Assembly: GCA_963775685.1 (NCBI GenBank) | Contig: CAVZJV010000014.1 | Span: forward strand, 2,144,001-2,208,000 | From: Candidatus Bathyarchaeota archaeon | Lineage (GTDB): Archaea; Thermoproteota; Bathyarchaeia; Bathyarchaeales; Bathycorpusculaceae | DNA: 64,000 nt | Direction of reading: 5' to 3' | Part shown: one piece after another, positions 1 through 64,000 of the stretch | Layout of the letters: every line of letters begins with the position of its first letter | Numbering within the stretch: the stretch's first letter is position 1 | Position numbers and translations under genes: made by a program | The notes under the pieces: generated by a model | Told to the model about the DNA's origin: nothing | Database searches by the model: none | Seen by the model: the letters and a program-made list of their open reading frames with translations, nothing else

Positions 1-2159
1 TTGCTCCGTTTTCAAAAACGTTTCTTACACCACAATCAGGGCATATTTGGGTGGACTTGTTATAGGTGGAATAGCATAGTTTGTTTTCTATATCGCTACC
101 GTTAATTTGTTTTAGCAGATGGTTAGCCCATAAGATGCGGTAGTCTCTGCTTATAATTGTCAGACCTGCGTCTATGTTTGTCGCCATGTTTTCAAGCATA
201 TCTCGCTCTTGCCTAAGAGCTTCTTCCATGGCTTTCCACTCTGTGATATCCCTAACAATTGATAGGAGACAAGTTTTGTCTTTCAGCTTAACCGATACCA
301 CAGCCAGGTCAATCGGGAATAAGCTTCCATCTTTTTTTGAGGCCAAGTAACCGAAGTGTTTCTCGGTTAATTGTTGCTTTCGGAGCTCTTTTAGTAAAAG
401 TTCATGTTTTATTTTTCCATGAGGTGGGATAACCAATTCAGATAGTTTTCTTCCCATCGCTTCGCTCTCATGGAAGCCAAATGTTTTTTCTGCAGCAGGA
501 TTCCAATAAATAACTCTGTCTTCTTCATCGCTAAGAATAATGGCGTCCATAGCTGAGGTGCTGATCGCGCGGAATCGTTCTTCACTTGACTTTAAATCTT
601 CTTCTAGCTGTTTGCTCTTAGTTATATCTTCTAGTTCGGCAATGAAAAGTATGGGTTGTCCGTTTTGGTTTAGAATAATGTTAGAGCTTACTTTGCCGAC
701 TATTGTCGTGCCATCTTTCCTTATGTAGCGTTTTTCTTTGGAGAAAGAGACTGTTCTTCCTTTACAGAGGTCGTTTACCTTTTCTATGCTCTCTTTGAGA
801 TCTTCAGGATGAGTGATGTCTTTGAATGTTAATTTCCGTAGTTCATCCTCCGTGTACCCAAGTATTCTGCAGAATGCCTCATTTGCGCTTACAAAATGGT
901 AGCTTTTTTCTGATGTTGCTATTCCAATCGGAGCGTTTGTAACTATTGCTCTTGACAGCTCTTCACTTTTTATCAAGGCATTTTGCACTTTTTTGATTTC
1001 GGTAATGTCCCTGTAAACGCAGTGTAGAAATGTTTTGCCTGCCGACTTAAACGTTCTAGCAGACACCAAAATATTCTTAACTTCGCCATTTTTTGTTCGA
1101 TGCAGAGTTTCAAATTCTACTTGATCCTCTTTCAACATTTCTTTTACATGAGACTTAATTTGTTCTGGCGATTCATTGACCTCTATGTCGCAAATTGTTA
1201 ATTGTTCAAATTCTTCTCTTGAATAACCCAGTTGTTGGTGCGCAATATCGTTGAATTCAACAAACTCTGATGTTTCCGGATCAACAACTAAAACGCCTAA
1301 GAGGGGCTTGATTAAAAATCGCGTGATAGCGTTGTTCAGTGTCCATTAGTTTTTGTTCGGCTTGTTTTCTGCTGGTAATGTCTTTGACTAACCCTACGGC
1401 ATTCCATTTTCCTCCTAATTTCGTGGGAGAAATCGATAACTCTAATGGAAATTCGCTGCCGTTTTTGCGGCGACCGACTAATTCAACGTTTCCGACGGCG
1501 AAGTAGCCCATTCCTGTCTGTGTAAAAGTCTTCACCCCCATAGCGATGCGTTCTTTTCCTTCCCTGCACATCGAATTTGGCACAACAAGTTCATGTATAT
1601 CTTTTCCAATTGCTTCTTCAATTGTGTAGCCGAATGTTTTTTCTGCGGCGGGGTTCCAATAGGTCACTCTGGCTTGGTCATTAACCAAGACTATTGCTTC
1701 TTTAATCGAATTGATTAGTCCTTGCATTTTTTCTTGGCTTTCAAATAATCCTTGCCGAAGTTCATTTTGAATTTTATTTTCTTCTGTTACGTCGTAAAAA
1801 ATGGCGAGGACTAATGCTTCTCCTTCGTTTATGAAGCGGTTTCCGTTTACTTTTAAGCATCTTAGCTCTCCGTTCTTGTCTGTTATCTTAATTTCGTAAG
1901 GTGGTATGTTGGAGCCATCCAATCTGTCTTTTGCGTTTTTTTCCATCAGCCGTTTGTATTTGTCACTTATGAAACTTAAACTGGAAAAATTCTTTTCAAT
2001 CAGCTGTTCTTTTTTGTATCCAGTAAATTTCCCAATCATTTTATTTGTGGCAATTATTTTTCCTGAACTGTTTATAACTAGAACGGGATTAGGAATAAGG
2101 TCGATCAAAACTAACAAGGATTCAGCGTGTTTGTTGTTCTTGTTGCTCTCCAGCGTCAA
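1..2159 (-). CDS. Multi-PAS-domain sensor protein (probably a histidine kinase); runs off the window edge, with a 1-bp frameshift near 1300
   Basis: ORF 1281..2159 has two PAS repeats (YWNPAAEKTFGY...DIT). After APL the frame shifts and continues as GVLVVDPETSEFVEFND... with further PAS repeats down to base 1. Confidence 0.85.
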
Positions 2160-2535
2160 TCATTACCTCCACTTCCCCTGTTTTCTCTGTATCTTCGCAC
2201 CAAACCTGAAGCATCTTCACATATTTTGCAAACGTTAAGTTAGGAATAAGCCATTTTGGGCCAACCCAGCGGTAGGAGCAAGCGATTTTTTCATTTAGGT
2301 ATTTCATGATTAAAATTTCAAGTTGCCGAGCTGCTAAACCGAATATTTGTTCAAGGGCTTCGGAAAAGTCATCAATTCTATCAGGAATATTCTGTTTGGA
2401 GATCGCAAATTTGTTTGCAAGATGGAAGTATATTGATGCTTGTGCGGTTCTTCCTAACGTTAACAGTGCTTCATCGATTGTCTCCAGTATGATTTCATTA
2501 AATTTTTCATTTTTTCTTTCTGTTTTTCTATTCAT
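2122..2535 (-). CDS. Small protein of the type found upstream of TACK-archaeal sensor kinases (NitrOD5/DUF3227-like)
   Basis: Motif ILETIDEALLTLG...IYFHL...IPDRIDDFSEALEQIFG; overlaps the start of the PAS gene. Confidence 0.65.
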   Translation of the reverse strand: MNRKTERKNEKFNEIILETIDEALLTLGRTAQASIYFHLANKFAISKQNIPDRIDDFSEALEQIFGLAARQLEILIMKYLNEKIACSYRWVGPKWLIPNLTFAKYVKMLQVWCEDTEKTGEVEVMIDAGEQQEQQTR

Positions 2536-2946
2536 TCTTAGTCCGTGCCCTAAGCTGGTTGTGAATGCAGTCTTGGAATGAATAGTTAAATGAGTGAAAG
2601 CAAGTAAAGGCTTATGAAATCGTAATTCTGACTGCTAATTCACTAGAGCAAAAACTTTTTTAAAGGTGGTTTTACAGTTGGCACAATTGTAGCAGTTCAA
2701 TTTGTCAGGTACTGAAGTTAAGTTGCCACATCCCAATAGAATGTATAAACATGAGCGAGAACATAGAATTATTGTTGAATCTTATCGTTAAGCCAATTTA
2801 GTTTATTTCTGGTTACCCTTCTGGTTCATTCTTTTTCTTAAAGTGAACTCCAAGATTTTAGGTAACTTATACCAAAGTTACGAAAAAAATATTTAGGTTC
2901 GTTTCAAGTCGTTTTTATCTTTATTTTATTTAAACAAAATTTATTG

Positions 2947-2961
2947 GGTAATTTAGTTACC
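2947..2961. promoter_or_regulatory. Palindrome GGTAA-N5-TTACC, putative operator upstream of the beta-propeller gene
   Basis: GGTAATTTAGTTACC, with related GGTAAC/GTTAC half sites at ~2811-2881, upstream of a TTTATAAA box at ~2983. Confidence 0.35.
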
Positions 2962-3085
2962 AGTGACCACTTGCCACTCGATTTTATAAACTAAAACAAA
3001 GTAAAATAAGAAATGGTTAACCAAATTGGCATTTTAATGTTCTATTTGCTCGACCAAAAGAAAATTATAGGAGAGAAAAAAACGA

Positions 3086-5551
3086 ATGACAAAAAGTAAA
3101 ATGATTATTGCTATTGCACTAACAATTATGATGATTTTGCCTTCTATTGCTTTAATAACAGAAGTGGCAGGCGTTGATGTCGAAACTAGAATGTTCATAA
3201 GCGCAGTTCCAAATCCTATCGGTGTCGGCCAAAGAGTGAACGTACAATGGTGGCTTGCAATACCGAATCCTGTTGCTGGGACCTCTTGGGAAAACGTCAA
3301 AGTAATAATTGAAAACCCCGACGGGCAAATCCAGACTTTTGACAACTTAAAATCTGATATAAATGGAGGAGCATACATTTCCTTTGTCCCCGACAGAGTT
3401 GGGACATATAAAGTACATGCAAGCTTTCCTGGACAATGGGTAAACACCACCGGACCAAACGGTTACACTCGATATTACACGCCTCTTGAATCTAAAGTAG
3501 TCGAAGTCACTGTTCAAGAAGAACCAATTTCTGTCACGCCAGAATTGCCTTTTCCAAGCGAATACTGGACCAGACCAATAAACTCCGAAAACAGAGAATG
3601 GTTCCAAATTAGTGGTAATTGGTTAATGGGCAAAGGCGACAAGGATGCCGTAGCTTTTGAAGGCAGTGGCAACGCAAACTTCTACTCTACCGCACCAAAC
3701 ACAGGACACATAATGTGGACAAAACCACTACTTCCCGGAGGAATAGTTGGAGGAGAAATTGGCTATGGCGAAGCATACTACGGCGGACTCAATTACGAAC
3801 CCATGTTCAGACCACCAATAATAATGAATGGCGTACTTTATTACGAAACAGCCGAACCACCAAGATATGGAGTGATAGCCGTTGACGTGCGCACAGGAGA
3901 AACGATCTGGTACCAAAACATCTCTTACGGCTCAGGTTTTAACAGCTTAAGATTAGGTCAAGTATTCGACTATGACTCAGAGAATCAACATGGTAGCTTT
4001 GCGTATCTTTGGTTTAGCAGCGGCAGTACCTGGTACATGCACGACGCCTTCACCGGAAACTACATTCTAAGCGTAAGCGGCGTACCAAACGGTTACATTC
4101 AAATGGGGCCCAAAGGTGAGATTCTAATCTACAATGTTAACAATGCTCAAGGTTACGTACAGCTATGGAACTCATCCGCAATGCCCGGGTTATTTACCGC
4201 TTCAAACCCCTCAGAGAACCCAAATTCTGAGTGGCGACCAGAACAATCACAAGGACAAACGATTAACGGCTCGACTGGAATTCAATGGAAAGTTTCAGTA
4301 CCAACCGTAACTGGCGCAGGAAATGGCATCCAATGGCTTGATGAAAAATTAGGAGTATTTATCACAACCTCAACTGTTCAGCGGCCTACTGATGCATGGC
4401 CAACATTTGTTCACACAGCTTATAGTACCGAAACAGGCAATTTGCTTTGGACACAGAATCGAACCAATATAGGCGATATGAAATACCCCGTATACATCAA
4501 ACCCTACTCCGGAGTGTATGCACTTCCTTACAGAGAGAATAAACAATGGATCGGCTGGGATATGAAAACTGGCGATGAACTGTGGAGAGTTGATGGTCCC
4601 GAAGATGACTGGGGTATCTTTGATGTAGGAGGTGGCTTTGTTGGCGATATATTCTATACTGCAGGATTTGCTGGAGTTGTAACAGGTTACAATATTGAAA
4701 CCGGACAGAAAGTATGGGAGTTCTACAGCGGCAATTCAGGATTTGATACAACCTACGGTACTTGGGGATTCTACGGTGCATCAATAATTGCTGATGGAAA
4801 AATCTTCATAGCACACAATGAGCATTCACCTGACCAACCATTATGGCGAGGAATGAAGATGTGGGCTATCAACGCAACGACAGGAGAGGGCATATGGAAC
4901 ATTTCTGGAGCCTATCAAGGTGGAAGAAATGCCATGGGTGCCCTTGCCGACGGATTACTGGTGTCACACAATGCCATGGATAATCAAATATACGCATTCG
5001 GTAAGGGTCCAAGCACCACAACCGCTACAGCGTCGCCGAAGGTTACAACACGAGGAAACAGTTTGCTGATTGAGGGAACAGTTATCGATATAGCTTCTGG
5101 CACTTCACAAAATGAGCAAAGGGCTCGTTTTCCAAACGGTGTTCCAGCAGTCTCTGACAATAGCATGACTCCTTGGATGGAATACGTATACATGCAGAGG
5201 CCTCGTCCAACCGACGTTACTGGTGTTACAGTATTAATCGATGTCACCGATGCCAATGGCAACTATCGAAACATCGGCACAACCACAAGTGATGCCAGCG
5301 GCGCGTTTAGTTTCCAGTGGACTCCTGACATTGAAGGAAAATACACAGTTACTGCTACTTTCGCAGGATCTGAGTCTTACTGGCCATCATCAGCAGAAAC
5401 AAGCTTTGCTGTGGACTCAGCAGCTCCAACAGCATCTCCGTATCCAGAGATAACTTTACCTCCCACAGAAATGTACTTCGCAATCAGCACCATCGCAATT
5501 ATAATTGCAATATCAATAGTCGGCTTGTTATTACTCAGAAAAAGACCATAA
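3086..5551 (+). CDS. Secreted, membrane-anchored PQQ-like beta-propeller surface protein
   Basis: Signal peptide; N- and C-terminal Ig-like segments; repeated AVD..TGE.IW propeller motifs; C-terminal TM helix followed by RKRP. Confidence 0.85.
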   Translation: MTKSKMIIAIALTIMMILPSIALITEVAGVDVETRMFISAVPNPIGVGQRVNVQWWLAIPNPVAGTSWENVKVIIENPDGQIQTFDNLKSDINGGAYISFVPDRVGTYKVHASFPGQWVNTTGPNGYTRYYTPLESKVVEVTVQEEPISVTPELPFPSEYWTRPINSENREWFQISGNWLMGKGDKDAVAFEGSGNANFYSTAPNTGHIMWTKPLLPGGIVGGEIGYGEAYYGGLNYEPMFRPPIIMNGVLYYETAEPPRYGVIAVDVRTGETIWYQNISYGSGFNSLRLGQVFDYDSENQHGSFAYLWFSSGSTWYMHDAFTGNYILSVSGVPNGYIQMGPKGEILIYNVNNAQGYVQLWNSSAMPGLFTASNPSENPNSEWRPEQSQGQTINGSTGIQWKVSVPTVTGAGNGIQWLDEKLGVFITTSTVQRPTDAWPTFVHTAYSTETGNLLWTQNRTNIGDMKYPVYIKPYSGVYALPYRENKQWIGWDMKTGDELWRVDGPEDDWGIFDVGGGFVGDIFYTAGFAGVVTGYNIETGQKVWEFYSGNSGFDTTYGTWGFYGASIIADGKIFIAHNEHSPDQPLWRGMKMWAINATTGEGIWNISGAYQGGRNAMGALADGLLVSHNAMDNQIYAFGKGPSTTTATASPKVTTRGNSLLIEGTVIDIASGTSQNEQRARFPNGVPAVSDNSMTPWMEYVYMQRPRPTDVTGVTVLIDVTDANGNYRNIGTTTSDASGAFSFQWTPDIEGKYTVTATFAGSESYWPSSAETSFAVDSAAPTASPYPEITLPPTEMYFAISTIAIIIAISIVGLLLLRKRP

Positions 5552-5557
5552 GCCAAC

Positions 5558-5590
5558 AAGAGGACACAAATAACCTCTTTTCCCTTTTTT
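5558..5590 (+). terminator. Hairpin plus T-tract terminator
   Basis: AAGAGG...CCTCTT followed by TTCCCTTTTTT directly after the stop codon. Confidence 0.55.
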
Positions 5591-6075
5591 ATTGATGACT
5601 ACCTTTAAGGTTTTACTAATTTTTCTGGAAGGCTATAAGGTGATTTGCTGGTATCTTGTTAGGTGTCAAAGTTATGACTTTTACTAAACAAAACCAGAAA
5701 GGAAGATTCACTTTCCCGAAAGTTGGACGTAAGTTGTGACGGATGAGTAGCTAGTAAAAAATGCGGCGTGGTAAGTAAAATTGAAATGTGACCATACCTT
5801 AACTATTACGGGAAAGAATAAGCGGTTAATAAAAACAATTCACGGCTAAATTTACAGAGGAGCTAAATTTTGACGAAGAAGACTACACAAACCAAATTTG
5901 AAGAATATAAGCTGAGCGCTGTCAAAATTCCAGGCAAACTATTCGAACATTTCTATCGCCTCATAATTTCTGAAATTAAATATACAAATATGGCACTTTG
6001 CCAAATTGACCTTAAAGAAGCGGACTGGACGCAACATTTTTTTACAACGTGCTCTTTTTCTGGAGGAGACTGAAT

Positions 6076-7176
6076 ATGTCTGTTTTTGTGTTTGACCAAG
6101 AAACAATAGGAATGATTCGCTACATCCTGGCGCTCCAACGTTTTAAGGAGTATTCAGCTGGACCTCAAGGGCTAGACGAACATCTTTGTGTTCTGTCTTT
6201 CGAAAGGGTTCTGATCCAAACCGGGCTAAACTTTCCAAAGTTTCAGAAAGAAGCTCCGAGTGATATCCGAGCATATGATGTCATCCGATTCTTGGAGCAG
6301 AAAAGCCAGATAAGTGCTACAACAGCTAAGAAACTGAGAGAATACGTGGATTTTCATGACTCCCTATTATCTTCCTCCTCTCAAACCACCCAAAAAAAGA
6401 CTAATCCTAAAGCACAAGAAATTTTGCGGTTCCTTTGCACCGAAGCGGGTGTGGATCAAGATGAAGAACTCAAAAATAGAACATTTGAGGACATAGCAAC
6501 TCTGGGAACAAAGAAATCTTCCGAAAATGAGTACTTTGAGAAACTTGTTGAATCGGATTTTGACAATCTCGATAAACTCTATGAGAAATGTCCAACCTTG
6601 CAGTTGGAAATAGAAAAAAAATTGACGACCTCATTGCGAGGTGCAAAAATATCAGGGTTCACACCTAATACTGGAGGGATATGGTTACCTTTTGTTTCAC
6701 TCAAAGCACCTAATAATAGAACACATATTGATAAGGCAAGTATTGGAGTTGTCTTTACACCGGTCGATATTAGGATAGGCTTGGATTTCGGAAGTCAAGC
6801 TCACAAGTATAGGATAAGATATTATGAACTGCTCCTGAATGGAGAATTAATTAACGAGGTTGAATCTCTTAATAATAGAGATATGGGATACTGTCTCTGT
6901 GATACTTTTTGGCACTACCACATAAGAAACTTGCAATCTCTCCAATGGTGTCTTACTCTTTACAGTAGCACCAAGATGACTATTGAGGGTGCTATTGAAG
7001 AGACCAAACAACTCGAAGGAACCCCCTTGACGGCAAACAGGTACTTAATTAGTAAAGTGATTAGGAGACGACCGGAAGACTTTGCTTACATTATAAATGG
7101 GGTTGTCGATGAGATTGCGAAGACTTTAAACGAACTTTACCCCACGATGGCACTTATTAACAAAGCCGAAATCTGA
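6076..7176 (+). CDS. Hypothetical protein (366 aa)
   Basis: Long ORF with GGAGGAG RBS before the ATG at 6076. Confidence 0.75.
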   Translation: MSVFVFDQETIGMIRYILALQRFKEYSAGPQGLDEHLCVLSFERVLIQTGLNFPKFQKEAPSDIRAYDVIRFLEQKSQISATTAKKLREYVDFHDSLLSSSSQTTQKKTNPKAQEILRFLCTEAGVDQDEELKNRTFEDIATLGTKKSSENEYFEKLVESDFDNLDKLYEKCPTLQLEIEKKLTTSLRGAKISGFTPNTGGIWLPFVSLKAPNNRTHIDKASIGVVFTPVDIRIGLDFGSQAHKYRIRYYELLLNGELINEVESLNNRDMGYCLCDTFWHYHIRNLQSLQWCLTLYSSTKMTIEGAIEETKQLEGTPLTANRYLISKVIRRRPEDFAYIINGVVDEIAKTLNELYPTMALINKAEI

Positions 7177-7753
7177 ACACTTCGACGTGATGCAGACAGA
7201 AATGTTTTGAGCTTTGATTCTATTCCTTCGTAAGTTACCAATAATCTCAGCTTACGATGCATTGAACTTTAAAACCCTTTGGGAATTGGGTTGGAAACTT
7301 TGCTAATTAAACCAACGGCAAAGTTCCAAAAGCCCAAGATACTTAACATAAACGGGTAGAACGTACCATGAAGTATACATTCCGCTACTCAACTTACAAG
7401 ACGACAACTTCGAAGTAACAGAGGCAAGTACTTAGGAGGAAATAAGAAACTGAGTATAGCAGGATGGAGGAAGTACGATAAATAACAATTAACAGAACAT
7501 CAATATGCCCTTTTACAAAAAACCTGATAAGTTCTAAACATAGTACTTCTAATGTTATCGTATAAACGCAGCTGCATATGTAAAGCTTTTATAACGTCTC
7601 CCATGGCAACACCTAAGGCATCTCCCGCAAAACTTCTGCCGCAGATGTAAGCATAGTCCTTGTCCGGAAATAACATTTCTGCCTGAATGGATTTTCGGCT
7701 GATTATTAGAACTTTCAGATCTTTCGGACTGTGGATATTTGTTTGTTTTCGGC

Positions 7754-8101
7754 TCAGCAGGTTACGTGAATGATGGCGACCGCTTTTCTTTTTTCGTTTT
7801 CGATTTTGTCTATGATTTCTGGCGTCGGCATCGCGTATGTCTCGTATTCGTCCAGTATTTTCTGGGCTTTTTCAGTGATTGGCAAAGCTGCCTCATAGCC
7901 TGTTCCGACATAAACGACTTCTGGCTTCTCTTGCGACAAAAAATCCATTTCTTTCTCAGACAAAGGCGTATGGCCATAAATCGGTTTAAACTCTTTGGAT
8001 TTTTTCTTTTTTCGTTTTGAGATGTTACCGTCGACATGCATTATGATGTCTTCTTCATATTTGTGCCCGAATAATTTGACCGAACCAAAAGAGTCTTTCA
8101 T
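7754..8101 (-). CDS. Mth938-like (DUF498) domain protein
   Basis: SFGSV...YEED, PEVVYVGTG and C-terminal HVTC motifs. Confidence 0.8.
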   Translation of the reverse strand: MKDSFGSVKLFGHKYEEDIIMHVDGNISKRKKKKSKEFKPIYGHTPLSEKEMDFLSQEKPEVVYVGTGYEAALPITEKAQKILDEYETYAMPTPEIIDKIENEKRKAVAIIHVTC

Positions 8102-8206
8102 TCAACACACCACTGCCCATTGGGCACTATTATGAAGGCATCGACTCGATTTGAACCTATTCCCTCACAGTTGCCCCTGCAATGTACGCTGAATCAGGGC
8201 ATGCGC

Positions 8207-8340
8207 AAGGTCTTCCAAAATCTGGGGGGTATAGAGGGAGTGAGGCTTTACGGGTTTTAGCTTATCATCAGAACATATAAAAAATATAAAATAGATATCG
8301 ATTTGTATTTCTCTTTCTATCCCGTTTCACGACAAGCCTT
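8207..8340 (+). repeat. Cassette-boundary repeat R1 (134 bp)
   Basis: AAGGTCTTCC-N14-ATAGAG...TTATCATCAGAACATA-(A-rich)...TTCTAT...GACAAGCCTT; right arm degenerate. Confidence 0.85.
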
Positions 8341-8505
8341 CGCCATCGTTAGTCCATGAGCCACCGGCGACAGTAAACGTTGACAACGCGCATTTTGGAA
8401 AGAGGTTTCACAATTCATATCCTGAATATTATGCTGGCTTTCATAAGTGAGTTAAGTACCTTGAATCTTAGTTGATCATCAACAACAGAATTCGAGGAAA
8501 ATAGT

Positions 8506-8709
8506 TTGAGCCAACAGTTGGATGTTAAAGGCAGGAAAGAATTGGAAGCTCAGATGGCTACGGTTTTCGGCGAAAAAATCAAAGACCTATCTGTGGAACT
8601 ACAAGAAATACTATTAGATGACTTGGCAACCGCGTTTGAGAATAGGCTTATCGTATTCAAACGTTCCAAGGAAACTAGGCGAGAAGGTTGGAACCATGAG
8701 ACGGTCTAA
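8506..8709 (+). CDS. Small hypothetical protein
   Basis: GAGGA RBS, TTG start; overlaps the downstream wHTH gene. Confidence 0.65.
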   Translation: MSQQLDVKGRKELEAQMATVFGEKIKDLSVELQEILLDDLATAFENRLIVFKRSKETRREGWNHETV

Positions 8710-8989
8710 ACTGGAAATGTATGTTGATATATTGAATGTCTTGGCTCAAAGGGGGCCTTTGAAGTTGACTCACGTTATGTACAAGGCTAATGTCAACTGC
8801 GGCGTTCTGAAGGAGCACCTTGAATTCCTAATTAAGCAGGGACTGGTTGATGAGAGAATTATTCGAAGAGAAAGAGTAGTCTACGCGATTACGCAACGGG
8901 GCATTAATGTGCTCAAGCAGTTCAAAGAGCTCAAAGAAGTGCTTCCTATAATCGAAGAAACAAAAAACCAAACACCCTATATGTTCTAA
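8696..8989 (+). CDS. Winged-helix DNA-binding protein (ArnR1/HTH_45-like)
   Basis: MRRSKLEMYVDILNVL...LTHVMYKANVNC...YAITQRG. Confidence 0.85.
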   Translation: MRRSKLEMYVDILNVLAQRGPLKLTHVMYKANVNCGVLKEHLEFLIKQGLVDERIIRRERVVYAITQRGINVLKQFKELKEVLPIIEETKNQTPYMF

Positions 8990-9065
8990 CACTCCAATTC
9001 TTTTTCATATTCAACTGCGTAAACTGTCGACTAAGAGAACTCTGCCTTCTTCCTGCAAGCCTACC

Positions 9066-9205
9066 AAGGTTTTCCACGAATTTGTTCTCTTCTGGAGAGG
9101 AATGGGCTGTCTTAGTTTTATATTATCATCAGAACATAGAAAACAAAATAAATAAAATAAATTATGATTTGGCTTATCCTATGGCGTCCAATCTTGAAAG
9201 GCCTT
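9066..9205 (+). repeat. Cassette-boundary repeat R2 (140 bp)
   Basis: AAGGTTTTCC...TTATCATCAGAACATA-(A-rich)...TCCTAT-N13-GAAAGGCCTT. Confidence 0.85.
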
Positions 9206-9227
9206 GGTTATGGAGTGTTTGTGGCAT

Positions 9228-9557
9228 CTAATGTACACGCTTTGACAGGCGATTCTTCTGAGCATAAAGCAGTGGGGTTGTTTGATTTCGGGTTTCGTCT
9301 ATTATAGGTAACGCTTGTGTGAGTTCATGGAAATACTTCAGAACATTGATGCCGCGTTGAGTGATTGCGAAAACTACTCGCATTTTCGTGATCGTTCGTT
9401 TTTCGACCAGAGCTTGCTTAATTAAGAAGTCTAAGTAATCTGTAAGAACGTTACAGTTAACGTTAGCTTTGTACATGATATGTGTCAGCTTTGATGGACC
9501 TCTATGAGCTAACACGTTGAGAATGTCAACATAAATTATTAGTTTTGATCGTCTCAT
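9228..9557 (-). CDS. Winged-helix DNA-binding protein, paralog of 8696..8989
   Basis: MRRSKLIIYVDILNVLAHRGP...LTHIMYKANVNC...FAITQRG. Confidence 0.85.
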   Translation of the reverse strand: MRRSKLIIYVDILNVLAHRGPSKLTHIMYKANVNCNVLTDYLDFLIKQALVEKRTITKMRVVFAITQRGINVLKYFHELTQALPIIDETRNQTTPLLYAQKNRLSKRVH

Positions 9558-9920
9558 CTTTGAACCCTTTCCCTCTCACATAAACGTATATATCTGCATG
9601 TTATGTGGCTGATTGGTATAAGCTTTTGCTATTTTTCGTTGTTTAATTCAAGCAATTATGCTTTTTATTAACAAATTATGATATTAGTATGATAAAAAAG
9701 AATTAAATGATGCATAAATTAGTGAATAATTGATGAATTGCAATGTGACTTGTGACTGTGCCGTGCCTACTACAATATTTAATATGATTTTCAAAGAATA
9801 ACTAGAATTTTCCTTGCTCAAGGATAGAGGAAATGAGAATGAGAAAAAAGGACATTCAAGAAAGTAATTTCATTTTGAGTAAAGATCGTACACGAAAATG
9901 TTGTTGCTCATAAAACACGC

Positions 9921-10118
9921 ATGCCTATTATCAAGTGTGTCTGTGGCTTCGAAATTTTAGTTGTGCCTGATTTGAAGGCTATGGACCGAGCCATAAAAAA
10001 TCATGTTGCCAAACACAAGAAATCGGATTATGGTATAGTGTTTGATTCTTTGGAGGAGTTTTTGACAGAGCGGACTTTGATGGCAGCAAGCAAAATGAGT
10101 TTGCCAAATGTAAGTTAG
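9921..10118 (+). CDS. Small hypothetical C2H2-like zinc-binding protein
   Basis: CVCG...HVAKH; ends 9 bp before R3. Confidence 0.65.
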   Translation: MPIIKCVCGFEILVVPDLKAMDRAIKNHVAKHKKSDYGIVFDSLEEFLTERTLMAASKMSLPNVS

Positions 10119-10127
10119 TCGCTAGCC

Positions 10128-10260
10128 AAGGTCTTCCAAAATTTGGGCCCCATAGAGGAGAAGGTCTTCTGGAAAATATCTAATCATCAGAATATATAAA
10201 AATCAAATAAATTAAAATCAAACTTTTCTACTCTATACTCGCCAATTTTCGGCGGACCTT
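10128..10260 (+). repeat. Cassette-boundary repeat R3 (133 bp)
   Basis: AAGGTCTTCC-N14-ATAGAG...TAATCATCAGAATATA...CTCTAT-N14-GGCGGACCTT. Confidence 0.9.
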
Positions 10261-10287
10261 TGTTCCCGCAATGGTCAATTAATTGTG

Positions 10288-10515
10288 TCATGGCTTAAAG
10301 ATAATGCAAACGCCCATTTCATTGTTTATGCGAAACTTTAGGCCTTTTTTGGCGATGAAATTTTGCAAAGGCGGTCTGCATTCATCCTTTATTGCCAGTT
10401 CAAACTTGCCCTTGTTTTCTCTGACAAAAATGGCTGTTGGCTGCGCTAAGTCATTAGCGATAATCTCTTTTAGCAGCGCCACTGTCTGCTCTCTTTGCAA
10501 GTGTACGTTCCCCAA
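10288..10515 (-). CDS. Small hypothetical protein
   Basis: 75-aa ORF with upstream TATA-like TTATATA; ends 27 bp from R3. Confidence 0.6.
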   Translation of the reverse strand: MGNVHLQREQTVALLKEIIANDLAQPTAIFVRENKGKFELAIKDECRPPLQNFIAKKGLKFRINNEMGVCIIFKP

Positions 10516-10684
10516 GTCCTTTAGTTGTTGACTTTGTATATAACGATTTGGCGAATTTCAATGTACATTGTATCGATTTTAGCCAGAGATTTTTCCGGAA
10601 ATTTTCGGACGCGCCCACACATAGGATCCTAGCCTTTGGACGGATTTAACATTTCTACCCAAGTGGATTTTCAGTGGACGGGTT

Positions 10685-10885
10685 TTAGATTTTTCTTACA
10701 GTGGCTACGCGTCCGGTTGGCGTGTCGGTCATTTGCCATTCGAGCGTATCGCCTGGTTGTAAATTCAAAAATTCAGCTATTCCCTCGGGTATTGTTGCCC
10801 TCAAGCTTTTCGATTTTGGCCTGGCTATTGATGTTTTCGATTGAAGAGGCATGTGGCTTTTTCTCCGTTTACTTCTATGTTCCAT
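10685..10885 (-). CDS. AbrB/MazE/SpoVT-family DNA-binding protein
   Basis: SLRATIPEGIAEFLNLQPGDTLEW motif. Confidence 0.8.
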   Translation of the reverse strand: MEHRSKRRKSHMPLQSKTSIARPKSKSLRATIPEGIAEFLNLQPGDTLEWQMTDTPTGRVATVRKI

Positions 10886-10964
10886 AGATTATTTATTTCT
10901 ACCTATTTATTGGCAGATAAGTTTATATGTGTTTTTGACCATGCTTTATTGTAGGTAGATATGT

Positions 10965-11244
10965 ATGGCAACACAAGTCTTAACTCGAAAACAAATGGGC
11001 GACATGATTGCCCTGGAAGACATCGTTGAATTGAATCCTCAAACCTATTTCGTCAAGTCCCAGAGTTCGAGAGGTGGCTACTCTGTGACAAGGTTCGGGC
11101 AAAGTTGGACGTGCGATTGTCCCCGACTACCGGTACCGGGGAATCAAATGCAAGCGCATCCACGCTGTTGAAGCTCAAATTTCGCAGGTTTCCTCTAAAC
11201 AGGCATGGCCGTTTCCGATAGGGTTATGGGAGGCGACGCGATGA
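10965..11244 (+). CDS. SWIM zinc-finger protein (1-bp frameshift in the C-run at ~11121)
   Basis: YFVKSQS...Y.V...WTCDCP; removing one C gives DYRYRGIKCKRIHAV, and the stop then overlaps the next ATG (ATGA). Confidence 0.65.
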
Positions 11245-11456
11245 TCGAGAGCTGTCCCGACTGCGGATCGAAACATCTTAAGACTTTAGGAATAGAAAAG
11301 AGCGATCGGCTTGGCGACAACTGCACCGTTCTCGTTACAATGTGTAAGTGCAAAGACTGTGAGTGCGAGTTCCGCGAATTCATGGTCACCCACTGGCACC
11401 TCGCAATCACCAAGCACGACCGAATAGAGAGGCTGTTCATGGAGGCGCAACCTTGA
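11241..11456 (+). CDS. Small zinc-ribbon protein
   Basis: GGAGG RBS; CPDC...CKDC. Confidence 0.7.
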   Translation: MIESCPDCGSKHLKTLGIEKSDRLGDNCTVLVTMCKCKDCECEFREFMVTHWHLAITKHDRIERLFMEAQP

Positions 11457-11659
11457 CGTGCCCTGAGTGCCGCGAGATGAACTCCAAGGTTCTCGGATTC
11501 ACAGAATCAAGCAACCTACGAATTGCCCAATTCAAATGTAAGAGTTGTGGATGCGTCTATTCCGTCAAAACTCAAACGGAAATCAATGTCTTGGAACATG
11601 GCAAACGGGCTTGGATGATGGAAGTCTATCAAAAAAAAGAGGAGCGTCAAGCCCTATGA
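11453..11659 (+). CDS. Small zinc-ribbon protein
   Basis: GGAGG RBS, TTG start overlapping the previous stop; CPEC...CKSC. Confidence 0.7.
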   Translation: MTCPECREMNSKVLGFTESSNLRIAQFKCKSCGCVYSVKTQTEINVLEHGKRAWMMEVYQKKEERQAL

Positions 11660-11701
11660 AATCTCCTATAATAGGCTTGAACACATTTGCCGTAAATCCT
11701 G

Positions 11702-12295
11702 CTATGCTTTCCCCGCTTTGTCTTTAGGAGCTGAAGGAGCAACAATTATCTGGCCTTTTAGGACATCAAACGTAATGCTGTGGTCTTTTAAGAAATTAGA
11801 AACCGAGGCCTTGATATTCTTAAAATATCGATCCCATGTAGCTTTGTATCTATCAAGTTTTGCATTGATCATGGCGTCTCTAACTTCACCTTGCAGATAA
11901 AGGTTAATTGTCTCAGTTATGCAAGTGCTAGCTTTGGTTAAATCGTTTAGAAGATCAGAATTGTCAATTCTTGCAAAGGCAACATCTGTTTTGTCTTCGG
12001 GATTCGTAGAAAATAGAGATTTAGCCGAAATTATAACCGCAGGGCTACCTTTTATTTTGAAGGTTTTTATCACTTGCTTGTATTCTTCAGCCGCTAAACT
12101 CCATGCTCCAACGAAAATTGTCTTGCCGGCATCTTTTCCGTAATCCAATAACGCCTTTTTCAACTCCTCATATTTTATCATTCCTGGAATGTAGAAAACG
12201 TACACATCGCAGTCTTCCGGAATTTCAGAGGATAGTTTCAGGTCAGGAACGCTAATTTTCATTATTGTTTGAGGTTTAAAAAGTAGTTCAGGCAT
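11702..12295 (-). CDS. Hypothetical protein (possible thioredoxin-like alpha/beta fold)
   Basis: Intact 197-aa ORF starting ~60 bp from R4. Confidence 0.7.
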   Translation of the reverse strand: MPELLFKPQTIMKISVPDLKLSSEIPEDCDVYVFYIPGMIKYEELKKALLDYGKDAGKTIFVGAWSLAAEEYKQVIKTFKIKGSPAVIISAKSLFSTNPEDKTDVAFARIDNSDLLNDLTKASTCITETINLYLQGEVRDAMINAKLDRYKATWDRYFKNIKASVSNFLKDHSITFDVLKGQIIVAPSAPKDKAGKA

Positions 12296-12357
12296 TTCAA
12301 CCGCCGGTTTTGGATATGATGTTTTCTTAATTTAAGCCTTTGCAGACCTTAAATTAT

Positions 12358-12492
12358 AAGGTCTTCCAAAAATTTACCCCCATAGAGGGAAGAAGGTCTT
12401 TCCGGTTTAAGCTAATGCTCAGAACACAAAAATATAAAAAAATATAATATTGAATGAACCTGCTCTATACCCCTCCGTCGGTGGAAGGCCTT
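12358..12492 (+). repeat. Cassette-boundary repeat R4 (135 bp, best conserved)
   Basis: AAGGTCTTCC-N14-ATAGAG...TAATGCTCAGAACA...CTCTAT-N14-GGAAGGCCTT. Confidence 0.9.
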
Positions 12493-12892
12493 ATTTGGTG
12501 AAGCTGTCGGGTTGAGCGTCTTCTTCAAGCAAGCTTGTATACAAGCGAAATTTTTCATCGTAAATGTCGGCCAAATGCGCATCATCCCAGATTTTTGATC
12601 GGCTCCTGACGGCTGCGTGCCAAAACTTCTGCTCTTCTTCATATCCGGCAACGTAAACTTCAAGAAAATAGAAGACTTCGCATTCTTGATTCTCTATCTT
12701 AGGAATGAAGGCATAAGTGACAATGCCTTGTTCGTTGTCCGAAGTAAATTTCATCGCGTTTTGGATGCTGGCAGACATTGTTTTTAGCGTTTCTTTGATT
12801 GCTGTTTTATGGCTTTTGGGAATCTTGTTTTTCTTGTTCCAGAGGATTTCGCAGTCTAAAGACAGAGAACTCTTCCATGTGGCATCTTGCAC
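12491..12892 (-). CDS. Hypothetical protein filling the first (integrase-proximal) cassette
   Basis: GAGGA RBS and GTG start ~21 bp inside R5; the TAA stop overlaps the end of R4. Confidence 0.7.
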   Translation of the reverse strand: MQDATWKSSLSLDCEILWNKKNKIPKSHKTAIKETLKTMSASIQNAMKFTSDNEQGIVTYAFIPKIENQECEVFYFLEVYVAGYEEEQKFWHAAVRSRSKIWDDAHLADIYDEKFRLYTSLLEEDAQPDSFTK

Positions 12893-12913
12893 ATTAGTGG
12901 TTCCTCGGGATAT

Positions 12914-12970
12914 AAGGCCTTCCAACAATTGGGGGGGTATAGAGGGAAGAAGGTCTGTCTGGTTAGCCTA
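12914..12970 (+). repeat. Half repeat R5 (left arm only), candidate attI-like insertion site
   Basis: AAGGCCTTCC-N15-ATAGAGGGAAGAAGGTCTGTCTGGTTAGCCTA matches the left half of R3/R4, then diverges into the integrase upstream region. Confidence 0.8.
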
Positions 12971-13073
12971 CGGCCTCTTTTTGAGCTTATTTTCTTGCCC
13001 ATTTCTTACCATAGGGACGACTTGTACAGTATTAATTCAGATTGCTTTGGGCTTTCCTTTGAGGTAATCCTGA

Positions 13074-14279
13074 ATGAGCTTTCTCGCCTGCCCAACCTGC
13101 AAATCATTGCGACTGTTCAAGAACGGCAAGCGCAAGCTTCGGACTGGCGAGAAGGTTCAAACTTACATATGCCGCGAGTGCGGGAAACGGTTTGCTGAAC
13201 CTCGGCCGCAACAGGTTTCTCCTGAGAGGTCAATAAATAGCCCAGGCGGTACATCGATAGATAGTCAAATATGCGCTTTAAAGGAAGCGAAAAATTTGGT
13301 CTTTGCACAAAAAACCAAGATTTGTGCGGGAGAAAAACAACCACATGAACCAGCAAAGTTATTGCCACCAGACGCAGTAAGCTTAATCACACAGTTGATG
13401 GCATGGCTTGAGAAAGAATGCTATGCCCACGAAAATAGCTACCCCGCCTTTCTACGTTCGCTTGTTAATCGCGGCGCCAACCTAAGGGACCCCGAAAACG
13501 TCAAAGAAATCATCGGGAAAATGAATTGCAAGAACGGCACCAAGATGCTGTATAGCTATGCCTACAAAGCCTTGGCAGATATGCTGAAAATACCTTTTGA
13601 GCGACCTAAGAACCTGAAACAAGACGACTTTGACCCTACATTCCTGATGAGTCTGAACTTGACGCAGTGATAAACGCAGCACTAAAAAAAAGAATGGCTA
13701 CCTACCTGCAAACACTCAAAGAAACTTTCGCTGACCCAGGAGAGGCTTTACGAATCAAATGGATTGACATCAATGAAAAAAATAGCACAGTCAAAATCAA
13801 CTACCCTATAAAAGAACACAATACGCGGACGCTCGAGGTCTCAAACAAGCTAATTGCCATGCTCAACGCTTTACCCAAGACATCCGAACTTATTTTTCCC
13901 ATAAAATACTCCAGTATGCTATATACTTACGTCCGCCTGCGTAAGCGTGTCGCTGAGTTGCAGCAAAACCCTCGTATTCCATCAGTCGAGCTTAAGGTCT
14001 TTCCGCCATTGGGGAGGCACAATGCTTGCTTGGAAGTCCAACGGCAATGTTTTGATAGTGAAAAATATGTTTGGACATAAGAACGTAAAAAACACGATGA
14101 GGTATATCGGAAAGATACATTTCAAGGATGACGACTTTGAAACAACAGCCGCAACTACTCTCGAGGAGGTCCTTGCATTAGGAAAAGCTGGTTGGATAAA
14201 GTATGATGAAATCACCGTCGGCGGCACAATTGTACACGTTTGCAAGAAACCCAAGAAGTTCCAAAGCGCTGCGGTCTAA
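13074..14279 (+). CDS. Tyrosine recombinase/site-specific integrase with N-terminal zinc ribbon (two 1-bp frameshifts, ~13635 and ~13994)
   Basis: N-terminal CPTC...CREC; box I-like LKETFADPGEALRIKWIDI; box II SFRHWGG...FGHKNVKNTMRY; three overlapping ORFs join on single-base corrections. Confidence 0.85.
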
Positions 14280-14401
14280 AAAAACCGCTCAGAATCTCGA
14301 TATATACTATTAAGGTCAAAATAGATATCATTAAGCTTTTATACGTATGTTGATGAGAGATGTTAAAAAGAAGATGAGCGCTTCCGAGAGGTAAAGACTA
14401 A

Positions 14402-17400
14402 ATGCCCTACATAAAAAAAATCGAGTTAAAAGGCTTTAAGTCTTTTGGACCCCAAACAGTAAAAGTTAATCTAGATAAGGGGTTCACGGCCATAACTGGT
14501 CCAAACGGAAGCGGCAAAACCAACATCATGGACGCACTCCTCTTCTCGTTGGGCGAATTGAGCACCAAAAGGCTCCGTGCCGAAAACTCGGCTAAACTGA
14601 TTTTTCATGGTTCCGAGAAAGCTGGGCAAGAAAAAGCAAAAATGGCAAAGGTAGTTGTCCAATTCGACAACACTGATGGCACCATGCCTGTTGATACGAC
14701 TACCGTAACGATTTCAAGAGAAGTATACCGCAACGGGCAAAGTATTTACCGCTTAAACGGGCGCAGAATGTCCCGCACACACATTACCGAAACCCTCTCC
14801 ATGGCTGCAATCAGTAGCATGAGCCAAAACATCATCCCCCAGGGCACAATCACGCGTTTAACCGACCTAACCTCTATGGAAAGGCGAAAAATCATTGAAG
14901 ATCTCATCGGCATAGCTCAGTACGACTCTGAAAAGACTGAGGCGGAAGAGAAACTTCGTGCTGCCGATATATCCATCCGTACCGCCATGGGCAGAATCGA
15001 CGAAGTTCAAAAACGCCTCGACGACCTTGAAAGGGAACGCAACCAACTCCTTCGCTACAATTTTATCCAAGCCGAAATCCGAAAATTTCAAGCCGTCAAA
15101 ATCTCAAACGACGTTGCCCAGCAAAACACAAAAATTAGCGAAAACACAGCCCAAGCCCTGAAGGTCAAAGAGAGAGTTGACAAGCTAAAAGAACAACGGG
15201 ACCTACGAAGGAGCAAACGTCATACAATTGAGGGTGACTGGAGAAAGCTCAGCGGTGAAGGCCTTGAACAAGGAGGCTCAGAAGTTCTCAAGGTCCAAAT
15301 AAAGATTGGGGAGCTAAAATCCAATTTAACTGAATTAACCACCAAGATTAGTTCGGGGCAGTCGAGCCTAGAAAGCTTCAGACGTGTTAGAGAAAACAAC
15401 CTAAACCAACACGACACGTTGCAGAAAGAAATAAGGGAAAACAGGCTTAGAATCCGCTCCTTCCGTACGGAGCTCGAAAAACTAAAGGATCAGTTGGCAG
15501 AAAAACAAGTAGCACATGAAGGGCTAGCAAAGGAAACTGCCCAGCTCTGGGAGGGACTAGACGGCAACAACCAGCAAATCCGCGCTCTAGATAACCAGAC
15601 CCAAGAGCACCTTAAGCGACTGGCATACTTGCGTTCTGAATACAAACAAGACAAAGCAGCCTTACGCCTCTGCGCTGGCAGACTCAAGAACCTGAGCGTA
15701 CGCAAAGAGAAATTCCAGTCAAGCCAAGTTGAAATCGAAAAATCCTTGTCTGAACTTGAGCAGGTGCAGCGTGACCAGAGAGCCCAATTCAAAAACCTTG
15801 AACATACAATCGAACGCAAAAAACTTCAAAAAGAAACTGTTCAAAAAGAAATTGCGGAAGCAGAAAAAATCGCTAGCTCCGCAAAAGACGCCGTAGTAGA
15901 ATTCGCGACACAAAGAGACCTTGCCGCAACCATCGCTGCCGAAGAAAAAGCCCTGCGAGGAATTGAAGAAATGGGCGATGTGGGCGCGATTTCGGGTATT
16001 CATGGTCGGCTTCGCAACTTGATAAAGCTCGATAAGAGCTTCAAGAAAGCCATCGAAGCAGCCGCCACAGGCTGGCTAGACGCACTGGTCGTAAAGGACG
16101 TCGACATTGCCTTCACCTGCACAGAAACACTGCGTCGCATGAAACTTGGAAGAATCAAAATCATTCCCCTCCAAGGCGCAATAACCATCAAAAACAAAGC
16201 ACCCCCCAAACGCGAAGGCGTCATGGGGCCCCTCTCTAGTTTCATGAAGTATGATGGCGAATTTGAACTAGCGGTTAATTATGTGTTCGGAGATACAATA
16301 GTTGTCTCAAACGACAAGACCGCTTTTGCCTTATCAAATGAAGGTTACCGCGCTGTCACTACAAGTGGCGACCTCTATGAGCCAGGCGCTTTTGAGGGAG
16401 GTTACTACCGTGCACCAATCGACTTCTCTACAATAATCCCCAGTGAAGGCGCACTAAAGAGCCTTGACGAAGCTGTAAAGGCGCTCCAGACCCACCTGAT
16501 CCAACGCGGCACGGACATTGTAAGCATCGAAGAAGAGCTTGAACACGCCAAGATTGAGATAACCCGGCTAGTTGACTCTATCGCCACCTTAGACAGGGAA
16601 ATCATTAGGGTAAAGAGGGGCGTTAAACGTACTCAGTTCAACATTCGCCACATCGACAAGTACGGCGGCAAACTTGAACGCGAAGCAGCCGCTTACAAAG
16701 GACGCATGGCTATGTTCCGCAACGAACGCAACTCCATTCAGGGAAGCCTCAAAAAAATCCACACTGAAATCGCAAGCTTGAGGTTGAAAACTGACCTAGC
16801 ACACATCCAGGAGATGGAGGTTCAGCGGGAAAAGCTCGGTGAAGAAGCCAACACTCTTCGGCAAAGGTTAGGGTCAGTGCAAACGGAAATATCTACTCAC
16901 CAATCCCAGTTTGACAGGGTTTTGCGGGTGAGTTACAAGAACACCAAGATAACGCTTTCAAGAATGGATCAGCAGCAAGGTAAACTTGCAAAAGAAGTGG
17001 CAGATGCACTGCTTGAACGCGACACAATCAAAAAAGAAGCCGAGGAGCTGGAGAAGAGTCGCGTGGAGCTTTCAAATGCTGTGCTCTCTGCGCGTGAGGA
17101 ATCCAAAAAATTCACCAGCCAAATCGATAGCATCGACGGGGAGTTGCGGCTTTTGGACACCGAGTACGAGCAGGCTGACAGGCTTCTAAATCAACTTAAC
17201 CTGGGTATAGAAACCACTCAGATGCGTCTTCAGCAGCTTCAAGGGCAACTTAAACAGTTCGGCTATGAGCAGCCCTTAGAAACTAGTCCTCGGCAGGTGC
17301 AGGAGGCAGAAACAACCATTCGCATGATGCAGTTTGAAATGGAACGCATCGGCGCCATAAACCAGCTGGCGGCCCAGCATTACTCTGACCAGATTTCACG

Positions 17401-17953
17401 TTACCGAGAACTGTCCGTGCGCCTAAACGAGTTGGAGCGGGAAAAACAAGCCATTGTGGCGTTTATGGATGAGATTGAAGCCAAAAAACGCAAGGTTTTT
17501 ATGAATGCGTTTGAAAAAATTAACATCAGCCTAAAAGTGTATTTTGCCAAGCTTACAGGCGGTGGAGAAGCAACCCTTAAGTTGGAAAACCCAGAAGAAC
17601 CCTTCTCCGGAGGTATAGACATGGTGGTGCAGTTCCCAAACAAACCCTCCATTGTTGTAAGCGGTGCAAGCGGCGGCGAACGTTCCGTTTCAGCCGTTAG
17701 CTTCATATTCTCCCTCAAAGAATTCTCTCCCGCATCCTTTTACATCCTAGACGAAGTTGATGCCCACTTAGATGCGTACCACACAACCAAACTTGCCGAG
17801 GTACTTTTGGAGGAAGCGGGAAAAATCCAGTTCATTGTAATCAGCCTACGCCCGGAAATGGTTAACAAAGCACAGAAAGTCTACGGCGTCTACGAACGCA
17901 ACGGCATCTCAAATGTGGTAACGGCAAAATTCCCGCAGGAGGCACCACACTAA
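14402..17953 (+). CDS. smc: Chromosome segregation protein SMC
   Basis: Walker A GPNGSGKTN; coiled coils; hinge GIHGRL; signature ASGGE; Walker B LDEVDAHLD. Confidence 0.97.
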   Translation: MPYIKKIELKGFKSFGPQTVKVNLDKGFTAITGPNGSGKTNIMDALLFSLGELSTKRLRAENSAKLIFHGSEKAGQEKAKMAKVVVQFDNTDGTMPVDTTTVTISREVYRNGQSIYRLNGRRMSRTHITETLSMAAISSMSQNIIPQGTITRLTDLTSMERRKIIEDLIGIAQYDSEKTEAEEKLRAADISIRTAMGRIDEVQKRLDDLERERNQLLRYNFIQAEIRKFQAVKISNDVAQQNTKISENTAQALKVKERVDKLKEQRDLRRSKRHTIEGDWRKLSGEGLEQGGSEVLKVQIKIGELKSNLTELTTKISSGQSSLESFRRVRENNLNQHDTLQKEIRENRLRIRSFRTELEKLKDQLAEKQVAHEGLAKETAQLWEGLDGNNQQIRALDNQTQEHLKRLAYLRSEYKQDKAALRLCAGRLKNLSVRKEKFQSSQVEIEKSLSELEQVQRDQRAQFKNLEHTIERKKLQKETVQKEIAEAEKIASSAKDAVVEFATQRDLAATIAAEEKALRGIEEMGDVGAISGIHGRLRNLIKLDKSFKKAIEAAATGWLDALVVKDVDIAFTCTETLRRMKLGRIKIIPLQGAITIKNKAPPKREGVMGPLSSFMKYDGEFELAVNYVFGDTIVVSNDKTAFALSNEGYRAVTTSGDLYEPGAFEGGYYRAPIDFSTIIPSEGALKSLDEAVKALQTHLIQRGTDIVSIEEELEHAKIEITRLVDSIATLDREIIRVKRGVKRTQFNIRHIDKYGGKLEREAAAYKGRMAMFRNERNSIQGSLKKIHTEIASLRLKTDLAHIQEMEVQREKLGEEANTLRQRLGSVQTEISTHQSQFDRVLRVSYKNTKITLSRMDQQQGKLAKEVADALLERDTIKKEAEELEKSRVELSNAVLSAREESKKFTSQIDSIDGELRLLDTEYEQADRLLNQLNLGIETTQMRLQQLQGQLKQFGYEQPLETSPRQVQEAETTIRMMQFEMERIGAINQLAAQHYSDQISRYRELSVRLNELEREKQAIVAFMDEIEAKKRKVFMNAFEKINISLKVYFAKLTGGGEATLKLENPEEPFSGGIDMVVQFPNKPSIVVSGASGGERSVSAVSFIFSLKEFSPASFYILDEVDAHLDAYHTTKLAEVLLEEAGKIQFIVISLRPEMVNKAQKVYGVYERNGISNVVTAKFPQEAPH

Positions 17954-17954
17954 C

Positions 17955-18674
17955 ATGGTATCAACCTCGGCAACCCCAATGAGACGACCCTTCTATTTGC
18001 GTCCACCCTGGAACATTCTGTTCGAAATCAGCAAACTCGAAAAACTAACCCCTTGGAACATCAACATAGCCTACCTGCTTAGGTCTTTTCTGTTAGAGAT
18101 GGAGAAATCAGCCCCGGACAAAGTTGATTTTCGCGCCTCAGGAGTTGCCTTAGATTCTTCCGCATTAATCTACCTCATGAAATCTAAACTTTTGCTTACG
18201 CTTCAGGAGCCGCCCACACCGCCAGCGAAGATTCCAACAGACTTTGTTCCGCCGCCCCTATTTTTGCCGTTGCGCCACGAGTTAACCTCCACAACCATCC
18301 AGAACTTGCTCGCAGTTTTAGACGACGTGTTAAAAGGCGAAAAACTGCTAGCCCTCAAACACGTAGTCGAGCAGCATCCGATTTTGCCAGCTATGACGGA
18401 TTTGCTTCCGAAATTTGACAAGTTTATTGCTGAACTCGAGTTTGAAGTCGACAAACTTTACGCTATACTCTGCGAGAAAGTTAATGGCCAAGGCATTATT
18501 GACTTCACAACCCTCTCCAAAGGCGCAACCCGCATCGAAGCCCTCAGAATGTTTATCTATTTGTTGTTCCTTGCGCAGGATGGTTTAGTTAGCCTTTGGC
18601 AGAATGAGGAAACAGAGGAACTCTACATAGCTGTGGGGAAACTAAATGTTGGAAAAGCCGAACCGAACTGTTGA
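17955..18674 (+). CDS. scpA: Segregation and condensation protein A (kleisin)
   Basis: PWNINI and SGVALDSSALIYLMKS motifs, C-terminal FIYLLFLAQDG.V.L.Q; lies between smc and scpB. Confidence 0.9.
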   Translation: MVSTSATPMRRPFYLRPPWNILFEISKLEKLTPWNINIAYLLRSFLLEMEKSAPDKVDFRASGVALDSSALIYLMKSKLLLTLQEPPTPPAKIPTDFVPPPLFLPLRHELTSTTIQNLLAVLDDVLKGEKLLALKHVVEQHPILPAMTDLLPKFDKFIAELEFEVDKLYAILCEKVNGQGIIDFTTLSKGATRIEALRMFIYLLFLAQDGLVSLWQNEETEELYIAVGKLNVGKAEPNC

Positions 18675-19311
18675 ACAGAGCCCAACCCAGAACCCTGCGG
18701 TTGAGGTTGCGCATGAAGTCGACAGAAAAGCTCATCTTTTGGCACTGTTAGAGGCAGCCCTCTATGTTGCTGGTCGCCCATTAGACCTAAACGAGCTGTG
18801 TCAGGTTGTTGGCAGCCGCTCCAAGAAGAGGACCCAAACCTACATTGAAGTGCTCATGAAAGAATATGCTACACGGAATACGGCTTTGGAGCTGTTGGCG
18901 CTTAAGAATGAACGCTACGTTTTACAGGTAAAAGCAGAATTTACTCATTTGATTAAGAAACTGGTAAATCGCCCCTTGCTCTCGTCAGGTCCACTTAAAA
19001 CACTCTCCTACATCGCCTACCGCCAACCCATCTCCCAGAAAAGAGTAATAGAGGTTCGGGGACAACACGCCTACGGACACGTCAAGTTACTCAAGGACAT
19101 GGGCTTAATATTGTCTGAGAGAAGTGGGCGCACCTTGGCACTGAAAACTACTGATTACTTCTCTGACTACTTCGGCTTGACTACGGATACTTCGATCATG
19201 AAGAAGGACCTCAAGAAGATTTTCGGAGAAGCCATAAAAGAGGATTTGGCAGGGCGTCAACAAAAAGAAAGAGTGCAAGAAAACCAAGAAAATAATGTCG
19301 AGGACGCGTAG
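18646..19311 (+). CDS. scpB: SMC-Scp complex subunit ScpB
   Basis: LEAALYVAGRPL and LKTLSYIAYRQPI...IEVRG...TTDYFSDYFGL. Confidence 0.93.
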   Translation: MLEKPNRTVEQSPTQNPAVEVAHEVDRKAHLLALLEAALYVAGRPLDLNELCQVVGSRSKKRTQTYIEVLMKEYATRNTALELLALKNERYVLQVKAEFTHLIKKLVNRPLLSSGPLKTLSYIAYRQPISQKRVIEVRGQHAYGHVKLLKDMGLILSERSGRTLALKTTDYFSDYFGLTTDTSIMKKDLKKIFGEAIKEDLAGRQQKERVQENQENNVEDA

Positions 19312-19539
19312 GCCACTTCTAAATACTAATAACCAGCGCAACCAACAAACAGTCGGAATCTAAGAACATTAAACGCGATTAGTCTGTCGTCGCGTTAGTT
19401 GTTGTCGTGGTAATAGAGGCTTTTCTTTCGCATAGTAAACAAAAACCCAAACACAATACGCAACGAAGGTCTTTTGACGGATATGTTTATATTGAAATCT
19501 ATGGTTTTAGTTGCTACTCGAATCAAGGATAGGTAGAAT

Positions 19540-19932
19540 ATGTCTACTCATAGTAGTTTACGCAAAAGAAAGCTCACAGGCGGCAAAAAACGCGCTTACC
19601 GTAGCAAGAAGAAGTATGAAGCAGGTGGGTTCCCAGCTGAAACAATTTTGGGTGAGCCAAAACGCAAGGTCACCAGAGGCATGGGCGGAAACACCAAAAT
19701 CAAAGTCTTAACCGACAAATTTGCCTCCGTTACTGACCCAAAAAGCGGCAACACTGAAAAAGCTGAAATTACCCGAGTCGTCAAAAACGCCGCAAACGTC
19801 GATTATAACCGACGGGGCGTCATAACAAAAGGCGCAGAAATCGAAACCTCACTGGGCTTAGCAAAAGTTACTAGCCGACCCGGCAGCGACGGCATAATTA
19901 ACGCTGTCCTGATCAGCAAAGAAAAAGTCTAA
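19540..19932 (+). CDS. rps8e: 30S ribosomal protein S8e
   Basis: RKLTGGK...KKKYEAG...NVDYNRRGVITKGAEIET...VTSRPG. Confidence 0.97.
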   Translation: MSTHSSLRKRKLTGGKKRAYRSKKKYEAGGFPAETILGEPKRKVTRGMGGNTKIKVLTDKFASVTDPKSGNTEKAEITRVVKNAANVDYNRRGVITKGAEIETSLGLAKVTSRPGSDGIINAVLISKEKV

Positions 19933-19938
19933 AATTTT

Positions 19939-20259
19939 TTAACGCTTCTTGACGTTAACTGGCTGCTGGCCTTGTTGACTTTTAATTTTCACAAGTTGCT
20001 TAGCTAATTTTTTGATAATTGCTTCTTTTGCTTCCATCTTCTCTACAAGCAGCATTCCAGACTTAACCCAAGGTACCTTGGGGAAATGTGCATCAATGTT
20101 CAGTTGGTTCTCTAATCCTAGTTTGTCTGCGGCTTCTTTGATTTCTAGGATTTTGGGCGAATTGACAGCTTGATTTTTTGGAACACGGCGTCCTTCCTGG
20201 CGTGACTTGTTTATATCAAAGTAGACTGGCCAGATTATGGCTTTATCGAGTTTACGCAT
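19939..20259 (-). CDS. srp19: Signal recognition particle 19 kDa protein
   Basis: IIWPVYFD..KSRQEGRRVPK..AV.SP. Confidence 0.95.
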   Translation of the reverse strand: MRKLDKAIIWPVYFDINKSRQEGRRVPKNQAVNSPKILEIKEAADKLGLENQLNIDAHFPKVPWVKSGMLLVEKMEAKEAIIKKLAKQLVKIKSQQGQQPVNVKKR

Positions 20260-20268
20260 ACCTTGTAC

Positions 20269-22026
20269 CTACTTTTGAGAGTAATACACTACTAGTTTTT
20301 CTCCGACCTCGGTTATGTGGACAAATCCGAAGCGTTCAAATTGTATGATGGCGTCTGGCTTTAACTTTTTGCAATCAGATTCCGAAAATCCCTCGGTAAT
20401 TGATGCGTCCTGATTAAACACTTGAGTAGGGTACTCAGTGCCAAGGGGGATCCACTGGATAAGTTGAACCTTGATTTTCCGCACATCTTCATAGGATTCA
20501 CTAGCATAAGCCGCGAAGACGCAGGTTTGGTTTTTCTCTTGAATTTTAATGTTAAAGAGCTCCATGAGCCGAATCGTCTCATCAGGCTCCATGGCTTGAG
20601 CATCTTTCTGTGAAATCCACAAACTAACCGATCTCTCGTCACCCTCGGGAACTATTACGTATTCTCTAAAACCACGCTCGGGATGTTCAGGATGCATGGG
20701 CAACTTAGCCATAAAGGCTTTAGGTAACCCTATAACTTTTAGTTCAGTTGGCTGCGCAACGAAGAAGTAGCGGTCGCTTGTGGCGTCAAGAAGTTTGCGG
20801 TTATAAGCGTAAAGGTTCTCCCAGCTAAGTGTAACATCATTTGGTTTTATGCCGACGTCGATAATCATTTTTTTGATGGCTTCAGGGATGATACCCCTTT
20901 TTCTAAGCGCTTGGAATGTGCCAAGTCGAGGGTCATCAAAATCCGCATAGTCGCCTTCTTTTATGCCTGCAACGATTTTGGATTTGCTTAGGGCGGCGCC
21001 AGTTATCTTTAGCCTTCCATAATGTATGGCTTCAGGGTATTCCCAGCCCAAATGCAGGTACATGTATTTTTGCCGGACCATGTTTGTGTAATGCTCTTTA
21101 CCGCGGATTATATGCGTCATGCCCATTAAGTGGTCATCTAAACCTGCAGCAAGATTGTAGAGCGGCCAAACAATGTATTTGCTTCCTTGCCTTGGATGCG
21201 GATATTTTTTAGTGTTAATTATACGCAGGGCTGGCCAGTCACGCACAGCAGGGTTTGGATTATCCAACTCTGTCTTCACCCGAACGACCGCTTGTCCCTC
21301 TTCGTAGCCGCCTTCTAACATGCGGTGCCAACGATCCATCTGATTATTAACATTGATCTTTCGGCATGGACAGGCTTGTTTAGCCAAGGTTTTGTTTCGA
21401 AACTCCTCAGGGCTGCATTCGCAAACGTATGCGTTACCGTCGCTGACCAGTTTCTCGGTGTACTGATAGTAGATTGGGAGGCGATCGCTTTGGATGTATT
21501 CCTCGTCGACTTTGCAGCCGAGCCATTTTAGGTCTTGCCGGATGCTGTCATAAAATTTGAGGACTGGCTTTTTGACTTTGGGATCAGTGTCTTCAAAGCG
21601 TAGGATGAATTTACCATTGTATAAGCGGGCGTACTCATGGCTAAGCAATATGGCTCGGGCTGAACCCAAGTGCAAAACGCAGTCAGGGTTTGGCGAGAAA
21701 CGGGTTACTATTTGCTTGTATTTATCAGCGTTAGGCAGGGGCGGTAATCGTTTTTCCTCAGCTTTTTCTTTCTTTTGGGTTTCAGGCCAGTTTTTCTCCA
21801 CAATAGCTTTCTGCTCAACTAATGTTAAGCTGTTAACTTCAACAACAACAGCCGTAATGACGCTTGAGAGCTCTTTAAATTGGCTTCGGAGTTCAGATCT
21901 CTCACCGAGAATCTTACCAACCATGGCGCCTGCCTGCGCTTTTCCATCATGCCCGACTGCATTTAGCAGGGCAGCTTTTCGAATAAACTCACGTAATTCA
22001 ATATCGTTTTCTAAATCCAAATCCAA
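20269..22026 (-). CDS. gltX: Glutamate--tRNA ligase (archaeal type)
   Basis: RFSPNPD..LHLGSAR, LRFEDTDP, THIIRGKEH, LSKS, FDDPRL, QFERFGF. Confidence 0.96.
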   Translation of the reverse strand: MDLDLENDIELREFIRKAALLNAVGHDGKAQAGAMVGKILGERSELRSQFKELSSVITAVVVEVNSLTLVEQKAIVEKNWPETQKKEKAEEKRLPPLPNADKYKQIVTRFSPNPDCVLHLGSARAILLSHEYARLYNGKFILRFEDTDPKVKKPVLKFYDSIRQDLKWLGCKVDEEYIQSDRLPIYYQYTEKLVSDGNAYVCECSPEEFRNKTLAKQACPCRKINVNNQMDRWHRMLEGGYEEGQAVVRVKTELDNPNPAVRDWPALRIINTKKYPHPRQGSKYIVWPLYNLAAGLDDHLMGMTHIIRGKEHYTNMVRQKYMYLHLGWEYPEAIHYGRLKITGAALSKSKIVAGIKEGDYADFDDPRLGTFQALRKRGIIPEAIKKMIIDVGIKPNDVTLSWENLYAYNRKLLDATSDRYFFVAQPTELKVIGLPKAFMAKLPMHPEHPERGFREYVIVPEGDERSVSLWISQKDAQAMEPDETIRLMELFNIKIQEKNQTCVFAAYASESYEDVRKIKVQLIQWIPLGTEYPTQVFNQDASITEGFSESDCKKLKPDAIIQFERFGFVHITEVGEKLVVYYSQK

Positions 22027-22036
22027 TACGCTCGTT

Positions 22037-23107
22037 TTACTTGCTTCGTTGTATCAAGAATTCAGCGAACGCTTTTAATTTTTCCTTAGCCTGAGGTGTG
22101 GGCAGAAGTTTTTCTGTTTCACGCCAGCTTTCCGCAACCATTTGTTCCGCTGTCTGCTTAACATGATCCATGGCCCCGTATTTCTGCATAACTGCTATGG
22201 CTTCGTCTCGAAGGGCTTGGTCTGAGGTGTGAATGTTAAGGATTTCAATTAGCTTTTTTTTGTCTTTACTGTTAGCTTTTTTTAGTGTGTAAATAACCAT
22301 CAGCGACCTTTTGCCCTCAGTGATGTCTTGTCCGACGCCGCCCTTTTTTTTGGCAAACTCTTGGCCCGTTAAATCTAAGATGTCATCCTGCATTTGGAAG
22401 GCCACACCAATGCTTTCTGCAAATCTGCCTAGCGCCTCGACCAATGGTTTATTGGCTCCTGCGAGAACTGCTGCAATTTTTGCGGCCATGCGTGCTAGGG
22501 TACCCGTTTTGTATGCACACATCTGCAGATAGTCGCCTTCGTCAAGTTCGTCGGCTTTAGCTATGCCCCTGTGCCATGCAATATCCATTGCCTGCCCCAT
22601 GCTCAGGTTAATCATCTCCTGAACATAAATTTCGTAAACATCACGTTGTATATCAGGCGAAATTCTCTCTTTTTGCTCCATCAGGGGCAGAAGTGGCAGG
22701 TAATACATGGCGTTTCCAGCGTTAACTGATATGTCCAATAGGAAAATCTTGTAGGTGCAGGGTCTGCCACGGCGCATTTCTGAGGAGTCTTCGATGTCGT
22801 CGATGACTAGGGTGCCATTGTGGATGACTTCTGGGATTATTGAGAAGTCCAAGCAGTAGTCCGCTTTTTTGCCCAGAGCTTCACAAATCAAAAGGAAAAG
22901 AGCTGGGCGCCAACGTTTTCCTCCTCGGTCCAGCATGTCCCAAATGGGGTCAGCAATCCCCTTGTTAATCGGCTCCAAGGTGTAACTGTATCTGGGCGGG
23001 GTAACTTTGAATAAAACCGCGTCCTCGCCAAACTTGCGGGGAATGTATTTTTCGATAGCTTTGTCGACTAACAGTGCGGTCTCTTCGAGAAATTTTTCGA
23101 TGTCCAA
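22037..23107 (-). CDS. idsA: Polyprenyl (geranylgeranyl) diphosphate synthase
   Basis: GGKRWRP; FARM DDIED...RRG; SARM QDDILD. Confidence 0.92.
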   Translation of the reverse strand: MDIEKFLEETALLVDKAIEKYIPRKFGEDAVLFKVTPPRYSYTLEPINKGIADPIWDMLDRGGKRWRPALFLLICEALGKKADYCLDFSIIPEVIHNGTLVIDDIEDSSEMRRGRPCTYKIFLLDISVNAGNAMYYLPLLPLMEQKERISPDIQRDVYEIYVQEMINLSMGQAMDIAWHRGIAKADELDEGDYLQMCAYKTGTLARMAAKIAAVLAGANKPLVEALGRFAESIGVAFQMQDDILDLTGQEFAKKKGGVGQDITEGKRSLMVIYTLKKANSKDKKKLIEILNIHTSDQALRDEAIAVMQKYGAMDHVKQTAEQMVAESWRETEKLLPTPQAKEKLKAFAEFLIQRSK

Positions 23108-23108
23108 G

Positions 23109-24203
23109 TTAATATGCTCCTCTTTTTGCGTATGTTTCCAATTTAAATCCGCGGGCTTGTAGCCACTGAGCAGTTTTCCCAGTTATGACTACAGGAGACT
23201 TTGTTAAATCGTTTAGTTTTTCTGATCCCACAAGGAACATGACGTTGCGTAGTTCCTCTATTAGGCAGGATAGTTTTTCCTCAGTTTCTCTGGCGCCTTT
23301 GACGGCTGTTTCCAGTATAGGCTGTGATACGCTGGCTAAACTTGCTCCAAGAGCTAAAGCTTTGGCTATATCGGTGCCGCTACGAATGCCCCCTGAAGCA
23401 ATCAAGGGCAACTTTACTGTCTGCGCATTCTCGACAAGGCTCACTGCAGTGGGTATGCCCCAATCCCAGAAAGCCTCTCCTAAGTAAACATCTTTTTGTT
23501 TAGTTGAGCGGTAATATTCAACTGCTGCAAAGCTGGTTCCGCCCAAGCCGCCAATGTCTATTGCTTTGACTCCTGCTTTCTCAAGGGCTTTTGCGTCTTC
23601 GGCTGCAATTCCTGCGCCTGTTTCCTTAACGATGACGGGTACATCGAGGGCGCCTGTGATTTCGCCAATTTTTTCGAGGACTCCATGAAAATCGGTTTGT
23701 CCCTCTGGTTGCATTGCTTCTTGTAAAGCATTCAGGTGGATTGCGACAGCGTCAGCATCAATCATTTCTACAATTTTCTTTACTTCTTTAACGCCATAGC
23801 CTTGAACAAGCTGAATTCCGCCGACATTGGCAATTAAGAAAGCTTTTGGAGCTTTTTCACGTGCCACACGATAGGTTTTTTCTAGATTTTTATTTTCGAT
23901 GGCCGCTCTTTGGCTACCCAAGCCCATCCCTAATCCAAGTTTCTCCACGGCTTCGGCTATGGAAGCATTTATGGTGGTTGCTTCTTGGGCTCCTCCAGTC
24001 ATAGCTCCCACAATTATGGGTGCGTTGAATTTTTTTCCAAGAAAAGTGGTTGAGAGGTTGATTTTGGATTTGTTTATTTCTGGCAATGCACGGTGAACCA
24101 GTGAAATATCCTGAAAGCCTGGGGTAACATTTTTGGCTTGCGCTTTTTTATCTAAGCATATTCGGATGTGGTCAACTTTGCGTTTGCCAGTTTCTTCCGC
24201 CAT
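23109..24203 (-). CDS. fni: Type 2 isopentenyl-diphosphate delta-isomerase
   Basis: RKVDHI, AMTGG, GSQR, HLNALQE..QPEG, VKETG.G, SGGIRSG. Confidence 0.96.
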   Translation of the reverse strand: MAEETGKRKVDHIRICLDKKAQAKNVTPGFQDISLVHRALPEINKSKINLSTTFLGKKFNAPIIVGAMTGGAQEATTINASIAEAVEKLGLGMGLGSQRAAIENKNLEKTYRVAREKAPKAFLIANVGGIQLVQGYGVKEVKKIVEMIDADAVAIHLNALQEAMQPEGQTDFHGVLEKIGEITGALDVPVIVKETGAGIAAEDAKALEKAGVKAIDIGGLGGTSFAAVEYYRSTKQKDVYLGEAFWDWGIPTAVSLVENAQTVKLPLIASGGIRSGTDIAKALALGASLASVSQPILETAVKGARETEEKLSCLIEELRNVMFLVGSEKLNDLTKSPVVITGKTAQWLQARGFKLETYAKRGAY

Positions 24204-24204
24204 C

Positions 24205-25023
24205 TTAGGTCTTCTCTATTTCAGTGCCTAACACACTTTGGTCTGTTAAGGCTCTGTAAATAGATAACCCTTTTGTGGCGCCCGTCACAGTCACATGGAC
24301 TCCCGCTTCGATTGCTGGGATAAGCGCTGCTATTTTGCCTGCCATGCCGCCTGTAACGTCTTTACCTTGTGATTTGCCGAGTTTTGGCTGAATCGCTTTG
24401 AGTTCCTCCAAGGTTAGTTTTTTATAGGGTTTTGCGTCTGGGTTAGTTTTGGGGTCTGCGTCGAATAAGCCGTCTGTATCTGTGCCGACAACGATTTTTG
24501 AAGCGTTGTATTTTATGGCTAAGTACCCTACTAGTTGGTCCCCTGAGAGGATTGTGAAGCCTAACTTTTCATCTAAAACTGCGTCGCCATACATGACTGG
24601 GGTGAAATTCATTTTTTGCATGGCTTTAAGGACGGTTTCGTCGAAGAATTTGATTTTTCCGTTCTCTGTCAAGAAGCAAGATGAAGGCGCTATGCTTACG
24701 GCTGGTGTCTCATGCCAAATCATAGCATCCATAACTAAACCGTTTAGAACCGTCATGACGTGATGTGTTTCAGCGAAGCCCAATTTCTGAGTTGGGTCCT
24801 CATTGTAGCCTTCTTTTAACCCATATTTTAGTGCAGTCGGGTGACCAAAACTGCCGCCTCCATGGACAACAATAAGGTTGTCGAGGTCTGCCCGCTTGAT
24901 TTCCTCCGCTAGGCGATTAATGATTTGGGTTTTCGCTGCTAACTCTCCAGTTTTGTCGGTGATGGCTGAGCCGCCGAGTTTTAGGATTATTGGCTTTAAA
25001 TCGTTCATGGCAATCGTAACCAA
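24205..25023 (-). CDS. ipk: Isopentenyl phosphate kinase
   Basis: LKLGGSAITDK, VHGGGSFGH, SGDQL, DVTGGMAGK. Confidence 0.93.
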   Translation of the reverse strand: MVTIAMNDLKPIILKLGGSAITDKTGELAAKTQIINRLAEEIKRADLDNLIVVHGGGSFGHPTALKYGLKEGYNEDPTQKLGFAETHHVMTVLNGLVMDAMIWHETPAVSIAPSSCFLTENGKIKFFDETVLKAMQKMNFTPVMYGDAVLDEKLGFTILSGDQLVGYLAIKYNASKIVVGTDTDGLFDADPKTNPDAKPYKKLTLEELKAIQPKLGKSQGKDVTGGMAGKIAALIPAIEAGVHVTVTGATKGLSIYRALTDQSVLGTEIEKT

Positions 25024-25389
25024 CCTATGTATTTGTATTCTGCTAATTTAACATTACAGTTTGTTGTTGCAATCTTTAGCTAATGAACTCTTGTTGCCTG
25101 TCATATTTGTAAATGCGTCAGTTTTATTATGCACAAATTTTGGAGGTAATTTTTATAATATTTATGTATGAAACCATTTTACCACAACAGCACCCAGTAC
25201 CCAACCGACTGCACTGCCTTTTGCATTTGCCATCCACGTCCGCCCCACATATGCAGACTGGTTTTGCAAACAGCCAAAGCAAAGCCAAAATGTAAGCTCG
25301 CAAGCGGAATGCCTCGATATAAAAAAAAGAGTTGAGGTAGAATTCGGCCGAAGGTTCTTTTTTTATTGCATACATAGTTTCTATAAATT

Positions 25390-25785
25390 TTATTGAACTG
25401 ATGTTATTGAGACGGTGTCGTTTTCTATTATAATTTTGTCGCCTGTTTTGATTTTGCAAATATCGATTTTGTCAATGCAGGGGATTTCGCTTATTATGGC
25501 GCCGACTGCTACTATGGTTTCGCATTCTTTGTTTATCATACCCCTTGGTGCGGTTCCGTTTTTCTTCATGCGGTAGAGTGTGTAGCTGCCTACGGTGGAG
25601 CCTTTGCCCTGTGGGAAGACGAGGATTTTGTCTTTGACGCTTTGACCGTTTAGTTGGTGTCCTTTTTCTAAGACCACTCCTGTATTTGGGTCAACGCCGC
25701 CGTAGAAGGAAATCGGCATCTCCGTGACTAACGCTTCGCCTTGCGCCTTGCCTTTGTAGATTATTCTCCCCTTTAGCTGTTCCAT
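25390..25785 (-). CDS. Phosphomevalonate dehydratase small subunit (AcnX swivel domain, DUF126)
   Basis: [21 protein letters not shown]; coupled to the DUF521 gene within the MVA cluster. Confidence 0.9.
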
Positions 25786-26978
25786 TTTCCAGTCACCGCC
25801 GCCTCAACGCATTCTTTCATGCTGCCCATCTTGGTTTTCATAAGGTTCTGCCTTGAATAGAAACATCCCTTAGCTGATGTTGTTGCTAGCGATTTGAACC
25901 TGCCTTTCAAGGGCGCGACTGCCATGCAGGTGTCGCATGCGAATTTTCCGCCTGCTGCCTCAATTGTCGCTGTGTAGCCGCGTTTATCCGCTAGCTGCTT
26001 TGCTGTTCGTGAGGTGGCAACCCAAAACTCTGTGCTTTCCGCCACCTGTCTGCCTTTCACTAACTCGGCAATTTCAGAGATTTCTTTGATTGAGCAGTGT
26101 GGGCAGCCCACGCATACAAGCTCAATTTCGGATACATCGTCGTTGATGTTGTCGTAGGCGTTTTTAAGGTCGCTTTGGTCAATGATTACTTTTTCTTTGA
26201 GTTGCGGCTGTTGCTCAGCTCCAGGTGTTACACCTTTCATGTAGAAAAGCGGTTTCGCACCATAAGTTACCACGGAGGCGCAAAATGATTTGAGTTCGTC
26301 TAGTTCCGCTGCTTTTATACCTGTTATGTATGGGATTTTGTTTTCTGCCTTCCTGCCAATTGCGTAGCCCAATGCACCCCAATCGGAGAGCTTGGTTAAT
26401 TCTGCGTTAACTCGAACGTGTACGTCGGGTATTCGGTTCTCGTCTAGGTGTAGACCGTAACAGGGGGTTTTGCCGACGAAAGCGGCTGCGAGTGCCGATG
26501 GCCCCCCTTCCCGGTTAGTTTTAGCTCCCAAAACGGAGTTGGCAAATGTGACTGCACTACTCTCTGACCATGCGACGTGTTCGCCGTAGAGCGGTAAGTT
26601 GCCGATGAGGTAGGGTGTGCAGGTACAGCTGATTATGATGCCCATGCGTTTGAAGGCGTCGATTACTAGGTTTTGTTTTTCTGCGAATTCTGGGCTGATG
26701 CCGAGTTGCTGCCAATTTTCGAGGTCCATGCCTGCGGGGTTTAGGGTGGTTAGAACTTTGACTCTGCCGTCAACTGCTAGATCGTTTAGGAATTCGAGTC
26801 CTGCATCTCCAAGGTTGTGGTAGGATACGCCTGCGACTTGGACGCTGCCTACTTTGATTAGGCTTTTTGCGCCAAAGATGTCGCCTAGTGCAGTTAGGAT
26901 TTCCATGCTTTTGCGTACGGCGTAGCCTTCTTTGCCTTCTAGCATTGCTTGTTCTTGTTTAGTTAACTCCATATTCAT
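25773..26978 (-). CDS. Phosphomevalonate dehydratase large subunit (aconitase X, DUF521)
   Basis: [38 protein letters not shown]. Confidence 0.92.
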
Positions 26979-27170
26979 TCACTATCTTGATATCCCGTTT
27001 CATACGCCCATTTCTTCATTTGTTCGCTAACTTTCGGGTCATTTGTGCGTAGACGCAAATAGGCAATTATGAAGTTGGCGGGCACATGTCCTAAGTTAAT
27101 GTCGCTTTTAAGCCATTCCAACAGTTGCTTGTGTGGGGCGACGATTTTGCCGTTGACTATGTAACCTTCT
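26975..27170 (-). pseudogene. DUF4287-like fragment
   Basis: Translates as ...HKQLLEWLKSDINLGHVPANFIIAYLRL...; no intact start. Confidence 0.4.
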
Positions 27171-27261
27171 CTCTGTGGCTATGCGGTAGAAGTCCGCTGC
27201 GGTTTTGCCGCTTTTCGTCTGAACGTTTTGCATGTATGCTTTGAAGGACATAGCATTCCGC

Positions 27262-28623
27262 CTAGAGGTACTTGTTTAAGTTAACTTTGATATAGTCTAC
27301 TTTCTTGAAGCCCTTTCCCGTGGATACCAGAGGCGCGGTGGCGTCTAAGCCGGCTTTGGCGGTTGTGGCTTTTTTGCCCTCTGAGAGGTCGCCTGATGGG
27401 TCAAGCGATGAACCAGGCTGGTTAGATAAGATTACAACGTTTTTGTCTGCTTGGAGCCTTGTGGCGATTGCCCATTCAACGTCTTGTGGATCATAGATGT
27501 TAATGTCTTCGTCCACGACGATGCAGTGTTTGAGTGATCCATGTCCTTTAAATGCGGCGGATATTGCTTTTTTGCCATCGTCGGTATTCTGTTTTTTGAT
27601 TTGTACAACGGCGTGGAGCCAGCTGCATCCGCCCGGGGTAACGTAGACGTCTCTGACTTGGCAGACTTTGCCCACTTCGTTGTAGATGGTGGGTTCTTTG
27701 GGCATGCCCATGAGGAACTTGTGCTCGTTTTTGCCTGCCAGGATGGTTTGGTAAATGGGGTTTTTGCGGTGGGTGATGCATTTGATTTCTACGACGGGTT
27801 GTTGGCGTTCGCGGTCAACTATGCCGGTTAAGTCCAGAAATGGTCCTTCTGTTGCTTTTTCCTTTGTTATTCTGCCTTCGAGGATGAATTCGGTGTCTGC
27901 TGGTACCATTAAATCGACGGTTTTGCATTTTACTACGTTGATTTTTTCTAATGCGTTTGCCATGCCTAACTCGTTTATGCCCATAGCCAAAGTAGTGGCC
28001 GCCGCCAAGAGCACTGGTGTAGAGTTGCCGATGCAGATTGCGATGTCGAGTTCGCCTCCTGCCTTTGTTAATGCTGTGTCGGTGCCTCGGTGCTCGACGA
28101 TACGGGAAACGAAGTGGTTTTTGTCTTTGAGCATTAATCGGTGAAAGCACATGTTTGGACCGAGTTGTGGATCTTTGACGACGGATACGGCTGAGGCGAT
28201 GTATTTTCCGCCGTCTTTGTCAGTGTAGTGCATGATTGGAAGCTTGGTTAAATCAACGTTTTTCTCGACTACTTCCTGGCAAGGTGCGTTCTCAACCTTT
28301 TGGGGTGGGATAGGCTTTTCGATGGCTGATAGCAATTTCGGGAGAAGTTGCTCTTTGGTTATGCCCATTGAGCGGCAAATTAGCTCTTTGGAGGAAACCA
28401 GCCCAGCCACTACGGGGTAGCTGGATTCTTTAACGTTCTCAAAATAGACTGGTTTTTCGCCTAGCGCGGCAATTATGCCTGCCATCTCGTACTCGACTGA
28501 GACAGGCTTTATAATCTTTTTTAATTCATCCTTCAGTTGGAGTTCTTCAATAAAGTCTCTAAAGCCCACTTTGGTTCGCCTTAAGTCAATGTAGCTTTTT
28601 TCTATCTTAAAAAACAATCGCAA
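27262..28623 (-). CDS. UbiD-family decarboxylase, probably anhydromevalonate phosphate decarboxylase
   Basis: DGGKYI, FHRLM, EGPF, GGCSWLH, IVVDEDI..DVEWAIATR, SSLDPS; located in the MVA cluster. Confidence 0.88.
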   Translation of the reverse strand: MRLFFKIEKSYIDLRRTKVGFRDFIEELQLKDELKKIIKPVSVEYEMAGIIAALGEKPVYFENVKESSYPVVAGLVSSKELICRSMGITKEQLLPKLLSAIEKPIPPQKVENAPCQEVVEKNVDLTKLPIMHYTDKDGGKYIASAVSVVKDPQLGPNMCFHRLMLKDKNHFVSRIVEHRGTDTALTKAGGELDIAICIGNSTPVLLAAATTLAMGINELGMANALEKINVVKCKTVDLMVPADTEFILEGRITKEKATEGPFLDLTGIVDRERQQPVVEIKCITHRKNPIYQTILAGKNEHKFLMGMPKEPTIYNEVGKVCQVRDVYVTPGGCSWLHAVVQIKKQNTDDGKKAISAAFKGHGSLKHCIVVDEDINIYDPQDVEWAIATRLQADKNVVILSNQPGSSLDPSGDLSEGKKATTAKAGLDATAPLVSTGKGFKKVDYIKVNLNKYL

Positions 28624-29653
28624 AACCGTTCTTGTTTGGCGCTTTGTTTTTTTTTGCGAGTATGGGGTGCTCTGGAGTTTTCCTATCCCGTCTTTTGTTG
28701 TGGGGAGGTTTGGTTTTTTGGTTTGGGTTGTTTTTCTGGTTGTGTTGGGATGGGAAGTGTGGGTTTTTTGGTTGCATTCTATGTTGGGTTGGTTGGGATG
28801 GGATGGGGGCGATCGGGTTTACTTGGGCGTAAATTGTGGGTCGAGTTACAGTAGGTAGGTTTATGCGTGGATCGTTTGCTCATACATTAAGCAATTAACT
28901 GCTTGTGCCGAAATAGAGAAGTCACTATTGTTATGTAAGCGTTGTATTGGCATTGTTTTATCCGGTTGATTTTCTGCACAGAGAAACAGTTGATGGTAAT
29001 GGTTGCTTTCGCTTTGACGGAGCCTACATTCAGTGGGTGCCAAAATGGAACCGTTGACCCAATTGTCGATTTGAACCATGACGACAAGATTGGCTCGAAC
29101 GACTTCTTCCCTTTCATAAGCGTTAAACAGCTTATTGGCAATCAGGAACTTGACACAACAATTAGAAATCACCAAAAAAGAGAGGAGCTTGCGGGCGATT
29201 ATCCTATGGATAAGAGTTCGATGCAACTGCTGCTCAAAATGCCAGGGGGTGTTGCTTCTAACTCCTCTACGTCACTTCTTTTTGAGGATATGAGTTCTAT
29301 TTTCTGCCAATATCGAGGGTTCGAGTTCAACCCCGCTTGCCTTTGGAGAAATAATGTTAGTGTGAATCTACTTTGGAGTAATGCCTTTCCCCACCTTTCT
29401 CTTCAGCCTTCAAGTTGCCTAGTGCATACTGAGCTTGAACGACAGCTTCAACGTACGCCATATCCAATACTTGCTTGCAGAACTATCAGAGTTTGTTTCG
29501 AATCGTGTATGTGAACAGAGTTTTCTAAAATCAACTTATTTAGGGTGGAAAGAAAGAATATAAAAAAAAGTTGTTTTCGGCTAACTCTAAATTAACACTG
29601 CAAAGTCTATTTGGATTATTTGACTTTTTGAGACAACTCTACTCGGTGACAAA

Positions 29654-30209
29654 TTGGGCCTATCAACAATCCTCTTAATTGCGGTCGGGTTAGCAATGGA
29701 TGCCTTTGCAGTTTCAATCGCAGAAGGAATTGTTATAAATCGTCAAAGGCGAAAATTCGCGTTGTTGTTAGCTGGTTTTTTTGGAGGCTTCCAAATGTTG
29801 ATGCCTGTAATCGGGTGGTTAGTAGGCTTAAGCTTTCAAGAAATAATTATGGGCGTTGACCATTGGATAGCCTTTGGATTGTTAGCTTTTCTTGGCTCCA
29901 AAATAATTTTTGACGGCACAAGAAAGTCGAGGAGGAAAAAGAAGAGCAACTTGGGCTGCATTTGATTGTTGTTTTGGCGGTCGCAAGTAGCATGGGTGCC
30001 TTGATGGTTGGCTTAAGCTTAGCCTTTTTAAAGACGCCAATTATTCAGCCAATACTAATTATTGGGTTGGTCACTTTTCTGCTTTCAATAGTTGGATTTT
30101 TTACTTTGGCTGTGGGTTAGGACGAATCTTCGGAAACAAAATCAAAATCGTTGGAGGACTGATTCTAATAGCCATAGGACTGAGAATCCTATTAGAGCAT
30201 ATACTCTAA
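29654..30209 (+). pseudogene. mntP: Manganese efflux pump MntP, frameshifted
   Basis: GLAMDAFAVS...FGGFQMLMP...DHWIAF; the C-terminal half continues in other frames (...GGLILIAIGLRILLEHIL). Confidence 0.8.
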
Positions 30210-30347
30210 AAGAATTGGATTCTGTTTTTAACGTCAAAATTGTGGTTATCACGCTATAACATAAAACCCCTTTTTTTGTCATTATTGATTTAGAAAAAAG
30301 GGGAAATGCGGGTGAAATCTCCATGGATATGGGTTCGAATCCAATCA

Positions 30348-30776
30348 CTATCGGAAAAGCACCGGGGATTTGCCTTCAATCAGGGTACTCGGGTATATTC
30401 CAAACATTAATGTTAACCTTTCAATTTTGTTCATATCTTTAACATGAATTAGGTTAACAAAGTTCCTATTTTGATCTTTCATGACGCTTAATTGCGCATC
30501 TCCTCGCGTTGTCAAGGAATAATCGCTCTTTTTCCTTTTCCAACTCTGGTAACCCATTCTTTTCCTCATCATTTCTTTGATGGTGCGAACGATAGATGAC
30601 GGGTACTTGTTAAGTTGCTCACTCAAGTCACTGGGTGTAAGCCGAGATGGCAAGAAACGGGGCGGATTATTACAATCGTTTTTCTTTTGTTTGGCGCCTG
30701 AAAGCAATGGGTTGGAGCCTTTGGAGGGGATCAATGTTTTGACTAAAAGCCATCTAATGCCATTGTTTGGTTGCAT
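30348..30776 (-). pseudogene. Degenerate winged-helix (MarR-like) regulator
   Basis: LTPSDLSEQLNKYPSSIVRTIKEM...YSLTTRG, with apparent frame disruptions. Confidence 0.45.
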
Positions 30777-30843
30777 AGTTTTTTCTTTATTGGTTGCAAC
30801 TAGACTTAAAGGTTGCTTTTTGTAAGCAATTCACTGATCTACA

Positions 30844-31305
30844 TTGACGGGCAAAGTCTGGGCGGCTCAAGAAGAAGCTGAATTAAGAACACTTGTCGAA
30901 GCGGACTCAAGTTTCGACGAAATTGCCGCTAAACTCCAAAAAACACCCAAAGCAGTAATCACAAAATGTCAACGCTTGGGTTTGCGGCTTCACACCGAAG
31001 GCTATGTGAACACTTCTGTAGCTATCCCAAGGGAGTTGCCTAGTGTTGAAGAAGCCTTAAAGGTGTTGGCGGGTGCCCTCAAAGCCTCGATTAAACCTGG
31101 GCTCAATAGGCTGGAGGTTCAACGTTTGGAAGCCGTAGCAAACATTTCTAAAACCTACAAAGAACTCCTAGTTGACTATGTTCGTTATCGAGATGTTGAG
31201 CGAAAACTCAAGGAAATGGAAGAGCAAAATGCACAGCTTAAACAGGCGCTCAAGGAGATCCAAGAAAGAACCTCGAGCTCTACGCCCCAACCAGTTCATA
31301 GCTAA
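30844..31305 (+). CDS. HTH/coiled-coil protein, putative terminase small subunit
   Basis: W...EEAELR...SFDEIAAKLQKT HTH-like N-terminus; overlaps the terminase large subunit gene. Confidence 0.6.
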   Translation: MTGKVWAAQEEAELRTLVEADSSFDEIAAKLQKTPKAVITKCQRLGLRLHTEGYVNTSVAIPRELPSVEEALKVLAGALKASIKPGLNRLEVQRLEAVANISKTYKELLVDYVRYRDVERKLKEMEEQNAQLKQALKEIQERTSSSTPQPVHS

Positions 31306-32701
31306 ATGGCATGAGGTACAGCAAGAAAACAGTCAACTAAAGCAAACAGTTACGGAGCAGACTGAACAAATAAGCACCAATACAATCGATTTCTTTGAGT
31401 GCATCTTGGGCTTCAAACCCTATGCATACCAAAAAGAGTTCATTGAACTCTTTGAGAACAATCAGTTCACCGCTGCGCGCTGGTGTAGACAGAGTGGCAA
31501 GACAGAAACGATATCTGCCCTGCTGCTAAAATACGCGGTTACACATTCAAACGCTGCAATCTGCATAGTGGGACCTTCTTGGCGTCAAACCAAGCGAATC
31601 ATAACACGCGTAGTAGCCTTCGCACATAAGCTTCCGCCGGGCATTGTTTTTAAGCCACAGAAAACGCAGATTTATTTCGTCAACGGCAGTAGCATTGAGG
31701 CTTTCCCAAACAACCCCGAAACAATCAGAGGCCCAACGTTTGATGTAGTATACGCAGACGAGTTTAATTTCGTGGCTAATGACCAAGACCTCTACGACGC
31801 CATTCTCTACACGCTTGGAACAACTGATGGCAAATTCGTATGCAGCAGCACGCCTTGGAACACCGACAGCGTCTTCTACAAAATATTTACCCACAAAAAC
31901 TTCGCCCACTTCAAAACCACGCATGTCACATACGAAAAAGCCCTAAGCCCAAACGGCCCCCTAAAACTCAATACTATCCAGCAGATAAAGGCACAGATGG
32001 GTGATGATCCGTCCCGGTGGAAGAGGGAAATGGAGGCAGAATGGGTTGAAGATGACAATGTCTGGTTAACACAGAGTTTGATTGCGTCCTGCATAGGCAC
32101 AGTAAAGAATTGTAGCGAGAAGGTAGATGTATTCGATCCAGAGGTTTCCAAAGAAGGCGATTTTTTTGCCGGCTTAGACTTGGCTCAAACCAAAGACTAC
32201 ACTGTATTCTCGGTAATAGAGCGCAGAAACGATACTCTTTATCTGCGTCACCTCAAAATCTTCAGTCAACCAACCAAATACGCCCCCGTTTTAGGCTACA
32301 TTAAGGCTCTGCAGGATCGCTGGGGCGGCTTCGAACGAATCAGAGTGGATTTCACCCGTGAAGGCCCAAGCATCATAGCCGACATGGAAGCTGCTGGCAT
32401 CGGTAACGCTGAGGGCGTCAACTTTAGTGTGCCACGCAAAAGTGAAATGGCCAGCGTGCTCAAGCAACGCATGGCTAATGGCAAGTTTTACTACCCGCTT
32501 CTAAATTGGGAACGACCCTACCGAGGAGACATCTGCAGCGAACTAAACGTTGAACGCTACGAGCACCGCAAGGACGGAACCATAGGCTATTCACATCCTA
32601 ACTGCACCCACGACGACGTCTTCTGGAGCATAGCGCTAGCCGTCTTTGCATCCATGCATATGGAGCCTAAACCATTCTTGGCAGTTATCCCCCGAAGCTA
32701 A
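31172..32701 (+). CDS. Terminase large subunit (start uncertain)
   Basis: Walker A WCRQSGKT; Walker B VYADEF; coupling motif SSTP; nuclease GLDLA...HDDVFWSIALA. Confidence 0.88.
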   Translation: MTMFVIEMLSENSRKWKSKMHSLNRRSRRSKKEPRALRPNQFIAKWHEVQQENSQLKQTVTEQTEQISTNTIDFFECILGFKPYAYQKEFIELFENNQFTAARWCRQSGKTETISALLLKYAVTHSNAAICIVGPSWRQTKRIITRVVAFAHKLPPGIVFKPQKTQIYFVNGSSIEAFPNNPETIRGPTFDVVYADEFNFVANDQDLYDAILYTLGTTDGKFVCSSTPWNTDSVFYKIFTHKNFAHFKTTHVTYEKALSPNGPLKLNTIQQIKAQMGDDPSRWKREMEAEWVEDDNVWLTQSLIASCIGTVKNCSEKVDVFDPEVSKEGDFFAGLDLAQTKDYTVFSVIERRNDTLYLRHLKIFSQPTKYAPVLGYIKALQDRWGGFERIRVDFTREGPSIIADMEAAGIGNAEGVNFSVPRKSEMASVLKQRMANGKFYYPLLNWERPYRGDICSELNVERYEHRKDGTIGYSHPNCTHDDVFWSIALAVFASMHMEPKPFLAVIPRS

Positions 32702-33171
32702 AGACCAATTTAGCGTCAAGAGATTTAAGTTTGAAACTCCGCCAGAAACTGCCTTCCGTCTCACTGGATTACGAACTCAAAGTTTGCTTGTGATGGAACC
32801 GCTGGGACTCGAACCTAAGGTCGTCACATGCGCCCCAGACATGTATCTTAATCTATGCTATCGGTTGTTTGTAATGTCCATACTAATGAGGGTTTTAATG
32901 CGATAAAAAAAGCAGAGGATTTTGTTCGTTGAGGATGAAGGATTAAGACCATTTGAGCGACAGAGCAGTTTTTAGAAGCACAAGACAGGCCACCACTGGT
33001 ACTGTGGATTCCTTCAAAAATATATCCCGGCGCAAAGTTTGTGTTCTTTGAAACCGGCGGATAGATGTTTGGTGATACCTAGATGATTTACAAAGTGAAA
33101 CGGGTCAGCTTTCTGCGAAAGAACAAAATAATTCCATAAAAGGAAAAGTTAGGGGGTTATCCGCCTCTTTT

Positions 33172-34115
33172 TTAATACTGGGTTACGACGCCGATTTTGG
33201 TAGCTAAGAGCTCGTAGCCCGCTGTCTTGAATGAAGACGCAACTTTGCCCTGCAACTCTTTACCCGGTGTCAACGCAATCATGCAGCCTCCGCCTCCGCC
33301 GCCTGTGAGCTTAGCCCCGAATGCGCCCTGCTTTCTGGCTAAGTCAACGAGGAGGTCGAGTTCTTTGCTCGATACCCCGATTTCTTGGAGCAGGCTATGG
33401 TTTTCGTTCATGAGATCACCGATTTTTTTTAGGTTGAAGAATTCCAAGGCAGCTCTGCCCTCGTAAGCTAGTTCTTCTGCTCGTTTGAAGATCTGGTTGT
33501 ATTTTTGGGGGTTTTTAAGTTTGCGTTCGGCTACCCCTTCAACCATAGCTTTGGTGTTGGCAACTTTGCCCGTGCTTCCGATGACGATTTCCACAGGCTC
33601 TTTGATGCTTAGAGGCTCAACTTTGTCGGGTCCTCCACCCATGTTTTTCTTAAACCACATCAGCCCCCATAAGTGGCTGCGGTGTTGTCGATGCCTGAAG
33701 GGTTACCCGCGTAAGCTTTCTCGGCTTCATAGGCAACTTGATTAATTTTTTCGTTAGCAATTTTCATCCCGAGTTCTTGGGCGATGGCACGTGCAATGGC
33801 AACGCTACTTGCCGCAGAAGCTCCAAGCCCACTGAAGCCTGGAAGGGTGCCGCCTACCCAGATGTCCAATGCGATTTTGGGGTCAATGCCCATGGCTTTT
33901 AGCATCCTCTCGATAGATTCAAGTTGCTGGAGCCTTTTTTCCTCGCTGTAGCCCTTAGCGGTTTTGCGCTCATCCTGAACGTTTATTCCTTTAGCAGCTT
34001 TTTTTACCTCTGCATCCGTTGTGGAATCAATGGCTGAAACGATTCCCGGCACACCATGAACGACGAAGTGTTCTCCAAACAAAATTACTTTTCCATAACC
34101 TGAACCTTTACCCAT
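33172..34115 (-). CDS. mvk: Mevalonate kinase (split by a 1-bp deletion in a G-run at ~33663)
   Basis: GKVILFGEHFVVHG, SGLGASAA, GNPSGIDN..ATYGG | WF..., GAKLTGGGGGGC. Confidence 0.93.
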
Positions 34116-34551
34116 GTTGAACCACCATAATGGCTAGCTATTAACACAGACCTAATTAAAACATTTTTTACAGGATTTTTAATTGCCAAATTTTTTATTC
34201 AGTTTGATTCTGATAAATGTACTGGACTGGAAAGGCGCCTACAGATATTTTATTAGATTCAGAGTCTAAAAAAGAAAAGAAACGTAACCAAGCCATGTAC
34301 CGCTGGGATTTGATCTAACCGAACGTTTGCCTTATTAATTGGGAAAAGACAAGCAAGCCCGGTTAATAGGGAAAGTCTTTATAGGTTCTTGGGTGGTGGT
34401 GTTTTTTTAGGTTTTAGACCTTGTGTCATATTGCTTTTCTAGTAGGTAGGTTAACCAAACCCAGAATGCGAGCATTTAGGCGCATGTTAGGGTTTTCCGA
34501 AACCTAAAATAAGACCGTGACAAAAGTATAGCCACCTGAGGTTAACTGTCC

Positions 34552-35808
34552 GTGTCATCCATTATCGAGGACCTCATTGCTAGAAAGATTTTCAACAACC
34601 GCGGAGAAGAAACCATAGAAGTCGACGTAATAACCGCTTCCGGGTTCGGAAGAGCAGGTGCGCCAGCAGGCAAAAGTCGCGGAAAAGCTGAAGTTGTCTA
34701 CTATCCACAGGGAGGCGTTGAAGCCGCCATCAAAAAAGTCGACGACCTGATCACTCCTGAACTCGCAGGGCTCAACGCAGATTTCCAAGAAGAAATCGAC
34801 AACACCCTCCATGAAATTGATGGGACAACAGATTTTAAGAACATCGGCGGAAACACTGCATTCTCTATATCTCTTGCCAACGCCGAAGCCGCAGCAAACA
34901 GCCACAGCTTGCTCTTGTTCCAGTTTTTGGGCGGAAACGCTGCAACAACTATGCCCTATCCGCTGGGTAACTGCATTAGCGGTGGAGCACACGCTCGAGG
35001 TGGCAAAACCCCCAGTATCCAAGAGTACCTTGCTCTACCGCATGGCGCTGAAAGCTTCCTTGAAGCACAAACCGCCAACACCCAGATCCACAAAAAAATC
35101 GAAACCTCGCTAAAAAAGAAAAGCACAACTTTTTCAGGTGGCAAAAGTGACGAGGGGGCCTGGATTGCAAACATCGACACAGAGGACGCGTTTGAAGTTA
35201 TCGCCAAAGCCTGTGAAGAAGTCGGTAACGAAATGGATTTTGAATGTGGGTTTGGCATAGATGTGGCCGCTTCCTCGTTTTGGAAGCCGAAAGAAGAAAA
35301 ATATGTTTACGAGATGGAGGGCAAAAAACGAGACACCTCCGAACAGCTTGAATTTATGCTAGAGTTAATCAAGAAATATCACCTTGCCTACGTTGAAGAC
35401 CCCTTCGACGAAGACGACTTTGACAGTTTCGCCGAGCTTACCCGCAAAGCCAAGAATTGCATGATCTGCGGAGACGATTTGTTCACGACTAATACTGAAA
35501 GGTTAAATAATGGAATTAAGATTAACGCTGGAAACGCCATCATAATCAAAGTCAACCAGATTGGCACCTTAACCGATGCAGCTGAAACAATAGAATTAGC
35601 TCAACGTCACGGTTATGATCCTGTTATGTCTCACCGTTCCGGAGACACCTGCGATTGGCACATCGCACATTTGGCAGTCGCCTATAAATGCCCCGTAATC
35701 AAAACAGGCGTTGTGGAAGGCGCGCGTATAGCCAAACTAAATGAGCTCATCCGCATCGAACATTTCCTTGGGAACCGAGCCAAAATGGCTGACCTAAAAA
35801 TACGCTAA
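34552..35808 (+). CDS. eno: Enolase
   Basis: IQEY, SDEG, EDPF.EDD, GDDLFTTN, KVNQIGTL, SHRSGDT, IKTG. Confidence 0.95.
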   Translation: MSSIIEDLIARKIFNNRGEETIEVDVITASGFGRAGAPAGKSRGKAEVVYYPQGGVEAAIKKVDDLITPELAGLNADFQEEIDNTLHEIDGTTDFKNIGGNTAFSISLANAEAAANSHSLLLFQFLGGNAATTMPYPLGNCISGGAHARGGKTPSIQEYLALPHGAESFLEAQTANTQIHKKIETSLKKKSTTFSGGKSDEGAWIANIDTEDAFEVIAKACEEVGNEMDFECGFGIDVAASSFWKPKEEKYVYEMEGKKRDTSEQLEFMLELIKKYHLAYVEDPFDEDDFDSFAELTRKAKNCMICGDDLFTTNTERLNNGIKINAGNAIIIKVNQIGTLTDAAETIELAQRHGYDPVMSHRSGDTCDWHIAHLAVAYKCPVIKTGVVEGARIAKLNELIRIEHFLGNRAKMADLKIR

Positions 35809-35814
35809 GAGAAG

Positions 35815-36615
35815 ATGAATAGAATGTCTGAAGACCAAGTAAAAGAAAACCAACCAGTTGAAAACGAACCCACAGAGGAACCTGCCGAAGAAGAAATGGA
35901 AGAGGCTCCTCAAGAAGAAGTAGAGTCAACTGAAATCGTTACTGCTGAACCTGAAGCCGAAGCTGAGGAAGAAACTCAGGAAATGCAATCTCCAGAAGAA
36001 ACCCTTCTTTTACCCCGAGACACCCTGCTGTCCGCAGGCATCCACATCGGTACCCGAATGAAAACCCTCGACATGGAACCATTCATCTACCGTGTACGCC
36101 CAGACGGACTTTTCGTTTTGGACGTTAAAAAAACAGATGACCGAATAAGAGTTACAGGAAAATTCCTCTCACGCTACGAACCAGCACGAGTAGCAGTTGC
36201 AGCAACAAGGCTTTATGCACATGAACCTGTCAAAATGTTCTGCAAGCTTACAGGCGCAACACCCCTAATCGGCAGATTCATCCCCGGACAACTCAGTAAT
36301 CCACAGTATTCAAGCCGCATCGACCCAGAAGTTATCCTTGTATGCGACCCACGAGCTGATGCCCAAGCAGTCAAAGAAGCGTCCAAAGTCGGTATACCAA
36401 TCGTTGCCCTATGCAGCACTGACAACGAGTTTGCAGGCGTAGACCTTGTCATTCCAACCAACAACAAAGGCAGACGCGCCTTAGCAGTCGTATTCTGGTT
36501 ACTATCAAGACAAGTACTCCGAGAAAGAGGCGAACTAGGTCCAGACCGCGATCCGCCGGTAACTATTGAGGACTTCGAAGCTAAAGTGACGCGCGAAGAG
36601 GATGAGGAGCCCTAA
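35815..36615 (+). CDS. rps2: 30S ribosomal protein S2 with acidic N-terminal extension
   Basis: AGIHIGTR, GRFIPGQLSNP, DPRADAQAVKEA, IPTNNKG. Confidence 0.96.
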   Translation: MNRMSEDQVKENQPVENEPTEEPAEEEMEEAPQEEVESTEIVTAEPEAEAEEETQEMQSPEETLLLPRDTLLSAGIHIGTRMKTLDMEPFIYRVRPDGLFVLDVKKTDDRIRVTGKFLSRYEPARVAVAATRLYAHEPVKMFCKLTGATPLIGRFIPGQLSNPQYSSRIDPEVILVCDPRADAQAVKEASKVGIPIVALCSTDNEFAGVDLVIPTNNKGRRALAVVFWLLSRQVLRERGELGPDRDPPVTIEDFEAKVTREEDEEP

Positions 36616-36620
36616 GAACT

Positions 36621-37475
36621 TTGCCGTCGATTCGGCGTCCATATGTAGCTTCTCAATTTTATGAGGGCAACGCCGAAGCGCTCAGAGCACAAATCACCTC
36701 TTGTTTCCTCCACCCGATTGGTCCAAAAAAACTTCCCCAAATAAATTTTCATAGCCACCCTCGAAATATAGTGGGTTTGATTTGTCCACATGCAGGTTAC
36801 GTCTATTCAGGTCCCGTGGCAGCACATGCATTTTACGAGTTAGCTTTAGATGGCAAACCTGATACTGTCTTTCTTTTGGGTCCCAACCACTCAGGCTACG
36901 GTAGCGCTTTAGCGTTGATGCGCGAAGGAATCTGGCGAACACCTCTAGGCGATGTCGAAATTGATACTGCATTGGCGGACTCAGTGCTACATGAAACCAG
37001 CATCGTGGATGTGGATGAAACAGCCCACAAATATGAGCACTCACTTGAGGTGCAACTGCCTTTTCTCCAATTTCTCTACGGCAACTCATTCAAAATCGTG
37101 CCAATCTGCTATTTGATGCAGGATTATGATTCAGCAGTTGAAGTTGGACGCTCACTTGTGGAAGCTTTGGACGCAACAAACACCGTGATCATCGCTTCCT
37201 CCGATCTGACCCATTATGAACCAGCTAAAACAGCAGCTTCCAAAGACCAAGCGGCGCTCAAAGCCATAATAGATCTCGATCCAAAACGCTTCTATCAAAC
37301 CGTTGAAACCCAAAACATAACCGCATGCGGTTACGCGCCAATTACTTCATTAATTACTTATGCTCAAGGCGTGAGCACTAACGAGGTTACGCTTTTAAGC
37401 TACCACAACAGCGGTGACATCACAGGCGACTACTCAAGCGTAGTTGGATACGCAGCGTTGTGTTTCAAAAAATAG
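36621..37475 (+). CDS. amrB: MEMO1-family (AmmeMemoRadiSam B) protein
   Basis: PHAGYVYSG, GPNH, EHSLEVQLPFLQ, ASSDLTHY, CG, VVGYA. Confidence 0.92.
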   Translation: MPSIRRPYVASQFYEGNAEALRAQITSCFLHPIGPKKLPQINFHSHPRNIVGLICPHAGYVYSGPVAAHAFYELALDGKPDTVFLLGPNHSGYGSALALMREGIWRTPLGDVEIDTALADSVLHETSIVDVDETAHKYEHSLEVQLPFLQFLYGNSFKIVPICYLMQDYDSAVEVGRSLVEALDATNTVIIASSDLTHYEPAKTAASKDQAALKAIIDLDPKRFYQTVETQNITACGYAPITSLITYAQGVSTNEVTLLSYHNSGDITGDYSSVVGYAALCFKK

Positions 37476-37478
37476 CTT

Positions 37479-39802
37479 TTAGTTTGAAAATCGCAAACTA
37501 AATTTGGTGCCTTTCCCTCTTCACTCTCGATTGTAACGGTGTCGTTCATTGCCTCTGCCATGCGCTTAACGACTGCTAACCCAAAACCTTGTCCCTTAGA
37601 TTTTGTGGTCATCAAAGGTATGAATAGTTTACTGCGAAATTCTTCAGGGATACCTTCCCCTGTGTCTTCTATGTCAATTGTGATTTGGTGTTTTTGGAGA
37701 TAGGCCCTTATTGTGAGTTTTCCGCCTTTGGGCATGGCTTGAACAGCGTTTTGAATTAGGTTTACAAGAATTCGCTTTATCATGGTGGAATCGATGCTGA
37801 GAAGAGGAAGATTCTCGTCGGCTAAAACTTCAGTTTTTACAAAGGCGGGAATTGTTATCATTTCTAAGGCATTGTTGATTGCTTTGTCCACTTCTACTTG
37901 TTCTTTCTTTGGGTTTAGGGGTCTAGCGTAGTCTTGCAGGTCTGCCACAATTTTGTTGATGTAAACCAAGTTTTCTTCAATACTTTTTATGCTTTCCCCG
38001 AGGTTTTCTTTGCATTCGCTTTCGGCTAAAGAATTAATCTCAATCTTCTCAATGTAGAGTTCGTTTGTGATTGCTTGCAGCGGGTTGCGAATATCGTGAC
38101 CAACCATGCCTGCAGTCTGGCCAATCGCCGCCATGCGTTCAGCATCTTTGAGTTTTTTTGCCCTTTCCTCAGCTAATTCTTCCATTTGGGTAGCGAACTC
38201 TTCAACTTCCGTAGCTTTTTCCTCAAGCTTTCCCTGTAGCTCTTTTTGATTGTAGAGGGCTTTGGCGAGTTTGAGGTTTGCATGGCTTATTTTCGAGATG
38301 AACTCTGACATTCTAGAATAGAAGACCATTAGGTCTTGGATTTTTTCTCTGCTAAATCTCGGAATGCTATCAAATGCTGCCAAGTATTCTTCTTTGTTAA
38401 AACCGTATTTTTCGGCTTGGGCAATAAATAGGTCTCGGTCAACTTTTTCATCGTCAAAGAAGAATTGACCAAAGAAAACGTTAGCTACCTGTTTGTCGCC
38501 GATGAACAGCGGCGTAGATACATCCCAAATGTTGTTTTTGCATTTGTATAAACGGATTTCGCCGTTTACGAGTCCACTTGTAAGTTCAAGGTCGCTTTCT
38601 ATGCAGTTTTTGTATGTAGTCGGGTTAACTCGGTGGAATTTTGTGCAAATATCCTGCCAACCTGTGCCCACGAGCACGTTTCCTCTGAGGTCTACTAACG
38701 CAAAACCCATCTTTGTAACTGTGTAGAGGTGGTCCATAGTGGCCTGCAGTCTTGGCACATCTAATATGTTGGCTACTTCTTCTTCCGCCATTTCTACATC
38801 AGGAGAGAGTACAGAGTCCAATTTTAATTGTAAGCGTTCTTCGCTTTCTCTCAGTGCTTCTTCGGTGGCTTCGCGTTCCGTGATTTCTTTTTCTAGCTTC
38901 TGGTTTACCTGTGTTAGTTCTTCTGCATGATTTGCCAGTTTGGTTTCGCTTTGTTTTAGGTTTCGAAATAAGAGTTCGTAGGGTTTAGTGAGGCCAGTCT
39001 CGATTAAGGCCCTGTAGATAAAGTAGAATGATAGGACGTTAAGCAAGTGCCCCACTAAGTTCGCCACCCCGTAAACATCGGTATATAGAGTGAAAGCCAT
39101 TTCTGTTGCAACTGCCAATGCCATGGCAACTAACAGAAACTTGTAGATATCTGCGCTAAAGTCTCTGCGTTTTTTAATAAGTAAGCCGATGGACGCAATA
39201 ATCATTAGTGAGATGCCATATTCACTGCCTATCTTAAACGCCGTTAGGCTTAGAGAATTATTATCATATGCTACGGGAAAATTTTGCCAATAAAAAATTG
39301 AAGCCAGAATAAAAGCTGAAACTAAACTGTAACCAGCAACGATTAAACTTGGTTTTATTTTTCTTTGAGTAAAAAACAATGGAATTAAGAATGAGAAGCC
39401 AAGAACATATCTTGTGGCAATCCAAAGTTGAGTTGCGAGATTTGAGCCTACAAAACCTGGAAAAACTCCCATTCCCTTGTAGGCTAAAGTATGAAACACA
39501 TCCAATCCCACCACGAAGAGGAAAGCTACACCTATGAAAACCAGATAATTGTTGTCAATTAAATGTCTGCTGTTCCACGCTATGGCAAAAATGGCGAAGG
39601 CAATGACTATGCTAAAGATTTCTACAATGCTGTGGAAGAGCAGGTAGTTTTGACGACTTAAAAGGTAAAGTGCTATTAAACTCACTGCGCCACCGATGAT
39701 GACGACGATGTTTCGAAAGTGGACTGCCTTTTTAATGCGAATTGCATTTGGGGGTGGGTCTACTCTTTGTTCACTTCTGAGACCAGCATCTTTAGAAATC
39801 AT
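37479..39802 (-). CDS. MASE3-PocR sensor histidine kinase (frameshift in the last codons)
   Basis: N-terminal TM domain (FHSIVEIFS, HTLAYKGM); PocR GWQDICTKFHR...CKN; HDIRNPL; NAVQAM; GQGFGL. Confidence 0.88.
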
Positions 39803-39931
39803 CGCTTAATTTAAGATCTCCACGGCCAAATATTGTTGAATATAATTCCATTGTGATTTAAAAATATGATCAAAAATTATACAAAAATTTTTAACGAAAA
39901 TTCGAGCAAATCAGAAAGTGATAAGAAAATA

Positions 39932-40705
39932 CTATTTATATTTCTTTAAAGTTTTCTCAAAAAACACTTTGGTTTTGGAAATTTCTTCCATGGACGTTTT
40001 GCGTTCCAGCTCAAGCGTTATCGGACCGTCATAACCGTAGCCATACAGTTTAGAGAGGAACTCAATTAGCTCAGGAGTTTCTTTTGTGAAGGGTTTGTGG
40101 GCTTTGTTGGCCATATGAACATTGCAGACCCGCCTGCCATATACCTCAAGCAGATTATCCACTTCTTTAGTTTCTAATGCATGACATAAATCAAACGTTA
40201 TCCCCATTTCGTCATCTGGGTCTATTACCTCTAAGACTTCCTTTAGTTGTTCAACGCTCTTGCCAAATCCAGTTGATGTATACGACAAATTCTCCAAAGA
40301 CAACTTGATGCCGAGTCGTTTTGCAAACGGCTTGATCTCCCCGTTGAAAATTTCATTTAAACAACTTTCCCTGACGTTCCGTGGTAGCTTTTTAGAAATG
40401 TTCGAATGCACCGTCATAAGAGGTGCTCCCAGCACTCTGGCACATTCAAGAGAGATTTTGCCATAATAAATTGCTTGGTGAACCTCAATGGGGTCTTTAA
40501 CGTGGAGAACTGCTGAGTGAAGGGTTAGGCAATTGAGTCTAGAGGCAACGTACGCTTTCTGCTCCAGGTAAACATCTGTGTCATGTTCTTTTTTTATAGA
40601 TTTCATGTTAAACTCAATGTTTTCAAAACCAAGTCGTTTAACATTGTTAAAATTGTCTTGTATTCCCAGTTTGCTAAAAATTCCGTTGGATAGACTCAAC
40701 TTCAT
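39932..40705 (-). CDS. Sugar-phosphate isomerase/epimerase (xylose isomerase-like TIM barrel)
   Basis: LSLEN, TFDLCH, NVH, ITLE motifs. Confidence 0.8.
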   Translation of the reverse strand: MKLSLSNGIFSKLGIQDNFNNVKRLGFENIEFNMKSIKKEHDTDVYLEQKAYVASRLNCLTLHSAVLHVKDPIEVHQAIYYGKISLECARVLGAPLMTVHSNISKKLPRNVRESCLNEIFNGEIKPFAKRLGIKLSLENLSYTSTGFGKSVEQLKEVLEVIDPDDEMGITFDLCHALETKEVDNLLEVYGRRVCNVHMANKAHKPFTKETPELIEFLSKLYGYGYDGPITLELERKTSMEEISKTKVFFEKTLKKYK

Positions 40706-40809
40706 GCGTTAGCCTCAGTTTTGGTTTTCTCTATTAACTGTAGCATCTTCGTTCTTTAATTGTTGTTTCGTTACATAAAGTTAAATTTCCAGACTTTCCT
40801 TTTAGCTTC

Positions 40810-41115
40810 ATGGTGCCAAGCGTGGAAGTTAAAATCCGCTTCTTCACTAACCTTCGTGAAATCGTGAACAAAAGAGAAGTAACTCTAAACTTTTCCGACA
40901 ATGTCAAGGTTACCGTGGACGTGGTTCTTAAAACGCTTTCCGACAAATATGGCAAACCCTTCATTGAATATGTCTACAACCAGGAAACGGGGCAGCCTAA
41001 GGCTTTTCTTCAGTTTCTTTTTAATGGAACAAGCATATCAAATCTGAATGGGTTAGAAACGGAGCTTAAGGACGGCGCCGTTTTAGCGGTTCTTCCGCCC
41101 GTCGGTGGCGGCTAA
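40810..41115 (+). CDS. Ubiquitin-like SAMP/MoaD/ThiS protein
   Basis: Beta-grasp pattern ending LPPVGGG. Confidence 0.88.
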   Translation: MVPSVEVKIRFFTNLREIVNKREVTLNFSDNVKVTVDVVLKTLSDKYGKPFIEYVYNQETGQPKAFLQFLFNGTSISNLNGLETELKDGAVLAVLPPVGGG

Positions 41116-41381
41116 AGTTGAAATGAAAGTTCGCTTGGTGCGCGGTGTCTTCATAAGAATTTATGTCTGCGCTGGGAAATCGTCAAACGTTCAACAATGA
41201 ACTCGTCTGCATTCAAAAAAAAGAAAGACTACTGAACAAGTGTAGCGTTGACAAACTCAAGCTCACAAGTCTACCAGTTGAACACTTGACTAAGTGGACG
41301 AATAATTCATATAATTTTTAAAGCACTGGAAACAAAAGTAGGCTTGAGGGAAAAAAAATTAAAGCTGCCGTACTAGCGCCT

Positions 41382-41849
41382 TTGTACCTTTCTATATCCT
41401 GGATTCTCACAGTAAGTTACCAACTGTTCACCGATACTGCTGTTAAGTCAGTTGCGTCTTATGCTAATTTGTGGCTCCCTTCTGCCGGCACATGGATAAA
41501 CTCAAATGTTCAAACACTAGTTTTTATCTATGCCTTCACGTGGATTTTTGTATTATCTTCAGTAATACCCTCAGCGATTCTTGGAAAACATAGAGGCGTT
41601 TTGGTTCAATACATTGTGGTTCTCATACTAACATTGTTGGCTTTCTTCATGGCAGATGTACTTCAAATAGTTGGAGGTATCCAGATAAACGACTTGCTTT
41701 CCGCTTCGAATATTCTCACTAACCCGATTTTAGCAATTGTCTACCTAGCAGTACCTTACATTTTCATGGTTGTCTTAGATTTCCGCTCCAGAAGGGCAGC
41801 AAGAGGCATAAAACAGTTCGACCATATAGTGCAAGAAGTCAGTAAGTAA
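41382..41849 (+). CDS. Hypothetical membrane protein (true start probably ~41344, shifted in an A-run)
   Basis: Four hydrophobic segments. Confidence 0.7.
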   Translation: MYLSISWILTVSYQLFTDTAVKSVASYANLWLPSAGTWINSNVQTLVFIYAFTWIFVLSSVIPSAILGKHRGVLVQYIVVLILTLLAFFMADVLQIVGGIQINDLLSASNILTNPILAIVYLAVPYIFMVVLDFRSRRAARGIKQFDHIVQEVSK

Positions 41850-41857
41850 GACGCATT

Positions 41858-42187
41858 TTATTTTTTACGTACGTTGCATTGGAGCACTTTGGGACAAACC
41901 AAGCATTCATCCGTACTTCCCGAAGGTGTATTGAGCAATCCGCTAAAATGTGTGCATTTGGCTGGCGAATCAAAAACCATTGGGTATTCTGTTGGTCTAA
42001 TGCCAACGATCTTCTCTTTAACAGTGTCTAACTCTAATCGAGACATGCAAAATGGGCAAGCATAATGCGTTTGGCGAGGCATAACAGAGTCATCTGTAAT
42101 CATCGTCGGCCTATCAAAGCGCTTCTCGCAGCCTTTGTAGGGGCATTGAAGCTTGTCATTTGAACTGTGAAAGTTGAAAAAACGCAT
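41858..42187 (-). CDS. Cys-rich zinc-finger hypothetical protein
   Basis: CPYKGC, CPFC, CLVC motifs. Confidence 0.7.
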   Translation of the reverse strand: MRFFNFHSSNDKLQCPYKGCEKRFDRPTMITDDSVMPRQTHYACPFCMSRLELDTVKEKIVGIRPTEYPMVFDSPAKCTHFSGLLNTPSGSTDECLVCPKVLQCNVRKK

Positions 42188-42289
42188 TACACTCAGCCTT
42201 TAAAAAAACGTGTCGCAAACTTTAATAAACCTTCCCGCAACGCACCCAAAATGCTGAGAATTACAACACAAATACACAAAAACCGAGAA

Positions 42290-42363
42290 AGCCTCGAGCG
42301 GGCTTTGCTCCCGCGGCCTGCTGCTTACGAGGCAGCCGCTCCACTGGGCTGAGCTATCGAGGC
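42290..42363 (-). tRNA. tRNA-Thr(CGT)
   Basis: GCCTCGA/TCGAGGC acceptor stem; anticodon arm CTGC-CTCGTAA-GCAG; atypical T-loop AGCAAAG. Confidence 0.88.
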
Positions 42364-42492
42364 ATACAGCTGTCTTTAGCGTATTGAGTATATTTGGTAT
42401 TTTTAAATGTTGGTTTGGGTGTTGGCTGTGATTTTTGGGTGTTTATTTATTTGGTTGATTATCTGATTGTTTGTTGTTTATTGGTGGACGGT

Positions 42493-43485
42493 TTGGCTGG
42501 CGAAGGTTTGGGCGAGCACGAAATAATTAGGCTTATCCAGCAGCGTTTAACAGTTATGCCCGATATGCCTGTGCCGTTTGGAGACGACGTTTCAGCTGTA
42601 TCGCTAGGTAACAACGAAGTAGCAGTTCTAAAAACAGACATGCTTGTGGCAAAAACCGACGTACCATCAGGCATGAGCTTATTTGCAGCAGCCCGAAAAG
42701 CAGTCGTAATGAATATCAGCGACTTCGCTGCCAAAGGGGTCTTACCGTCAGCGGTTTTAGTGGCGCTTGGTTTACCCAGAGGCCTAAGTACTGAAGATGT
42801 CATAGAGATTGCTGAAGGGTTGAATGTTGGAGCACGTGAATATGGCGCTTACGTGGTTGGTGGCGACACAGGTGAAGCATCTGACTTGATAATTGGCATT
42901 TCACTTTTTGGAACCGTTAAACAAAGCTTTTTGATGTTGCGTAGTGGCGCTCGAGCCGGCGATATTGTTGCGGTTACTGGGTTGTTTGGGAAATCTGCAG
43001 CTGGACTACGTTTGCTGCTTGGAAAATGCAGGGCTTCGAAAACAATGAGTGATGTTTTAGTTGATGCAGTGTTTAATCCTAAGGCGCGGTTGCGTGAGGG
43101 TTTGGCTCTCCGCAGCTACGGCTATATTTCAAGCAGTATAGATTCGAGTGATGGTTTAGCTTGGAGTTTGCATGAGTTGGCGCGGATGAGCAATGTTGGC
43201 TTCGCGCTTGATAAAGTTCCAATTGCATCTGAGGTAGAAGAATTTGCGTTGTGGAATGGTTTGGATGCGTTGGAGCTGGCTTTGTACGGAGGCGAAGAAT
43301 ACGAATTGGTGTTGACGGTTAAACCTGAAAATTGGTCAGAGGCAAAAGCGGTAGTTGAAACCGTGGGCGGATGTCTCATTCCTATTGGAAGGGCAACCTT
43401 TGAAAAAGAAATCATTATGGAGATAAACGGCGAAAAACGACTTATTGAGGCTCGTGGATGGGAGCATTTCAAAAGCCAGATTTAG
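42493..43485 (+). CDS. thiL: Thiamine-phosphate kinase
   Basis: GDD, KTDMLV, NISDFAAKG, VGGDT, IDSSDGL, GGEEYEL, GWEHF. Confidence 0.93.
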   Translation: MAGEGLGEHEIIRLIQQRLTVMPDMPVPFGDDVSAVSLGNNEVAVLKTDMLVAKTDVPSGMSLFAAARKAVVMNISDFAAKGVLPSAVLVALGLPRGLSTEDVIEIAEGLNVGAREYGAYVVGGDTGEASDLIIGISLFGTVKQSFLMLRSGARAGDIVAVTGLFGKSAAGLRLLLGKCRASKTMSDVLVDAVFNPKARLREGLALRSYGYISSSIDSSDGLAWSLHELARMSNVGFALDKVPIASEVEEFALWNGLDALELALYGGEEYELVLTVKPENWSEAKAVVETVGGCLIPIGRATFEKEIIMEINGEKRLIEARGWEHFKSQI

Positions 43486-44047
43486 CTTGCTTGTCTAAGG
43501 TATAATTGATTATTGTTATGCATGACGCTGCAAGGTATGGAGTTTTTCCAAGGCTGATTTTTTCTCCAAACCGCAAGGCGAACAGTTCTGTTTTTTTGGG
43601 CAAACCAACATGGTCCCCCAGGATAAAGACGCTATTTTCTGCAAGCTGGACTTGGCTTATGTCTTTTCCGCCTTCCTCAAGTACATAGACCTTGTGCGTT
43701 TGGGCTTTGGTTTTAAGGAGTGTTTCAAAACTTGTTTTGTCCTTGGATATACCAGGATGAGTTTTCCCAGATATGATTTTTTTTAGGATTGCCTGCCAAG
43801 TATCCCTGTCGGTTCGTACATCGTAAAGATTGTCTCCATTGATTTGAATATGCAAAGGTGGGTTAGGTGGACCATTTAGGATGGCGTGAAAGGTTACGTC
43901 TCTGCGGAGTCCATGAGAAAGAAAAAGGCTGCTGACGACGCATTCGTGAACGATATCAAGTCTTCCAGCATCGTGCAGATTATGGAAGTTTGAATCGGTT
44001 TGACCTATACGTGAGAAAAGGATGAATTCACATGGCAAGACAGTCAC
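43469..44047 (-). CDS. trmY: tRNA (pseudouridine-54-N1)-methyltransferase (SPOUT)
   Basis: AGRLDI, FLSHGLRRDV, ILGDHVG, ISLG...YLAASCI. Confidence 0.88.
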   Translation of the reverse strand: MTVLPCEFILFSRIGQTDSNFHNLHDAGRLDIVHECVVSSLFLSHGLRRDVTFHAILNGPPNPPLHIQINGDNLYDVRTDRDTWQAILKKIISGKTHPGISKDKTSFETLLKTKAQTHKVYVLEEGGKDISQVQLAENSVFILGDHVGLPKKTELFALRFGEKISLGKTPYLAASCITIINYTLDKQAKSGF

Positions 44048-44220
44048 GGCATAAACCTATGTGTATATTGCTTTAAAGCGCTTTCCCGCCTCTCAACCGA
44101 TGTTCTTGGTGTCTATTCAATGCTATTAAACGAAACAAACGCGACATCCCACGGAACCTGAGCAAAGGGTAGCTAAGGTTTTTATGGTTCTTGCCAAATT
44201 ATGTTCACTGCAACACGGGC

Positions 44221-44298
44221 GGGGCCATCGGCTAGCTTGGTCTAGGCTTGTAGACTTGGGCTCTATAGACTCCGGTTCAAATCCGGGTGGCCCCACCA
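44221..44298 (+). tRNA. tRNA-Pro(TGG), encoded CCA; attL of an integrated element
   Basis: GGGGCCA/TGGCCCC acceptor; anticodon loop CTTGGGC; T-loop TTCAAAT. Confidence 0.93.
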
Positions 44299-44626
44299 TT
44301 AACTTTCTAAAAAAAGCTTGGTTTGAGCTTGGTTCATTCTTACTGATTTCCGTAATCTTACTTAATTCAATAAGACCCGCCCGTTGAAGGAGCTCTAACT
44401 CTACTTTTTATTTTATGTTTTAAAACGTATGAGTAATCAGGGTTAAAGCTCTGGGGAGAGCGGAGAAATTCGATTTCTTTTTGGCTAAACATTTTAAATC
44501 TGTCTCCGTTTATAGAACTAAGCGAATTTTGGGCTTAAAAAGGCTCGCATTTAATCATTCAAAGTTTTTCGGTGTCTAAATGTTACAGCCATAGAAACAT
44601 CGAGAGGAGCAAACTCAAAATTGCTT

Positions 44627-45139
44627 TTACTTAAATATGTAAGGCGGCGGTGAAGAAACTGGAACAGGACCTTCTTGGTTAGTCGTAGGTGAAGGCGAAA
44701 TAGACGGAGGAGCAATAGGAGAAATTATTGGCTCAGCGCTTGAAATAGTCGACTTGACGTATAAGATTAATTGGTTAGAAGTCACATTTACGCTGCCTAC
44801 CACGATTTGCAGCCCCTCAAAACTGAATTTAGCTCCTTGAATCGCTCTGAAACTTTGGTTTGAGTTAATAATTAGTGTTTGTTCTGTTGTAATATGGAAA
44901 AAAGGGTCAGGAGGGGCACCTATTATGGGAGCGCCTCCATCAGATTTTCCAACTAAGTAAAAGAGTATATAATACGAAGTGTTGCCAAATTTTACAAAGG
45001 TTGGCGGGTAAGAATAAGGGGTTAAAGTAATTTTACTATAACCTAAGAGCGTATTAGCTACAAAGAGTTCAATGCCAACGACCGCTATGACAACTACTGC
45101 CAATAAAATGGCGACCGTTACAATTTTTCTCTTTGGCAT
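44627..45139 (-). CDS. Hypothetical exported protein with Pro-rich tail
   Basis: N-terminal basic/hydrophobic anchor. Confidence 0.7.
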   Translation of the reverse strand: MPKRKIVTVAILLAVVVIAVVGIELFVANTLLGYSKITLTPYSYPPTFVKFGNTSYYILFYLVGKSDGGAPIIGAPPDPFFHITTEQTLIINSNQSFRAIQGAKFSFEGLQIVVGSVNVTSNQLILYVKSTISSAEPIISPIAPPSISPSPTTNQEGPVPVSSPPPYIFK

Positions 45140-45269
45140 TCAATCGGTTCCTCTAATTCCCCATTAGGCTCTTTGTTTCAACAGTTTTTACCTATACTTA
45201 GTATTAGGCATGACTAGCTTTATGCACATTTTCGCCAGCTGTAAAAGAATTATTTGATTCAGGCTTATA

Positions 45270-45316
45270 GTTCTACGCTTGGAACACACGAAAACTAGTT
45301 GTTCCAAGGCTGGAAC
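45270..45316. repeat. Paired 16-bp palindromic site, copy A
   Basis: GTTCTACGCTTGGAAC-N15-GTTCCAAGGCTGGAAC, 2 bp after a stop codon. Confidence 0.7.
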
Positions 45317-45318
45317 AG

Positions 45319-46106
45319 CTAAGATTTTTGTTTACTGGTTTTTCGATGCCTTCTATAAAGGAAAACAGACAATACGATAATAGCCACCATAACGCTGACA
45401 GGAATCAAGTAAACTATTGGATCTAAGTGGGGTGGATTTCTAGGCGGAAGATAAGGCGTTGGCGTACCTGAACTTTCAGGAACAGTTATTGTTTGTGTGT
45501 TACTCCAATCGCTTGTTTCAATAGTTGACCAAATAGCTATAGAGTTCACTCCTGTGGGTTCTCCATAAAATTTAATCCGCCAGGAAGGCAGGGGTTCAGA
45601 AACACCGTATATATCGGTTACATTCCCTATTATTGCTTGAACCTGAAAGTCGATTGAGTCACCTACAGAAGCGTTAATTGGTAAGGACGTGGCATAGGTA
45701 GAATTGTTTCAACTAAGTTTAAGGTTGGTAAAGGAGTATTGTTTGGGAGGGTGTCAAAATTATTTGACTGAGTGGGGTATCCGCCAGGCTGATAAATATC
45801 TGTCCAGTTGTTTTCCTTTTGATTTTTTACCCGAATATTGTAGTATAATGAAATTGTCGAGTTTGTTCTTGAATCAAAGTAGCTTGTGAAGTTTTGATTG
45901 GTTATGATAACTTCTATGCTGTTTGCCACAAAGAAATTTGGGTATGTTGAGTTTGTAGTTGTAGGACCATTAACGTACAGAAGGGTAAATTGAGGAACAG
46001 AAGGTTTAGACTCTGCTGTCTCAGCAACTTGCGCCTCAGCCAATATTGAAGTAACCAATAAAAAGATGGCAACTATCGTTGTGAAGGATTTCTTAATCAT
46101 AGCCAT
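45319..46106 (-). CDS. Membrane-anchored surface protein (frameshift at ~45670)
   Basis: Signal peptide; KPSVPQFTL...LYYNIRVK | DFQVQAIIG...SDWSNTQTITVP; C-terminal TM helix and basic tail. Confidence 0.75.
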
Positions 46107-47142
46107 CTCTCAACTTCCTTTTTCTAATCAGGACTACAATAAAGAGTAAGGAAAGGAATAGGGGCAGAATCATCAACCAAGAAAACTCTGGAATGGTTGG
46201 AGTTGGAGTTGGGGAAGCAGGTGCAGAGTTATTTGTGACATAGCCAGTTACATAGGCGTAAGACGGAAGTACATAGTCTAAAATTGGGAAAAGGTATGTT
46301 TCACCGGGTTGAATTGCATAGTCCATTAAACCTCCTGATCGGTATGGTTCCTGCCAGAACACTGTAACGCTGTTTAGCGGGAAAGTGTTGTTGTTGAAAA
46401 CTGTTACGTTGCGGTAAGTGTAATCGAGCGCACCCATGTGATGCATTAAGCCGAAGTTTTCTGCGTAAATATCATACTTTGAAATATTGTGGTATCTCTG
46501 ATAGTAATTGGGGTTGTAGGCAATGGTGACCATATTGCTTTTTTGCGTGCTGTCATAATATTGACGGTATGTGCCTTCGTCAGATTCTACTGCTCTGAAA
46601 TTTACGATTTGTAAGTAAGCTTGCGCTTGTGGCACAGTTAATGATTGACCGTTGATAATGTCTCCAAAGTTGTTCTGGGAAACGTAAATTGTTAGGTTGT
46701 GAGAGCTAAACCCAAATGAAATTTGGCTTTGGATACTCAAGCTAATATTTTCTTTTCGGTTTGGCTCAATGTTGATTGATATTATTGGGGTGCTGAAGTT
46801 TTGGATATCTTGTAGCATCTTTACGCTTTCAAAAAACGAGTTGGGCGTTTTTAACGTGTAATTGGAATCCCACAGTTTCAGGGTTGGACTAATTATCTCT
46901 GAAATATCAAACCGTATGGATAAGTTTAGATTGCTATAAGAATTGCTTGTAGGGTTTACAAGGACTATGTTTCCTTGTGTTTTGCCTTCCGTGGTTGAAC
47001 TGTAGTTAGTATGGCTCCAGGGTCCGGGGATGTAGCTTGCTACGTACAGGCTGTTGTGCGCATCAGTGCTTGCTAAGGCAACTTTTGATTTTTCAATAAG
47101 CAAAGACGTTGTCAAAACAGCGAAAAGGATGATTGTTACCAC
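46093..47142 (-). CDS. PEF-CTERM surface protein
   Basis: Signal peptide, many N-x-S/T sequons, PTPTPTIPEF, TM helix, RKRK. Confidence 0.78.
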   Translation of the reverse strand: MVTIILFAVLTTSLLIEKSKVALASTDAHNSLYVASYIPGPWSHTNYSSTTEGKTQGNIVLVNPTSNSYSNLNLSIRFDISEIISPTLKLWDSNYTLKTPNSFFESVKMLQDIQNFSTPIISINIEPNRKENISLSIQSQISFGFSSHNLTIYVSQNNFGDIINGQSLTVPQAQAYLQIVNFRAVESDEGTYRQYYDSTQKSNMVTIAYNPNYYQRYHNISKYDIYAENFGLMHHMGALDYTYRNVTVFNNNTFPLNSVTVFWQEPYRSGGLMDYAIQPGETYLFPILDYVLPSYAYVTGYVTNNSAPASPTPTPTIPEFSWLMILPLFLSLLFIVVLIRKRKLRDGYD

Positions 47143-47205
47143 GATAAGACATGCCTTTTTCGTAATCTTTCCTCACTTCTCTTATTATAATCTTGAATAC
47201 TCTTA

Positions 47206-47242
47206 ATTCTATTCATGGAACACACTGTTCCAAAGCTGGAAC
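47206..47242. repeat. Paired 16-bp palindromic site, copy B
   Basis: ATTCTATTCATGGAAC-ACACT-GTTCCAAAGCTGGAAC. Confidence 0.65.
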
Positions 47243-47852
47243 GGAATGGCAAAAGGGGTTCTTGACTAAAACGCTAAGGGTTCTCGCTGGAATAAAGAAT
47301 TCTTAGAATAATTTTTCTTGTCTCAATAAGGCTTATTTTGAATCATTTTCATTGAACTTAAGATGTCTGCAAAATAGCCTATTGTCTGATTATAGTCTGG
47401 GAAAAAATTACTTGGGTGAGCACAAAGGTTCCTTTTACCTAAGAAACCATGAAGCATCGCATTTCACCTTTTGTCGCTAATTTTAGATCTTTGCATACTT
47501 CAACTATTGAAAACTCTGTGCAATTGTCTCGCAAGTCATCAAGACAAAATTTGCGATTTGTTGATTAAAGCTTCAAACCAAGGGTTTTTAATATCCCAAA
47601 TAAACATAAAACGCAAGCCCTATGCCAATAACACCTGAAGGAAGAGCGGTAGACTTCAAAGTTCAATTTGTTTGTAGTAGCTGTCCTAATGAATAAAATC
47701 AGAATCGAATAATTTAAACAAGATTAAAAAGAGGGGGCAAATTTTGACAGCTAACCACTTAGCGGAAGCTGCAGTCAAGCCGCAAGAATTAAACGCTGTC
47801 TCTATGAGGAGCTCCTAAACCGAACTCCCCAACCTCGTATTTTTAACGAGAA

Positions 47853-47975
47853 AAAATCAAAGGAGAAAAAAGACAAACCATTGATGCATGGATTAGCGAA
47901 GGGTCTCTTTTATTTGCGAAATATCTTAGAAATGAGCGAAAAGAGTGGAACCCGAGAGCAAGTAATCACGCTTAA
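47853..47975 (+). pseudogene. Probable C-terminal relic of a solo Cas1-like protein
   Basis: KIKGEKRQTIDAWISEGSLLFAKYLRNERKEWNPR resembles, from memory, the C-terminus of archaeal solo Cas1 proteins. Confidence 0.4.
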
Positions 47976-48069
47976 AAATGCAGGTTTTAGAAAAACATAA
48001 ATTGGTATTCAACTGGATTAAAACTCAGGCGGTTGAAAGCTATACTGGTTAAAGTTGAGAAGGAGGTGT

Positions 48070-48524
48070 ATGTTATTGAGTGGTAGTACAGAAGTTGTTA
48101 ACCAAAATATAACGAAACTGCCATTATTATCTGGAATTTTCACTATAATTTCTGCCATATTAGTTATACTAGCTGGAGTATACACAATTTACGGTGCTTT
48201 AATTACTTATGGCGGCTCGGGTACGGCTTTATAGAAGGTACAAATGTATTCTTCTGGATTGTTGGAATTTTTGAAATAATTGCTTTCTCAGTAGGTTTAA
48301 CTGGTGGTATCTTCCAAATTAGAAGACAGTATTTCTTAGGCACGATTTTCAGCAACATTCTTTTGATTGCTTCAGCTATAATTCTAGTGGCACAATCATT
48401 CTTTAAGATTGGACGTATGGAATTGACTTTTGCGAACCTTTTACTTCTCGCAGTACCAATACTGATATTGACAATTCTGAGCATCGTCTTTATCGGGATG
48501 TCAAAAAAAGAGTTCAAAAACTAG
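48070..48524 (+). CDS. Membrane protein with four TM helices (frameshift at ~48225)
   Basis: AGGAGGTG RBS; two hydrophobic frames join and end in SKKEFKN. Confidence 0.6.
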
Positions 48525-48552
48525 TTGAAACGTAATTCCCCTATTTTTTTTG

Positions 48553-48901
48553 TTATCCTTTATTATTGTGTAGTGTGACGTTAGTTTTTTTTCTGTCTGT
48601 TTGTCTTGGTTTATCTATCTGTCTTTGTCTGTTTGACTTGTGCATGCTAAAGGAGCGAGCGTAATAGAGGATCTGCTTAATGCTATCAACGAATTGATTG
48701 TATTGTTTCTTGCTGGTGGATAATCGATAATATGCGTTTACGTTGTTTAACAACTGATAATGTTTTCTTGAGTGTTCAAGGATTGATAGAGCATAACCTT
48801 CAGCATACTTGTTATCTACATATTGTTTGAAGTCTTGCCAGTAGATGACTTTCGGATTCTTGGGCTCTATAGACTCCGGTTCAAATCCGGGTGGCCCACC
48901 A
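48553..48901 (-). pseudogene. Truncated int(C) fragment of an SSV-type split integrase
   Basis: GPPGFEPES (encoded by the antisense of the tRNA att) followed by IYWQDFKQYVDNKY... and, after a shift, RNNTINSLIALSR; then truncated. Confidence 0.65.
48859..48901 (+). repeat. attR: duplicate of the tRNA-Pro 3' half
   Basis: CTTGGGCTCTATAGACTCCGGTTCAAATCCGGGTGGCCC-ACCA, identical to 44255..44298 except for one missing C. Confidence 0.92.
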
Positions 48902-49122
48902 ATAATCAAATTGTTTGATCAATGGTAAAGAGACATTTAGGTCTTATTTTGTCTAAGACTCTCTTAAATAACACAAAAAGTAGCTCTTTAAAAAGGCATT
49001 TTTAACAATTGATGGCATAACTATATTAATAAACTTTAAAGTAAAAACCCTCATTATAATTGTCTATTAAGGATTTGGATGTTTTTTTAGTGTTTATTTT
49101 TGAAAAGTAAGTTAAAAGGAAC

Positions 49123-49190
49123 GGGTTCAGAGCTTTTTCGAAGATGCAAGGTGTGATGGCAAACCATCAAATGCATTTCTCTCTGAACCC
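49123..49190. ncRNA. Candidate structured intergenic RNA (three nested stems)
   Basis: GGGTTCAGAG/CTCTGAACCC, ATGCA/TGCAT and TGATGG/CCATCA stems. Confidence 0.35.
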
Positions 49191-49426
49191 ATTTATTGAG
49201 AACAGAATTTCTCACACTAATGCTTTATGAAACCTGGATTCATATTTGAAGAATTGATTTCAAACAAATATAACAAAATCTCTGGTTGGCTGGTGCGTTA
49301 ACATTTTACTTAGGGACTTGTGAATATATGAATTATATTTAGCTAAGTAAGAGAGACGAGCTTGTCGGGGATAAATTGCATGATGTAAAAAGGACTTAGA
49401 CGAAGAACGCAAAGGCACATTCTAAA

Positions 49427-50641
49427 ATGGTTGAAATAAGAAGTGTGGCAGACAAAGGATCAAGCTTGCTTTGTTCCATGGGGTCGCTTAAAAAAATGCC
49501 GTTTTCTCTTGACGACCTTCATTTTGTGCCAGCTCAAGTTTCCAAAATTCCACTTAACACAGACGAGGAGGTAAATATTAAAGTCGTTATAGGGTCTGCG
49601 GCAAAAAAGCCTCTGAACTTTTTCTCTCCAATCATGTTTAGTGGCATGAGCTATGGCGCAGTATCTAAAAATGTGAGGTTGGTTTTGGCGAAAGTTGCCT
49701 CAAAACTAAATCTTGGAATAAACTCGGGAGAAGATGTTGTTCTGCCAGAGGAACTAGATATTGCCTCCAAAAATCTTGTTGTACAATACTCCACCAGCAG
49801 GTTTTCAATATCTGAAGATATTCTAAAGAAGGTTTCAGCGGTGGAAATAAGATTTGGCCAAGGAGCCTATCCAGGGTGGGAGAGCCTATTACCCGCAGAA
49901 AAAGTTCCACCGGAAATAGCTAAGCTGATGAACCTTAAGGAAGGTGAAGCGGCACACGCTCCTGCGCATCACTCTGACATAAAAAATGAAGCTGAACTTA
50001 ATGAAAAAATAAGGTGGTTAAGGGAGTTGACTGATGGGGCTCCCATCGGAGCTAAGATAGGTTGCGGAAATGTCGAGGATGACATTGAAAGTTTAGCAAA
50101 AAGCGGTGTGGACTTTATTTCACTTGATGGATTTGGAGGAGGGACTGGTGCAACGGAATCTTTTGTCAGAGAAAATGTTGGAATTCCCATTGTAGCAGCT
50201 TTACCAAGAGCTGACAGGCATTTAAAAAAATTGGGCCTAAGGAATAAAATAAGCTTGATAGCTGGAGGCGGATTAAGAACTTCAGCAGATTTCGTAAAAT
50301 GTCTTGCCCTTGGTGCAGACGCAACATACATCGGAACTTCTGCTTTGATTGCCATAAACTGTCAGCAATACCGAATCTGTCATACAGGCCATTGTCCAAC
50401 AGGAGTTACTACAAATAATCCAGTTTTAGTTAAGCAATTAAACGTTGACGAGGGCGTTCGTAGACTGACCAACTTCGTTAACGTTTCAAATTTAGAGGTT
50501 GCGAATTTATTGAGAATTATTGGGAAGAATGATATCAAGAAAATAGCCGTGGAAGACCTTGTTGCACTTGGAAAAGAACTATCTGAAGTTACGGGAGTCA
50601 AGTGGATAAATGGAAAAAACGTTAGTTTACAAGAAAAGTAG
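49427..50641 (+). CDS. FMN-binding glutamate synthase family protein
   Basis: GMSYGA, GQGAYPG, DG.GGGTGA, GGLRT, CQQYRICHTGHCPTG Fe-S motif. Confidence 0.9.
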   Translation: MVEIRSVADKGSSLLCSMGSLKKMPFSLDDLHFVPAQVSKIPLNTDEEVNIKVVIGSAAKKPLNFFSPIMFSGMSYGAVSKNVRLVLAKVASKLNLGINSGEDVVLPEELDIASKNLVVQYSTSRFSISEDILKKVSAVEIRFGQGAYPGWESLLPAEKVPPEIAKLMNLKEGEAAHAPAHHSDIKNEAELNEKIRWLRELTDGAPIGAKIGCGNVEDDIESLAKSGVDFISLDGFGGGTGATESFVRENVGIPIVAALPRADRHLKKLGLRNKISLIAGGGLRTSADFVKCLALGADATYIGTSALIAINCQQYRICHTGHCPTGVTTNNPVLVKQLNVDEGVRRLTNFVNVSNLEVANLLRIIGKNDIKKIAVEDLVALGKELSEVTGVKWINGKNVSLQEK

Positions 50642-51196
50642 TTGCTGACAAAATCGTTTCAAATAGCTTTTAAAACAATTGCCATAAACCCACAAACTCG
50701 TTGGCTCTTGATATCTGGGTGATCTTCATTTAGAACAAAATGAAAAAACCATGTTTTTTGATGCCTCAATGTATAAAAGAAAAAGAACACCATGTGCATT
50801 CATTTAGCAGACTCGTTTCTGTTGCATATTTTTGTTTTTTGGTAACTTTATCTGGTTTATGTAATTTTTCTGCAGTTTGTTCCAGCTCATTTTGGGTATA
50901 ACGGAGTCGCCAACCGCTGGGTAGATAAAACTAAATTACTATGGATAGCGGAACTTGCTGTTGTTTCATGTTATGCATTCGGTTTATGTTTGAAATTTGG
51001 AAAATACGGGGAAGGCAATGGTGCTTTTGATGGGTGCAATATTCATAGCCGTTATTGCTTTGTTTATCTTTACCAACTATTCACACGATAACAATCTTAG
51101 AGTAGTCTACGGAAATTCAGTTTCGGAAATGTTTTAGCTTTGGCTTGGGCAAATCTCTAATAATTGTAAAAACTAATGAATTATGTAAAATGAAGG

Positions 51197-51589
51197 TTGC
51201 ATAAGATGAATCCCGTTGGTTTATGGACGCTGCACTATGACTGGGGACCCAAAGGAAACTACAGTTGGGCTCCTCTCTACTTCAACTTTGACGGAACCTT
51301 CGCATATTTGGCTGGCGCCAACGAGGGAACATGGGTGCAGGTTGATGACACGATTATTTGGCGGTTCAAGAGGCTACCGGACACAGAAAACAACACCGTT
51401 TATTCAGGAACATGCACAAGAAATTTCATGTCTGGGCTGATGCTGTCGTTTGAAGGAGAAAAAGGCCACTGGTACGCCGTCAAGAAAGGCACCAAAGTAT
51501 TTGCCCTCAAAGAAAACAAAAAATTGCCCTACCTGGTGGAAAGAGAAAGCAAACCACAACTCGACTCAACAGGAAAAAAAGTAAGATAG
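51197..51589 (+). CDS. Hypothetical protein
   Basis: Intact aromatic-rich beta-type ORF. Confidence 0.65.
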   Translation: MHKMNPVGLWTLHYDWGPKGNYSWAPLYFNFDGTFAYLAGANEGTWVQVDDTIIWRFKRLPDTENNTVYSGTCTRNFMSGLMLSFEGEKGHWYAVKKGTKVFALKENKKLPYLVERESKPQLDSTGKKVR

Positions 51590-51655
51590 AATTTTAAAAA
51601 AGTCTTTTTTGTGACAGATAAAGAAAATAAATAGCAGGTAATTGGCGAAGTTGCC

Positions 51656-51889
51656 CTATTCTACGGCTTCAACTTTCTGTATTTCTGGAACTCTTTGCTT
51701 AATCAGTGCTTCAACGCCGTTTTTAAGCGTCATAGCCGACATGGGGCAACCTGCACAATGTCCAACTAAACGAACCTTCGCAGTCGAATTTTCAACAGCT
51801 ACCAGCTCCACATCTCCGCCGTCAAGTTGGATTTGAGGTCTTATCTCGTTAAGTGCATCTTGGACTCTTTTTTGGATTGATTCAGTCAT
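51656..51889 (-). CDS. NifU C-terminal (Nfu) domain protein
   Basis: IRPQIQLDGGDVELV...GHCAGCPMS. Confidence 0.9.
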   Translation of the reverse strand: MTESIQKRVQDALNEIRPQIQLDGGDVELVAVENSTAKVRLVGHCAGCPMSAMTLKNGVEALIKQRVPEIQKVEAVE

Positions 51890-51960
51890 GTAACTTCACT
51901 TATGTATCTTTGAAAAGAATAAACGATTATAAAAGATTCCTGTTTCTTGGGGCGCTTCTT

Positions 51961-52143
51961 CTACTCTTTTAATTTAGGCAGAACCTTTGTAGCCCATTCA
52001 GTTCTGGTTGAGTAGATTTCTCGCAGTTTTGGAGTAGAGGTGGATGTCAATTTAACTTTTGCAAGCATTCGGCTTTTAGATCTGCTGATTGCGCTGTTTC
52101 GTTTTGGCTTGTTCCGGTTTATTTTATAATTTTCAGGGTTCAT
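51961..52143 (-). CDS. Small basic hypothetical protein
   Basis: 60-aa ORF. Confidence 0.4.
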   Translation of the reverse strand: MNPENYKINRNKPKRNSAISRSKSRMLAKVKLTSTSTPKLREIYSTRTEWATKVLPKLKE

Positions 52144-52397
52144 ATTCGATCTCTGCTATTCAAGCTTGAGTCCTTGCATATAGAAGTTTTCCCTTTTTAG
52201 GATTGTTTTAAAAATCAGTTTTTCCCAGCCTTCTCCACGCTAAAGGAAAAATCAGTTAGAAACGATTTAGCTAGGGTTACATTCTTCAAATAGGATAAAG
52301 TGCTCGAATTAGTTATGAAAAACAAAATACAATCCCTACTGCGGAAGACTTAAGCTCTCATAACCTATTTACACATAAAATAAGGCAAGGTTTTGCA

Positions 52398-52638
52398 ATG
52401 GTCCATCGAAGAGTTCGAGGCGGGAAATTTAAAATCAAACATGTTGAGAAGCGATGCCCCGTCGAGTTAGGAGACGAATTAGAAGTAAACATCACTGACA
52501 CTTGCCCAAATGGCGATGGCATGTCTAAAATTCAAGGTTATATTATACAAGTCCCGAAAGCTAAGCCTAGAGAACGGGTGACAGTGAAAATTAGTCATAG
52601 TGGGCAAAAAAATGGCAACAGGCGAAATAATCAAATAA
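52398..52638 (+). CDS. Single TRAM-domain RNA-binding protein (frameshift at ~52598)
   Basis: PVELGDELEVNI...GDGMSKIQGYIIQVP...ERVTVKI; the shifted frame ends KMATGEIIK. Confidence 0.75.
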
Positions 52639-52734
52639 ACCACTCCATCTGCCAATTGTTATGCTCGCGGTTGCTTATCTAACAAAACCTGCAAATAAAA
52701 GCCGCCGCGACTTAGTACTCTATGTTTTTGTCCT

Positions 52735-53082
52735 TTAACTTTCTATCAATAACGCCAAGTAGCAGATCTGTCTGTATTGGTTTTTCCAGAAGCGCGTCTG
52801 CGCCTTCAATGCTGTTTTGCCAAAAGGGTCTTTTCCTGTAGGCGTAATCTTCACCGCGCTTGAGGAAGTTGCGTGTATTAGTAGAAAAAGCTCGGTGCCT
52901 TGCATATCAGGGAGACGTAAATCAATCAACGCGACATCGTAGTGGTTGTTGCTTTTTTTCAATGGCGTCTTTGCCCTTTTTCCAACTTCTACAAAATAGC
53001 CTCTCCTCTGGAAAACTTTAGTTAAAGTTCGCAGAATCACTGTGTCATCATCGATGATCAGTATAGAATGGCTTGCCGGCAA
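52735..53082 (-). pseudogene. Receiver-domain response regulator, frameshifted
   Basis: ILIIDDD...YDVALIDLRLPDMQG. Confidence 0.7.
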
Positions 53083-53167
53083 AACACAAGCCTCAAAACC
53101 TACTAAATATTGCCGCTGTCAAGTTTATTTTCCCCTATGTAAAAGACAAATCTCAGCATCTCTTAGC

Positions 53168-53410
53168 TTAAGCGGCGGGCTGTTTAATCCAAACTTTTAC
53201 CTTGTTCTGCACCTTTATTCGACCCTCAGTCTGCATCAGTCTAATCTGAGACTCGACAATTCTTTCATCTGCCGTGTGAAATTCTTTCTTGATTGCGTCT
53301 TCTAGCTTTGGTATGTTAATGTGTTCAGCTGCACCCACAACATTCCAAAAACAAACCTGTACCCTCTGTCTTCCTTTTTGCGCTTCCAAATCGAAGTCTT
53401 TACCCATCAA
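53168..53410 (-). CDS. Small hypothetical protein
   Basis: 80-aa ORF. Confidence 0.55.
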   Translation of the reverse strand: MMGKDFDLEAQKGRQRVQVCFWNVVGAAEHINIPKLEDAIKKEFHTADERIVESQIRLMQTEGRIKVQNKVKVWIKQPAA

Positions 53411-53413
53411 CAG

Positions 53414-53533
53414 TTACCTTGCACAGTATGGGTCTTCATTTTTTGCTTTGTGGTGATTTACGCATTCTTGGCAGTCGCCATGTCTTAGGCAATCTTTCTT
53501 TGGGCAGGGGCAATTCGGAGCTTTAGATGACAT
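53414..53533 (-). CDS. Tiny Cys/His-rich protein (DUF6485-like)
   Basis: MSSKAPNCPCPKKDCLRHGDCQECVNHHKAKNEDPYCAR; below the ORF-track cutoff. Confidence 0.6.
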   Translation of the reverse strand: MSSKAPNCPCPKKDCLRHGDCQECVNHHKAKNEDPYCAR

Positions 53534-53622
53534 AACCAAACATACTGGTTAAGCAAATATATTCATTGCCGAGCCAAATCTGCCATATGTACCGTCAACC
53601 TAATTAGTGACCGTAAACTCCC

Positions 53623-54048
53623 ATGCTACATAAGGCAAAAAACATGACTGCTGCCCCATTAGCTAGCACAATAATTGCCATAGGCTTAATCCCCGTCGCA
53701 TTTCTCTTCGTCCATGCGTTCCTCAGTGGCCGAGGAAAAAGCCGCATCCACCCAGTCACAGGAACGATTGCAATTACGTGGGACCTTGTTATGTCTATTG
53801 GCTATATGCTCCTACGCAGTGTAACCATAGCTTTGACTCCACTTTTGACAGTTTATTTTGGAATCCATGGAGCAATAGCCGTAATTGTTATGGGTTTGGA
53901 AATTTCGGTTCTCGCCATCGGCATTCTACAGGTAAAACAGAAAACGCCGAACAAATGGCACCGCAAACTAGTAAAGTTTCTTTTTCCAATCTGGTGGTTT
54001 GCGTTCCTTTCGGGAGAAATAGTTTACCTACTAATGTACGTATTCTAA
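53623..54048 (+). CDS. Membrane protein (DUF420-like)
   Basis: Four TM helices with conserved-looking His residues. Confidence 0.6.
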   Translation: MLHKAKNMTAAPLASTIIAIGLIPVAFLFVHAFLSGRGKSRIHPVTGTIAITWDLVMSIGYMLLRSVTIALTPLLTVYFGIHGAIAVIVMGLEISVLAIGILQVKQKTPNKWHRKLVKFLFPIWWFAFLSGEIVYLLMYVF

Positions 54049-54057
54049 AAAAAGAGT

Positions 54058-56040
54058 TTAGTGGAACAGAGTTAGTAGCCTGAAGGCTAAACCACCAATC
54101 AAGACAGCCGCTCCAATGTTGGCTAACGAAATGGTTGTTGCGGCTTTCCAACCGAACTCTTTTCCCAAAATCGCCACCGTCGACACGCAGGGTATGTAAA
54201 GCATCGCTACCAACGCCATCACAACCAGCTGCACAGGCGAGAAGTACAATGCCAAATTAGTAGTGCCAAAGATTGCTACAGCACCCAAAAGCACGAACTC
54301 TTTGCGCACAGTGCCCAAGATTAGTAGTACTCCAGCCGCGGCGGGTAAGCCAAGCCACCAAACCGTCAATGGCGAAAGCGCATTACTAATGGGCGTTAAC
54401 ACATTGTACACATACAACGCTTGGAGCAAGGCACTCCCTACGATGTAGATGGGAAACACTATGTAGATGATAGATTTGGTTCTGGCCCACGTCTGCTTGA
54501 GCACGACTTTAAGTGAGGGCATCTTGAAGCTACTCATCTCCATAATCAACCCAGTGGATTTACCCGGAACAACTTTCATGGCGATTCTGCCTAAACCAAA
54601 AATTATTGCAACATCAACCACATAGAGCAGCAGAGCCCACTGTATACCGACAAATAACCCAACCATGCCAAATAGCACGATTGTTCTCGCTGAGCATGGC
54701 GCGAAAGTTATGGCGAAAGCTGCCAAAAGCCGCTCACGTCGGGTCTCCATGATTTTGCATGCCTGAATCGCGGGCACGTTACAACCGTAACCCAAAATAA
54801 TCGGAATCAAAGCTTTGCCATGTAAACCCATTTTGTGCATAGCGCTATCCATCACAAAGGCTACGCGGGTGAGAATGCCTGAGTTTTCAACCAAAGCCAA
54901 CAGTAGGTAAAATGGGACGACGAAAGGGATAATCAGGGTCATTCCCGCGTTGAATCCGCCCCAAACACCGTTCAAAACAATCGATAGAATCGGTTGGGAC
55001 ACTGACAAAGCGGGATCAACTGGTGTAATCAAGCTTAATCCGCTTGAAATCAAATTAGATAATCCATTTCCTATAAAAAACGTCCAAAGCAGCAACCCAG
55101 CGATTATTCCCACCGAAGTGAAATATCCCAGCACCCTGTGAGTGGTTAACCATTCAAGTTTTTCAGAGAAAGTGCTCTTAACTTCGCTCTGCTGGAGTGC
55201 AGAAGCAGCGATGGAACTTGCCAAGGCATATCTTTCAGAAGCAATAAGCGAGAAACATGCTTCTTGGCAGGTGCTGGACATTTCCTTTGAAATAGCTACG
55301 GCAGAATCGATGACCGCCCTTGACTGGGCAGAAACGAGCTTGACGATTTCAACATCGCCCTCAAGCAGTTTTATAGCAAGCCAACGAGGGGGATACTGCA
55401 ACGAAAGGTTTGCTTTTTCAACAACCTCTCTTAGTTTCTCTATGGTTTCCTCAACTTCTCGTCGGTACTTTAGATGCTTGGTTTTCGGCTTTGACAGGGC
55501 TACATTTACAGCTTCACCCATAAGTTCATAGATGCCTTCGCCCCGTGTTGCAACTACAAAAACAACAGGCACGCCAAGGATTCCCTGTAACTTTTCCTTG
55601 TCAATTACCATACCTTTGCTTTTGGCAACATCCACTTGGTTTATGCACAAAACCAAAGGCGCCTGCATTTCGAGCAACTGAATCGTAAAGAACAAGTTTC
55701 TTTCCAAAACTGAAGCGTCAACAACATTTATGACCACGTCGGGCTCTTCAAGAGCAATGTAGTCCCTCGAAACAAGTTCCTCCATGGAAAACGTCGAAAA
55801 CGAGTAAATTCCTGGCAAATCAATAATTTTAATTTCGTAGCCTTCATAGCATAACGTACCCTCTGCGCGGTCCACAGTTTTTCCGGGCCAATTACCAATT
55901 ATCTGGTTTGACCCAGTGAGCTGGTTAAAGATGACGCTTTTGCCTACGTTGGCGTTTCCTGCGAGCGCAAAAGTTAGTTGATTACCAGTTTCTCTGTTGG
56001 GTTTTTTAGTCTTTGATTTAGGGTTAGGATGACATGACAA
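54058..56040 (-). CDS. feoB: Ferrous iron transport protein B
   Basis: GNANVGKS, GNWPGKTV, DLPG, ERNL, GYGCNVPA, PCSAR. Confidence 0.95.
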   Translation of the reverse strand: MSCHPNPKSKTKKPNRETGNQLTFALAGNANVGKSVIFNQLTGSNQIIGNWPGKTVDRAEGTLCYEGYEIKIIDLPGIYSFSTFSMEELVSRDYIALEEPDVVINVVDASVLERNLFFTIQLLEMQAPLVLCINQVDVAKSKGMVIDKEKLQGILGVPVVFVVATRGEGIYELMGEAVNVALSKPKTKHLKYRREVEETIEKLREVVEKANLSLQYPPRWLAIKLLEGDVEIVKLVSAQSRAVIDSAVAISKEMSSTCQEACFSLIASERYALASSIAASALQQSEVKSTFSEKLEWLTTHRVLGYFTSVGIIAGLLLWTFFIGNGLSNLISSGLSLITPVDPALSVSQPILSIVLNGVWGGFNAGMTLIIPFVVPFYLLLALVENSGILTRVAFVMDSAMHKMGLHGKALIPIILGYGCNVPAIQACKIMETRRERLLAAFAITFAPCSARTIVLFGMVGLFVGIQWALLLYVVDVAIIFGLGRIAMKVVPGKSTGLIMEMSSFKMPSLKVVLKQTWARTKSIIYIVFPIYIVGSALLQALYVYNVLTPISNALSPLTVWWLGLPAAAGVLLILGTVRKEFVLLGAVAIFGTTNLALYFSPVQLVVMALVAMLYIPCVSTVAILGKEFGWKAATTISLANIGAAVLIGGLAFRLLTLFH

Positions 56041-56055
56041 AGTTTGTAACCCTCC

Positions 56056-56775
56056 TCAACTCATATGTTCTGTCTCAACGAAAACTTTTGATGCGATACC
56101 TCTGCCAAGAGCTAATTTTGAACCCCGCACTGAAATCTCAATAGGCCCCTCAAATGGCGCTGCTTTTAACAGAGTTATCTTTGTGCTAGGTGTTAACCCC
56201 ATATCTAAGAGTCGCTGAAGCACGATGTGACCACCTCTTATGAAGGAAATTTTGCCTGATTGGCCCGCTTTTAACTCACTCAACGCAACAAGGTTTTCCT
56301 TTCGTTTTCCTACTTCTTCTAAGCCTTGACTGTGAAGTTGAATGCATTCTTCACAATTTGAAAAAGGTAAGTTACAGGCTGGAATTGTTTTACCGTCATC
56401 GGAACAAATGTCTGGATGTTTTAGGAGACGGCATAGTGATTCTTCTGCCTCGTCGGAGAGGGAGTGTTCCATTTGACAGGCTTCCTTGTGGACTTTGTCT
56501 TTTCCAATGTGTAAAACGTCGGAGAGGAAGGTTTCAAGCAAGCGGTGTTTTCGAGTTACTTTTTGGGCTTCTTGGAGTCCTCTTTCGGTAAGGGTACTTC
56601 CGTGGTAGGGCGAATAGTTTACGTAGCCGTCTTGAGAAAGTTTTTTTAGCATCTCTGTTACGCTTGCGGGTGCAACTTCTAGTCTTTGGGAGATTTCGGT
56701 TGTGCTGACTAAGTCTCCGTTTTTGGATTGGCTGTAAATGGCTTTGAGGTAGTCTTGGGTTGATTTTTGCTCCAT
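56056..56775 (-). CDS. DtxR/IdeR-family metal-dependent regulator with C-terminal FeoA domain
   Basis: DYLKAIY, ASVTEML, RKHRLLE, EACQMEH; FeoA RLLDMGL..AAPFEGPI. Confidence 0.92.
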   Translation of the reverse strand: MEQKSTQDYLKAIYSQSKNGDLVSTTEISQRLEVAPASVTEMLKKLSQDGYVNYSPYHGSTLTERGLQEAQKVTRKHRLLETFLSDVLHIGKDKVHKEACQMEHSLSDEAEESLCRLLKHPDICSDDGKTIPACNLPFSNCEECIQLHSQGLEEVGKRKENLVALSELKAGQSGKISFIRGGHIVLQRLLDMGLTPSTKITLLKAAPFEGPIEISVRGSKLALGRGIASKVFVETEHMS

Positions 56776-56790
56776 TCTTCTCGCCTCAAA

Positions 56791-56838
56791 TTTAGGTAAA
56801 CCTAAACTTTGCCTAATAAATGTTTAGGCATACCTAAA
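56791..56838. promoter_or_regulatory. Two DtxR-type operator boxes
   Basis: TTTAGGTAAACCTAAA (56791-56806) and TTTAGGCATACCTAAA (56823-56838), directly upstream of the regulator-feoB operon. Confidence 0.8.
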
Positions 56839-56950
56839 AAATAACTTCCATCAAACATGACACATTAAAACCCTTGAACTTCCACCCCCTTCCAGTAACG
56901 GCTAAATACTGCAAAGACTAATTCCGTTGATGCCCAGCAGAGGGAAAACA

Positions 56951-58288
56951 ATGAAAGACCTGCCCAATTTAGTCCAAGACATCGTGGAAGCCACACGCAA
57001 ACACGAACTATACCGCGACAAAGAATGCATAAACATGATAGCCAGCGAAGGACTAAAATCTCCTGCTGTCAACCAAATGCTCGACCTCTCACACGACCTT
57101 GCATGCAGGTACGCCGAAGGAGAAAACGACGCCCAAGGACACGTAAAAAAACGCTACTACCAAGGGCAAAAATACATGTCCCAGATAGAGGATTTTGCAA
57201 CCGACATCATGAAAAGCCTCTTCAACTGCACCTGGGCAGACGTCCGTCTGGTTTCTGGAACCCATGCGAACCTTGCAACTTTCAAGGGCTTGTCTCTAGC
57301 CTCAAAGAATAACAAGATGGTTGTCACGCCACTTAGTTGCGGTGCCCACATCAGTCACGATTACACGGGGTTAGCTGGCAACATACTCGGCTTAGACAAC
57401 ATAAATCACGTTTACAACATTGACGAATTCAACATCGACGCGGAAAAATCCGCGTATGTCATCCGCGCTGCCAAACCCGGAATTGTCACATTTGGCGGCA
57501 GCCTCTTTCTGTTTCCCCATCCGATAAAAGAGTTAACGGAAGTCTGCCATGAAGTTGGTGCATACATCGCCTATGACGCCTCACACGTGCTCGGCTTAAT
57601 CGCGGGTGGACAATTCCAAGACCCCCTTCGTGAAGGCGCAGACTTCATAACATCTTCAACACACAAAACCTTCCCAGGACCCCAAGGTGGAGTAATAATG
57701 GGAAGCCCAAACAGTCCCGCAACTGAGAAGGCAGTGAGAAAGATACAGTTCGCGGTTTTCCCACTTAGCGCTTCAAGCACCCATCTTGGCAGGTTACCTG
57801 CACTCAGCATAGCTGCCTTGGAAATGAAGGTTTTTGGTCCACAACTGGCAAAACAAATTGTCAAAAATGCCCAAACCGCAGGCCAATACCTCTGCGAAAA
57901 CGGCGTCAAGGTCCTCGCTGAACACAAAGGCTTCACACAATCTCACCAGATTGCACTTGATATTCGCAGTTTTGGCGGAGGCAACAAAATCGCACAAGAC
58001 CTTGAAGACGCAAATATAATCCTAAACAAGAACCTTCTGCCCTACGATGATCAAAGTACAAAAGAGAACCCCTCAGGATTGCGAGTTGGTTTCCAAGATA
58101 TAACTAGACGGGGTTTTGCAGAAGGCGACATCAAGCATCTGTGCGACCTGATGCTTGACGTAATCAAAGGCAAACGCAGCCCTGCCCAAGTGAAAATGGA
58201 AGTTTTGGCTCTCAAAAAAGAGTTCAACAGCGTAAAGTACGGGTTCCAAGACGTTGAAGAAGGCTTAAACTACATCAAAAAGGTTTAA
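56951..58288 (+). CDS. glyA: Serine hydroxymethyltransferase
   Basis: INMIASE, RYAEG, SGTHAN, YDASH, STHKTFPGPQGG, NKNLLP, SGLRVG. Confidence 0.95.
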   Translation: MKDLPNLVQDIVEATRKHELYRDKECINMIASEGLKSPAVNQMLDLSHDLACRYAEGENDAQGHVKKRYYQGQKYMSQIEDFATDIMKSLFNCTWADVRLVSGTHANLATFKGLSLASKNNKMVVTPLSCGAHISHDYTGLAGNILGLDNINHVYNIDEFNIDAEKSAYVIRAAKPGIVTFGGSLFLFPHPIKELTEVCHEVGAYIAYDASHVLGLIAGGQFQDPLREGADFITSSTHKTFPGPQGGVIMGSPNSPATEKAVRKIQFAVFPLSASSTHLGRLPALSIAALEMKVFGPQLAKQIVKNAQTAGQYLCENGVKVLAEHKGFTQSHQIALDIRSFGGGNKIAQDLEDANIILNKNLLPYDDQSTKENPSGLRVGFQDITRRGFAEGDIKHLCDLMLDVIKGKRSPAQVKMEVLALKKEFNSVKYGFQDVEEGLNYIKKV

Positions 58289-58357
58289 ACCTCAATTTTT
58301 CACCTTTTGCCCTAAACATTAATTAAGTAACTTTTCGCTTTTTAGCACTGAAAACCA

Positions 58358-58648
58358 ATGACCTTCGATCCTCTTTCGGTTCTCTTCTTGATTGTTGCCA
58401 TAGGTTTTGTTGTGCTTTTTGTTTTGTTACCAAGATATGGGCCACACTACACATCGAGATTGACCTGCCCTAACTGCAGAAAAAGCTTCAATTTCCACTG
58501 GGTGCCCGGCGCCACAATAGCCTCTCTTGTTTACCGAGGTAGGCGACAACTAAAATGTCCCTACTGCCATGTGAAATCAACCTACGAAATAGCATCAACA
58601 AGAGTTACCAAACCAAAAAACTCCCAAAAAGCCAAGCTCAAAGCTTAA
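58358..58648 (+). CDS. Membrane-anchored double-CXXC zinc-ribbon protein
   Basis: N-terminal TM helix; CPNC, CPYC. Confidence 0.7.
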   Translation: MTFDPLSVLFLIVAIGFVVLFVLLPRYGPHYTSRLTCPNCRKSFNFHWVPGATIASLVYRGRRQLKCPYCHVKSTYEIASTRVTKPKNSQKAKLKA

Positions 58649-58732
58649 ACAACCTGCGGTTTATTTCAGAGAACTTTATTATCCACAACAGCAATCAAAC
58701 TTTTAATTAATCTTTACTGGAGATCCCTTAGC

Positions 58733-59917
58733 ATGAAAGTATTGTTGAATGACGGTTTGGAGAAGGAAGGCTTGAAAGTCTTCCAAGAAGCAGGCATAGA
58801 AACCGACGCCAAAAAAAGAGAGTTAGCTGCTCTTGTCGCCGAGATTAACCAGTTTGATGCTTTAGTTGTCCGCAGCGCCACAAAAGTTACGCGCGAGGTT
58901 TTGGAGGCAGGAGCCAGAGGCAAACTCAAAATCGTAGGCAGAGCAGGCGTAGGATACGACAATATCGATGTGGCGGCAGCCTCAGAGTTTGGTATTGTAG
59001 TAAAATCTGCACCTTATGGAAGCACCAACGCCGTCACGGAATTGACCATCGGTTTAATGCTGAGCATCTCAAGAAACACCCCCCAAGCCCACTCTTTACT
59101 AAAGGCTGGCGTTTGGGAAAAAGACAAACTCAAAGGAAAAGAATTAGCCTACAAAACGCTGGGTCTTTTAGGTTGTGGCAGAATTGGACAAAAGGTCGCT
59201 CAAATCGCCAAACGCGGCTTCGACATGGAAGTCATAGGCTACGACATTAAACCATGTTTTGAATCAGGCATAAAGTTCATGACAAAAGAAGAAGTCCTCG
59301 CCAAAGCAGATTACATCAGCATCCACACAGGCGGCAAAGAAACAATTATCACCGAAAAAGACTTCGCCCTGATGAAACCTACAGCTTACGTAATCAACAC
59401 CTCAAGAGGAAATAACATTGACCAACAAGCCCTCTATAAAGCACTAAAAGAAGGCAAAATCGCAGGCGCCGCAATAGATGTCTACAAAGAAGAACCCAAA
59501 ATGGAAGGTGCTGAATTCAAAGACCAACTTAGAGAACTCGATAACATCGTTTTAAGTTGTCACCTTGGAGCATCAACCGCAGAGGCGCAACGTGAAACTT
59601 CAACAGAAATTGCCAGAGTCATATCAGGATACCTTTTAGGCGGAGACTTCACCAACTCCGTCAACGCTGGAGAAAACATCGAAGTCGAGGAAAAACCAGT
59701 TCACACTCTGTTCATCCACCACCGAGACGTTCCAGGCGTGTTCGCAAACATCGACAAAGTCCTAGCTGACTGCGACATAAACATACGCGCAAACTATTCA
59801 AGGCAAATCGGCAACAGCGGCTACGCCATATCAGTCTACGTGCTCCACAAAAAAGTCACACCAGAAATCATCAACAAACTCAAAGCAATCCCAAACATTT
59901 GCAACGTTAAATTCTAA
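58733..59917 (+). CDS. serA: D-3-phosphoglycerate dehydrogenase with ACT domain
   Basis: VRSATKV, GRAGVGYDNID, GCGRIG, NTSRG, HLGAST.EAQ, H.DVPGV. Confidence 0.9.
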   Translation: MKVLLNDGLEKEGLKVFQEAGIETDAKKRELAALVAEINQFDALVVRSATKVTREVLEAGARGKLKIVGRAGVGYDNIDVAAASEFGIVVKSAPYGSTNAVTELTIGLMLSISRNTPQAHSLLKAGVWEKDKLKGKELAYKTLGLLGCGRIGQKVAQIAKRGFDMEVIGYDIKPCFESGIKFMTKEEVLAKADYISIHTGGKETIITEKDFALMKPTAYVINTSRGNNIDQQALYKALKEGKIAGAAIDVYKEEPKMEGAEFKDQLRELDNIVLSCHLGASTAEAQRETSTEIARVISGYLLGGDFTNSVNAGENIEVEEKPVHTLFIHHRDVPGVFANIDKVLADCDINIRANYSRQIGNSGYAISVYVLHKKVTPEIINKLKAIPNICNVKF

Positions 59918-59968
59918 GTCGCCTGTTTCACACAGGCATATAAACAACTTTTCTTCTTTTAAGTAGTT

Positions 59969-60649
59969 ATGCACTTAGGAGTTTTATTCTCAGGCGGCAA
60001 AGACTCAACCCTTGCTCTACACTTGGCTAAAGAGAAAGAGGAAGTAGCTTGCCTAATCACGGTTGTTTCAAAGAACAAAGAAAGTTACATGTTCCACACC
60101 CCAAACATTGAAATGACTGAGCTTCAGGCTGAAGCCTTGGGGTTGCCGTTGATTTCGGTGGCTACTGAGGGGCAAAAAGAAGAGGAGCTTGCCGAATTAG
60201 AGAAGGCAATTGCGCAGGCAAAAAGTAGCTTTCAAATCGACGGTGTGGTCACGGGTGCTGTGGAATCAGTATATCAAGCCTCCAGGGTTCAACGCATCTG
60301 CAGCCGTCTTGATGTCTGGTGCTTCAACCCACTGTGGAAACATGATCAGAAAACGCTTTTGGAAACTTTTGTTGAAAGAAAATTTCAAGTATTAATTTCG
60401 GGAATTTTTGCTTATCCCCTTGATGAGAAATGGCTTGGGAAACAAATAGACGTACAGGTGATAGCGCGATTAATGGAGCTCCAAAGCCAATATGGAATTA
60501 GCCCCTCTGGGGAGGGGGGAGAGATTGAAACGATTGTCCTCAATGCCCCATTGTTTAAACGGAAAATAGAAATCCTCGATTTCGCGGTTGAGGCTAAAGA
60601 CAACTGTGGAGTTTTCCAAATAAAGCAGGCTCGGTTGGTTGAGAAATGA
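59969..60649 (+). CDS. dph6: Diphthine--ammonia ligase
   Basis: FSGGKDS, SYMFH, GEGGEIET. Confidence 0.9.
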   Translation: MHLGVLFSGGKDSTLALHLAKEKEEVACLITVVSKNKESYMFHTPNIEMTELQAEALGLPLISVATEGQKEEELAELEKAIAQAKSSFQIDGVVTGAVESVYQASRVQRICSRLDVWCFNPLWKHDQKTLLETFVERKFQVLISGIFAYPLDEKWLGKQIDVQVIARLMELQSQYGISPSGEGGEIETIVLNAPLFKRKIEILDFAVEAKDNCGVFQIKQARLVEK

Positions 60650-61194
60650 TTTTGGTTGTAGACATGAACTGGAGCCAGAGGTCGTTGGCTTTCAACGAGT
60701 TTGTTTCCCCAATCGTTACCGTTGTTCAGCAGCTTGAGAAATGCTTGGTAAAGCATTTTTTGGATATCGAATCCTCCGAACTGGAAGGTTACAGCAAGGT
60801 TGTGCTCTCAGGAACAGCGCTTAAAGACCATGCCACGCTAAAGCAGGTTGACAAGTTCAATTGGATTAAAAAATATGACAAGCCCATTTTGGGGATTTGC
60901 GCTGGCATGCAGACAATCAGTTTAGTTTTCGATGACCCCTTGATGAGTTGCCTGCAAGTCGGAATGATCGAAATCACAACGCTTAAAGAAAACCCCCTGT
61001 TTCAAGCCGACTTTAAAGCTTACGCGCTTCACAACTACTCAACTGCGCCTTCCCGAACCTTTGAAACACTCGCAAAATCCACAAAATGCATCCAAGCAAT
61101 AAAACACAAACAAAAGAGCATCTACGGTGTCCTGTTTCATCCTGAGGTGCGAAACCAAGAAATCCTAAAACGCTTTATGCAATTAAATCAATGA
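60646..61194 (+). CDS. Class I glutamine amidotransferase
   Basis: PILGICAGMQ and FHPE catalytic motifs. Confidence 0.85.
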   Translation: MILVVDMNWSQRSLAFNEFVSPIVTVVQQLEKCLVKHFLDIESSELEGYSKVVLSGTALKDHATLKQVDKFNWIKKYDKPILGICAGMQTISLVFDDPLMSCLQVGMIEITTLKENPLFQADFKAYALHNYSTAPSRTFETLAKSTKCIQAIKHKQKSIYGVLFHPEVRNQEILKRFMQLNQ

Positions 61195-61436
61195 GCAAGC
61201 TTCGGGGTATGGAAATGCACTTAAGCGGCGAACACTTACAACCCCAAATGCAACCTCCAAGGATTCTAATCAAGCCGGGCATCCGAGTAAAAATTGTTTT
61301 GAAGCAAGACCAGCGAAGTGGCAAATTAACTGAGGGCGCTGTCGAAGAAATTCTTACCAGCAGCCCAACTCACCCGCATGGGATCAAAGTAAGGCTTACA
61401 GACGGCAAAGTCGGCAGAGTACAATCAATTGGTTAA
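61191..61436 (+). CDS. YwbE-family protein
   Basis: IVLKQDQRSGKLTEG.V..ILT.S..HPHGIKVRL.DG.VGRV. Confidence 0.85.
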   Translation: MSKLRGMEMHLSGEHLQPQMQPPRILIKPGIRVKIVLKQDQRSGKLTEGAVEEILTSSPTHPHGIKVRLTDGKVGRVQSIG

Positions 61437-61474
61437 TTTCTGTATGCTGGCCATTGACAGAAAAAAGTAAACAG

Positions 61475-61720
61475 TTAAGGGGTCTGTTCAGAATTGACCT
61501 CTTGTTCAGCTTGTGTTTTTGGTTCTGCTTTTGCTGGCTTCGAAGTAATGAAAGCCACTGCGAATGAAAGAACCGCGGCGACTATGAAGGGAACCATCGC
61601 TGTTAAGACGCTTAACCCAATAAAGATTGCAGGAGCCGCTGACGAATAAAGCGTCGCATCTAACTCGTAATTTATAATCGCTGCAAACACAGAAAATACT
61701 ACGAAGATAATGCCAAACAC
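61475..61720 (-). CDS. Small membrane protein
   Basis: Two TM helices. Confidence 0.6.
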   Translation of the reverse strand: MFGIIFVVFSVFAAIINYELDATLYSSAAPAIFIGLSVLTAMVPFIVAAVLSFAVAFITSKPAKAEPKTQAEQEVNSEQTP

Positions 61721-61956
61721 TTTGGCAATTTTGTTTATAATTTTCCAGTTACCTATTTGTCCTCACCAATTATCTTCTGCTTGTACTTGCGTCCTTTTAA
61801 GGAATTGCTATTTCAAGATGACACTGCTTATGATCGAATAATCAAAAAATCATTCAATAAAAAAAATTAGGTCAATATAGCATGTTGACGCTTGGCAGAA
61901 ATGGTTAAGAGTTAAGAGTGTGTTTTTTTAATGTAGCTATTAGGAGGATTTTTGTT

Positions 61957-64000
61957 TTGGTTAACCAACTGCCCATAGAGAAATTGAGGAATGTTTGTGA
62001 TGCTAATTTTCTGCATTGTGAATCAACCAAGGACCTTGTTCCGCTTAACGAAATCATAGGTCAAGAAAGAGCTGTACGAGCACTAAAATTTGGACTCGGC
62101 ATAAAAAACCATGGCTTCAACGTATACGTAGCCGGTTATCCCGGAACGGGAAGAAAAACCGCAGTGAAAAACTTTGTCGAGGTCCAAGCTAAAACCCAGC
62201 CTGTTCCACCTGATTGGTGCTACGTGAACAATTTCGGCAATCAGTATGAGCCACAAGCCATAAAGTTGCCAGCAGGAAAAGGCAAGGAATTCCGCGAAGA
62301 CATGAAAAACTTGATCGAGAATGTTAAGACGGCGCTTCCTAAGGCTTTTGAGAGTGAGGACTACGTTGCCAGAAGGGAAGCAACAATCAAAGGTTTAGAG
62401 AACCAGAGAAAAAAACTAATCGACGAGTTAAGCGGAAAAGCACAACGCGAAGGATTTGTAATTAAAACAACCCCCATAGGCATACTAATTATTCCTGTCT
62501 TAAATGGTAAACCACTTAGCGAAGAAGAAGTACTTGCGCTCCCCCAAAAAACCAAAGACCAGCTGAATGAGAAAAGGGAACAATTAGAAACAGAATTCAG
62601 AAACGCCATGCGACAACTAATTGACATGGAAAGAAAAATTCATGAAGCTCTAACGAAGCTAAACAAGGAGGTAGCCCTCTACGCTCTCGGAAATCAAGTA
62701 GAAAGCCTTAAAGTAAAATACCGAACTATCTCCGAAGCCACCAATTATCTAAAAGAAGTAGAAACTGACATCTTAGATAACTTGCAGCAGTTCATACATC
62801 GAGGTGAACCTGAACAGCAATTTCCTTTTCCAACGTCATGGATGAAAGAGGAACCCTATAAAAAATATGAAGTAAATCTAATCATTGACAACTCCAACAC
62901 GACTGGAGCACCAGTAGTTATGGAAACCAACCCTACATACCACAACCTGCTTGGCAGAACCGAAAAAGAAGCCCAGTTTGGCGCCCTTATCACTGATTTC
63001 CGGATGATCCGCGGAGGGGCAATACACCGAGCCAATGGTGGATACTTAATCGTTCCAGTTGAAGATTTGCTTAGAAACCCATTATCCTACGATGGATTGA
63101 AGCGAGATGTCCGAGATGGAAAAATGTCCATAGAGGAACCGGAAGAAAGATACGGATTTCTCAGCATAAAAACCCTCAAACCCCAACCAATTCCTTTAAC
63201 AGCTAAAATAATTCTCATAGGAACACCCTACTTATATCAGCTTATGTTCTCTTTAGACCCTGATTTTCAGGAACTCTTTAAGATAAAAGCAGAATTCGAC
63301 ACAACAATGGAAAGAACGGATGAAAAAATAAAGCAATATGCTGCGTTTGTGTGCGGACTTTGCGATAAAGAAGGGCTCAAGCACCTTGACGGCAGCGGTT
63401 TAGCGAAATTAGTTGAGTACAGCTCGAGAATAGTTGAAGATCAATACAAGCTATCAATACAGTTCTCTAACATCGCTGATATTATTCGCGAATCAAACTA
63501 TTACGCAGAACAAGAATATACTGAGTTAATAACAGGCGTCCATGTCAAGAAAGCCATAGAAGAAAAAATCTACCGCTCTAAGCTCATCCAAGAGAAAATC
63601 CAAGAAATGATAACCCGCGGCTTCTTCCTTATAGATACCACCGAAAAGAAAGTTGGACAAGTTAACGGCTTATCTGTTATGGGGTTAGGCGACTTTTCTT
63701 TCGGCATGCCTTCACGGGTAACCGCAAGTATCGGTTTAGGCAGGGAAGGCGTAATGGATATTGAACGGGAAGCGAAAATGGGTGGTCCAATCCACACCAA
63801 AGGCGTATTGATCCTCAGCGGCTACATAAATGACAAATATGCTCGAGATAGGCCTTTGAGTCTCTCAGCAAGACTGGTTTTTGAGCAGAACTACGCGGGC
63901 GTGGAAGGCGACAGTGCATCTAGCACTGAGTTGTACTCCATCCTTTCGGCATTGAGTGGCTTGCCGATAAAGCAGAACCTTGCTGTCACCGGTTCGGTGA
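61957..64000 (+). CDS. Lon-family ATP-dependent protease (AAA_32 type); runs off the window edge
   Basis: IIGQERAV, G.PGTGRKT, HRANGG, GQVNGL, GPIHTKG, FEQNY.GVEGDSAS, AVTGSV; absent from the ORF track because it has no stop in the window. Confidence 0.9.
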   Translation, partial: MVNQLPIEKLRNVCDANFLHCESTKDLVPLNEIIGQERAVRALKFGLGIKNHGFNVYVAGYPGTGRKTAVKNFVEVQAKTQPVPPDWCYVNNFGNQYEPQAIKLPAGKGKEFREDMKNLIENVKTALPKAFESEDYVARREATIKGLENQRKKLIDELSGKAQREGFVIKTTPIGILIIPVLNGKPLSEEEVLALPQKTKDQLNEKREQLETEFRNAMRQLIDMERKIHEALTKLNKEVALYALGNQVESLKVKYRTISEATNYLKEVETDILDNLQQFIHRGEPEQQFPFPTSWMKEEPYKKYEVNLIIDNSNTTGAPVVMETNPTYHNLLGRTEKEAQFGALITDFRMIRGGAIHRANGGYLIVPVEDLLRNPLSYDGLKRDVRDGKMSIEEPEERYGFLSIKTLKPQPIPLTAKIILIGTPYLYQLMFSLDPDFQELFKIKAEFDTTMERTDEKIKQYAAFVCGLCDKEGLKHLDGSGLAKLVEYSSRIVEDQYKLSIQFSNIADIIRESNYYAEQEYTELITGVHVKKAIEEKIYRSKLIQEKIQEMITRGFFLIDTTEKKVGQVNGLSVMGLGDFSFGMPSRVTASIGLGREGVMDIEREAKMGGPIHTKGVLILSGYINDKYARDRPLSLSARLVFEQNYAGVEGDSASSTELYSILSALSGLPIKQNLAVTGSV

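Follow-up and report, generated by a model that had tools for sequence, protein, structure and literature searches.

The window, a 64-kb stretch of a Bathyarchaeia genome, carries an array in which repeats separate blocks of small genes (Table 1). In a nhmmer profile search (E≤1e-3), five repeat copies were found in the whole window, all on the plus strand: four full copies (E 1e-23 to 1e-33) and a half copy, R5h, with which the array ends. No further copies were found at this threshold. The repeat edges agree to within 1-3 nt with those given in an earlier note on this DNA, which was also right that the window holds no other full copy. In R1, a 5' arm with an outer box AAGGTCTTCC and an inner box TATAGAGG is followed by the core ATCATCAGAAC, an A/T-rich stretch and the inverted 3' arm. 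The array is part of a variable island that begins at window position 2535 (5551 in some relatives) and ends at smc; upstream of smc, only about 70 nt are common to most genomes of the genus.

Table 1. Features of the window array, with two broken copies of the 280-aa integrase elsewhere in the source genome (C14 coordinates)
Feature	Coordinates	Strand	Evidence or remark
R1, full copy	8205-8343	+	nhmmer E 1.1e-33; alignments
Block 1, span	8344-9062
Block 1, 67-aa ORF	8506-8709		no family match; overlaps the HTH_45 gene 8618-8989
Block 1, winged-helix gene (HTH_45, family F2)	8618-8989	+	PF14947, 59.5 bits
R2, full copy	9063-9208	+	nhmmer; alignment
Block 2, span	9209-10125		annotated genes 9228-10118
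Block 2, HTH_45 gene	9228-9557	-	PF14947, 57.7 bits
Block 2, 65-aa CxC protein (family F1)	9921-10118	+
R3, full copy	10126-10264	+	nhmmer E 2.8e-29
Block 3, small ORFs	10265-12357		2.1 kb
Block 3, AbrB/MazE-like ORF	10685-10885	-	under Pfam cut-off
Block 3, zinc-ribbon ORFs	10965-11659	+
Block 3, 197-aa protein (family F25)	11702-12295	-	no family
R4, full copy	12358-12495	+	nhmmer E 2.3e-31
Block 4, single F8 gene	12491-12928	-	no Pfam or NCBIfam family
R5h, half copy	12913-12964	+	5' arm only (profile positions 4-54); nhmmer E 1.8e-6
Tyrosine recombinase pseudogene, N-terminal zinc ribbon	13074-14279	+	three frames
Right edge of variable island	14280-14332		smc starts at 14332
Broken 280-aa integrase copies	C14:1525019-1525533; C14:1527635-1528462

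The blocks had been described as small unrelated genes. This mostly held, but blocks 1 and 2 share paralogous HTH_45 genes in inverted orientation. The F2/F1 pair is a recurring unit in other arrays (L020, L055, L056, L057 and L058), and F8 proteins (128-146 aa) belong to no known family. Block 2 is 86% identical to the source genome's own cluster B, a paralogous cluster that lacks the whole of block 3 plus one repeat; part of block 3 is in turn 72% identical to C14:2283164-2284121. The blastn homology of the window array with cluster B begins at 9118, inside R2; in its 3' half, R2 is almost identical to copy B3 (C14:1524828-1524971), but in its 5' half it is not.

The gene adjoining the array is a real tyrosine recombinase, as the earlier note had it, but a broken one, split over three frames (13074-13670, 13667-14080 and 13947-14279) and matching PF00589 only below the cut-off, with 19.1 and 14.1 bits. 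Its N-terminus is a Zn domain of IS1/IS1595 type, and intact paralogues, 30-40% identical, are present elsewhere in the genome. In relatives, this family lies at either end of arrays; every one of the six arrays in which it was seen held a broken or fragmentary member. It had been taken for the enzyme of the platform; it is instead a degraded member of another family than the 280-aa integrase to which the tight linkage belongs (see below), and is probably a bystander rather than the enzyme acting on the repeats.

The repeat is a genus-wide family. The source genome holds 19 copies (14 full and 5 partial), those outside the window sitting at six further places, so the family extends beyond this locus. 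When relatives were scanned with the repeat profile, as that note had proposed, co-oriented arrays recurred: the repeat (~135-138 nt) is present in 14 of the 36 other genomes of the genus, which, coming from a single genus, are not independent samples, and 109 copies were counted, distributed over 38 loci. Among neighbouring pairs within 5 kb, 65 of 67 are co-oriented, contrary to the scatter in random orientation that would have spoken against the earlier idea. Neighbouring copies are spaced by a median of 719 nt, with 22 of the 67 gaps measuring 300-480 nt. In the first locus set, 22 of the 62 inter-repeat stretches fell into this size range, and most of these contained one ORF of ~100-130 aa, the families differing.

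A tyrosine recombinase recurs with the repeats across the genus, as had been expected, but it is not of the family seen in the window. It is a 280-aa protein of the SSV / Phage_integr_3 kind: it scores 35.8 bits against PF16795, over the cut-off, has invariant residues R133, K178, R221, H231, R244, H253 and Y254, and its structure model (mean pLDDT 77.9) matches archaeal XerA (E 1.3e-4) and the catalytic domain of SSV1 integrase (TM 0.68-0.70, normalised to target). No NCBIfam model matched it, no relatives were found in the viral contig collection, and those that were found come from records titled Bathyarchaeota or Bathyarchaeia. In a genome-wide search, a co-oriented repeat followed the integrase match within 61 nt at 16 of 23 loci (within 10 nt at 14 of these 16); the remaining seven had no adjacent repeat. 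At 13 of the 16 linked loci the frame ends in K/E-G/V-L-Q/R and a stop codon within the repeat, the 5' outer box of the first site taking in the last four codons and the stop (KGLQ-stop); in six integrases, an in-frame stop is missing. At least two co-oriented repeats occur at and after the integrase at 10 of the 16 loci. All seven genus genomes with an integrase match of at least 57% identity carry the repeat, and six of the 14 repeat-bearing genus genomes have no integrase match. Many of the linked integrases, among them both copies of the source genome, are broken, and the window array has no 280-aa integrase of its own.

Between the repeats, gene content varies. Families F1, F2, F4, F8, F10, F15 and others recur with changing order and neighbours, and three orthologous array sites (smc-adjacent, tRNA/ABC-transporter-adjacent and integrase-adjacent) hold different genes, which bears out the prediction that the genes between repeats vary between relatives, the smc-adjacent site included. 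Between species, the F8 cassette including its arms shows 90-95% identity, whereas smc and ABC-transporter genes are only 72-83% identical. Within blocks, genes run in either direction, and the length of some blocks reaches several kb; such blocks may simply be what is left of larger integrated elements. One type of array directly adjoins a tRNA gene at the gene's 3' end, and a conserved 65-nt stretch resembling a tRNA was noted near another cassette. Taken as a whole, the arrays support the view that the repeats are boundaries of exchangeable gene cassettes.

Three analyses place the apparent exchange point at or just after the central core ATCATCAGAAC. Repeat pairs with only the upstream block in common are 8-15 points above background over positions 1-50, and pairs with only the downstream block in common are 9-31 points above it over positions 71-143, the resolution of such statistical profiles being about 10-20 nt. 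Seven of the 16 5' partials stop within positions 68-78, and five of the 12 3' partials start within positions 50-61, although the number of partials ending near the core is inflated by the tendency of nhmmer to stop at the best-conserved stretch. Two independent half sites break directly after ATCATCAGAAYATA, and single cassettes were seen as core and 3' arm, gene, 5' arm and core. Across the 16 first repeats that follow an integrase, similarity is 86-91% at positions 1-30 and about 90% in the core, and drops to background (47-58%) from position 81 onward. Copy B2 of the source genome is chimeric, its 5' part resembling R3 and its 3' part R4. However, BLAST homology end points within repeats are scattered over ~15-45 and ~75-120 rather than falling on one base, and ordinary homologous recombination between repeats would also yield a central switch on average. 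No product of recombination was detected; the only public runs found held 5% of the sampled words, in metagenome contigs of other organisms, so alternative joints at the repeats were uninformative there.

What kind of element the repeat might be was judged from its anatomy. Each site consists of two imperfectly inverted arms (77% of cells paired) that enclose the conserved core TTATCATCAGAAC together with an A/T-rich stretch; the outer-box sequence AAGGYCTTCC is present three times in each unit. A structured small RNA, or a terminator or leader repeated between genes, is hardly credible: R3 and R4 do fold better than shuffled sequences (z -2.31 and -2.62), but R1 and R2 do not (z -0.24 and -0.40), RNAalifold predicted no consensus structure, the observed covariation score of the arm pairing was reached by shuffles in 324 of 500 trials, and the position of the repeat relative to gene starts or ends is not fixed. 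Neither was there a relevant Rfam match at E≤1 in window positions 7000-15000, the sole one being PrfA (9764-9862, 29.6 bits, gathering score 88), and no RNA run covering the region was found. The arms of R1 and R2, thought to be the most degenerate, thus have the weakest hairpin z-scores, although R1 matches the family profile best. We also regard as quite improbable a MITE- or REP-like non-autonomous element, or a regulatory intergenic repeat, spread via transposition or tandem duplication, with genes shuffled by homologous recombination between copies. The inverted arms, the intergenic copies at several genome places and the scattered break points would suit it, and short palindromic intergenic repeats are a likeness to MITEs, REPINs and the repeats of Vibrio cholerae; the latter, a historical parallel, proved to be attC sites of the superintegron. 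Against it stand the strict common orientation of the copies, their low number (about 2-20 matches per genome), the integrase stop codon embedded in the first copy at 13 loci, and the lack of end duplications: as the earlier note had observed, target-site duplications are absent, with flanking direct repeats of at least 6 nt in none of 83 full copies and of 4 nt in 15 of 83, compared with a control mean of 20. In addition, no transposase partner was found, and the repeat edges are unrelated to the ends of the one nearby IS examined (IS5/IS1182-like). The absence of both target-site duplications and base-pair covariation fits protein-bound DNA sites.

Alternatively, the arrays could be graveyards of ordinary plasmids or viruses that integrated successively at the same attachment site, adjoining a tRNA gene or an older element, and were trimmed by deletions, in which case the repeats would be att sites and the small blocks leftovers instead of self-moving units. 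Such islands are known from Prochlorococcus, where tycheposons, tyrosine-recombinase elements of several kb with replication modules, are described as piling up at few chromosomal sites around a repeated motif that is a partial tRNA (bioRxiv 10.1101/2020.12.28.424599). Repeated att motifs, broken integrases and strain-variable cargo left behind are common to both, as far as that source describes them, and so is a site abutting a tRNA gene. The Bathyarchaeia motif, however, is a dedicated 138-nt site and no tRNA fragment, and many of its units are single genes of about 400 nt. Further in keeping with integrated elements are the fragments of two integrase families at array ends, the tRNA-like stretch near another cassette, the variable island, and some blocks of 2-4 kb in which several genes are of kinds characteristic of mobile elements in archaea (winged-helix, zinc-ribbon and AbrB-like proteins). 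Nevertheless, we consider this origin unlikely. One gap in three is a unit of 300-480 nt with a single gene and the same boundaries across genomes; a single-gene unit that is 90-95% identical between species, arms included, has different neighbours; isolated cassettes lie between two core-sharing half sites; and no replication or capsid genes were seen among about 30 annotated block ORFs.

We therefore return to a recombination site of a site-specific, integron-like cassette system in one genus of Bathyarchaeia, with the window array as an integrase-less one, which we hold to be the probable explanation. Discrete gene modules bounded by short tyrosine-recombinase sites and found in different contexts are also known as dif modules of Acinetobacter plasmids and other Xer-exploiting elements, which use host Xer enzymes at 28-nt XerC/D sites in alternating orientation; the sites studied here are 138 nt long, co-oriented and linked to a dedicated integrase. 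Integron attC sites end in RYYYAAC/GTTRRRY, and no such ends were found in the repeat alignments, inspected by eye, in support of the view that the repeats are not attC-like. Several other features set the system apart from integrons: i) an integrase of another, PF16795-like family, ii) its co-orientation with the sites and its stop codon within the first of them, iii) the absence of a divergent attI/Pc arrangement, iv) cassette genes in both directions, v) an apparent exchange point in the centre of the site instead of at its 3' end, and vi) the absence of evidence for single-strand folding. The likeness to bacterial integrons, including sedentary chromosomal integrons and CALINs (attC clusters without integrase), as described in PMC9668308, which also reports canonical integrons in archaeal MAGs, lies in co-oriented arrays with ~60-140-nt imperfect palindromic sites between cassettes, mostly small, of unrelated genes, a tyrosine recombinase at one end of some arrays and none in many others, sites more alike than genes within a group, and cassette content that differs between relatives; in having sites without its own integrase, the window array is comparable to a CALIN. 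With SSV-type ('suicidal') archaeal integrases, the enzyme shares the Phage_integr_3 domain, the catalytic fold and, according to the account in PMC8371274, an attachment site overlapping the integrase gene. Here, however, the overlap is limited to the last four or five codons, which leaves the gene intact; the site recurs in arrays that have single-gene blocks; judging by record titles, the hosts are mesophilic soil and bog Bathyarchaeia; and no relative turned up in the viral contig collection.

From these data we infer that the 280-aa integrase cuts and joins the repeat sites, that cassettes are carried by circular intermediates, and that the integrase acts in trans. Small DNA circles, each with one site and one to few genes, would recombine with a resident site, and a crossover at or just after the core would leave co-oriented sites on both sides, allowing cassette arrays to accumulate at a handful of chromosomal positions, namely upstream of smc, next to a tRNA gene and following the integrase. 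Since the source genome has only broken integrase copies, the window array may currently be frozen, or an enzyme from outside may serve it. The independent cassette-capture platform proposed earlier survives in its exchangeable blocks, co-oriented arrays and linked tyrosine recombinase, but not in its adjacent enzyme and integron layout. Overall, the system appears to be an archaeal equivalent of the bacterial integron, assembled from unrelated parts.

The earlier note had placed the repeat on one strand of the window, in four full copies and a half copy, and a repeat finder together with a MAFFT alignment confirmed them. Its statement that the window holds no further copy also stood, as the family profile matches exactly five sites in the 64 kb. 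Each unit has the consensus ends CCAAGGYCTTCC...GGAAGGCCTTGG and consists of four parts: a 5' arm (outer box AAGGYCTTCC, near-palindrome CCAAAATYTGG and inner box TATAGAGG), the outer box once more in direct orientation, the conserved core TTATCATCAGAAC with an A/T-rich stretch after it, and a 3' arm, an imperfect inverted version of the 5' one. In the arm helices 77% of the cells are paired, so that terminal inverted repeats of the kind expected of a MITE are present. A structured RNA family was considered and rejected: the arm pairing showed no compensatory change or covariation, RNAalifold predicted no structure for the repeat, and at E<=1 Rfam returned only an irrelevant sub-threshold PrfA match. 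For these reasons the repeats are read as DNA sites that would be bound by protein. The DNA does have hairpin potential, although for R1 and R2 folding does not exceed that of shuffled sequences. Unrelated to the main family is a direct repeat of 58 nt (71% identity) with one copy at 7639-7696, left of R1, and the other at 10615-10672, inside block 3.

Repeat copies of the window (family profile, window positions), repeat groups of the source genome (C14, contig of the window; C5, another contig) and arrays of relatives (genomes G016, G002 and G020)
Feature	Location	Orientation	Remarks
R1	8205-8343	+	repeat
R2	9063-9208	+	repeat
R3	10126-10264	+	repeat
R4	12358-12495	+	repeat
R5h	12913-12964	+	half copy
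Window array	C14, window	+	five copies
Cluster B	C14:1523231-1524971	+, -, -	three copies
Cluster C	C14:2383928-2392880	co-oriented	seven copies
Single copy	C14:1469208		full; matched by cluster C end
Single copy	C14:2284798		
Half copy	C14:466589		
Single copy	C5:119887		
Relative's array	G016:C5	co-oriented	seven copies in 5.3 kb
Relative's array	G002:C3	co-oriented	eight copies in 12 kb
Relative's array	G020:C65	co-oriented	five copies

The source assembly of 3.06 Mb, in which the window occupies C14:2144001-2208000, contains 14 full and 5 partial copies. Scatter over the genome in random orientation, which the earlier note had named as evidence against its reading, was thus found in part: copies do lie at other places, but they are clustered and co-oriented rather than random. 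Window positions 9118-10238 match cluster B at 86%, and 12360-12952 at 90%. At the position of R3, the 2.1-kb block and R4 of the window, cluster B has a single repeat whose 5' part resembles R3 and whose 3' part resembles R4; R2 and its counterpart there are nearly identical in the 3' half and different in the 5' half. By these alignments, cluster B is a rearranged paralogue of the window array.

With a sequence-only covariance model, the repeat was detected in 14 of 36 other genomes of the genus and in none of 24 genomes from 20 other genera of the order, the relatives' genomes searched being a sample and some of them incomplete. In 38 loci 109 repeat copies were counted, and 65 of the 67 neighbouring pairs (at most 5 kb apart) shared their orientation. 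The gap between neighbours has a median of 719 nt and measures 300-480 nt in 22 of the 67 pairs (in 22 of 62 inter-repeat stretches for the first 27 loci); stretches of this length mostly hold one ORF of about 100-130 aa, the families differing. Families recur across arrays while their order and neighbours change. They include an unknown protein of 128-146 aa (F8), a DUF5752 protein (F4), a protein judged Alba-like by eye (F15), an Lrp/AsnC ligand-binding domain (F10), CxC proteins (F1 and F39) and HTH_45 regulators (F2). A search of the ESM Atlas with the F8 protein was uninformative (scores 0.90-0.92, low recognition). In the window, two HTH_45 winged-helix genes (8684-8850 and 9403-9569) face each other across R2 with 71% complementary DNA; in arrays of several genomes, HTH_45 is found repeatedly as a divergent pair with a small CxC protein, and these might serve the system as regulators or directionality factors. 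In L074, a locus on contig C3 of genome G001, a 195-aa gene related to window 11702-12295 occurs twice (903-1764 and 18870-19742; 96% identical, 18 kb apart), each time between oppositely oriented partial repeats. The inverted arms flanking the gene of family F25 in this locus are transposon-like, but the outer boxes face the gene, which indicates a block between two back-to-back partial repeats and not a transposon.

As for the tyrosine recombinase reported beside the window array, a gene is indeed present at 13074-14279, with a zinc-ribbon N-terminus; however, it runs through three frames and its PF00589 scores are below the cut-off, and we read it as a probable eroded neighbour. Paralogues that are intact (30-40% identity) lie elsewhere in the source genome, not beside repeats. 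Fragments of the family follow the last repeat in three other arrays (loci L056, L060 and L061), occur at the far array end in genome G023 and inside an array in G002, and in G067 only the C-terminal part remains, behind a repeat; no intact copy was seen next to an array. The first frame change (13660-13670) falls at a run of eight A, where a homopolymer sequencing error is possible, while genuine decay is favoured by the second break and by those of other assemblies.

A second recombinase came to light through a small Phage_integr_3-matching ORF next to cluster B. On contig C65 of G020 this enzyme is an uninterrupted integrase of 280 aa (PF16795, 35.8 bits against a cut-off of 27). Neither it nor the pseudogene pieces matched NCBIfam integrase models at E<=0.1. 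The residues R133, K178, R221, H231, R244, H253 and Y254 are invariant and are candidate catalytic residues. A structural model (mean pLDDT 77.9) was matched by Foldseek to the catalytic domain of SSV1 integrase (target-normalised TM 0.68-0.70) and to archaeal XerA (E 1.3e-4), so that both the Phage_integr_3 domain and a tyrosine-recombinase fold are present; sequence searches of solved structures, with the single integrase and with a profile, gave no match, and a scan of viral contigs gave no relative. Scanning one genome per prokaryote species yielded 23 integrase loci, six of them already met in the genomes searched before. By record title, 21 belong to Bathyarchaeota or Bathyarchaeia, one to an 'uncultured archaeon' and one to an acidobacterium. 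The last (L098) has integrase and repeat on a 5-kb contig and, the contig being so short, probably reflects a binning error in the acidobacterial MAG rather than transfer.

A co-oriented repeat begins within 61 nt after the integrase match in 16 of the 23 loci (within 10 nt in 14), and ten of these 16 have two or more co-oriented repeats. The recombinase tied to the repeats in these loci is of PF16795 type and not of the family found beside the window array. In 13 of the 16 linked loci the frame ends in KGLQ or a close variant, its stop lying inside the 5' outer box; six linked genes are free of in-frame stops. A repeat also occurs about 150 nt upstream of the integrase in two loci, placing it between two sites, which suggests that in some genomes the integrase itself may be a cassette too. 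Within the genus, the repeat is present in all seven genomes whose integrase match reaches at least 57% identity; an integrase match is lacking in six of the 14 repeat-bearing genomes, and seven of the 22 repeat-less genomes have matches, all of at most 54% identity. The two integrase copies of the source genome, both near cluster B, are broken, and the window array contains no trace of the gene. In the G020:C65 locus (L087; 434-535 and 1192-2031), a 93-aa zinc-finger ORF comes after the uninterrupted integrase, and beyond it integrase codons 241-274 appear a second time, joined to a repeat; this has the look of an insertion of about 750 nt where gene and repeat meet.

Arrays occupy at least three orthologous places, and at each the gene content differs between genomes: upstream of smc (the window and contig C2 of G023), at a conserved stretch of about 75 nt, a candidate tRNA 3' end, followed by thioesterase and ABC-transporter genes (cluster C, and G023, G001 and G002), and directly behind the integrase gene (cluster B and G016:C5). 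Comparison of orthologous sites thus bore out the prediction that content at the smc-adjacent locus varies between relatives. Among the best 29 of the 54 other genomes with a match to the smc locus, four have a repeat within 1.5 kb upstream of smc. At most of the remaining loci, similarity to the window ends about 70 nt before smc (window 14332), and there the upstream neighbour is homologous to window 1342-2535 or to the end of the 821-aa gene (3086-5551). This break and the differing neighbours place the array and the pseudogene in a variable island. The entire stretch from gene 1342-2535 to the smc promoter region (2535-14332) varies between species of the genus, and seven loci have arrays flanked by paralogues of the secreted-looking 821-aa protein. 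Together with its flanking arms, the F8 block shows 90-95% identity among the window, cluster B and two other species, compared with 72-83% for smc and the transporter genes, which points to recent movement between species. The 75-nt stretch (L020, about 12990-13065, i.e. C14:2392990-2393065 of the source genome; also in L068 and L069) is identical in three species, directly follows the last repeat of the cluster-C type array and appears by eye to be a candidate tRNA gene on the minus strand; ARAGORN found no tRNA in window positions 1-30000. For the isolated F4 cassette of G002:C9, no clean empty site was found among the genomes looked at; its right flank is conserved in many genomes, and the locus is variable in all those examined.

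Three analyses agree on the centre of the repeat, from which we infer that exchange would take place at or just after the core ATCATCAGAAC. When 89 aligned copies were compared, pairs sharing only the upstream flank (30 pairs) were 8-15 points above background at positions 1-50, and pairs sharing only the downstream flank (18 pairs) were 9-31 points above it at positions 71-143. Seven of 16 5' partial copies end at positions 68-78 and five of 12 3' partial copies begin at positions 50-61, keeping in mind that nhmmer alignments tend to stop at the conserved core. Similarity among the 16 integrase-linked first repeats is 86-91% at positions 1-30 and about 90% in the core, and lies at background (47-58%) from position 81 on. 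Homologous recombination, too, would on average yield a central switch. Up to ATCATCAGAACATA, the end of cluster C matches the full copy at C14:1469208 with 93% identity; beyond this point the two are unrelated, and a half site in G002:C9 is broken off at that position as well. In both G002:C9 and cluster C, a single gene lies between core plus 3' arm and 5' arm plus core, in non-repeat DNA, the form expected of a one-site circle opened at the core. BLAST end points of shared segments scatter inside the repeats and mark no single crossover base. Five public runs contain 5% of sampled words, all being metagenome contigs of related organisms. Four runs examined as contigs (85% likeness, from relatives' metagenomes) have depth peaks on R1 and R4; such contigs diverge at repeat edges and include joints from R3 to R4, from R3 to R5h, and joints that go back.

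The simplest account of these sequences would be that the linked integrase exchanges small circular cassettes site-specifically at the core of the repeat. Integration of a circle carrying one site would necessarily give a co-oriented array, and the window would hold an array without integrase, its cassettes (F1/F2 and F8) occurring also in integrase-linked arrays. The main rival keeps the same sites and enzyme and takes the blocks for leftovers of larger elements; we consider it unlikely, as the compact, conserved single-gene units argue against it. Transposition is a poorer fit. The absence of target-site duplications claimed by the earlier note extends to the family, none of 83 copies having one of at least 6 nt and counts of 4-5 nt being below the control; together with unrelated IS ends and uniform array orientation, this speaks against transposition. 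A MITE, moreover, should insert in either orientation, which is not seen within arrays. An IS5/IS1182-like element beside the half copy at C14:466589 (L024 4103-5751, C14:467103-468751; 486-aa transposase) was considered as a parent and rejected, its 41-nt inverted ends being unrelated to the repeat; no autonomous partner with the same ends was found in the one IS examined. Relatives of this element occur in or near arrays of three other genomes.

To our knowledge, no described systems other than integrons use site-specific recombination to stockpile single promoter-independent genes as cassettes. Integron attC sites have R''/L''-L'/R' boxes with conserved RYYYAAC...GTTRRRY ends. The arrays resemble integrons in their co-oriented sites, mostly single-gene cassettes and content that varies between relatives. 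In contrast, a GTTRRRY end occurs in none of the four window copies, in line with the earlier note; neither recombinase falls into the IntI clade by its matches, the 280-aa integrase belonging to PF16795 and the pseudogene remaining below the PF00589 cut-off without any NCBIfam match; and a divergent integrase, attI and a common promoter are lacking. The divergent-integrase layout proposed earlier does not apply to the linked integrase, which points the same way as the repeats and terminates within the first of them, and cassette genes lie on both strands. Archaeal integrons reported so far are canonical IntI/attC systems, going by the portion of PMC9668308 drawn on here. PF16795 integrases are described as 'suicidal' enzymes with the site inside the gene in the corresponding portion of PMC8371274; unlike in SSV-type elements, the site here does not split the gene, as the repeat starts 4-5 codons ahead of the stop codon and the inferred point of exchange lies about 60-75 nt beyond it. 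Tycheposon islands grow by accretion at tRNA genes with partial tRNA repeats, according to the part of bioRxiv 10.1101/2020.12.28.424599 used; compared with these, one array type here abuts the candidate tRNA gene, whereas the repeat is not tRNA-like and no partial-tRNA att motif is present. The system combines integron logic, an enzyme family of SSV type and tycheposon island behaviour, and lacks defining features of each. Judging by titles and abstracts, no published description of such arrays in Bathyarchaeia was found; supplementary tables, such as the archaeal attC arrays of PMC9668308, might hold some.

The sequences may represent an independently evolved second integron-type gene-capture platform in Archaea, with an SSV-family integrase that ends in its own 138-nt site, single-gene exchange at the core, arrays at several landing places and cassettes passing between species of a Bathyarchaeia genus; we regard the chances for and against this reading as about evenly balanced. 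It links the 'suicidal' SSV integrases, with their site inside the gene, to a form with the site at the very gene end, and would provide a compact new recombinase/site pair (280 aa and about 138 nt) as a possible tool. If the reading is true, the different integrase family and unrelated site would mean that cassette capture arose more than once, and the arrays would offer a way to study gene flow in Bathyarchaeia, an uncultured group that is abundant in soils and sediments.

Follow-up and report, generated by a model that had tools for sequence, protein, structure and literature searches.

A 135-bp arm-core-arm repeat bounding small gene cassettes in a bathyarchaeal genus: a putative attP-like recombination site

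The core sites of tyrosine recombinases comprise an exchange stretch, i.e., an overlap of 6-8 bp, flanked by a dyad of two inverted recombinase-binding elements. In the lambda-type att sites the core is accompanied by an asymmetric set of arm-type sites, with IHF, Xis and Fis taking part and with an integrase that carries an extra N-terminal domain. The attC sites of integrons are imperfect inverted repeats with the end consensus RYYYAAC...GTTRRRY, which fold as single strands and preserve their pairing through compensatory changes; the crossover at the outer R box leaves each attC almost entirely to one cassette, the cassette genes generally share one orientation, and IntI possesses a specific additional domain. 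The pdif sites are 28 bp long and alternate in orientation. According to the available part of a published report, integrons occur in archaea (Ghaly et al. 2022, PMC9668308). Tandem accretion is described, in the consulted sections of the sources, for integrative elements and CIMEs at one att site, for the Prochlorococcus tycheposons and for archaeal tandem elements (PMC8371274, PMC6563490). Tandem integration as such is already known; a published description of a site like the one presented below was not found in the searched portion of the literature, including two reviews.

The window analyzed here, i.e., the whole stretch of 64,000 nucleotides from a Candidatus Bathyarchaeota archaeon (contig CAVZJV010000014.1 of assembly GCA_963775685.1, positions 2,144,001 to 2,208,000), contains a series of small gene cassettes separated by copies of a ~135-bp repeat. 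This repeat is probably a duplex attP-like site of mobile cassettes that are mostly devoid of an integrase, and would belong to an accretion system that resembles an integron without being one.

Geometry of the repeat and tests for pairing

The repeat consists of two inverted arms, each made up of AAGGYCTTCC (box A), a spacer and ATAGAG (box B), around an asymmetric centre with a second AAGGTCT, a TAATCATCAGAACA-like core and an A-rich tract. Box A is near-palindromic (AAGGCCTT) and box B lies two helical turns away from it. The window includes four full copies and one copy reduced to the left arm, all on the + strand. The composite AAGGYCTTCC-N12-16-ATAGAG occurred five times in the window against 0.00 expected from 100 shuffles; box A alone with at most one mismatch was found 15 times against 8.97 ± 3.56 expected, which was not significant.

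The first full site, Ra (8207..8340; nhmmer E 7.8e-35), has a left spacer of 14 bp, a TTATCATCAGAACA-like core and a degenerate right arm, and the second, Rb (9066..9205; E 1.4e-24), a degenerate left box B and a right arm of the CCTATGG type. In site Rc (10128..10260; E 2.1e-30), the left arm is composed of box A at 10128-10137, a 14-bp spacer at 10138-10151 and box B at 10152-10157, followed by a 73-bp centre with the second AAGGTCT at 10161-10167, the core at 10181-10195 and the A-rich tract, and by a right arm with box B' at 10231-10236, a 14-bp spacer at 10237-10250 and box A' at 10251-10260. Site Rd (12358..12492; E 2.6e-32) is built in the same way, with box A at 12358-12367, a 14-bp spacer in the C-run form at 12368-12381, box B at 12382-12387, a 75-bp centre including the second AAGGTCT at 12393-12399, the core variant TAATGCTCAGAACAC at 12413-12427 and the A-rich tract, and then box B' at 12463-12468, a 14-bp spacer at 12469-12482 and box A' at 12483-12492. 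The incomplete site Re (12914..12964) retains the left arm, with a 15-bp spacer, and the second AAGGTCT, and lacks the core and the right arm; its likeness to the repeat ends at the start of an integrase leader. A sequence-only reading of this locus had claimed spacers of exactly 14 bp in five arms, a centre of 73-75 bp in two copies and a centre containing the second AAGGTCT, the core and the A-tract: the 14 bp were read in all four arms of Rc and Rd and in the left arm of Ra, the centre lengths were reproduced, and each of the three central elements was present in both Rc and Rd.

The repeat family was detected in 70 of 120 genomes of the genus, with about 507 matches. A larger set of 102 full copies was taken from the source genome and from 30 loci of 20 other genomes, and an arm was considered scorable with at least 8/10 matches in box A, at least 5/6 in box B and a single best placement, a threshold passed by 2 of 2040 shuffled sequences. 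The spacer of the 62 scorable left arms measured 14 bp in 41, 13 in 16, 12 in 2, 15 in 2 and 11 in 1, and that of the 47 scorable right arms 14 bp in 38, 13 in 3, 15 in 2, 18 in 3 and 12 in 1. The 14-bp spacing is therefore a strong mode and not a rule, the remaining arms having mostly 13 bp. The centre varied from 66 to 78 bp with a mode of 74 (33 copies with both arms scorable). The proposed freedom of the spacer sequence turned out to be half right: its first seven bases, AAAAT[C/T]T, are approximately as conserved as the boxes (top-base frequency 0.51-0.93), and its second half is either a G run or a C run. The best-conserved part of the whole repeat is the internal core, not the ends. Outside the genus, the spacer motif was missing from the pattern matches in other families, whose frequency did not exceed that of a reversed-pattern control; these matches were therefore treated as chance.

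Testing of the arms for compensatory pairing, which would have spoken for a folded element, gave values at the shuffled level: 65.8% of positions were paired versus 65.6 ± 0.4% after shuffling, the observed value being equalled or exceeded in 159 of 500 shuffles, and the spacers of the two arms of one copy were 0.41 identical versus 0.416 ± 0.011 in random pairs. In 18 of 62 left arms a C run occupies the place where pairing would require a G run. Single-strand folding of the repeat produced z-scores from -1.4 to +0.85, RNAalifold found 0 consensus pairs in 108 copies, and an Rfam search of the window left the repeat unmatched, its sole match being PrfA at E 0.53 elsewhere in the window. The earlier rejection of a folded attC hairpin was thus borne out by the covariation, folding and alignment results alike, and it is well supported that the repeat is neither an attC-like hairpin nor a structured RNA.

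Cassette arrays and the switch at the core

The repeat copies delimit gene cassettes of 0.03-5.5 kb (median inner length ~750 bp) in tandem arrays, with the sites mostly in direct orientation within an array. Cassette 1 of the window (8341..9065) contains + strand ORFs at 8506-8709 and 8618-8989, the latter encoding an HTH_45 winged helix protein. Cassette 2 (9206..10127) has an HTH_45 gene at 9228-9557 (- strand) and a 65-aa ORF at 9921-10118. The 2.1-kb cassette 3 (10261..12357) holds at least six ORFs in both directions, among whose products are a weak MazE/AbrB-like match and Zn-ribbon proteins. Cassette 4 (12493..12913) consists of one 145-aa ORF on the - strand (listed as 12491-12928) with its stop codon in box A'. 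Of 63 cassettes, 33 have their longest ORF on the - strand, 25 have it on the + strand and 5 have no ORF, i.e., there is no orientation bias relative to the repeat, and since the genes run both ways they probably possess their own promoters. No Pfam match was obtained for 61 of 98 cassette ORFs; small DNA-binding products included HTH_45 in 5 of the 98, apart from the two in the window, and Alba in 2.

Arrays A and B of the source genome both carry cassettes 2 (~86% identical) and 4 (90%), and cassette 3 is missing from B. The corresponding junction in array B equals Rc on its left and Rd on its right, changing from one to the other at the core. This within-genome pair is the only clean case of such a switch, and the difference could also have arisen by homologous recombination between two repeats. 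Cassettes are also common to different genomes: cassette 4 recurs in genomes G001 (88%), G112 (92%) and G111 (81%), and segments 88-96% identical were found in different contexts in species of the genus. In G001 and G112 the 88-92% identity follows core-to-left-arm limits (window 12398-12956), and the cassette ends in a left half-site beside tRNA-Cys. Some arrays are located near tRNA genes (tRNA-Cys, tRNA-Thr). An attB next to tRNA-Cys was considered as the general target and rejected, since the core-to-tRNA pattern is present in only these two of the 120 genomes.

In the source genome the repeat is represented by 14 full copies as well as 3 left and 2 right halves. A single 0.6-kb cassette at C14:2392206-2392880 lies between a right half and a left half, and AATCATCAGAA forms a direct repeat there. 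Inspection of the half-sites by eye showed that left and right halves overlap only in ATCATCAG. The left halves end in ...AACATA (G000, and G091 with the same flank), ...AAAACC (G000) and ...CCTCAG (G073), and the right halves start with AAAATCATCAG and CGGTTTT.. (G000), TAATAATCAG (G048) and ATCATCAAAAC (G093). One-arm border half-sites sharing the core were present in G000, G091, G073, G048, G093, G001 and G112. True half-sites are few (~10), which counts against an att site, other apparent ones being decayed copies; three apparent half-sites in G048 were dropped because they lay at contig ends, and that at locus L115 proved to be a short form of the repeat without the A-rich tract.

Within the core, the most variable positions are in its centre, and one core variant is common to all three sites adjacent to an integrase. 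The best dyad, TTTTAGCTAAT-(4-6 bp)-AACATATAAAA, scored 5.4-5.6 of 11 against a mean of 3.38 (sd 0.73) in 171 placements, albeit in an A/T-rich region, so that the symmetry could be partly compositional. Target-site duplications of 2-6 bp at four offsets were at chance level in 83 copies; those of 4 bp occurred in 2, 0, 1 and 0 copies at the four offsets versus ~0.4 expected. Isolated full copies and inverted copies are present as well, which counts against an att site. The arm-identity profile of homologous cassettes with different neighbors, for which only 6 + 6 pairs were usable, had no clear step at the core, the adjoining arms being only 0.55-0.70 identical, and this likewise counts against an att site. 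A histogram of BLAST endpoints in array regions was uninformative because the alignments continue through the conserved repeats. A synteny search around the window array and the C14:2392206-2392880 cassette found no empty sites, the flanks not being adjacent in other genomes. Excision left no direct sign in the sequencing data: eight DNA runs from five studies, present as metagenome contigs, contained only 5-6% of the sampled words, and the contig joints inside the repeats, with their short sides, say nothing on excision or expression.

According to the explanation that we favor, the sites bound small, mostly integrase-less cassettes that would accumulate as head-to-tail chromosomal arrays in this one archaeal genus. 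In circular form, a cassette would possess a single complete site, composed of the left arm P, the core O, the A-rich tract and the right arm P'; each internal site of an array would then be hybrid, with its P arm derived from the left-hand cassette and its P' arm from the right-hand one, and the array ends would be half-sites, either P-O or O-P'. Strand exchange is predicted to take place inside the core, within ATCATCAG, between the halves of the candidate dyad, which is weak and imperfect. The bipartite arms are putative duplex binding sites for the recombinase or a helper protein, the A-rich tract may serve as a bend or a spacer, and the cassettes may still be moving at present.

Array-end recombinases and rival explanations

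Tyrosine recombinase genes with an N-terminal Zn ribbon, often decayed, are found at the array ends. In the window such a gene follows Re as a pseudogene (13074..14279, + strand) transcribed away from the array and interrupted by two frameshifts, near 13640-13670 and near 14000; the next gene is SMC (14402-17953). In three loci (L024, with an intact gene of 386 aa, L025/L082 and L076) the integrase start codon lies outside a full site, 13-21 bp from its left arm, and remnants mark the array ends in the window and at L032, L078, L042 and L026. Array-end remnants beside SMC are also present in G090, G092 and G103. The nearest solved chains are those of XerA (5hxy, E 1.9e-9; 4a8e, E 3.8e-8), IntI4 reaching only E 0.007.

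A tyrosine recombinase of this Zn-ribbon type would be the likely enzyme, and since many of the array-end genes are decayed, the cassettes would move through copies acting in trans. Several observations count against an att site: none of the arrays in the source genome has an intact integrase beside it, direct contact with an integrase is limited to 3 of the 168 repeat matches in five repeat-rich genomes, and the integrase family is present in 101 of 120 genomes, including those free of the repeat. Among the 30 closest homologues of the site-adjacent integrase of G093, a repeat within 1.5 kb was found only for that gene itself, and the closest relatives of a second site-adjacent integrase occur in repeat-free genomes as well. 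With the homologues mostly located away from the repeat or in repeat-free genomes, no cognate clade could be defined, and the co-occurrence comparison revealed no integrase clade specific to repeat-bearing genomes. The window pseudogene and the G093 integrase agree in 37 of the 48 positions of the Zn-ribbon N-terminus, although their N-terminal thirds (198 aa) as a whole are only ~47-52% identical, and integrases 70-76% identical to the G093 protein elsewhere have only 31-48% identity in the N-terminus. This is only a hint that a separate integrase domain may read the arms. Of the attP-like duplex site with arms and a core that the sequence-only reading had suggested, the non-hairpin part stands, and the arm-plus-core part is supported only indirectly by the halves overlapping only in the core, the A/B switch and the array-end integrases.

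The same pattern could be produced by an intergenic protein-binding or promoter element, recognized by a regulator or chromatin protein, that marks gene borders in variable islands whose modules are shuffled by homologous recombination. Such an element would agree with the conserved AACATATAAAA block, which reads as a TATA-like box on the - strand, with the small DNA-binding proteins (HTH_45, Alba) often encoded in the cassettes, with the elusive cognate integrase clade and with the A/B difference. However, homologous recombination between full copies never yields half-sites, let alone halves overlapping only in ATCATCAG, the cassette genes are unbiased in orientation and integrase genes or remnants recur at the array ends, so that we regard this explanation as unlikely. 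A MITE, i.e., a 135-bp non-autonomous transposon with 30-bp terminal inverted repeats and a preference for intergenic sites in genomic islands, has a quite low probability in our view. The complete unit lies beside integrase start codons and not around a transposase, the order right half, cassette, left half is the reverse of that in an interrupted MITE, conservation peaks internally and target-site duplications do not exceed chance, despite the suitable size, the 30-bp inverted ends, the A/T-rich interior, and the occurrence as tens of copies per genome, in one genus only, including isolated full copies. In ~0.6 Mb of inspected loci we saw no autonomous element combining these ends with a transposase.

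The absence of covariation, of a stable fold and of consensus pairs bears on two further explanations, both highly improbable. One of them is a true integron, with the repeat as an attC-like site on whose folded single strand an IntI-type integrase would act. It shares with our arrays the tandem small cassettes with mostly Pfam-negative ORFs, the imperfect inverted repeats and a tyrosine recombinase transcribed away from the array at its end, but the site ends are AAGG...CCTT instead of RYYYAAC...GTTRRRY, the crossover point lies centrally and not at the end of the site, the cassette genes point in both directions and the integrase is closest to XerA among its solved relatives. The other is a structured non-coding or cis-regulatory RNA made from each copy, for which the conserved length and sequence blocks and the G-T wobble-compatible variation at box A position 5 (pair 7/160) could be taken as evidence; apart from the negative pairing and Rfam results, the orientation of the repeat is unrelated to the neighboring genes.

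Comparison with known systems

If the sites function as proposed, they represent a second way of building a cassette-capture platform, with a duplex lambda-like site versus the folded attC, and would imply an ongoing shuffling, within one archaeal genus, of ~500 sites together with hundreds of small genes that are mostly unknown. They would also provide archaeal integrases with a defined substrate, namely a site of 135 bp whose arm boxes are separable and whose exchange region is predicted to span 8 bp, and a marker for the mobile gene pool of these uncultured organisms. A more far-reaching and rather doubtful possibility is that of an independently evolved archaeal gene capture, in which duplex-site cassettes would accept genes in any orientation, the N-terminal Zn ribbon of the recombinase, exchanged together with the adjacent site, would read the arms, and cassettes would cross species.

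As far as the consulted parts of the integron literature describe them, integrons share with the present arrays the tandem small accessory-gene cassettes of mostly unknown function, split by a recombination-site repeat, and the outward-transcribed tyrosine recombinase at the array end, and the many arrays without a working integrase resemble CALINs. In contrast to the integron sites described there, the repeat is 135 bp long with bipartite arms and a central crossover, and neither folds nor covaries. The switch takes place in the central ATCATCAG, the A/B junction being at the core, and not at the outer R-box end as in attC; furthermore, cassette genes run in both directions, each internal site would be a hybrid of two cassettes, and the recombinase carries a Zn ribbon at its N-terminus, its nearest solved structure being that of XerA.

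Compared to lambda-type attP, attL and attR, the repeat is likewise a site of more than 100 bp with outlying arms, a central core and border halves sharing only the core, and it likewise combines an A/T-rich stretch that could bend the DNA with an integrase that has an extra N-terminal domain. It differs from them in that one arm repeats the other in inverted orientation, a Zn ribbon forms the N-terminal domain, no equivalents of IHF, Xis and Fis were identified and the elements are cassettes of 0.4-5 kb without an integrase. In the accessible accounts of CIME accretion, integrase-less units flanked by att sites are stacked beside integrase-bearing ones, as they are here, and the location of some arrays near tRNA genes is a further resemblance; unlike the units in those accounts, the present ones are far smaller (median ~750 bp), the att core is not a tRNA 3' end and a conserved 135-bp arm-core-arm module is present in ~500 copies across the genus. 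Finally, the pdif modules of Acinetobacter plasmids, served by XerC/XerD, are, in the sections of the sources drawn upon, similar small gene modules bounded by sites and with the recombinase encoded elsewhere, whereas the sites described here are 135 bp long and mostly in direct orientation within an array.

Anatomy and spread of the repeat

A repeat of ~135 bp occurs five times at 8207-12964 of the window: it is complete in Ra (8207-8340), in Rb (9066-9205), in Rc (10128-10260) and in Rd (12358-12492), and partial in Re (12914-12964). The full copies consisted, in this order, of a left arm (box A, AAGGYCTTCC, a spacer and box B, ATAGAG), a second AAGGTCT, a TAATCATCAGAACA-like core, an A-rich tract and an inverted right arm. 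The composite arm pattern occurred five times in the window versus 0.00 expected from shuffles, and box A alone showed no significant excess there. The geometry described for Rc and Rd in the sequence-only reading was reproduced: the spacer was 14 bp long in all four arms and the centres measured 73 and 75 bp.

A profile search of the own genome (G000) revealed 14 full copies, three left half-sites and two right half-sites, organized in three arrays plus isolated copies. With a sequence-only covariance model, the family was detected in 70 of the 120 genomes of the genus (150 listed matches plus another 357); outside the genus, in other families, matches to the pattern appeared to be due to chance. 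Six contigs of the fragmented G048 assembly (C69, C98, C54, C90, C95 and C122) terminated within the conserved core of the repeat, so that the repeat is undercounted in assemblies of this kind. Partial matches at contig ends also mimicked half-sites, and three apparent half-sites were in fact contig ends.

The spacing was evaluated in 120 non-overlapping matches (102 of full length) from G000 and 30 fetched loci, counting only the arms that passed strict box thresholds, which were passed by 2 of 2040 shuffled controls. The left-arm spacer was 14 bp long in 41 and 13 bp in 16 of the 62 scorable arms, the right-arm spacer was 14 bp in 38 of 47, and the centre length ranged from 66 to 78 bp with a mode of 74. 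The exact 14-bp spacer proposed earlier thus held as a strong mode, with one base of tolerance, rather than as a fixed length. Its supposedly free sequence turned out to be half conserved, since the first seven bases were as conserved as the boxes. In 45 of the 62 left arms the last six formed a run of either G or C; 28 of the 47 right arms had the G form and none the C form.

Arm pairing and the position of crossover

The two arms are inverted repeats, and their pairing among 108 aligned copies was at the shuffled level: 65.8% of the cells were paired versus 65.6 ± 0.4 with the partners shuffled (equalled or exceeded in 159 of 500 shuffles), and the covariation score was 0.127 versus 0.123 ± 0.005. 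Spacer identity reached 0.41 between the arms within a copy and 0.399 between the two arms flanking one cassette, with random pairs at 0.416 ± 0.011. When both strands of the four window copies were folded as single-stranded DNA, the z-scores lay between -1.39 and +0.85. RNAalifold predicted zero pairs, Rfam had no match at the repeat copies, and the occurrence of both G-run and C-run left arms disrupts a hairpin of any kind in 18 of the 62 copies. The hairpin and structured-RNA readings are solidly rejected, confirming the initial view that the element is not a folded single-strand attC hairpin. The arm data are those expected for two putative protein-read sites on duplex DNA. The initial interpretation as a whole is partly supported: its attP-like duplex reading is consistent with all of the anatomy, while binding and the enzyme are the parts that we infer.

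The half-sites pointed to the core. At C14:2392206-2392880 in G000, a right half (core, A-rich tract and right arm) and a left half (left arm and core) bracket one 0.6-kb cassette, with AATCATCAGAA as the sole stretch common to both; an integrated circle would produce this order, an interrupted element the opposite one. By eye inspection, the overlap between half-sites of G000, G091, G073, G048 and G093 was limited to ATCATCAG. The left half of G001 and that of G112 extended through the A-rich tract to tRNA-Cys. Array B, the second array of G000, has cassettes 2 (9206-10127) and 4 (12493-12913) of the window at 86-90% identity without the 2.1-kb cassette 3 (10261-12357), and its junction site combines the left part of Rc with the right part of Rd, switching at the core. 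Homologues of cassette 4 were present in G001, G112 and G111; there the homology begins shortly ahead of the upstream site's core and reaches the left arm of the next site downstream. A sharp identity step was not seen in 6 + 6 homologous cassette pairs. Core variability peaked at the centre (CATCAG, GGTTAG, GCTCAG and others), which sits between the halves of a putative weak, imperfect dyad; such a layout would resemble that of tyrosine-recombinase cores.

The last array B site (L001:1391-1530, or G000:C14:1523233-1523370) carried its centre in the opposite orientation to that of the adjacent sites and had a left-arm-type extension at both sides, with a tRNA-Thr(GGT) ~300 bp away. Two left half-sites in G112:C9 (L099:71-200 and 3788-3920) were each followed, ~60 bp further, by a 14-base copy of the tRNA-Cys 3' end outside any tRNA gene, which suggests that entire arrays may ride on elements integrating into tRNA-Cys.

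Cassette content and recombinases

The 63 cassettes between consecutive co-oriented copies were 32-5497 bp long (median ~750 bp) and had no gene orientation bias: the longest ORF occupied the minus strand in 33 and the plus strand in 25, the other 5 having none. The fetched loci outside G000 yielded 98 cassette ORFs of 60 aa or more, of which 61 had no Pfam match, the rest forming a mixed accessory set: nitroreductases and HTH_45 winged-helix proteins (five each), DUF4177 and histidine kinases (three each), Alba (two), and SIR2-like, HNH and others (one each). The window cassettes encoded two HTH_45 proteins, Zn-ribbon proteins, a weak MazE/AbrB-like match and unknowns. The HTH_45 genes, at 8618-8989 (plus strand) and 9228-9557 (minus strand), are paralogues in adjacent cassettes with opposite orientation and are candidates for a site-binding helper.

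A 704-bp segment of the window (11650-12353), carrying a 197-aa ORF without Pfam match (11702-12295), was 95-96% identical in two other species (G114:C4 and G093:C5), where no repeat was found within 3 kb. Its right limit lies 4 bp before Rd and its left limit at no site; it looks like a recent transfer of a sub-cassette module. The most widespread cassette is a small one (L008:13324-13881, or G000:C14:2392323-2392880) with a short minus-strand ORF, ribbon-helix-helix-like by eye; it occurred at 70-93% identity in dozens of genomes, including repeat-free ones, and within the five genomes that were listed in full a repeat lay alongside 6 of its 8 matches. Left of the array, a 375-aa ORF without Pfam match (6049-7176) had counterparts of 80-85% identity in many genomes of the genus, their loci being unlinked to SMC, and 4500-14300 is therefore considered a variable island.

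Re is directly followed by a tyrosine recombinase pseudogene (13074-14279), and then by SMC. The pseudogene contains two frameshifts and encodes a Zn ribbon at the N-terminus; its best relatives shared only 48-52% identity across the N-terminal third. Remnants of the same gene end adjoined SMC in G090, G092 and G103, with no such remnant next to SMC in G107. In three loci from other genomes (L024, L025/L082 and L076), the start of an intact integrase of this family lay 13-21 bp beyond the left arm of a full site, with transcription directed away from the site, and the three sites had one common core variant. Truncated integrases followed the last array site in L032, L078, L042 and L026, and L032 then goes on with a 368-aa gene which, judging by sequence alone, we take for a putative aminoacyl-tRNA synthetase. 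The family had 346 matches in 101 of 120 genomes, repeat-free ones included, and none of its clades proved attributable to the sites.

The 48-residue Zn-ribbon N-terminus was 77% identical (37/48) between the pseudogene (13074-13217) and the site-adjacent G093 integrase (L024:4263-4406), which shared only ~47-52% over the N-terminal third, while integrases 70-76% identical to the G093 enzyme elsewhere had only 31-48% at the N-terminus. By these comparisons the integrase is a domain mosaic, and there is a hint that the N-terminus is an exchangeable, putative arm-reading domain, which would fit these identities; an integrase with the same N-terminus (87.5%) in the repeat-free G047 counts against this. 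In the window integrase, the leader of 110 bp and the initial codons (12961-13073) were homologous to those of a G128 integrase (L074:7569-7680) with an otherwise diverged protein, the homology beginning at AGCCTAC, precisely where the repeat likeness of Re ends.

Probable explanation, alternatives and known systems

The system probably represents site-specific accretion of integrase-less cassettes with an integron-like outcome. A regulatory repeat whose copies are shuffled via homologous recombination would account for the difference between array B and the window array, but leaves the half-sites and integrase remnants unexplained and is improbable. A MITE is also unlikely: target-site duplications were absent, an interrupted element would give the opposite order of half-sites, and the complete unit adjoins integrase starts. 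A structured RNA has no support. A true integron is hardly credible, since the three defining features tested, i.e., a folding attC, crossover at the end of the site and one gene orientation, were not found here.

No account of a family of 135-bp arm-core-arm sites that delimit sub-kilobase cassettes was found in our literature search. Archaeal elements integrating in tandem at one site are already known (PMC8371274, PMC6563490), as are cis-mobilizable elements and tycheposons in bacteria, and pdif modules. An integrase at the array end facing away is the topology of an integron; in contrast to the repeat arrays, the archaeal integrons described so far have canonical folding attC sites and an IntI with an additional domain (PMC9668308).
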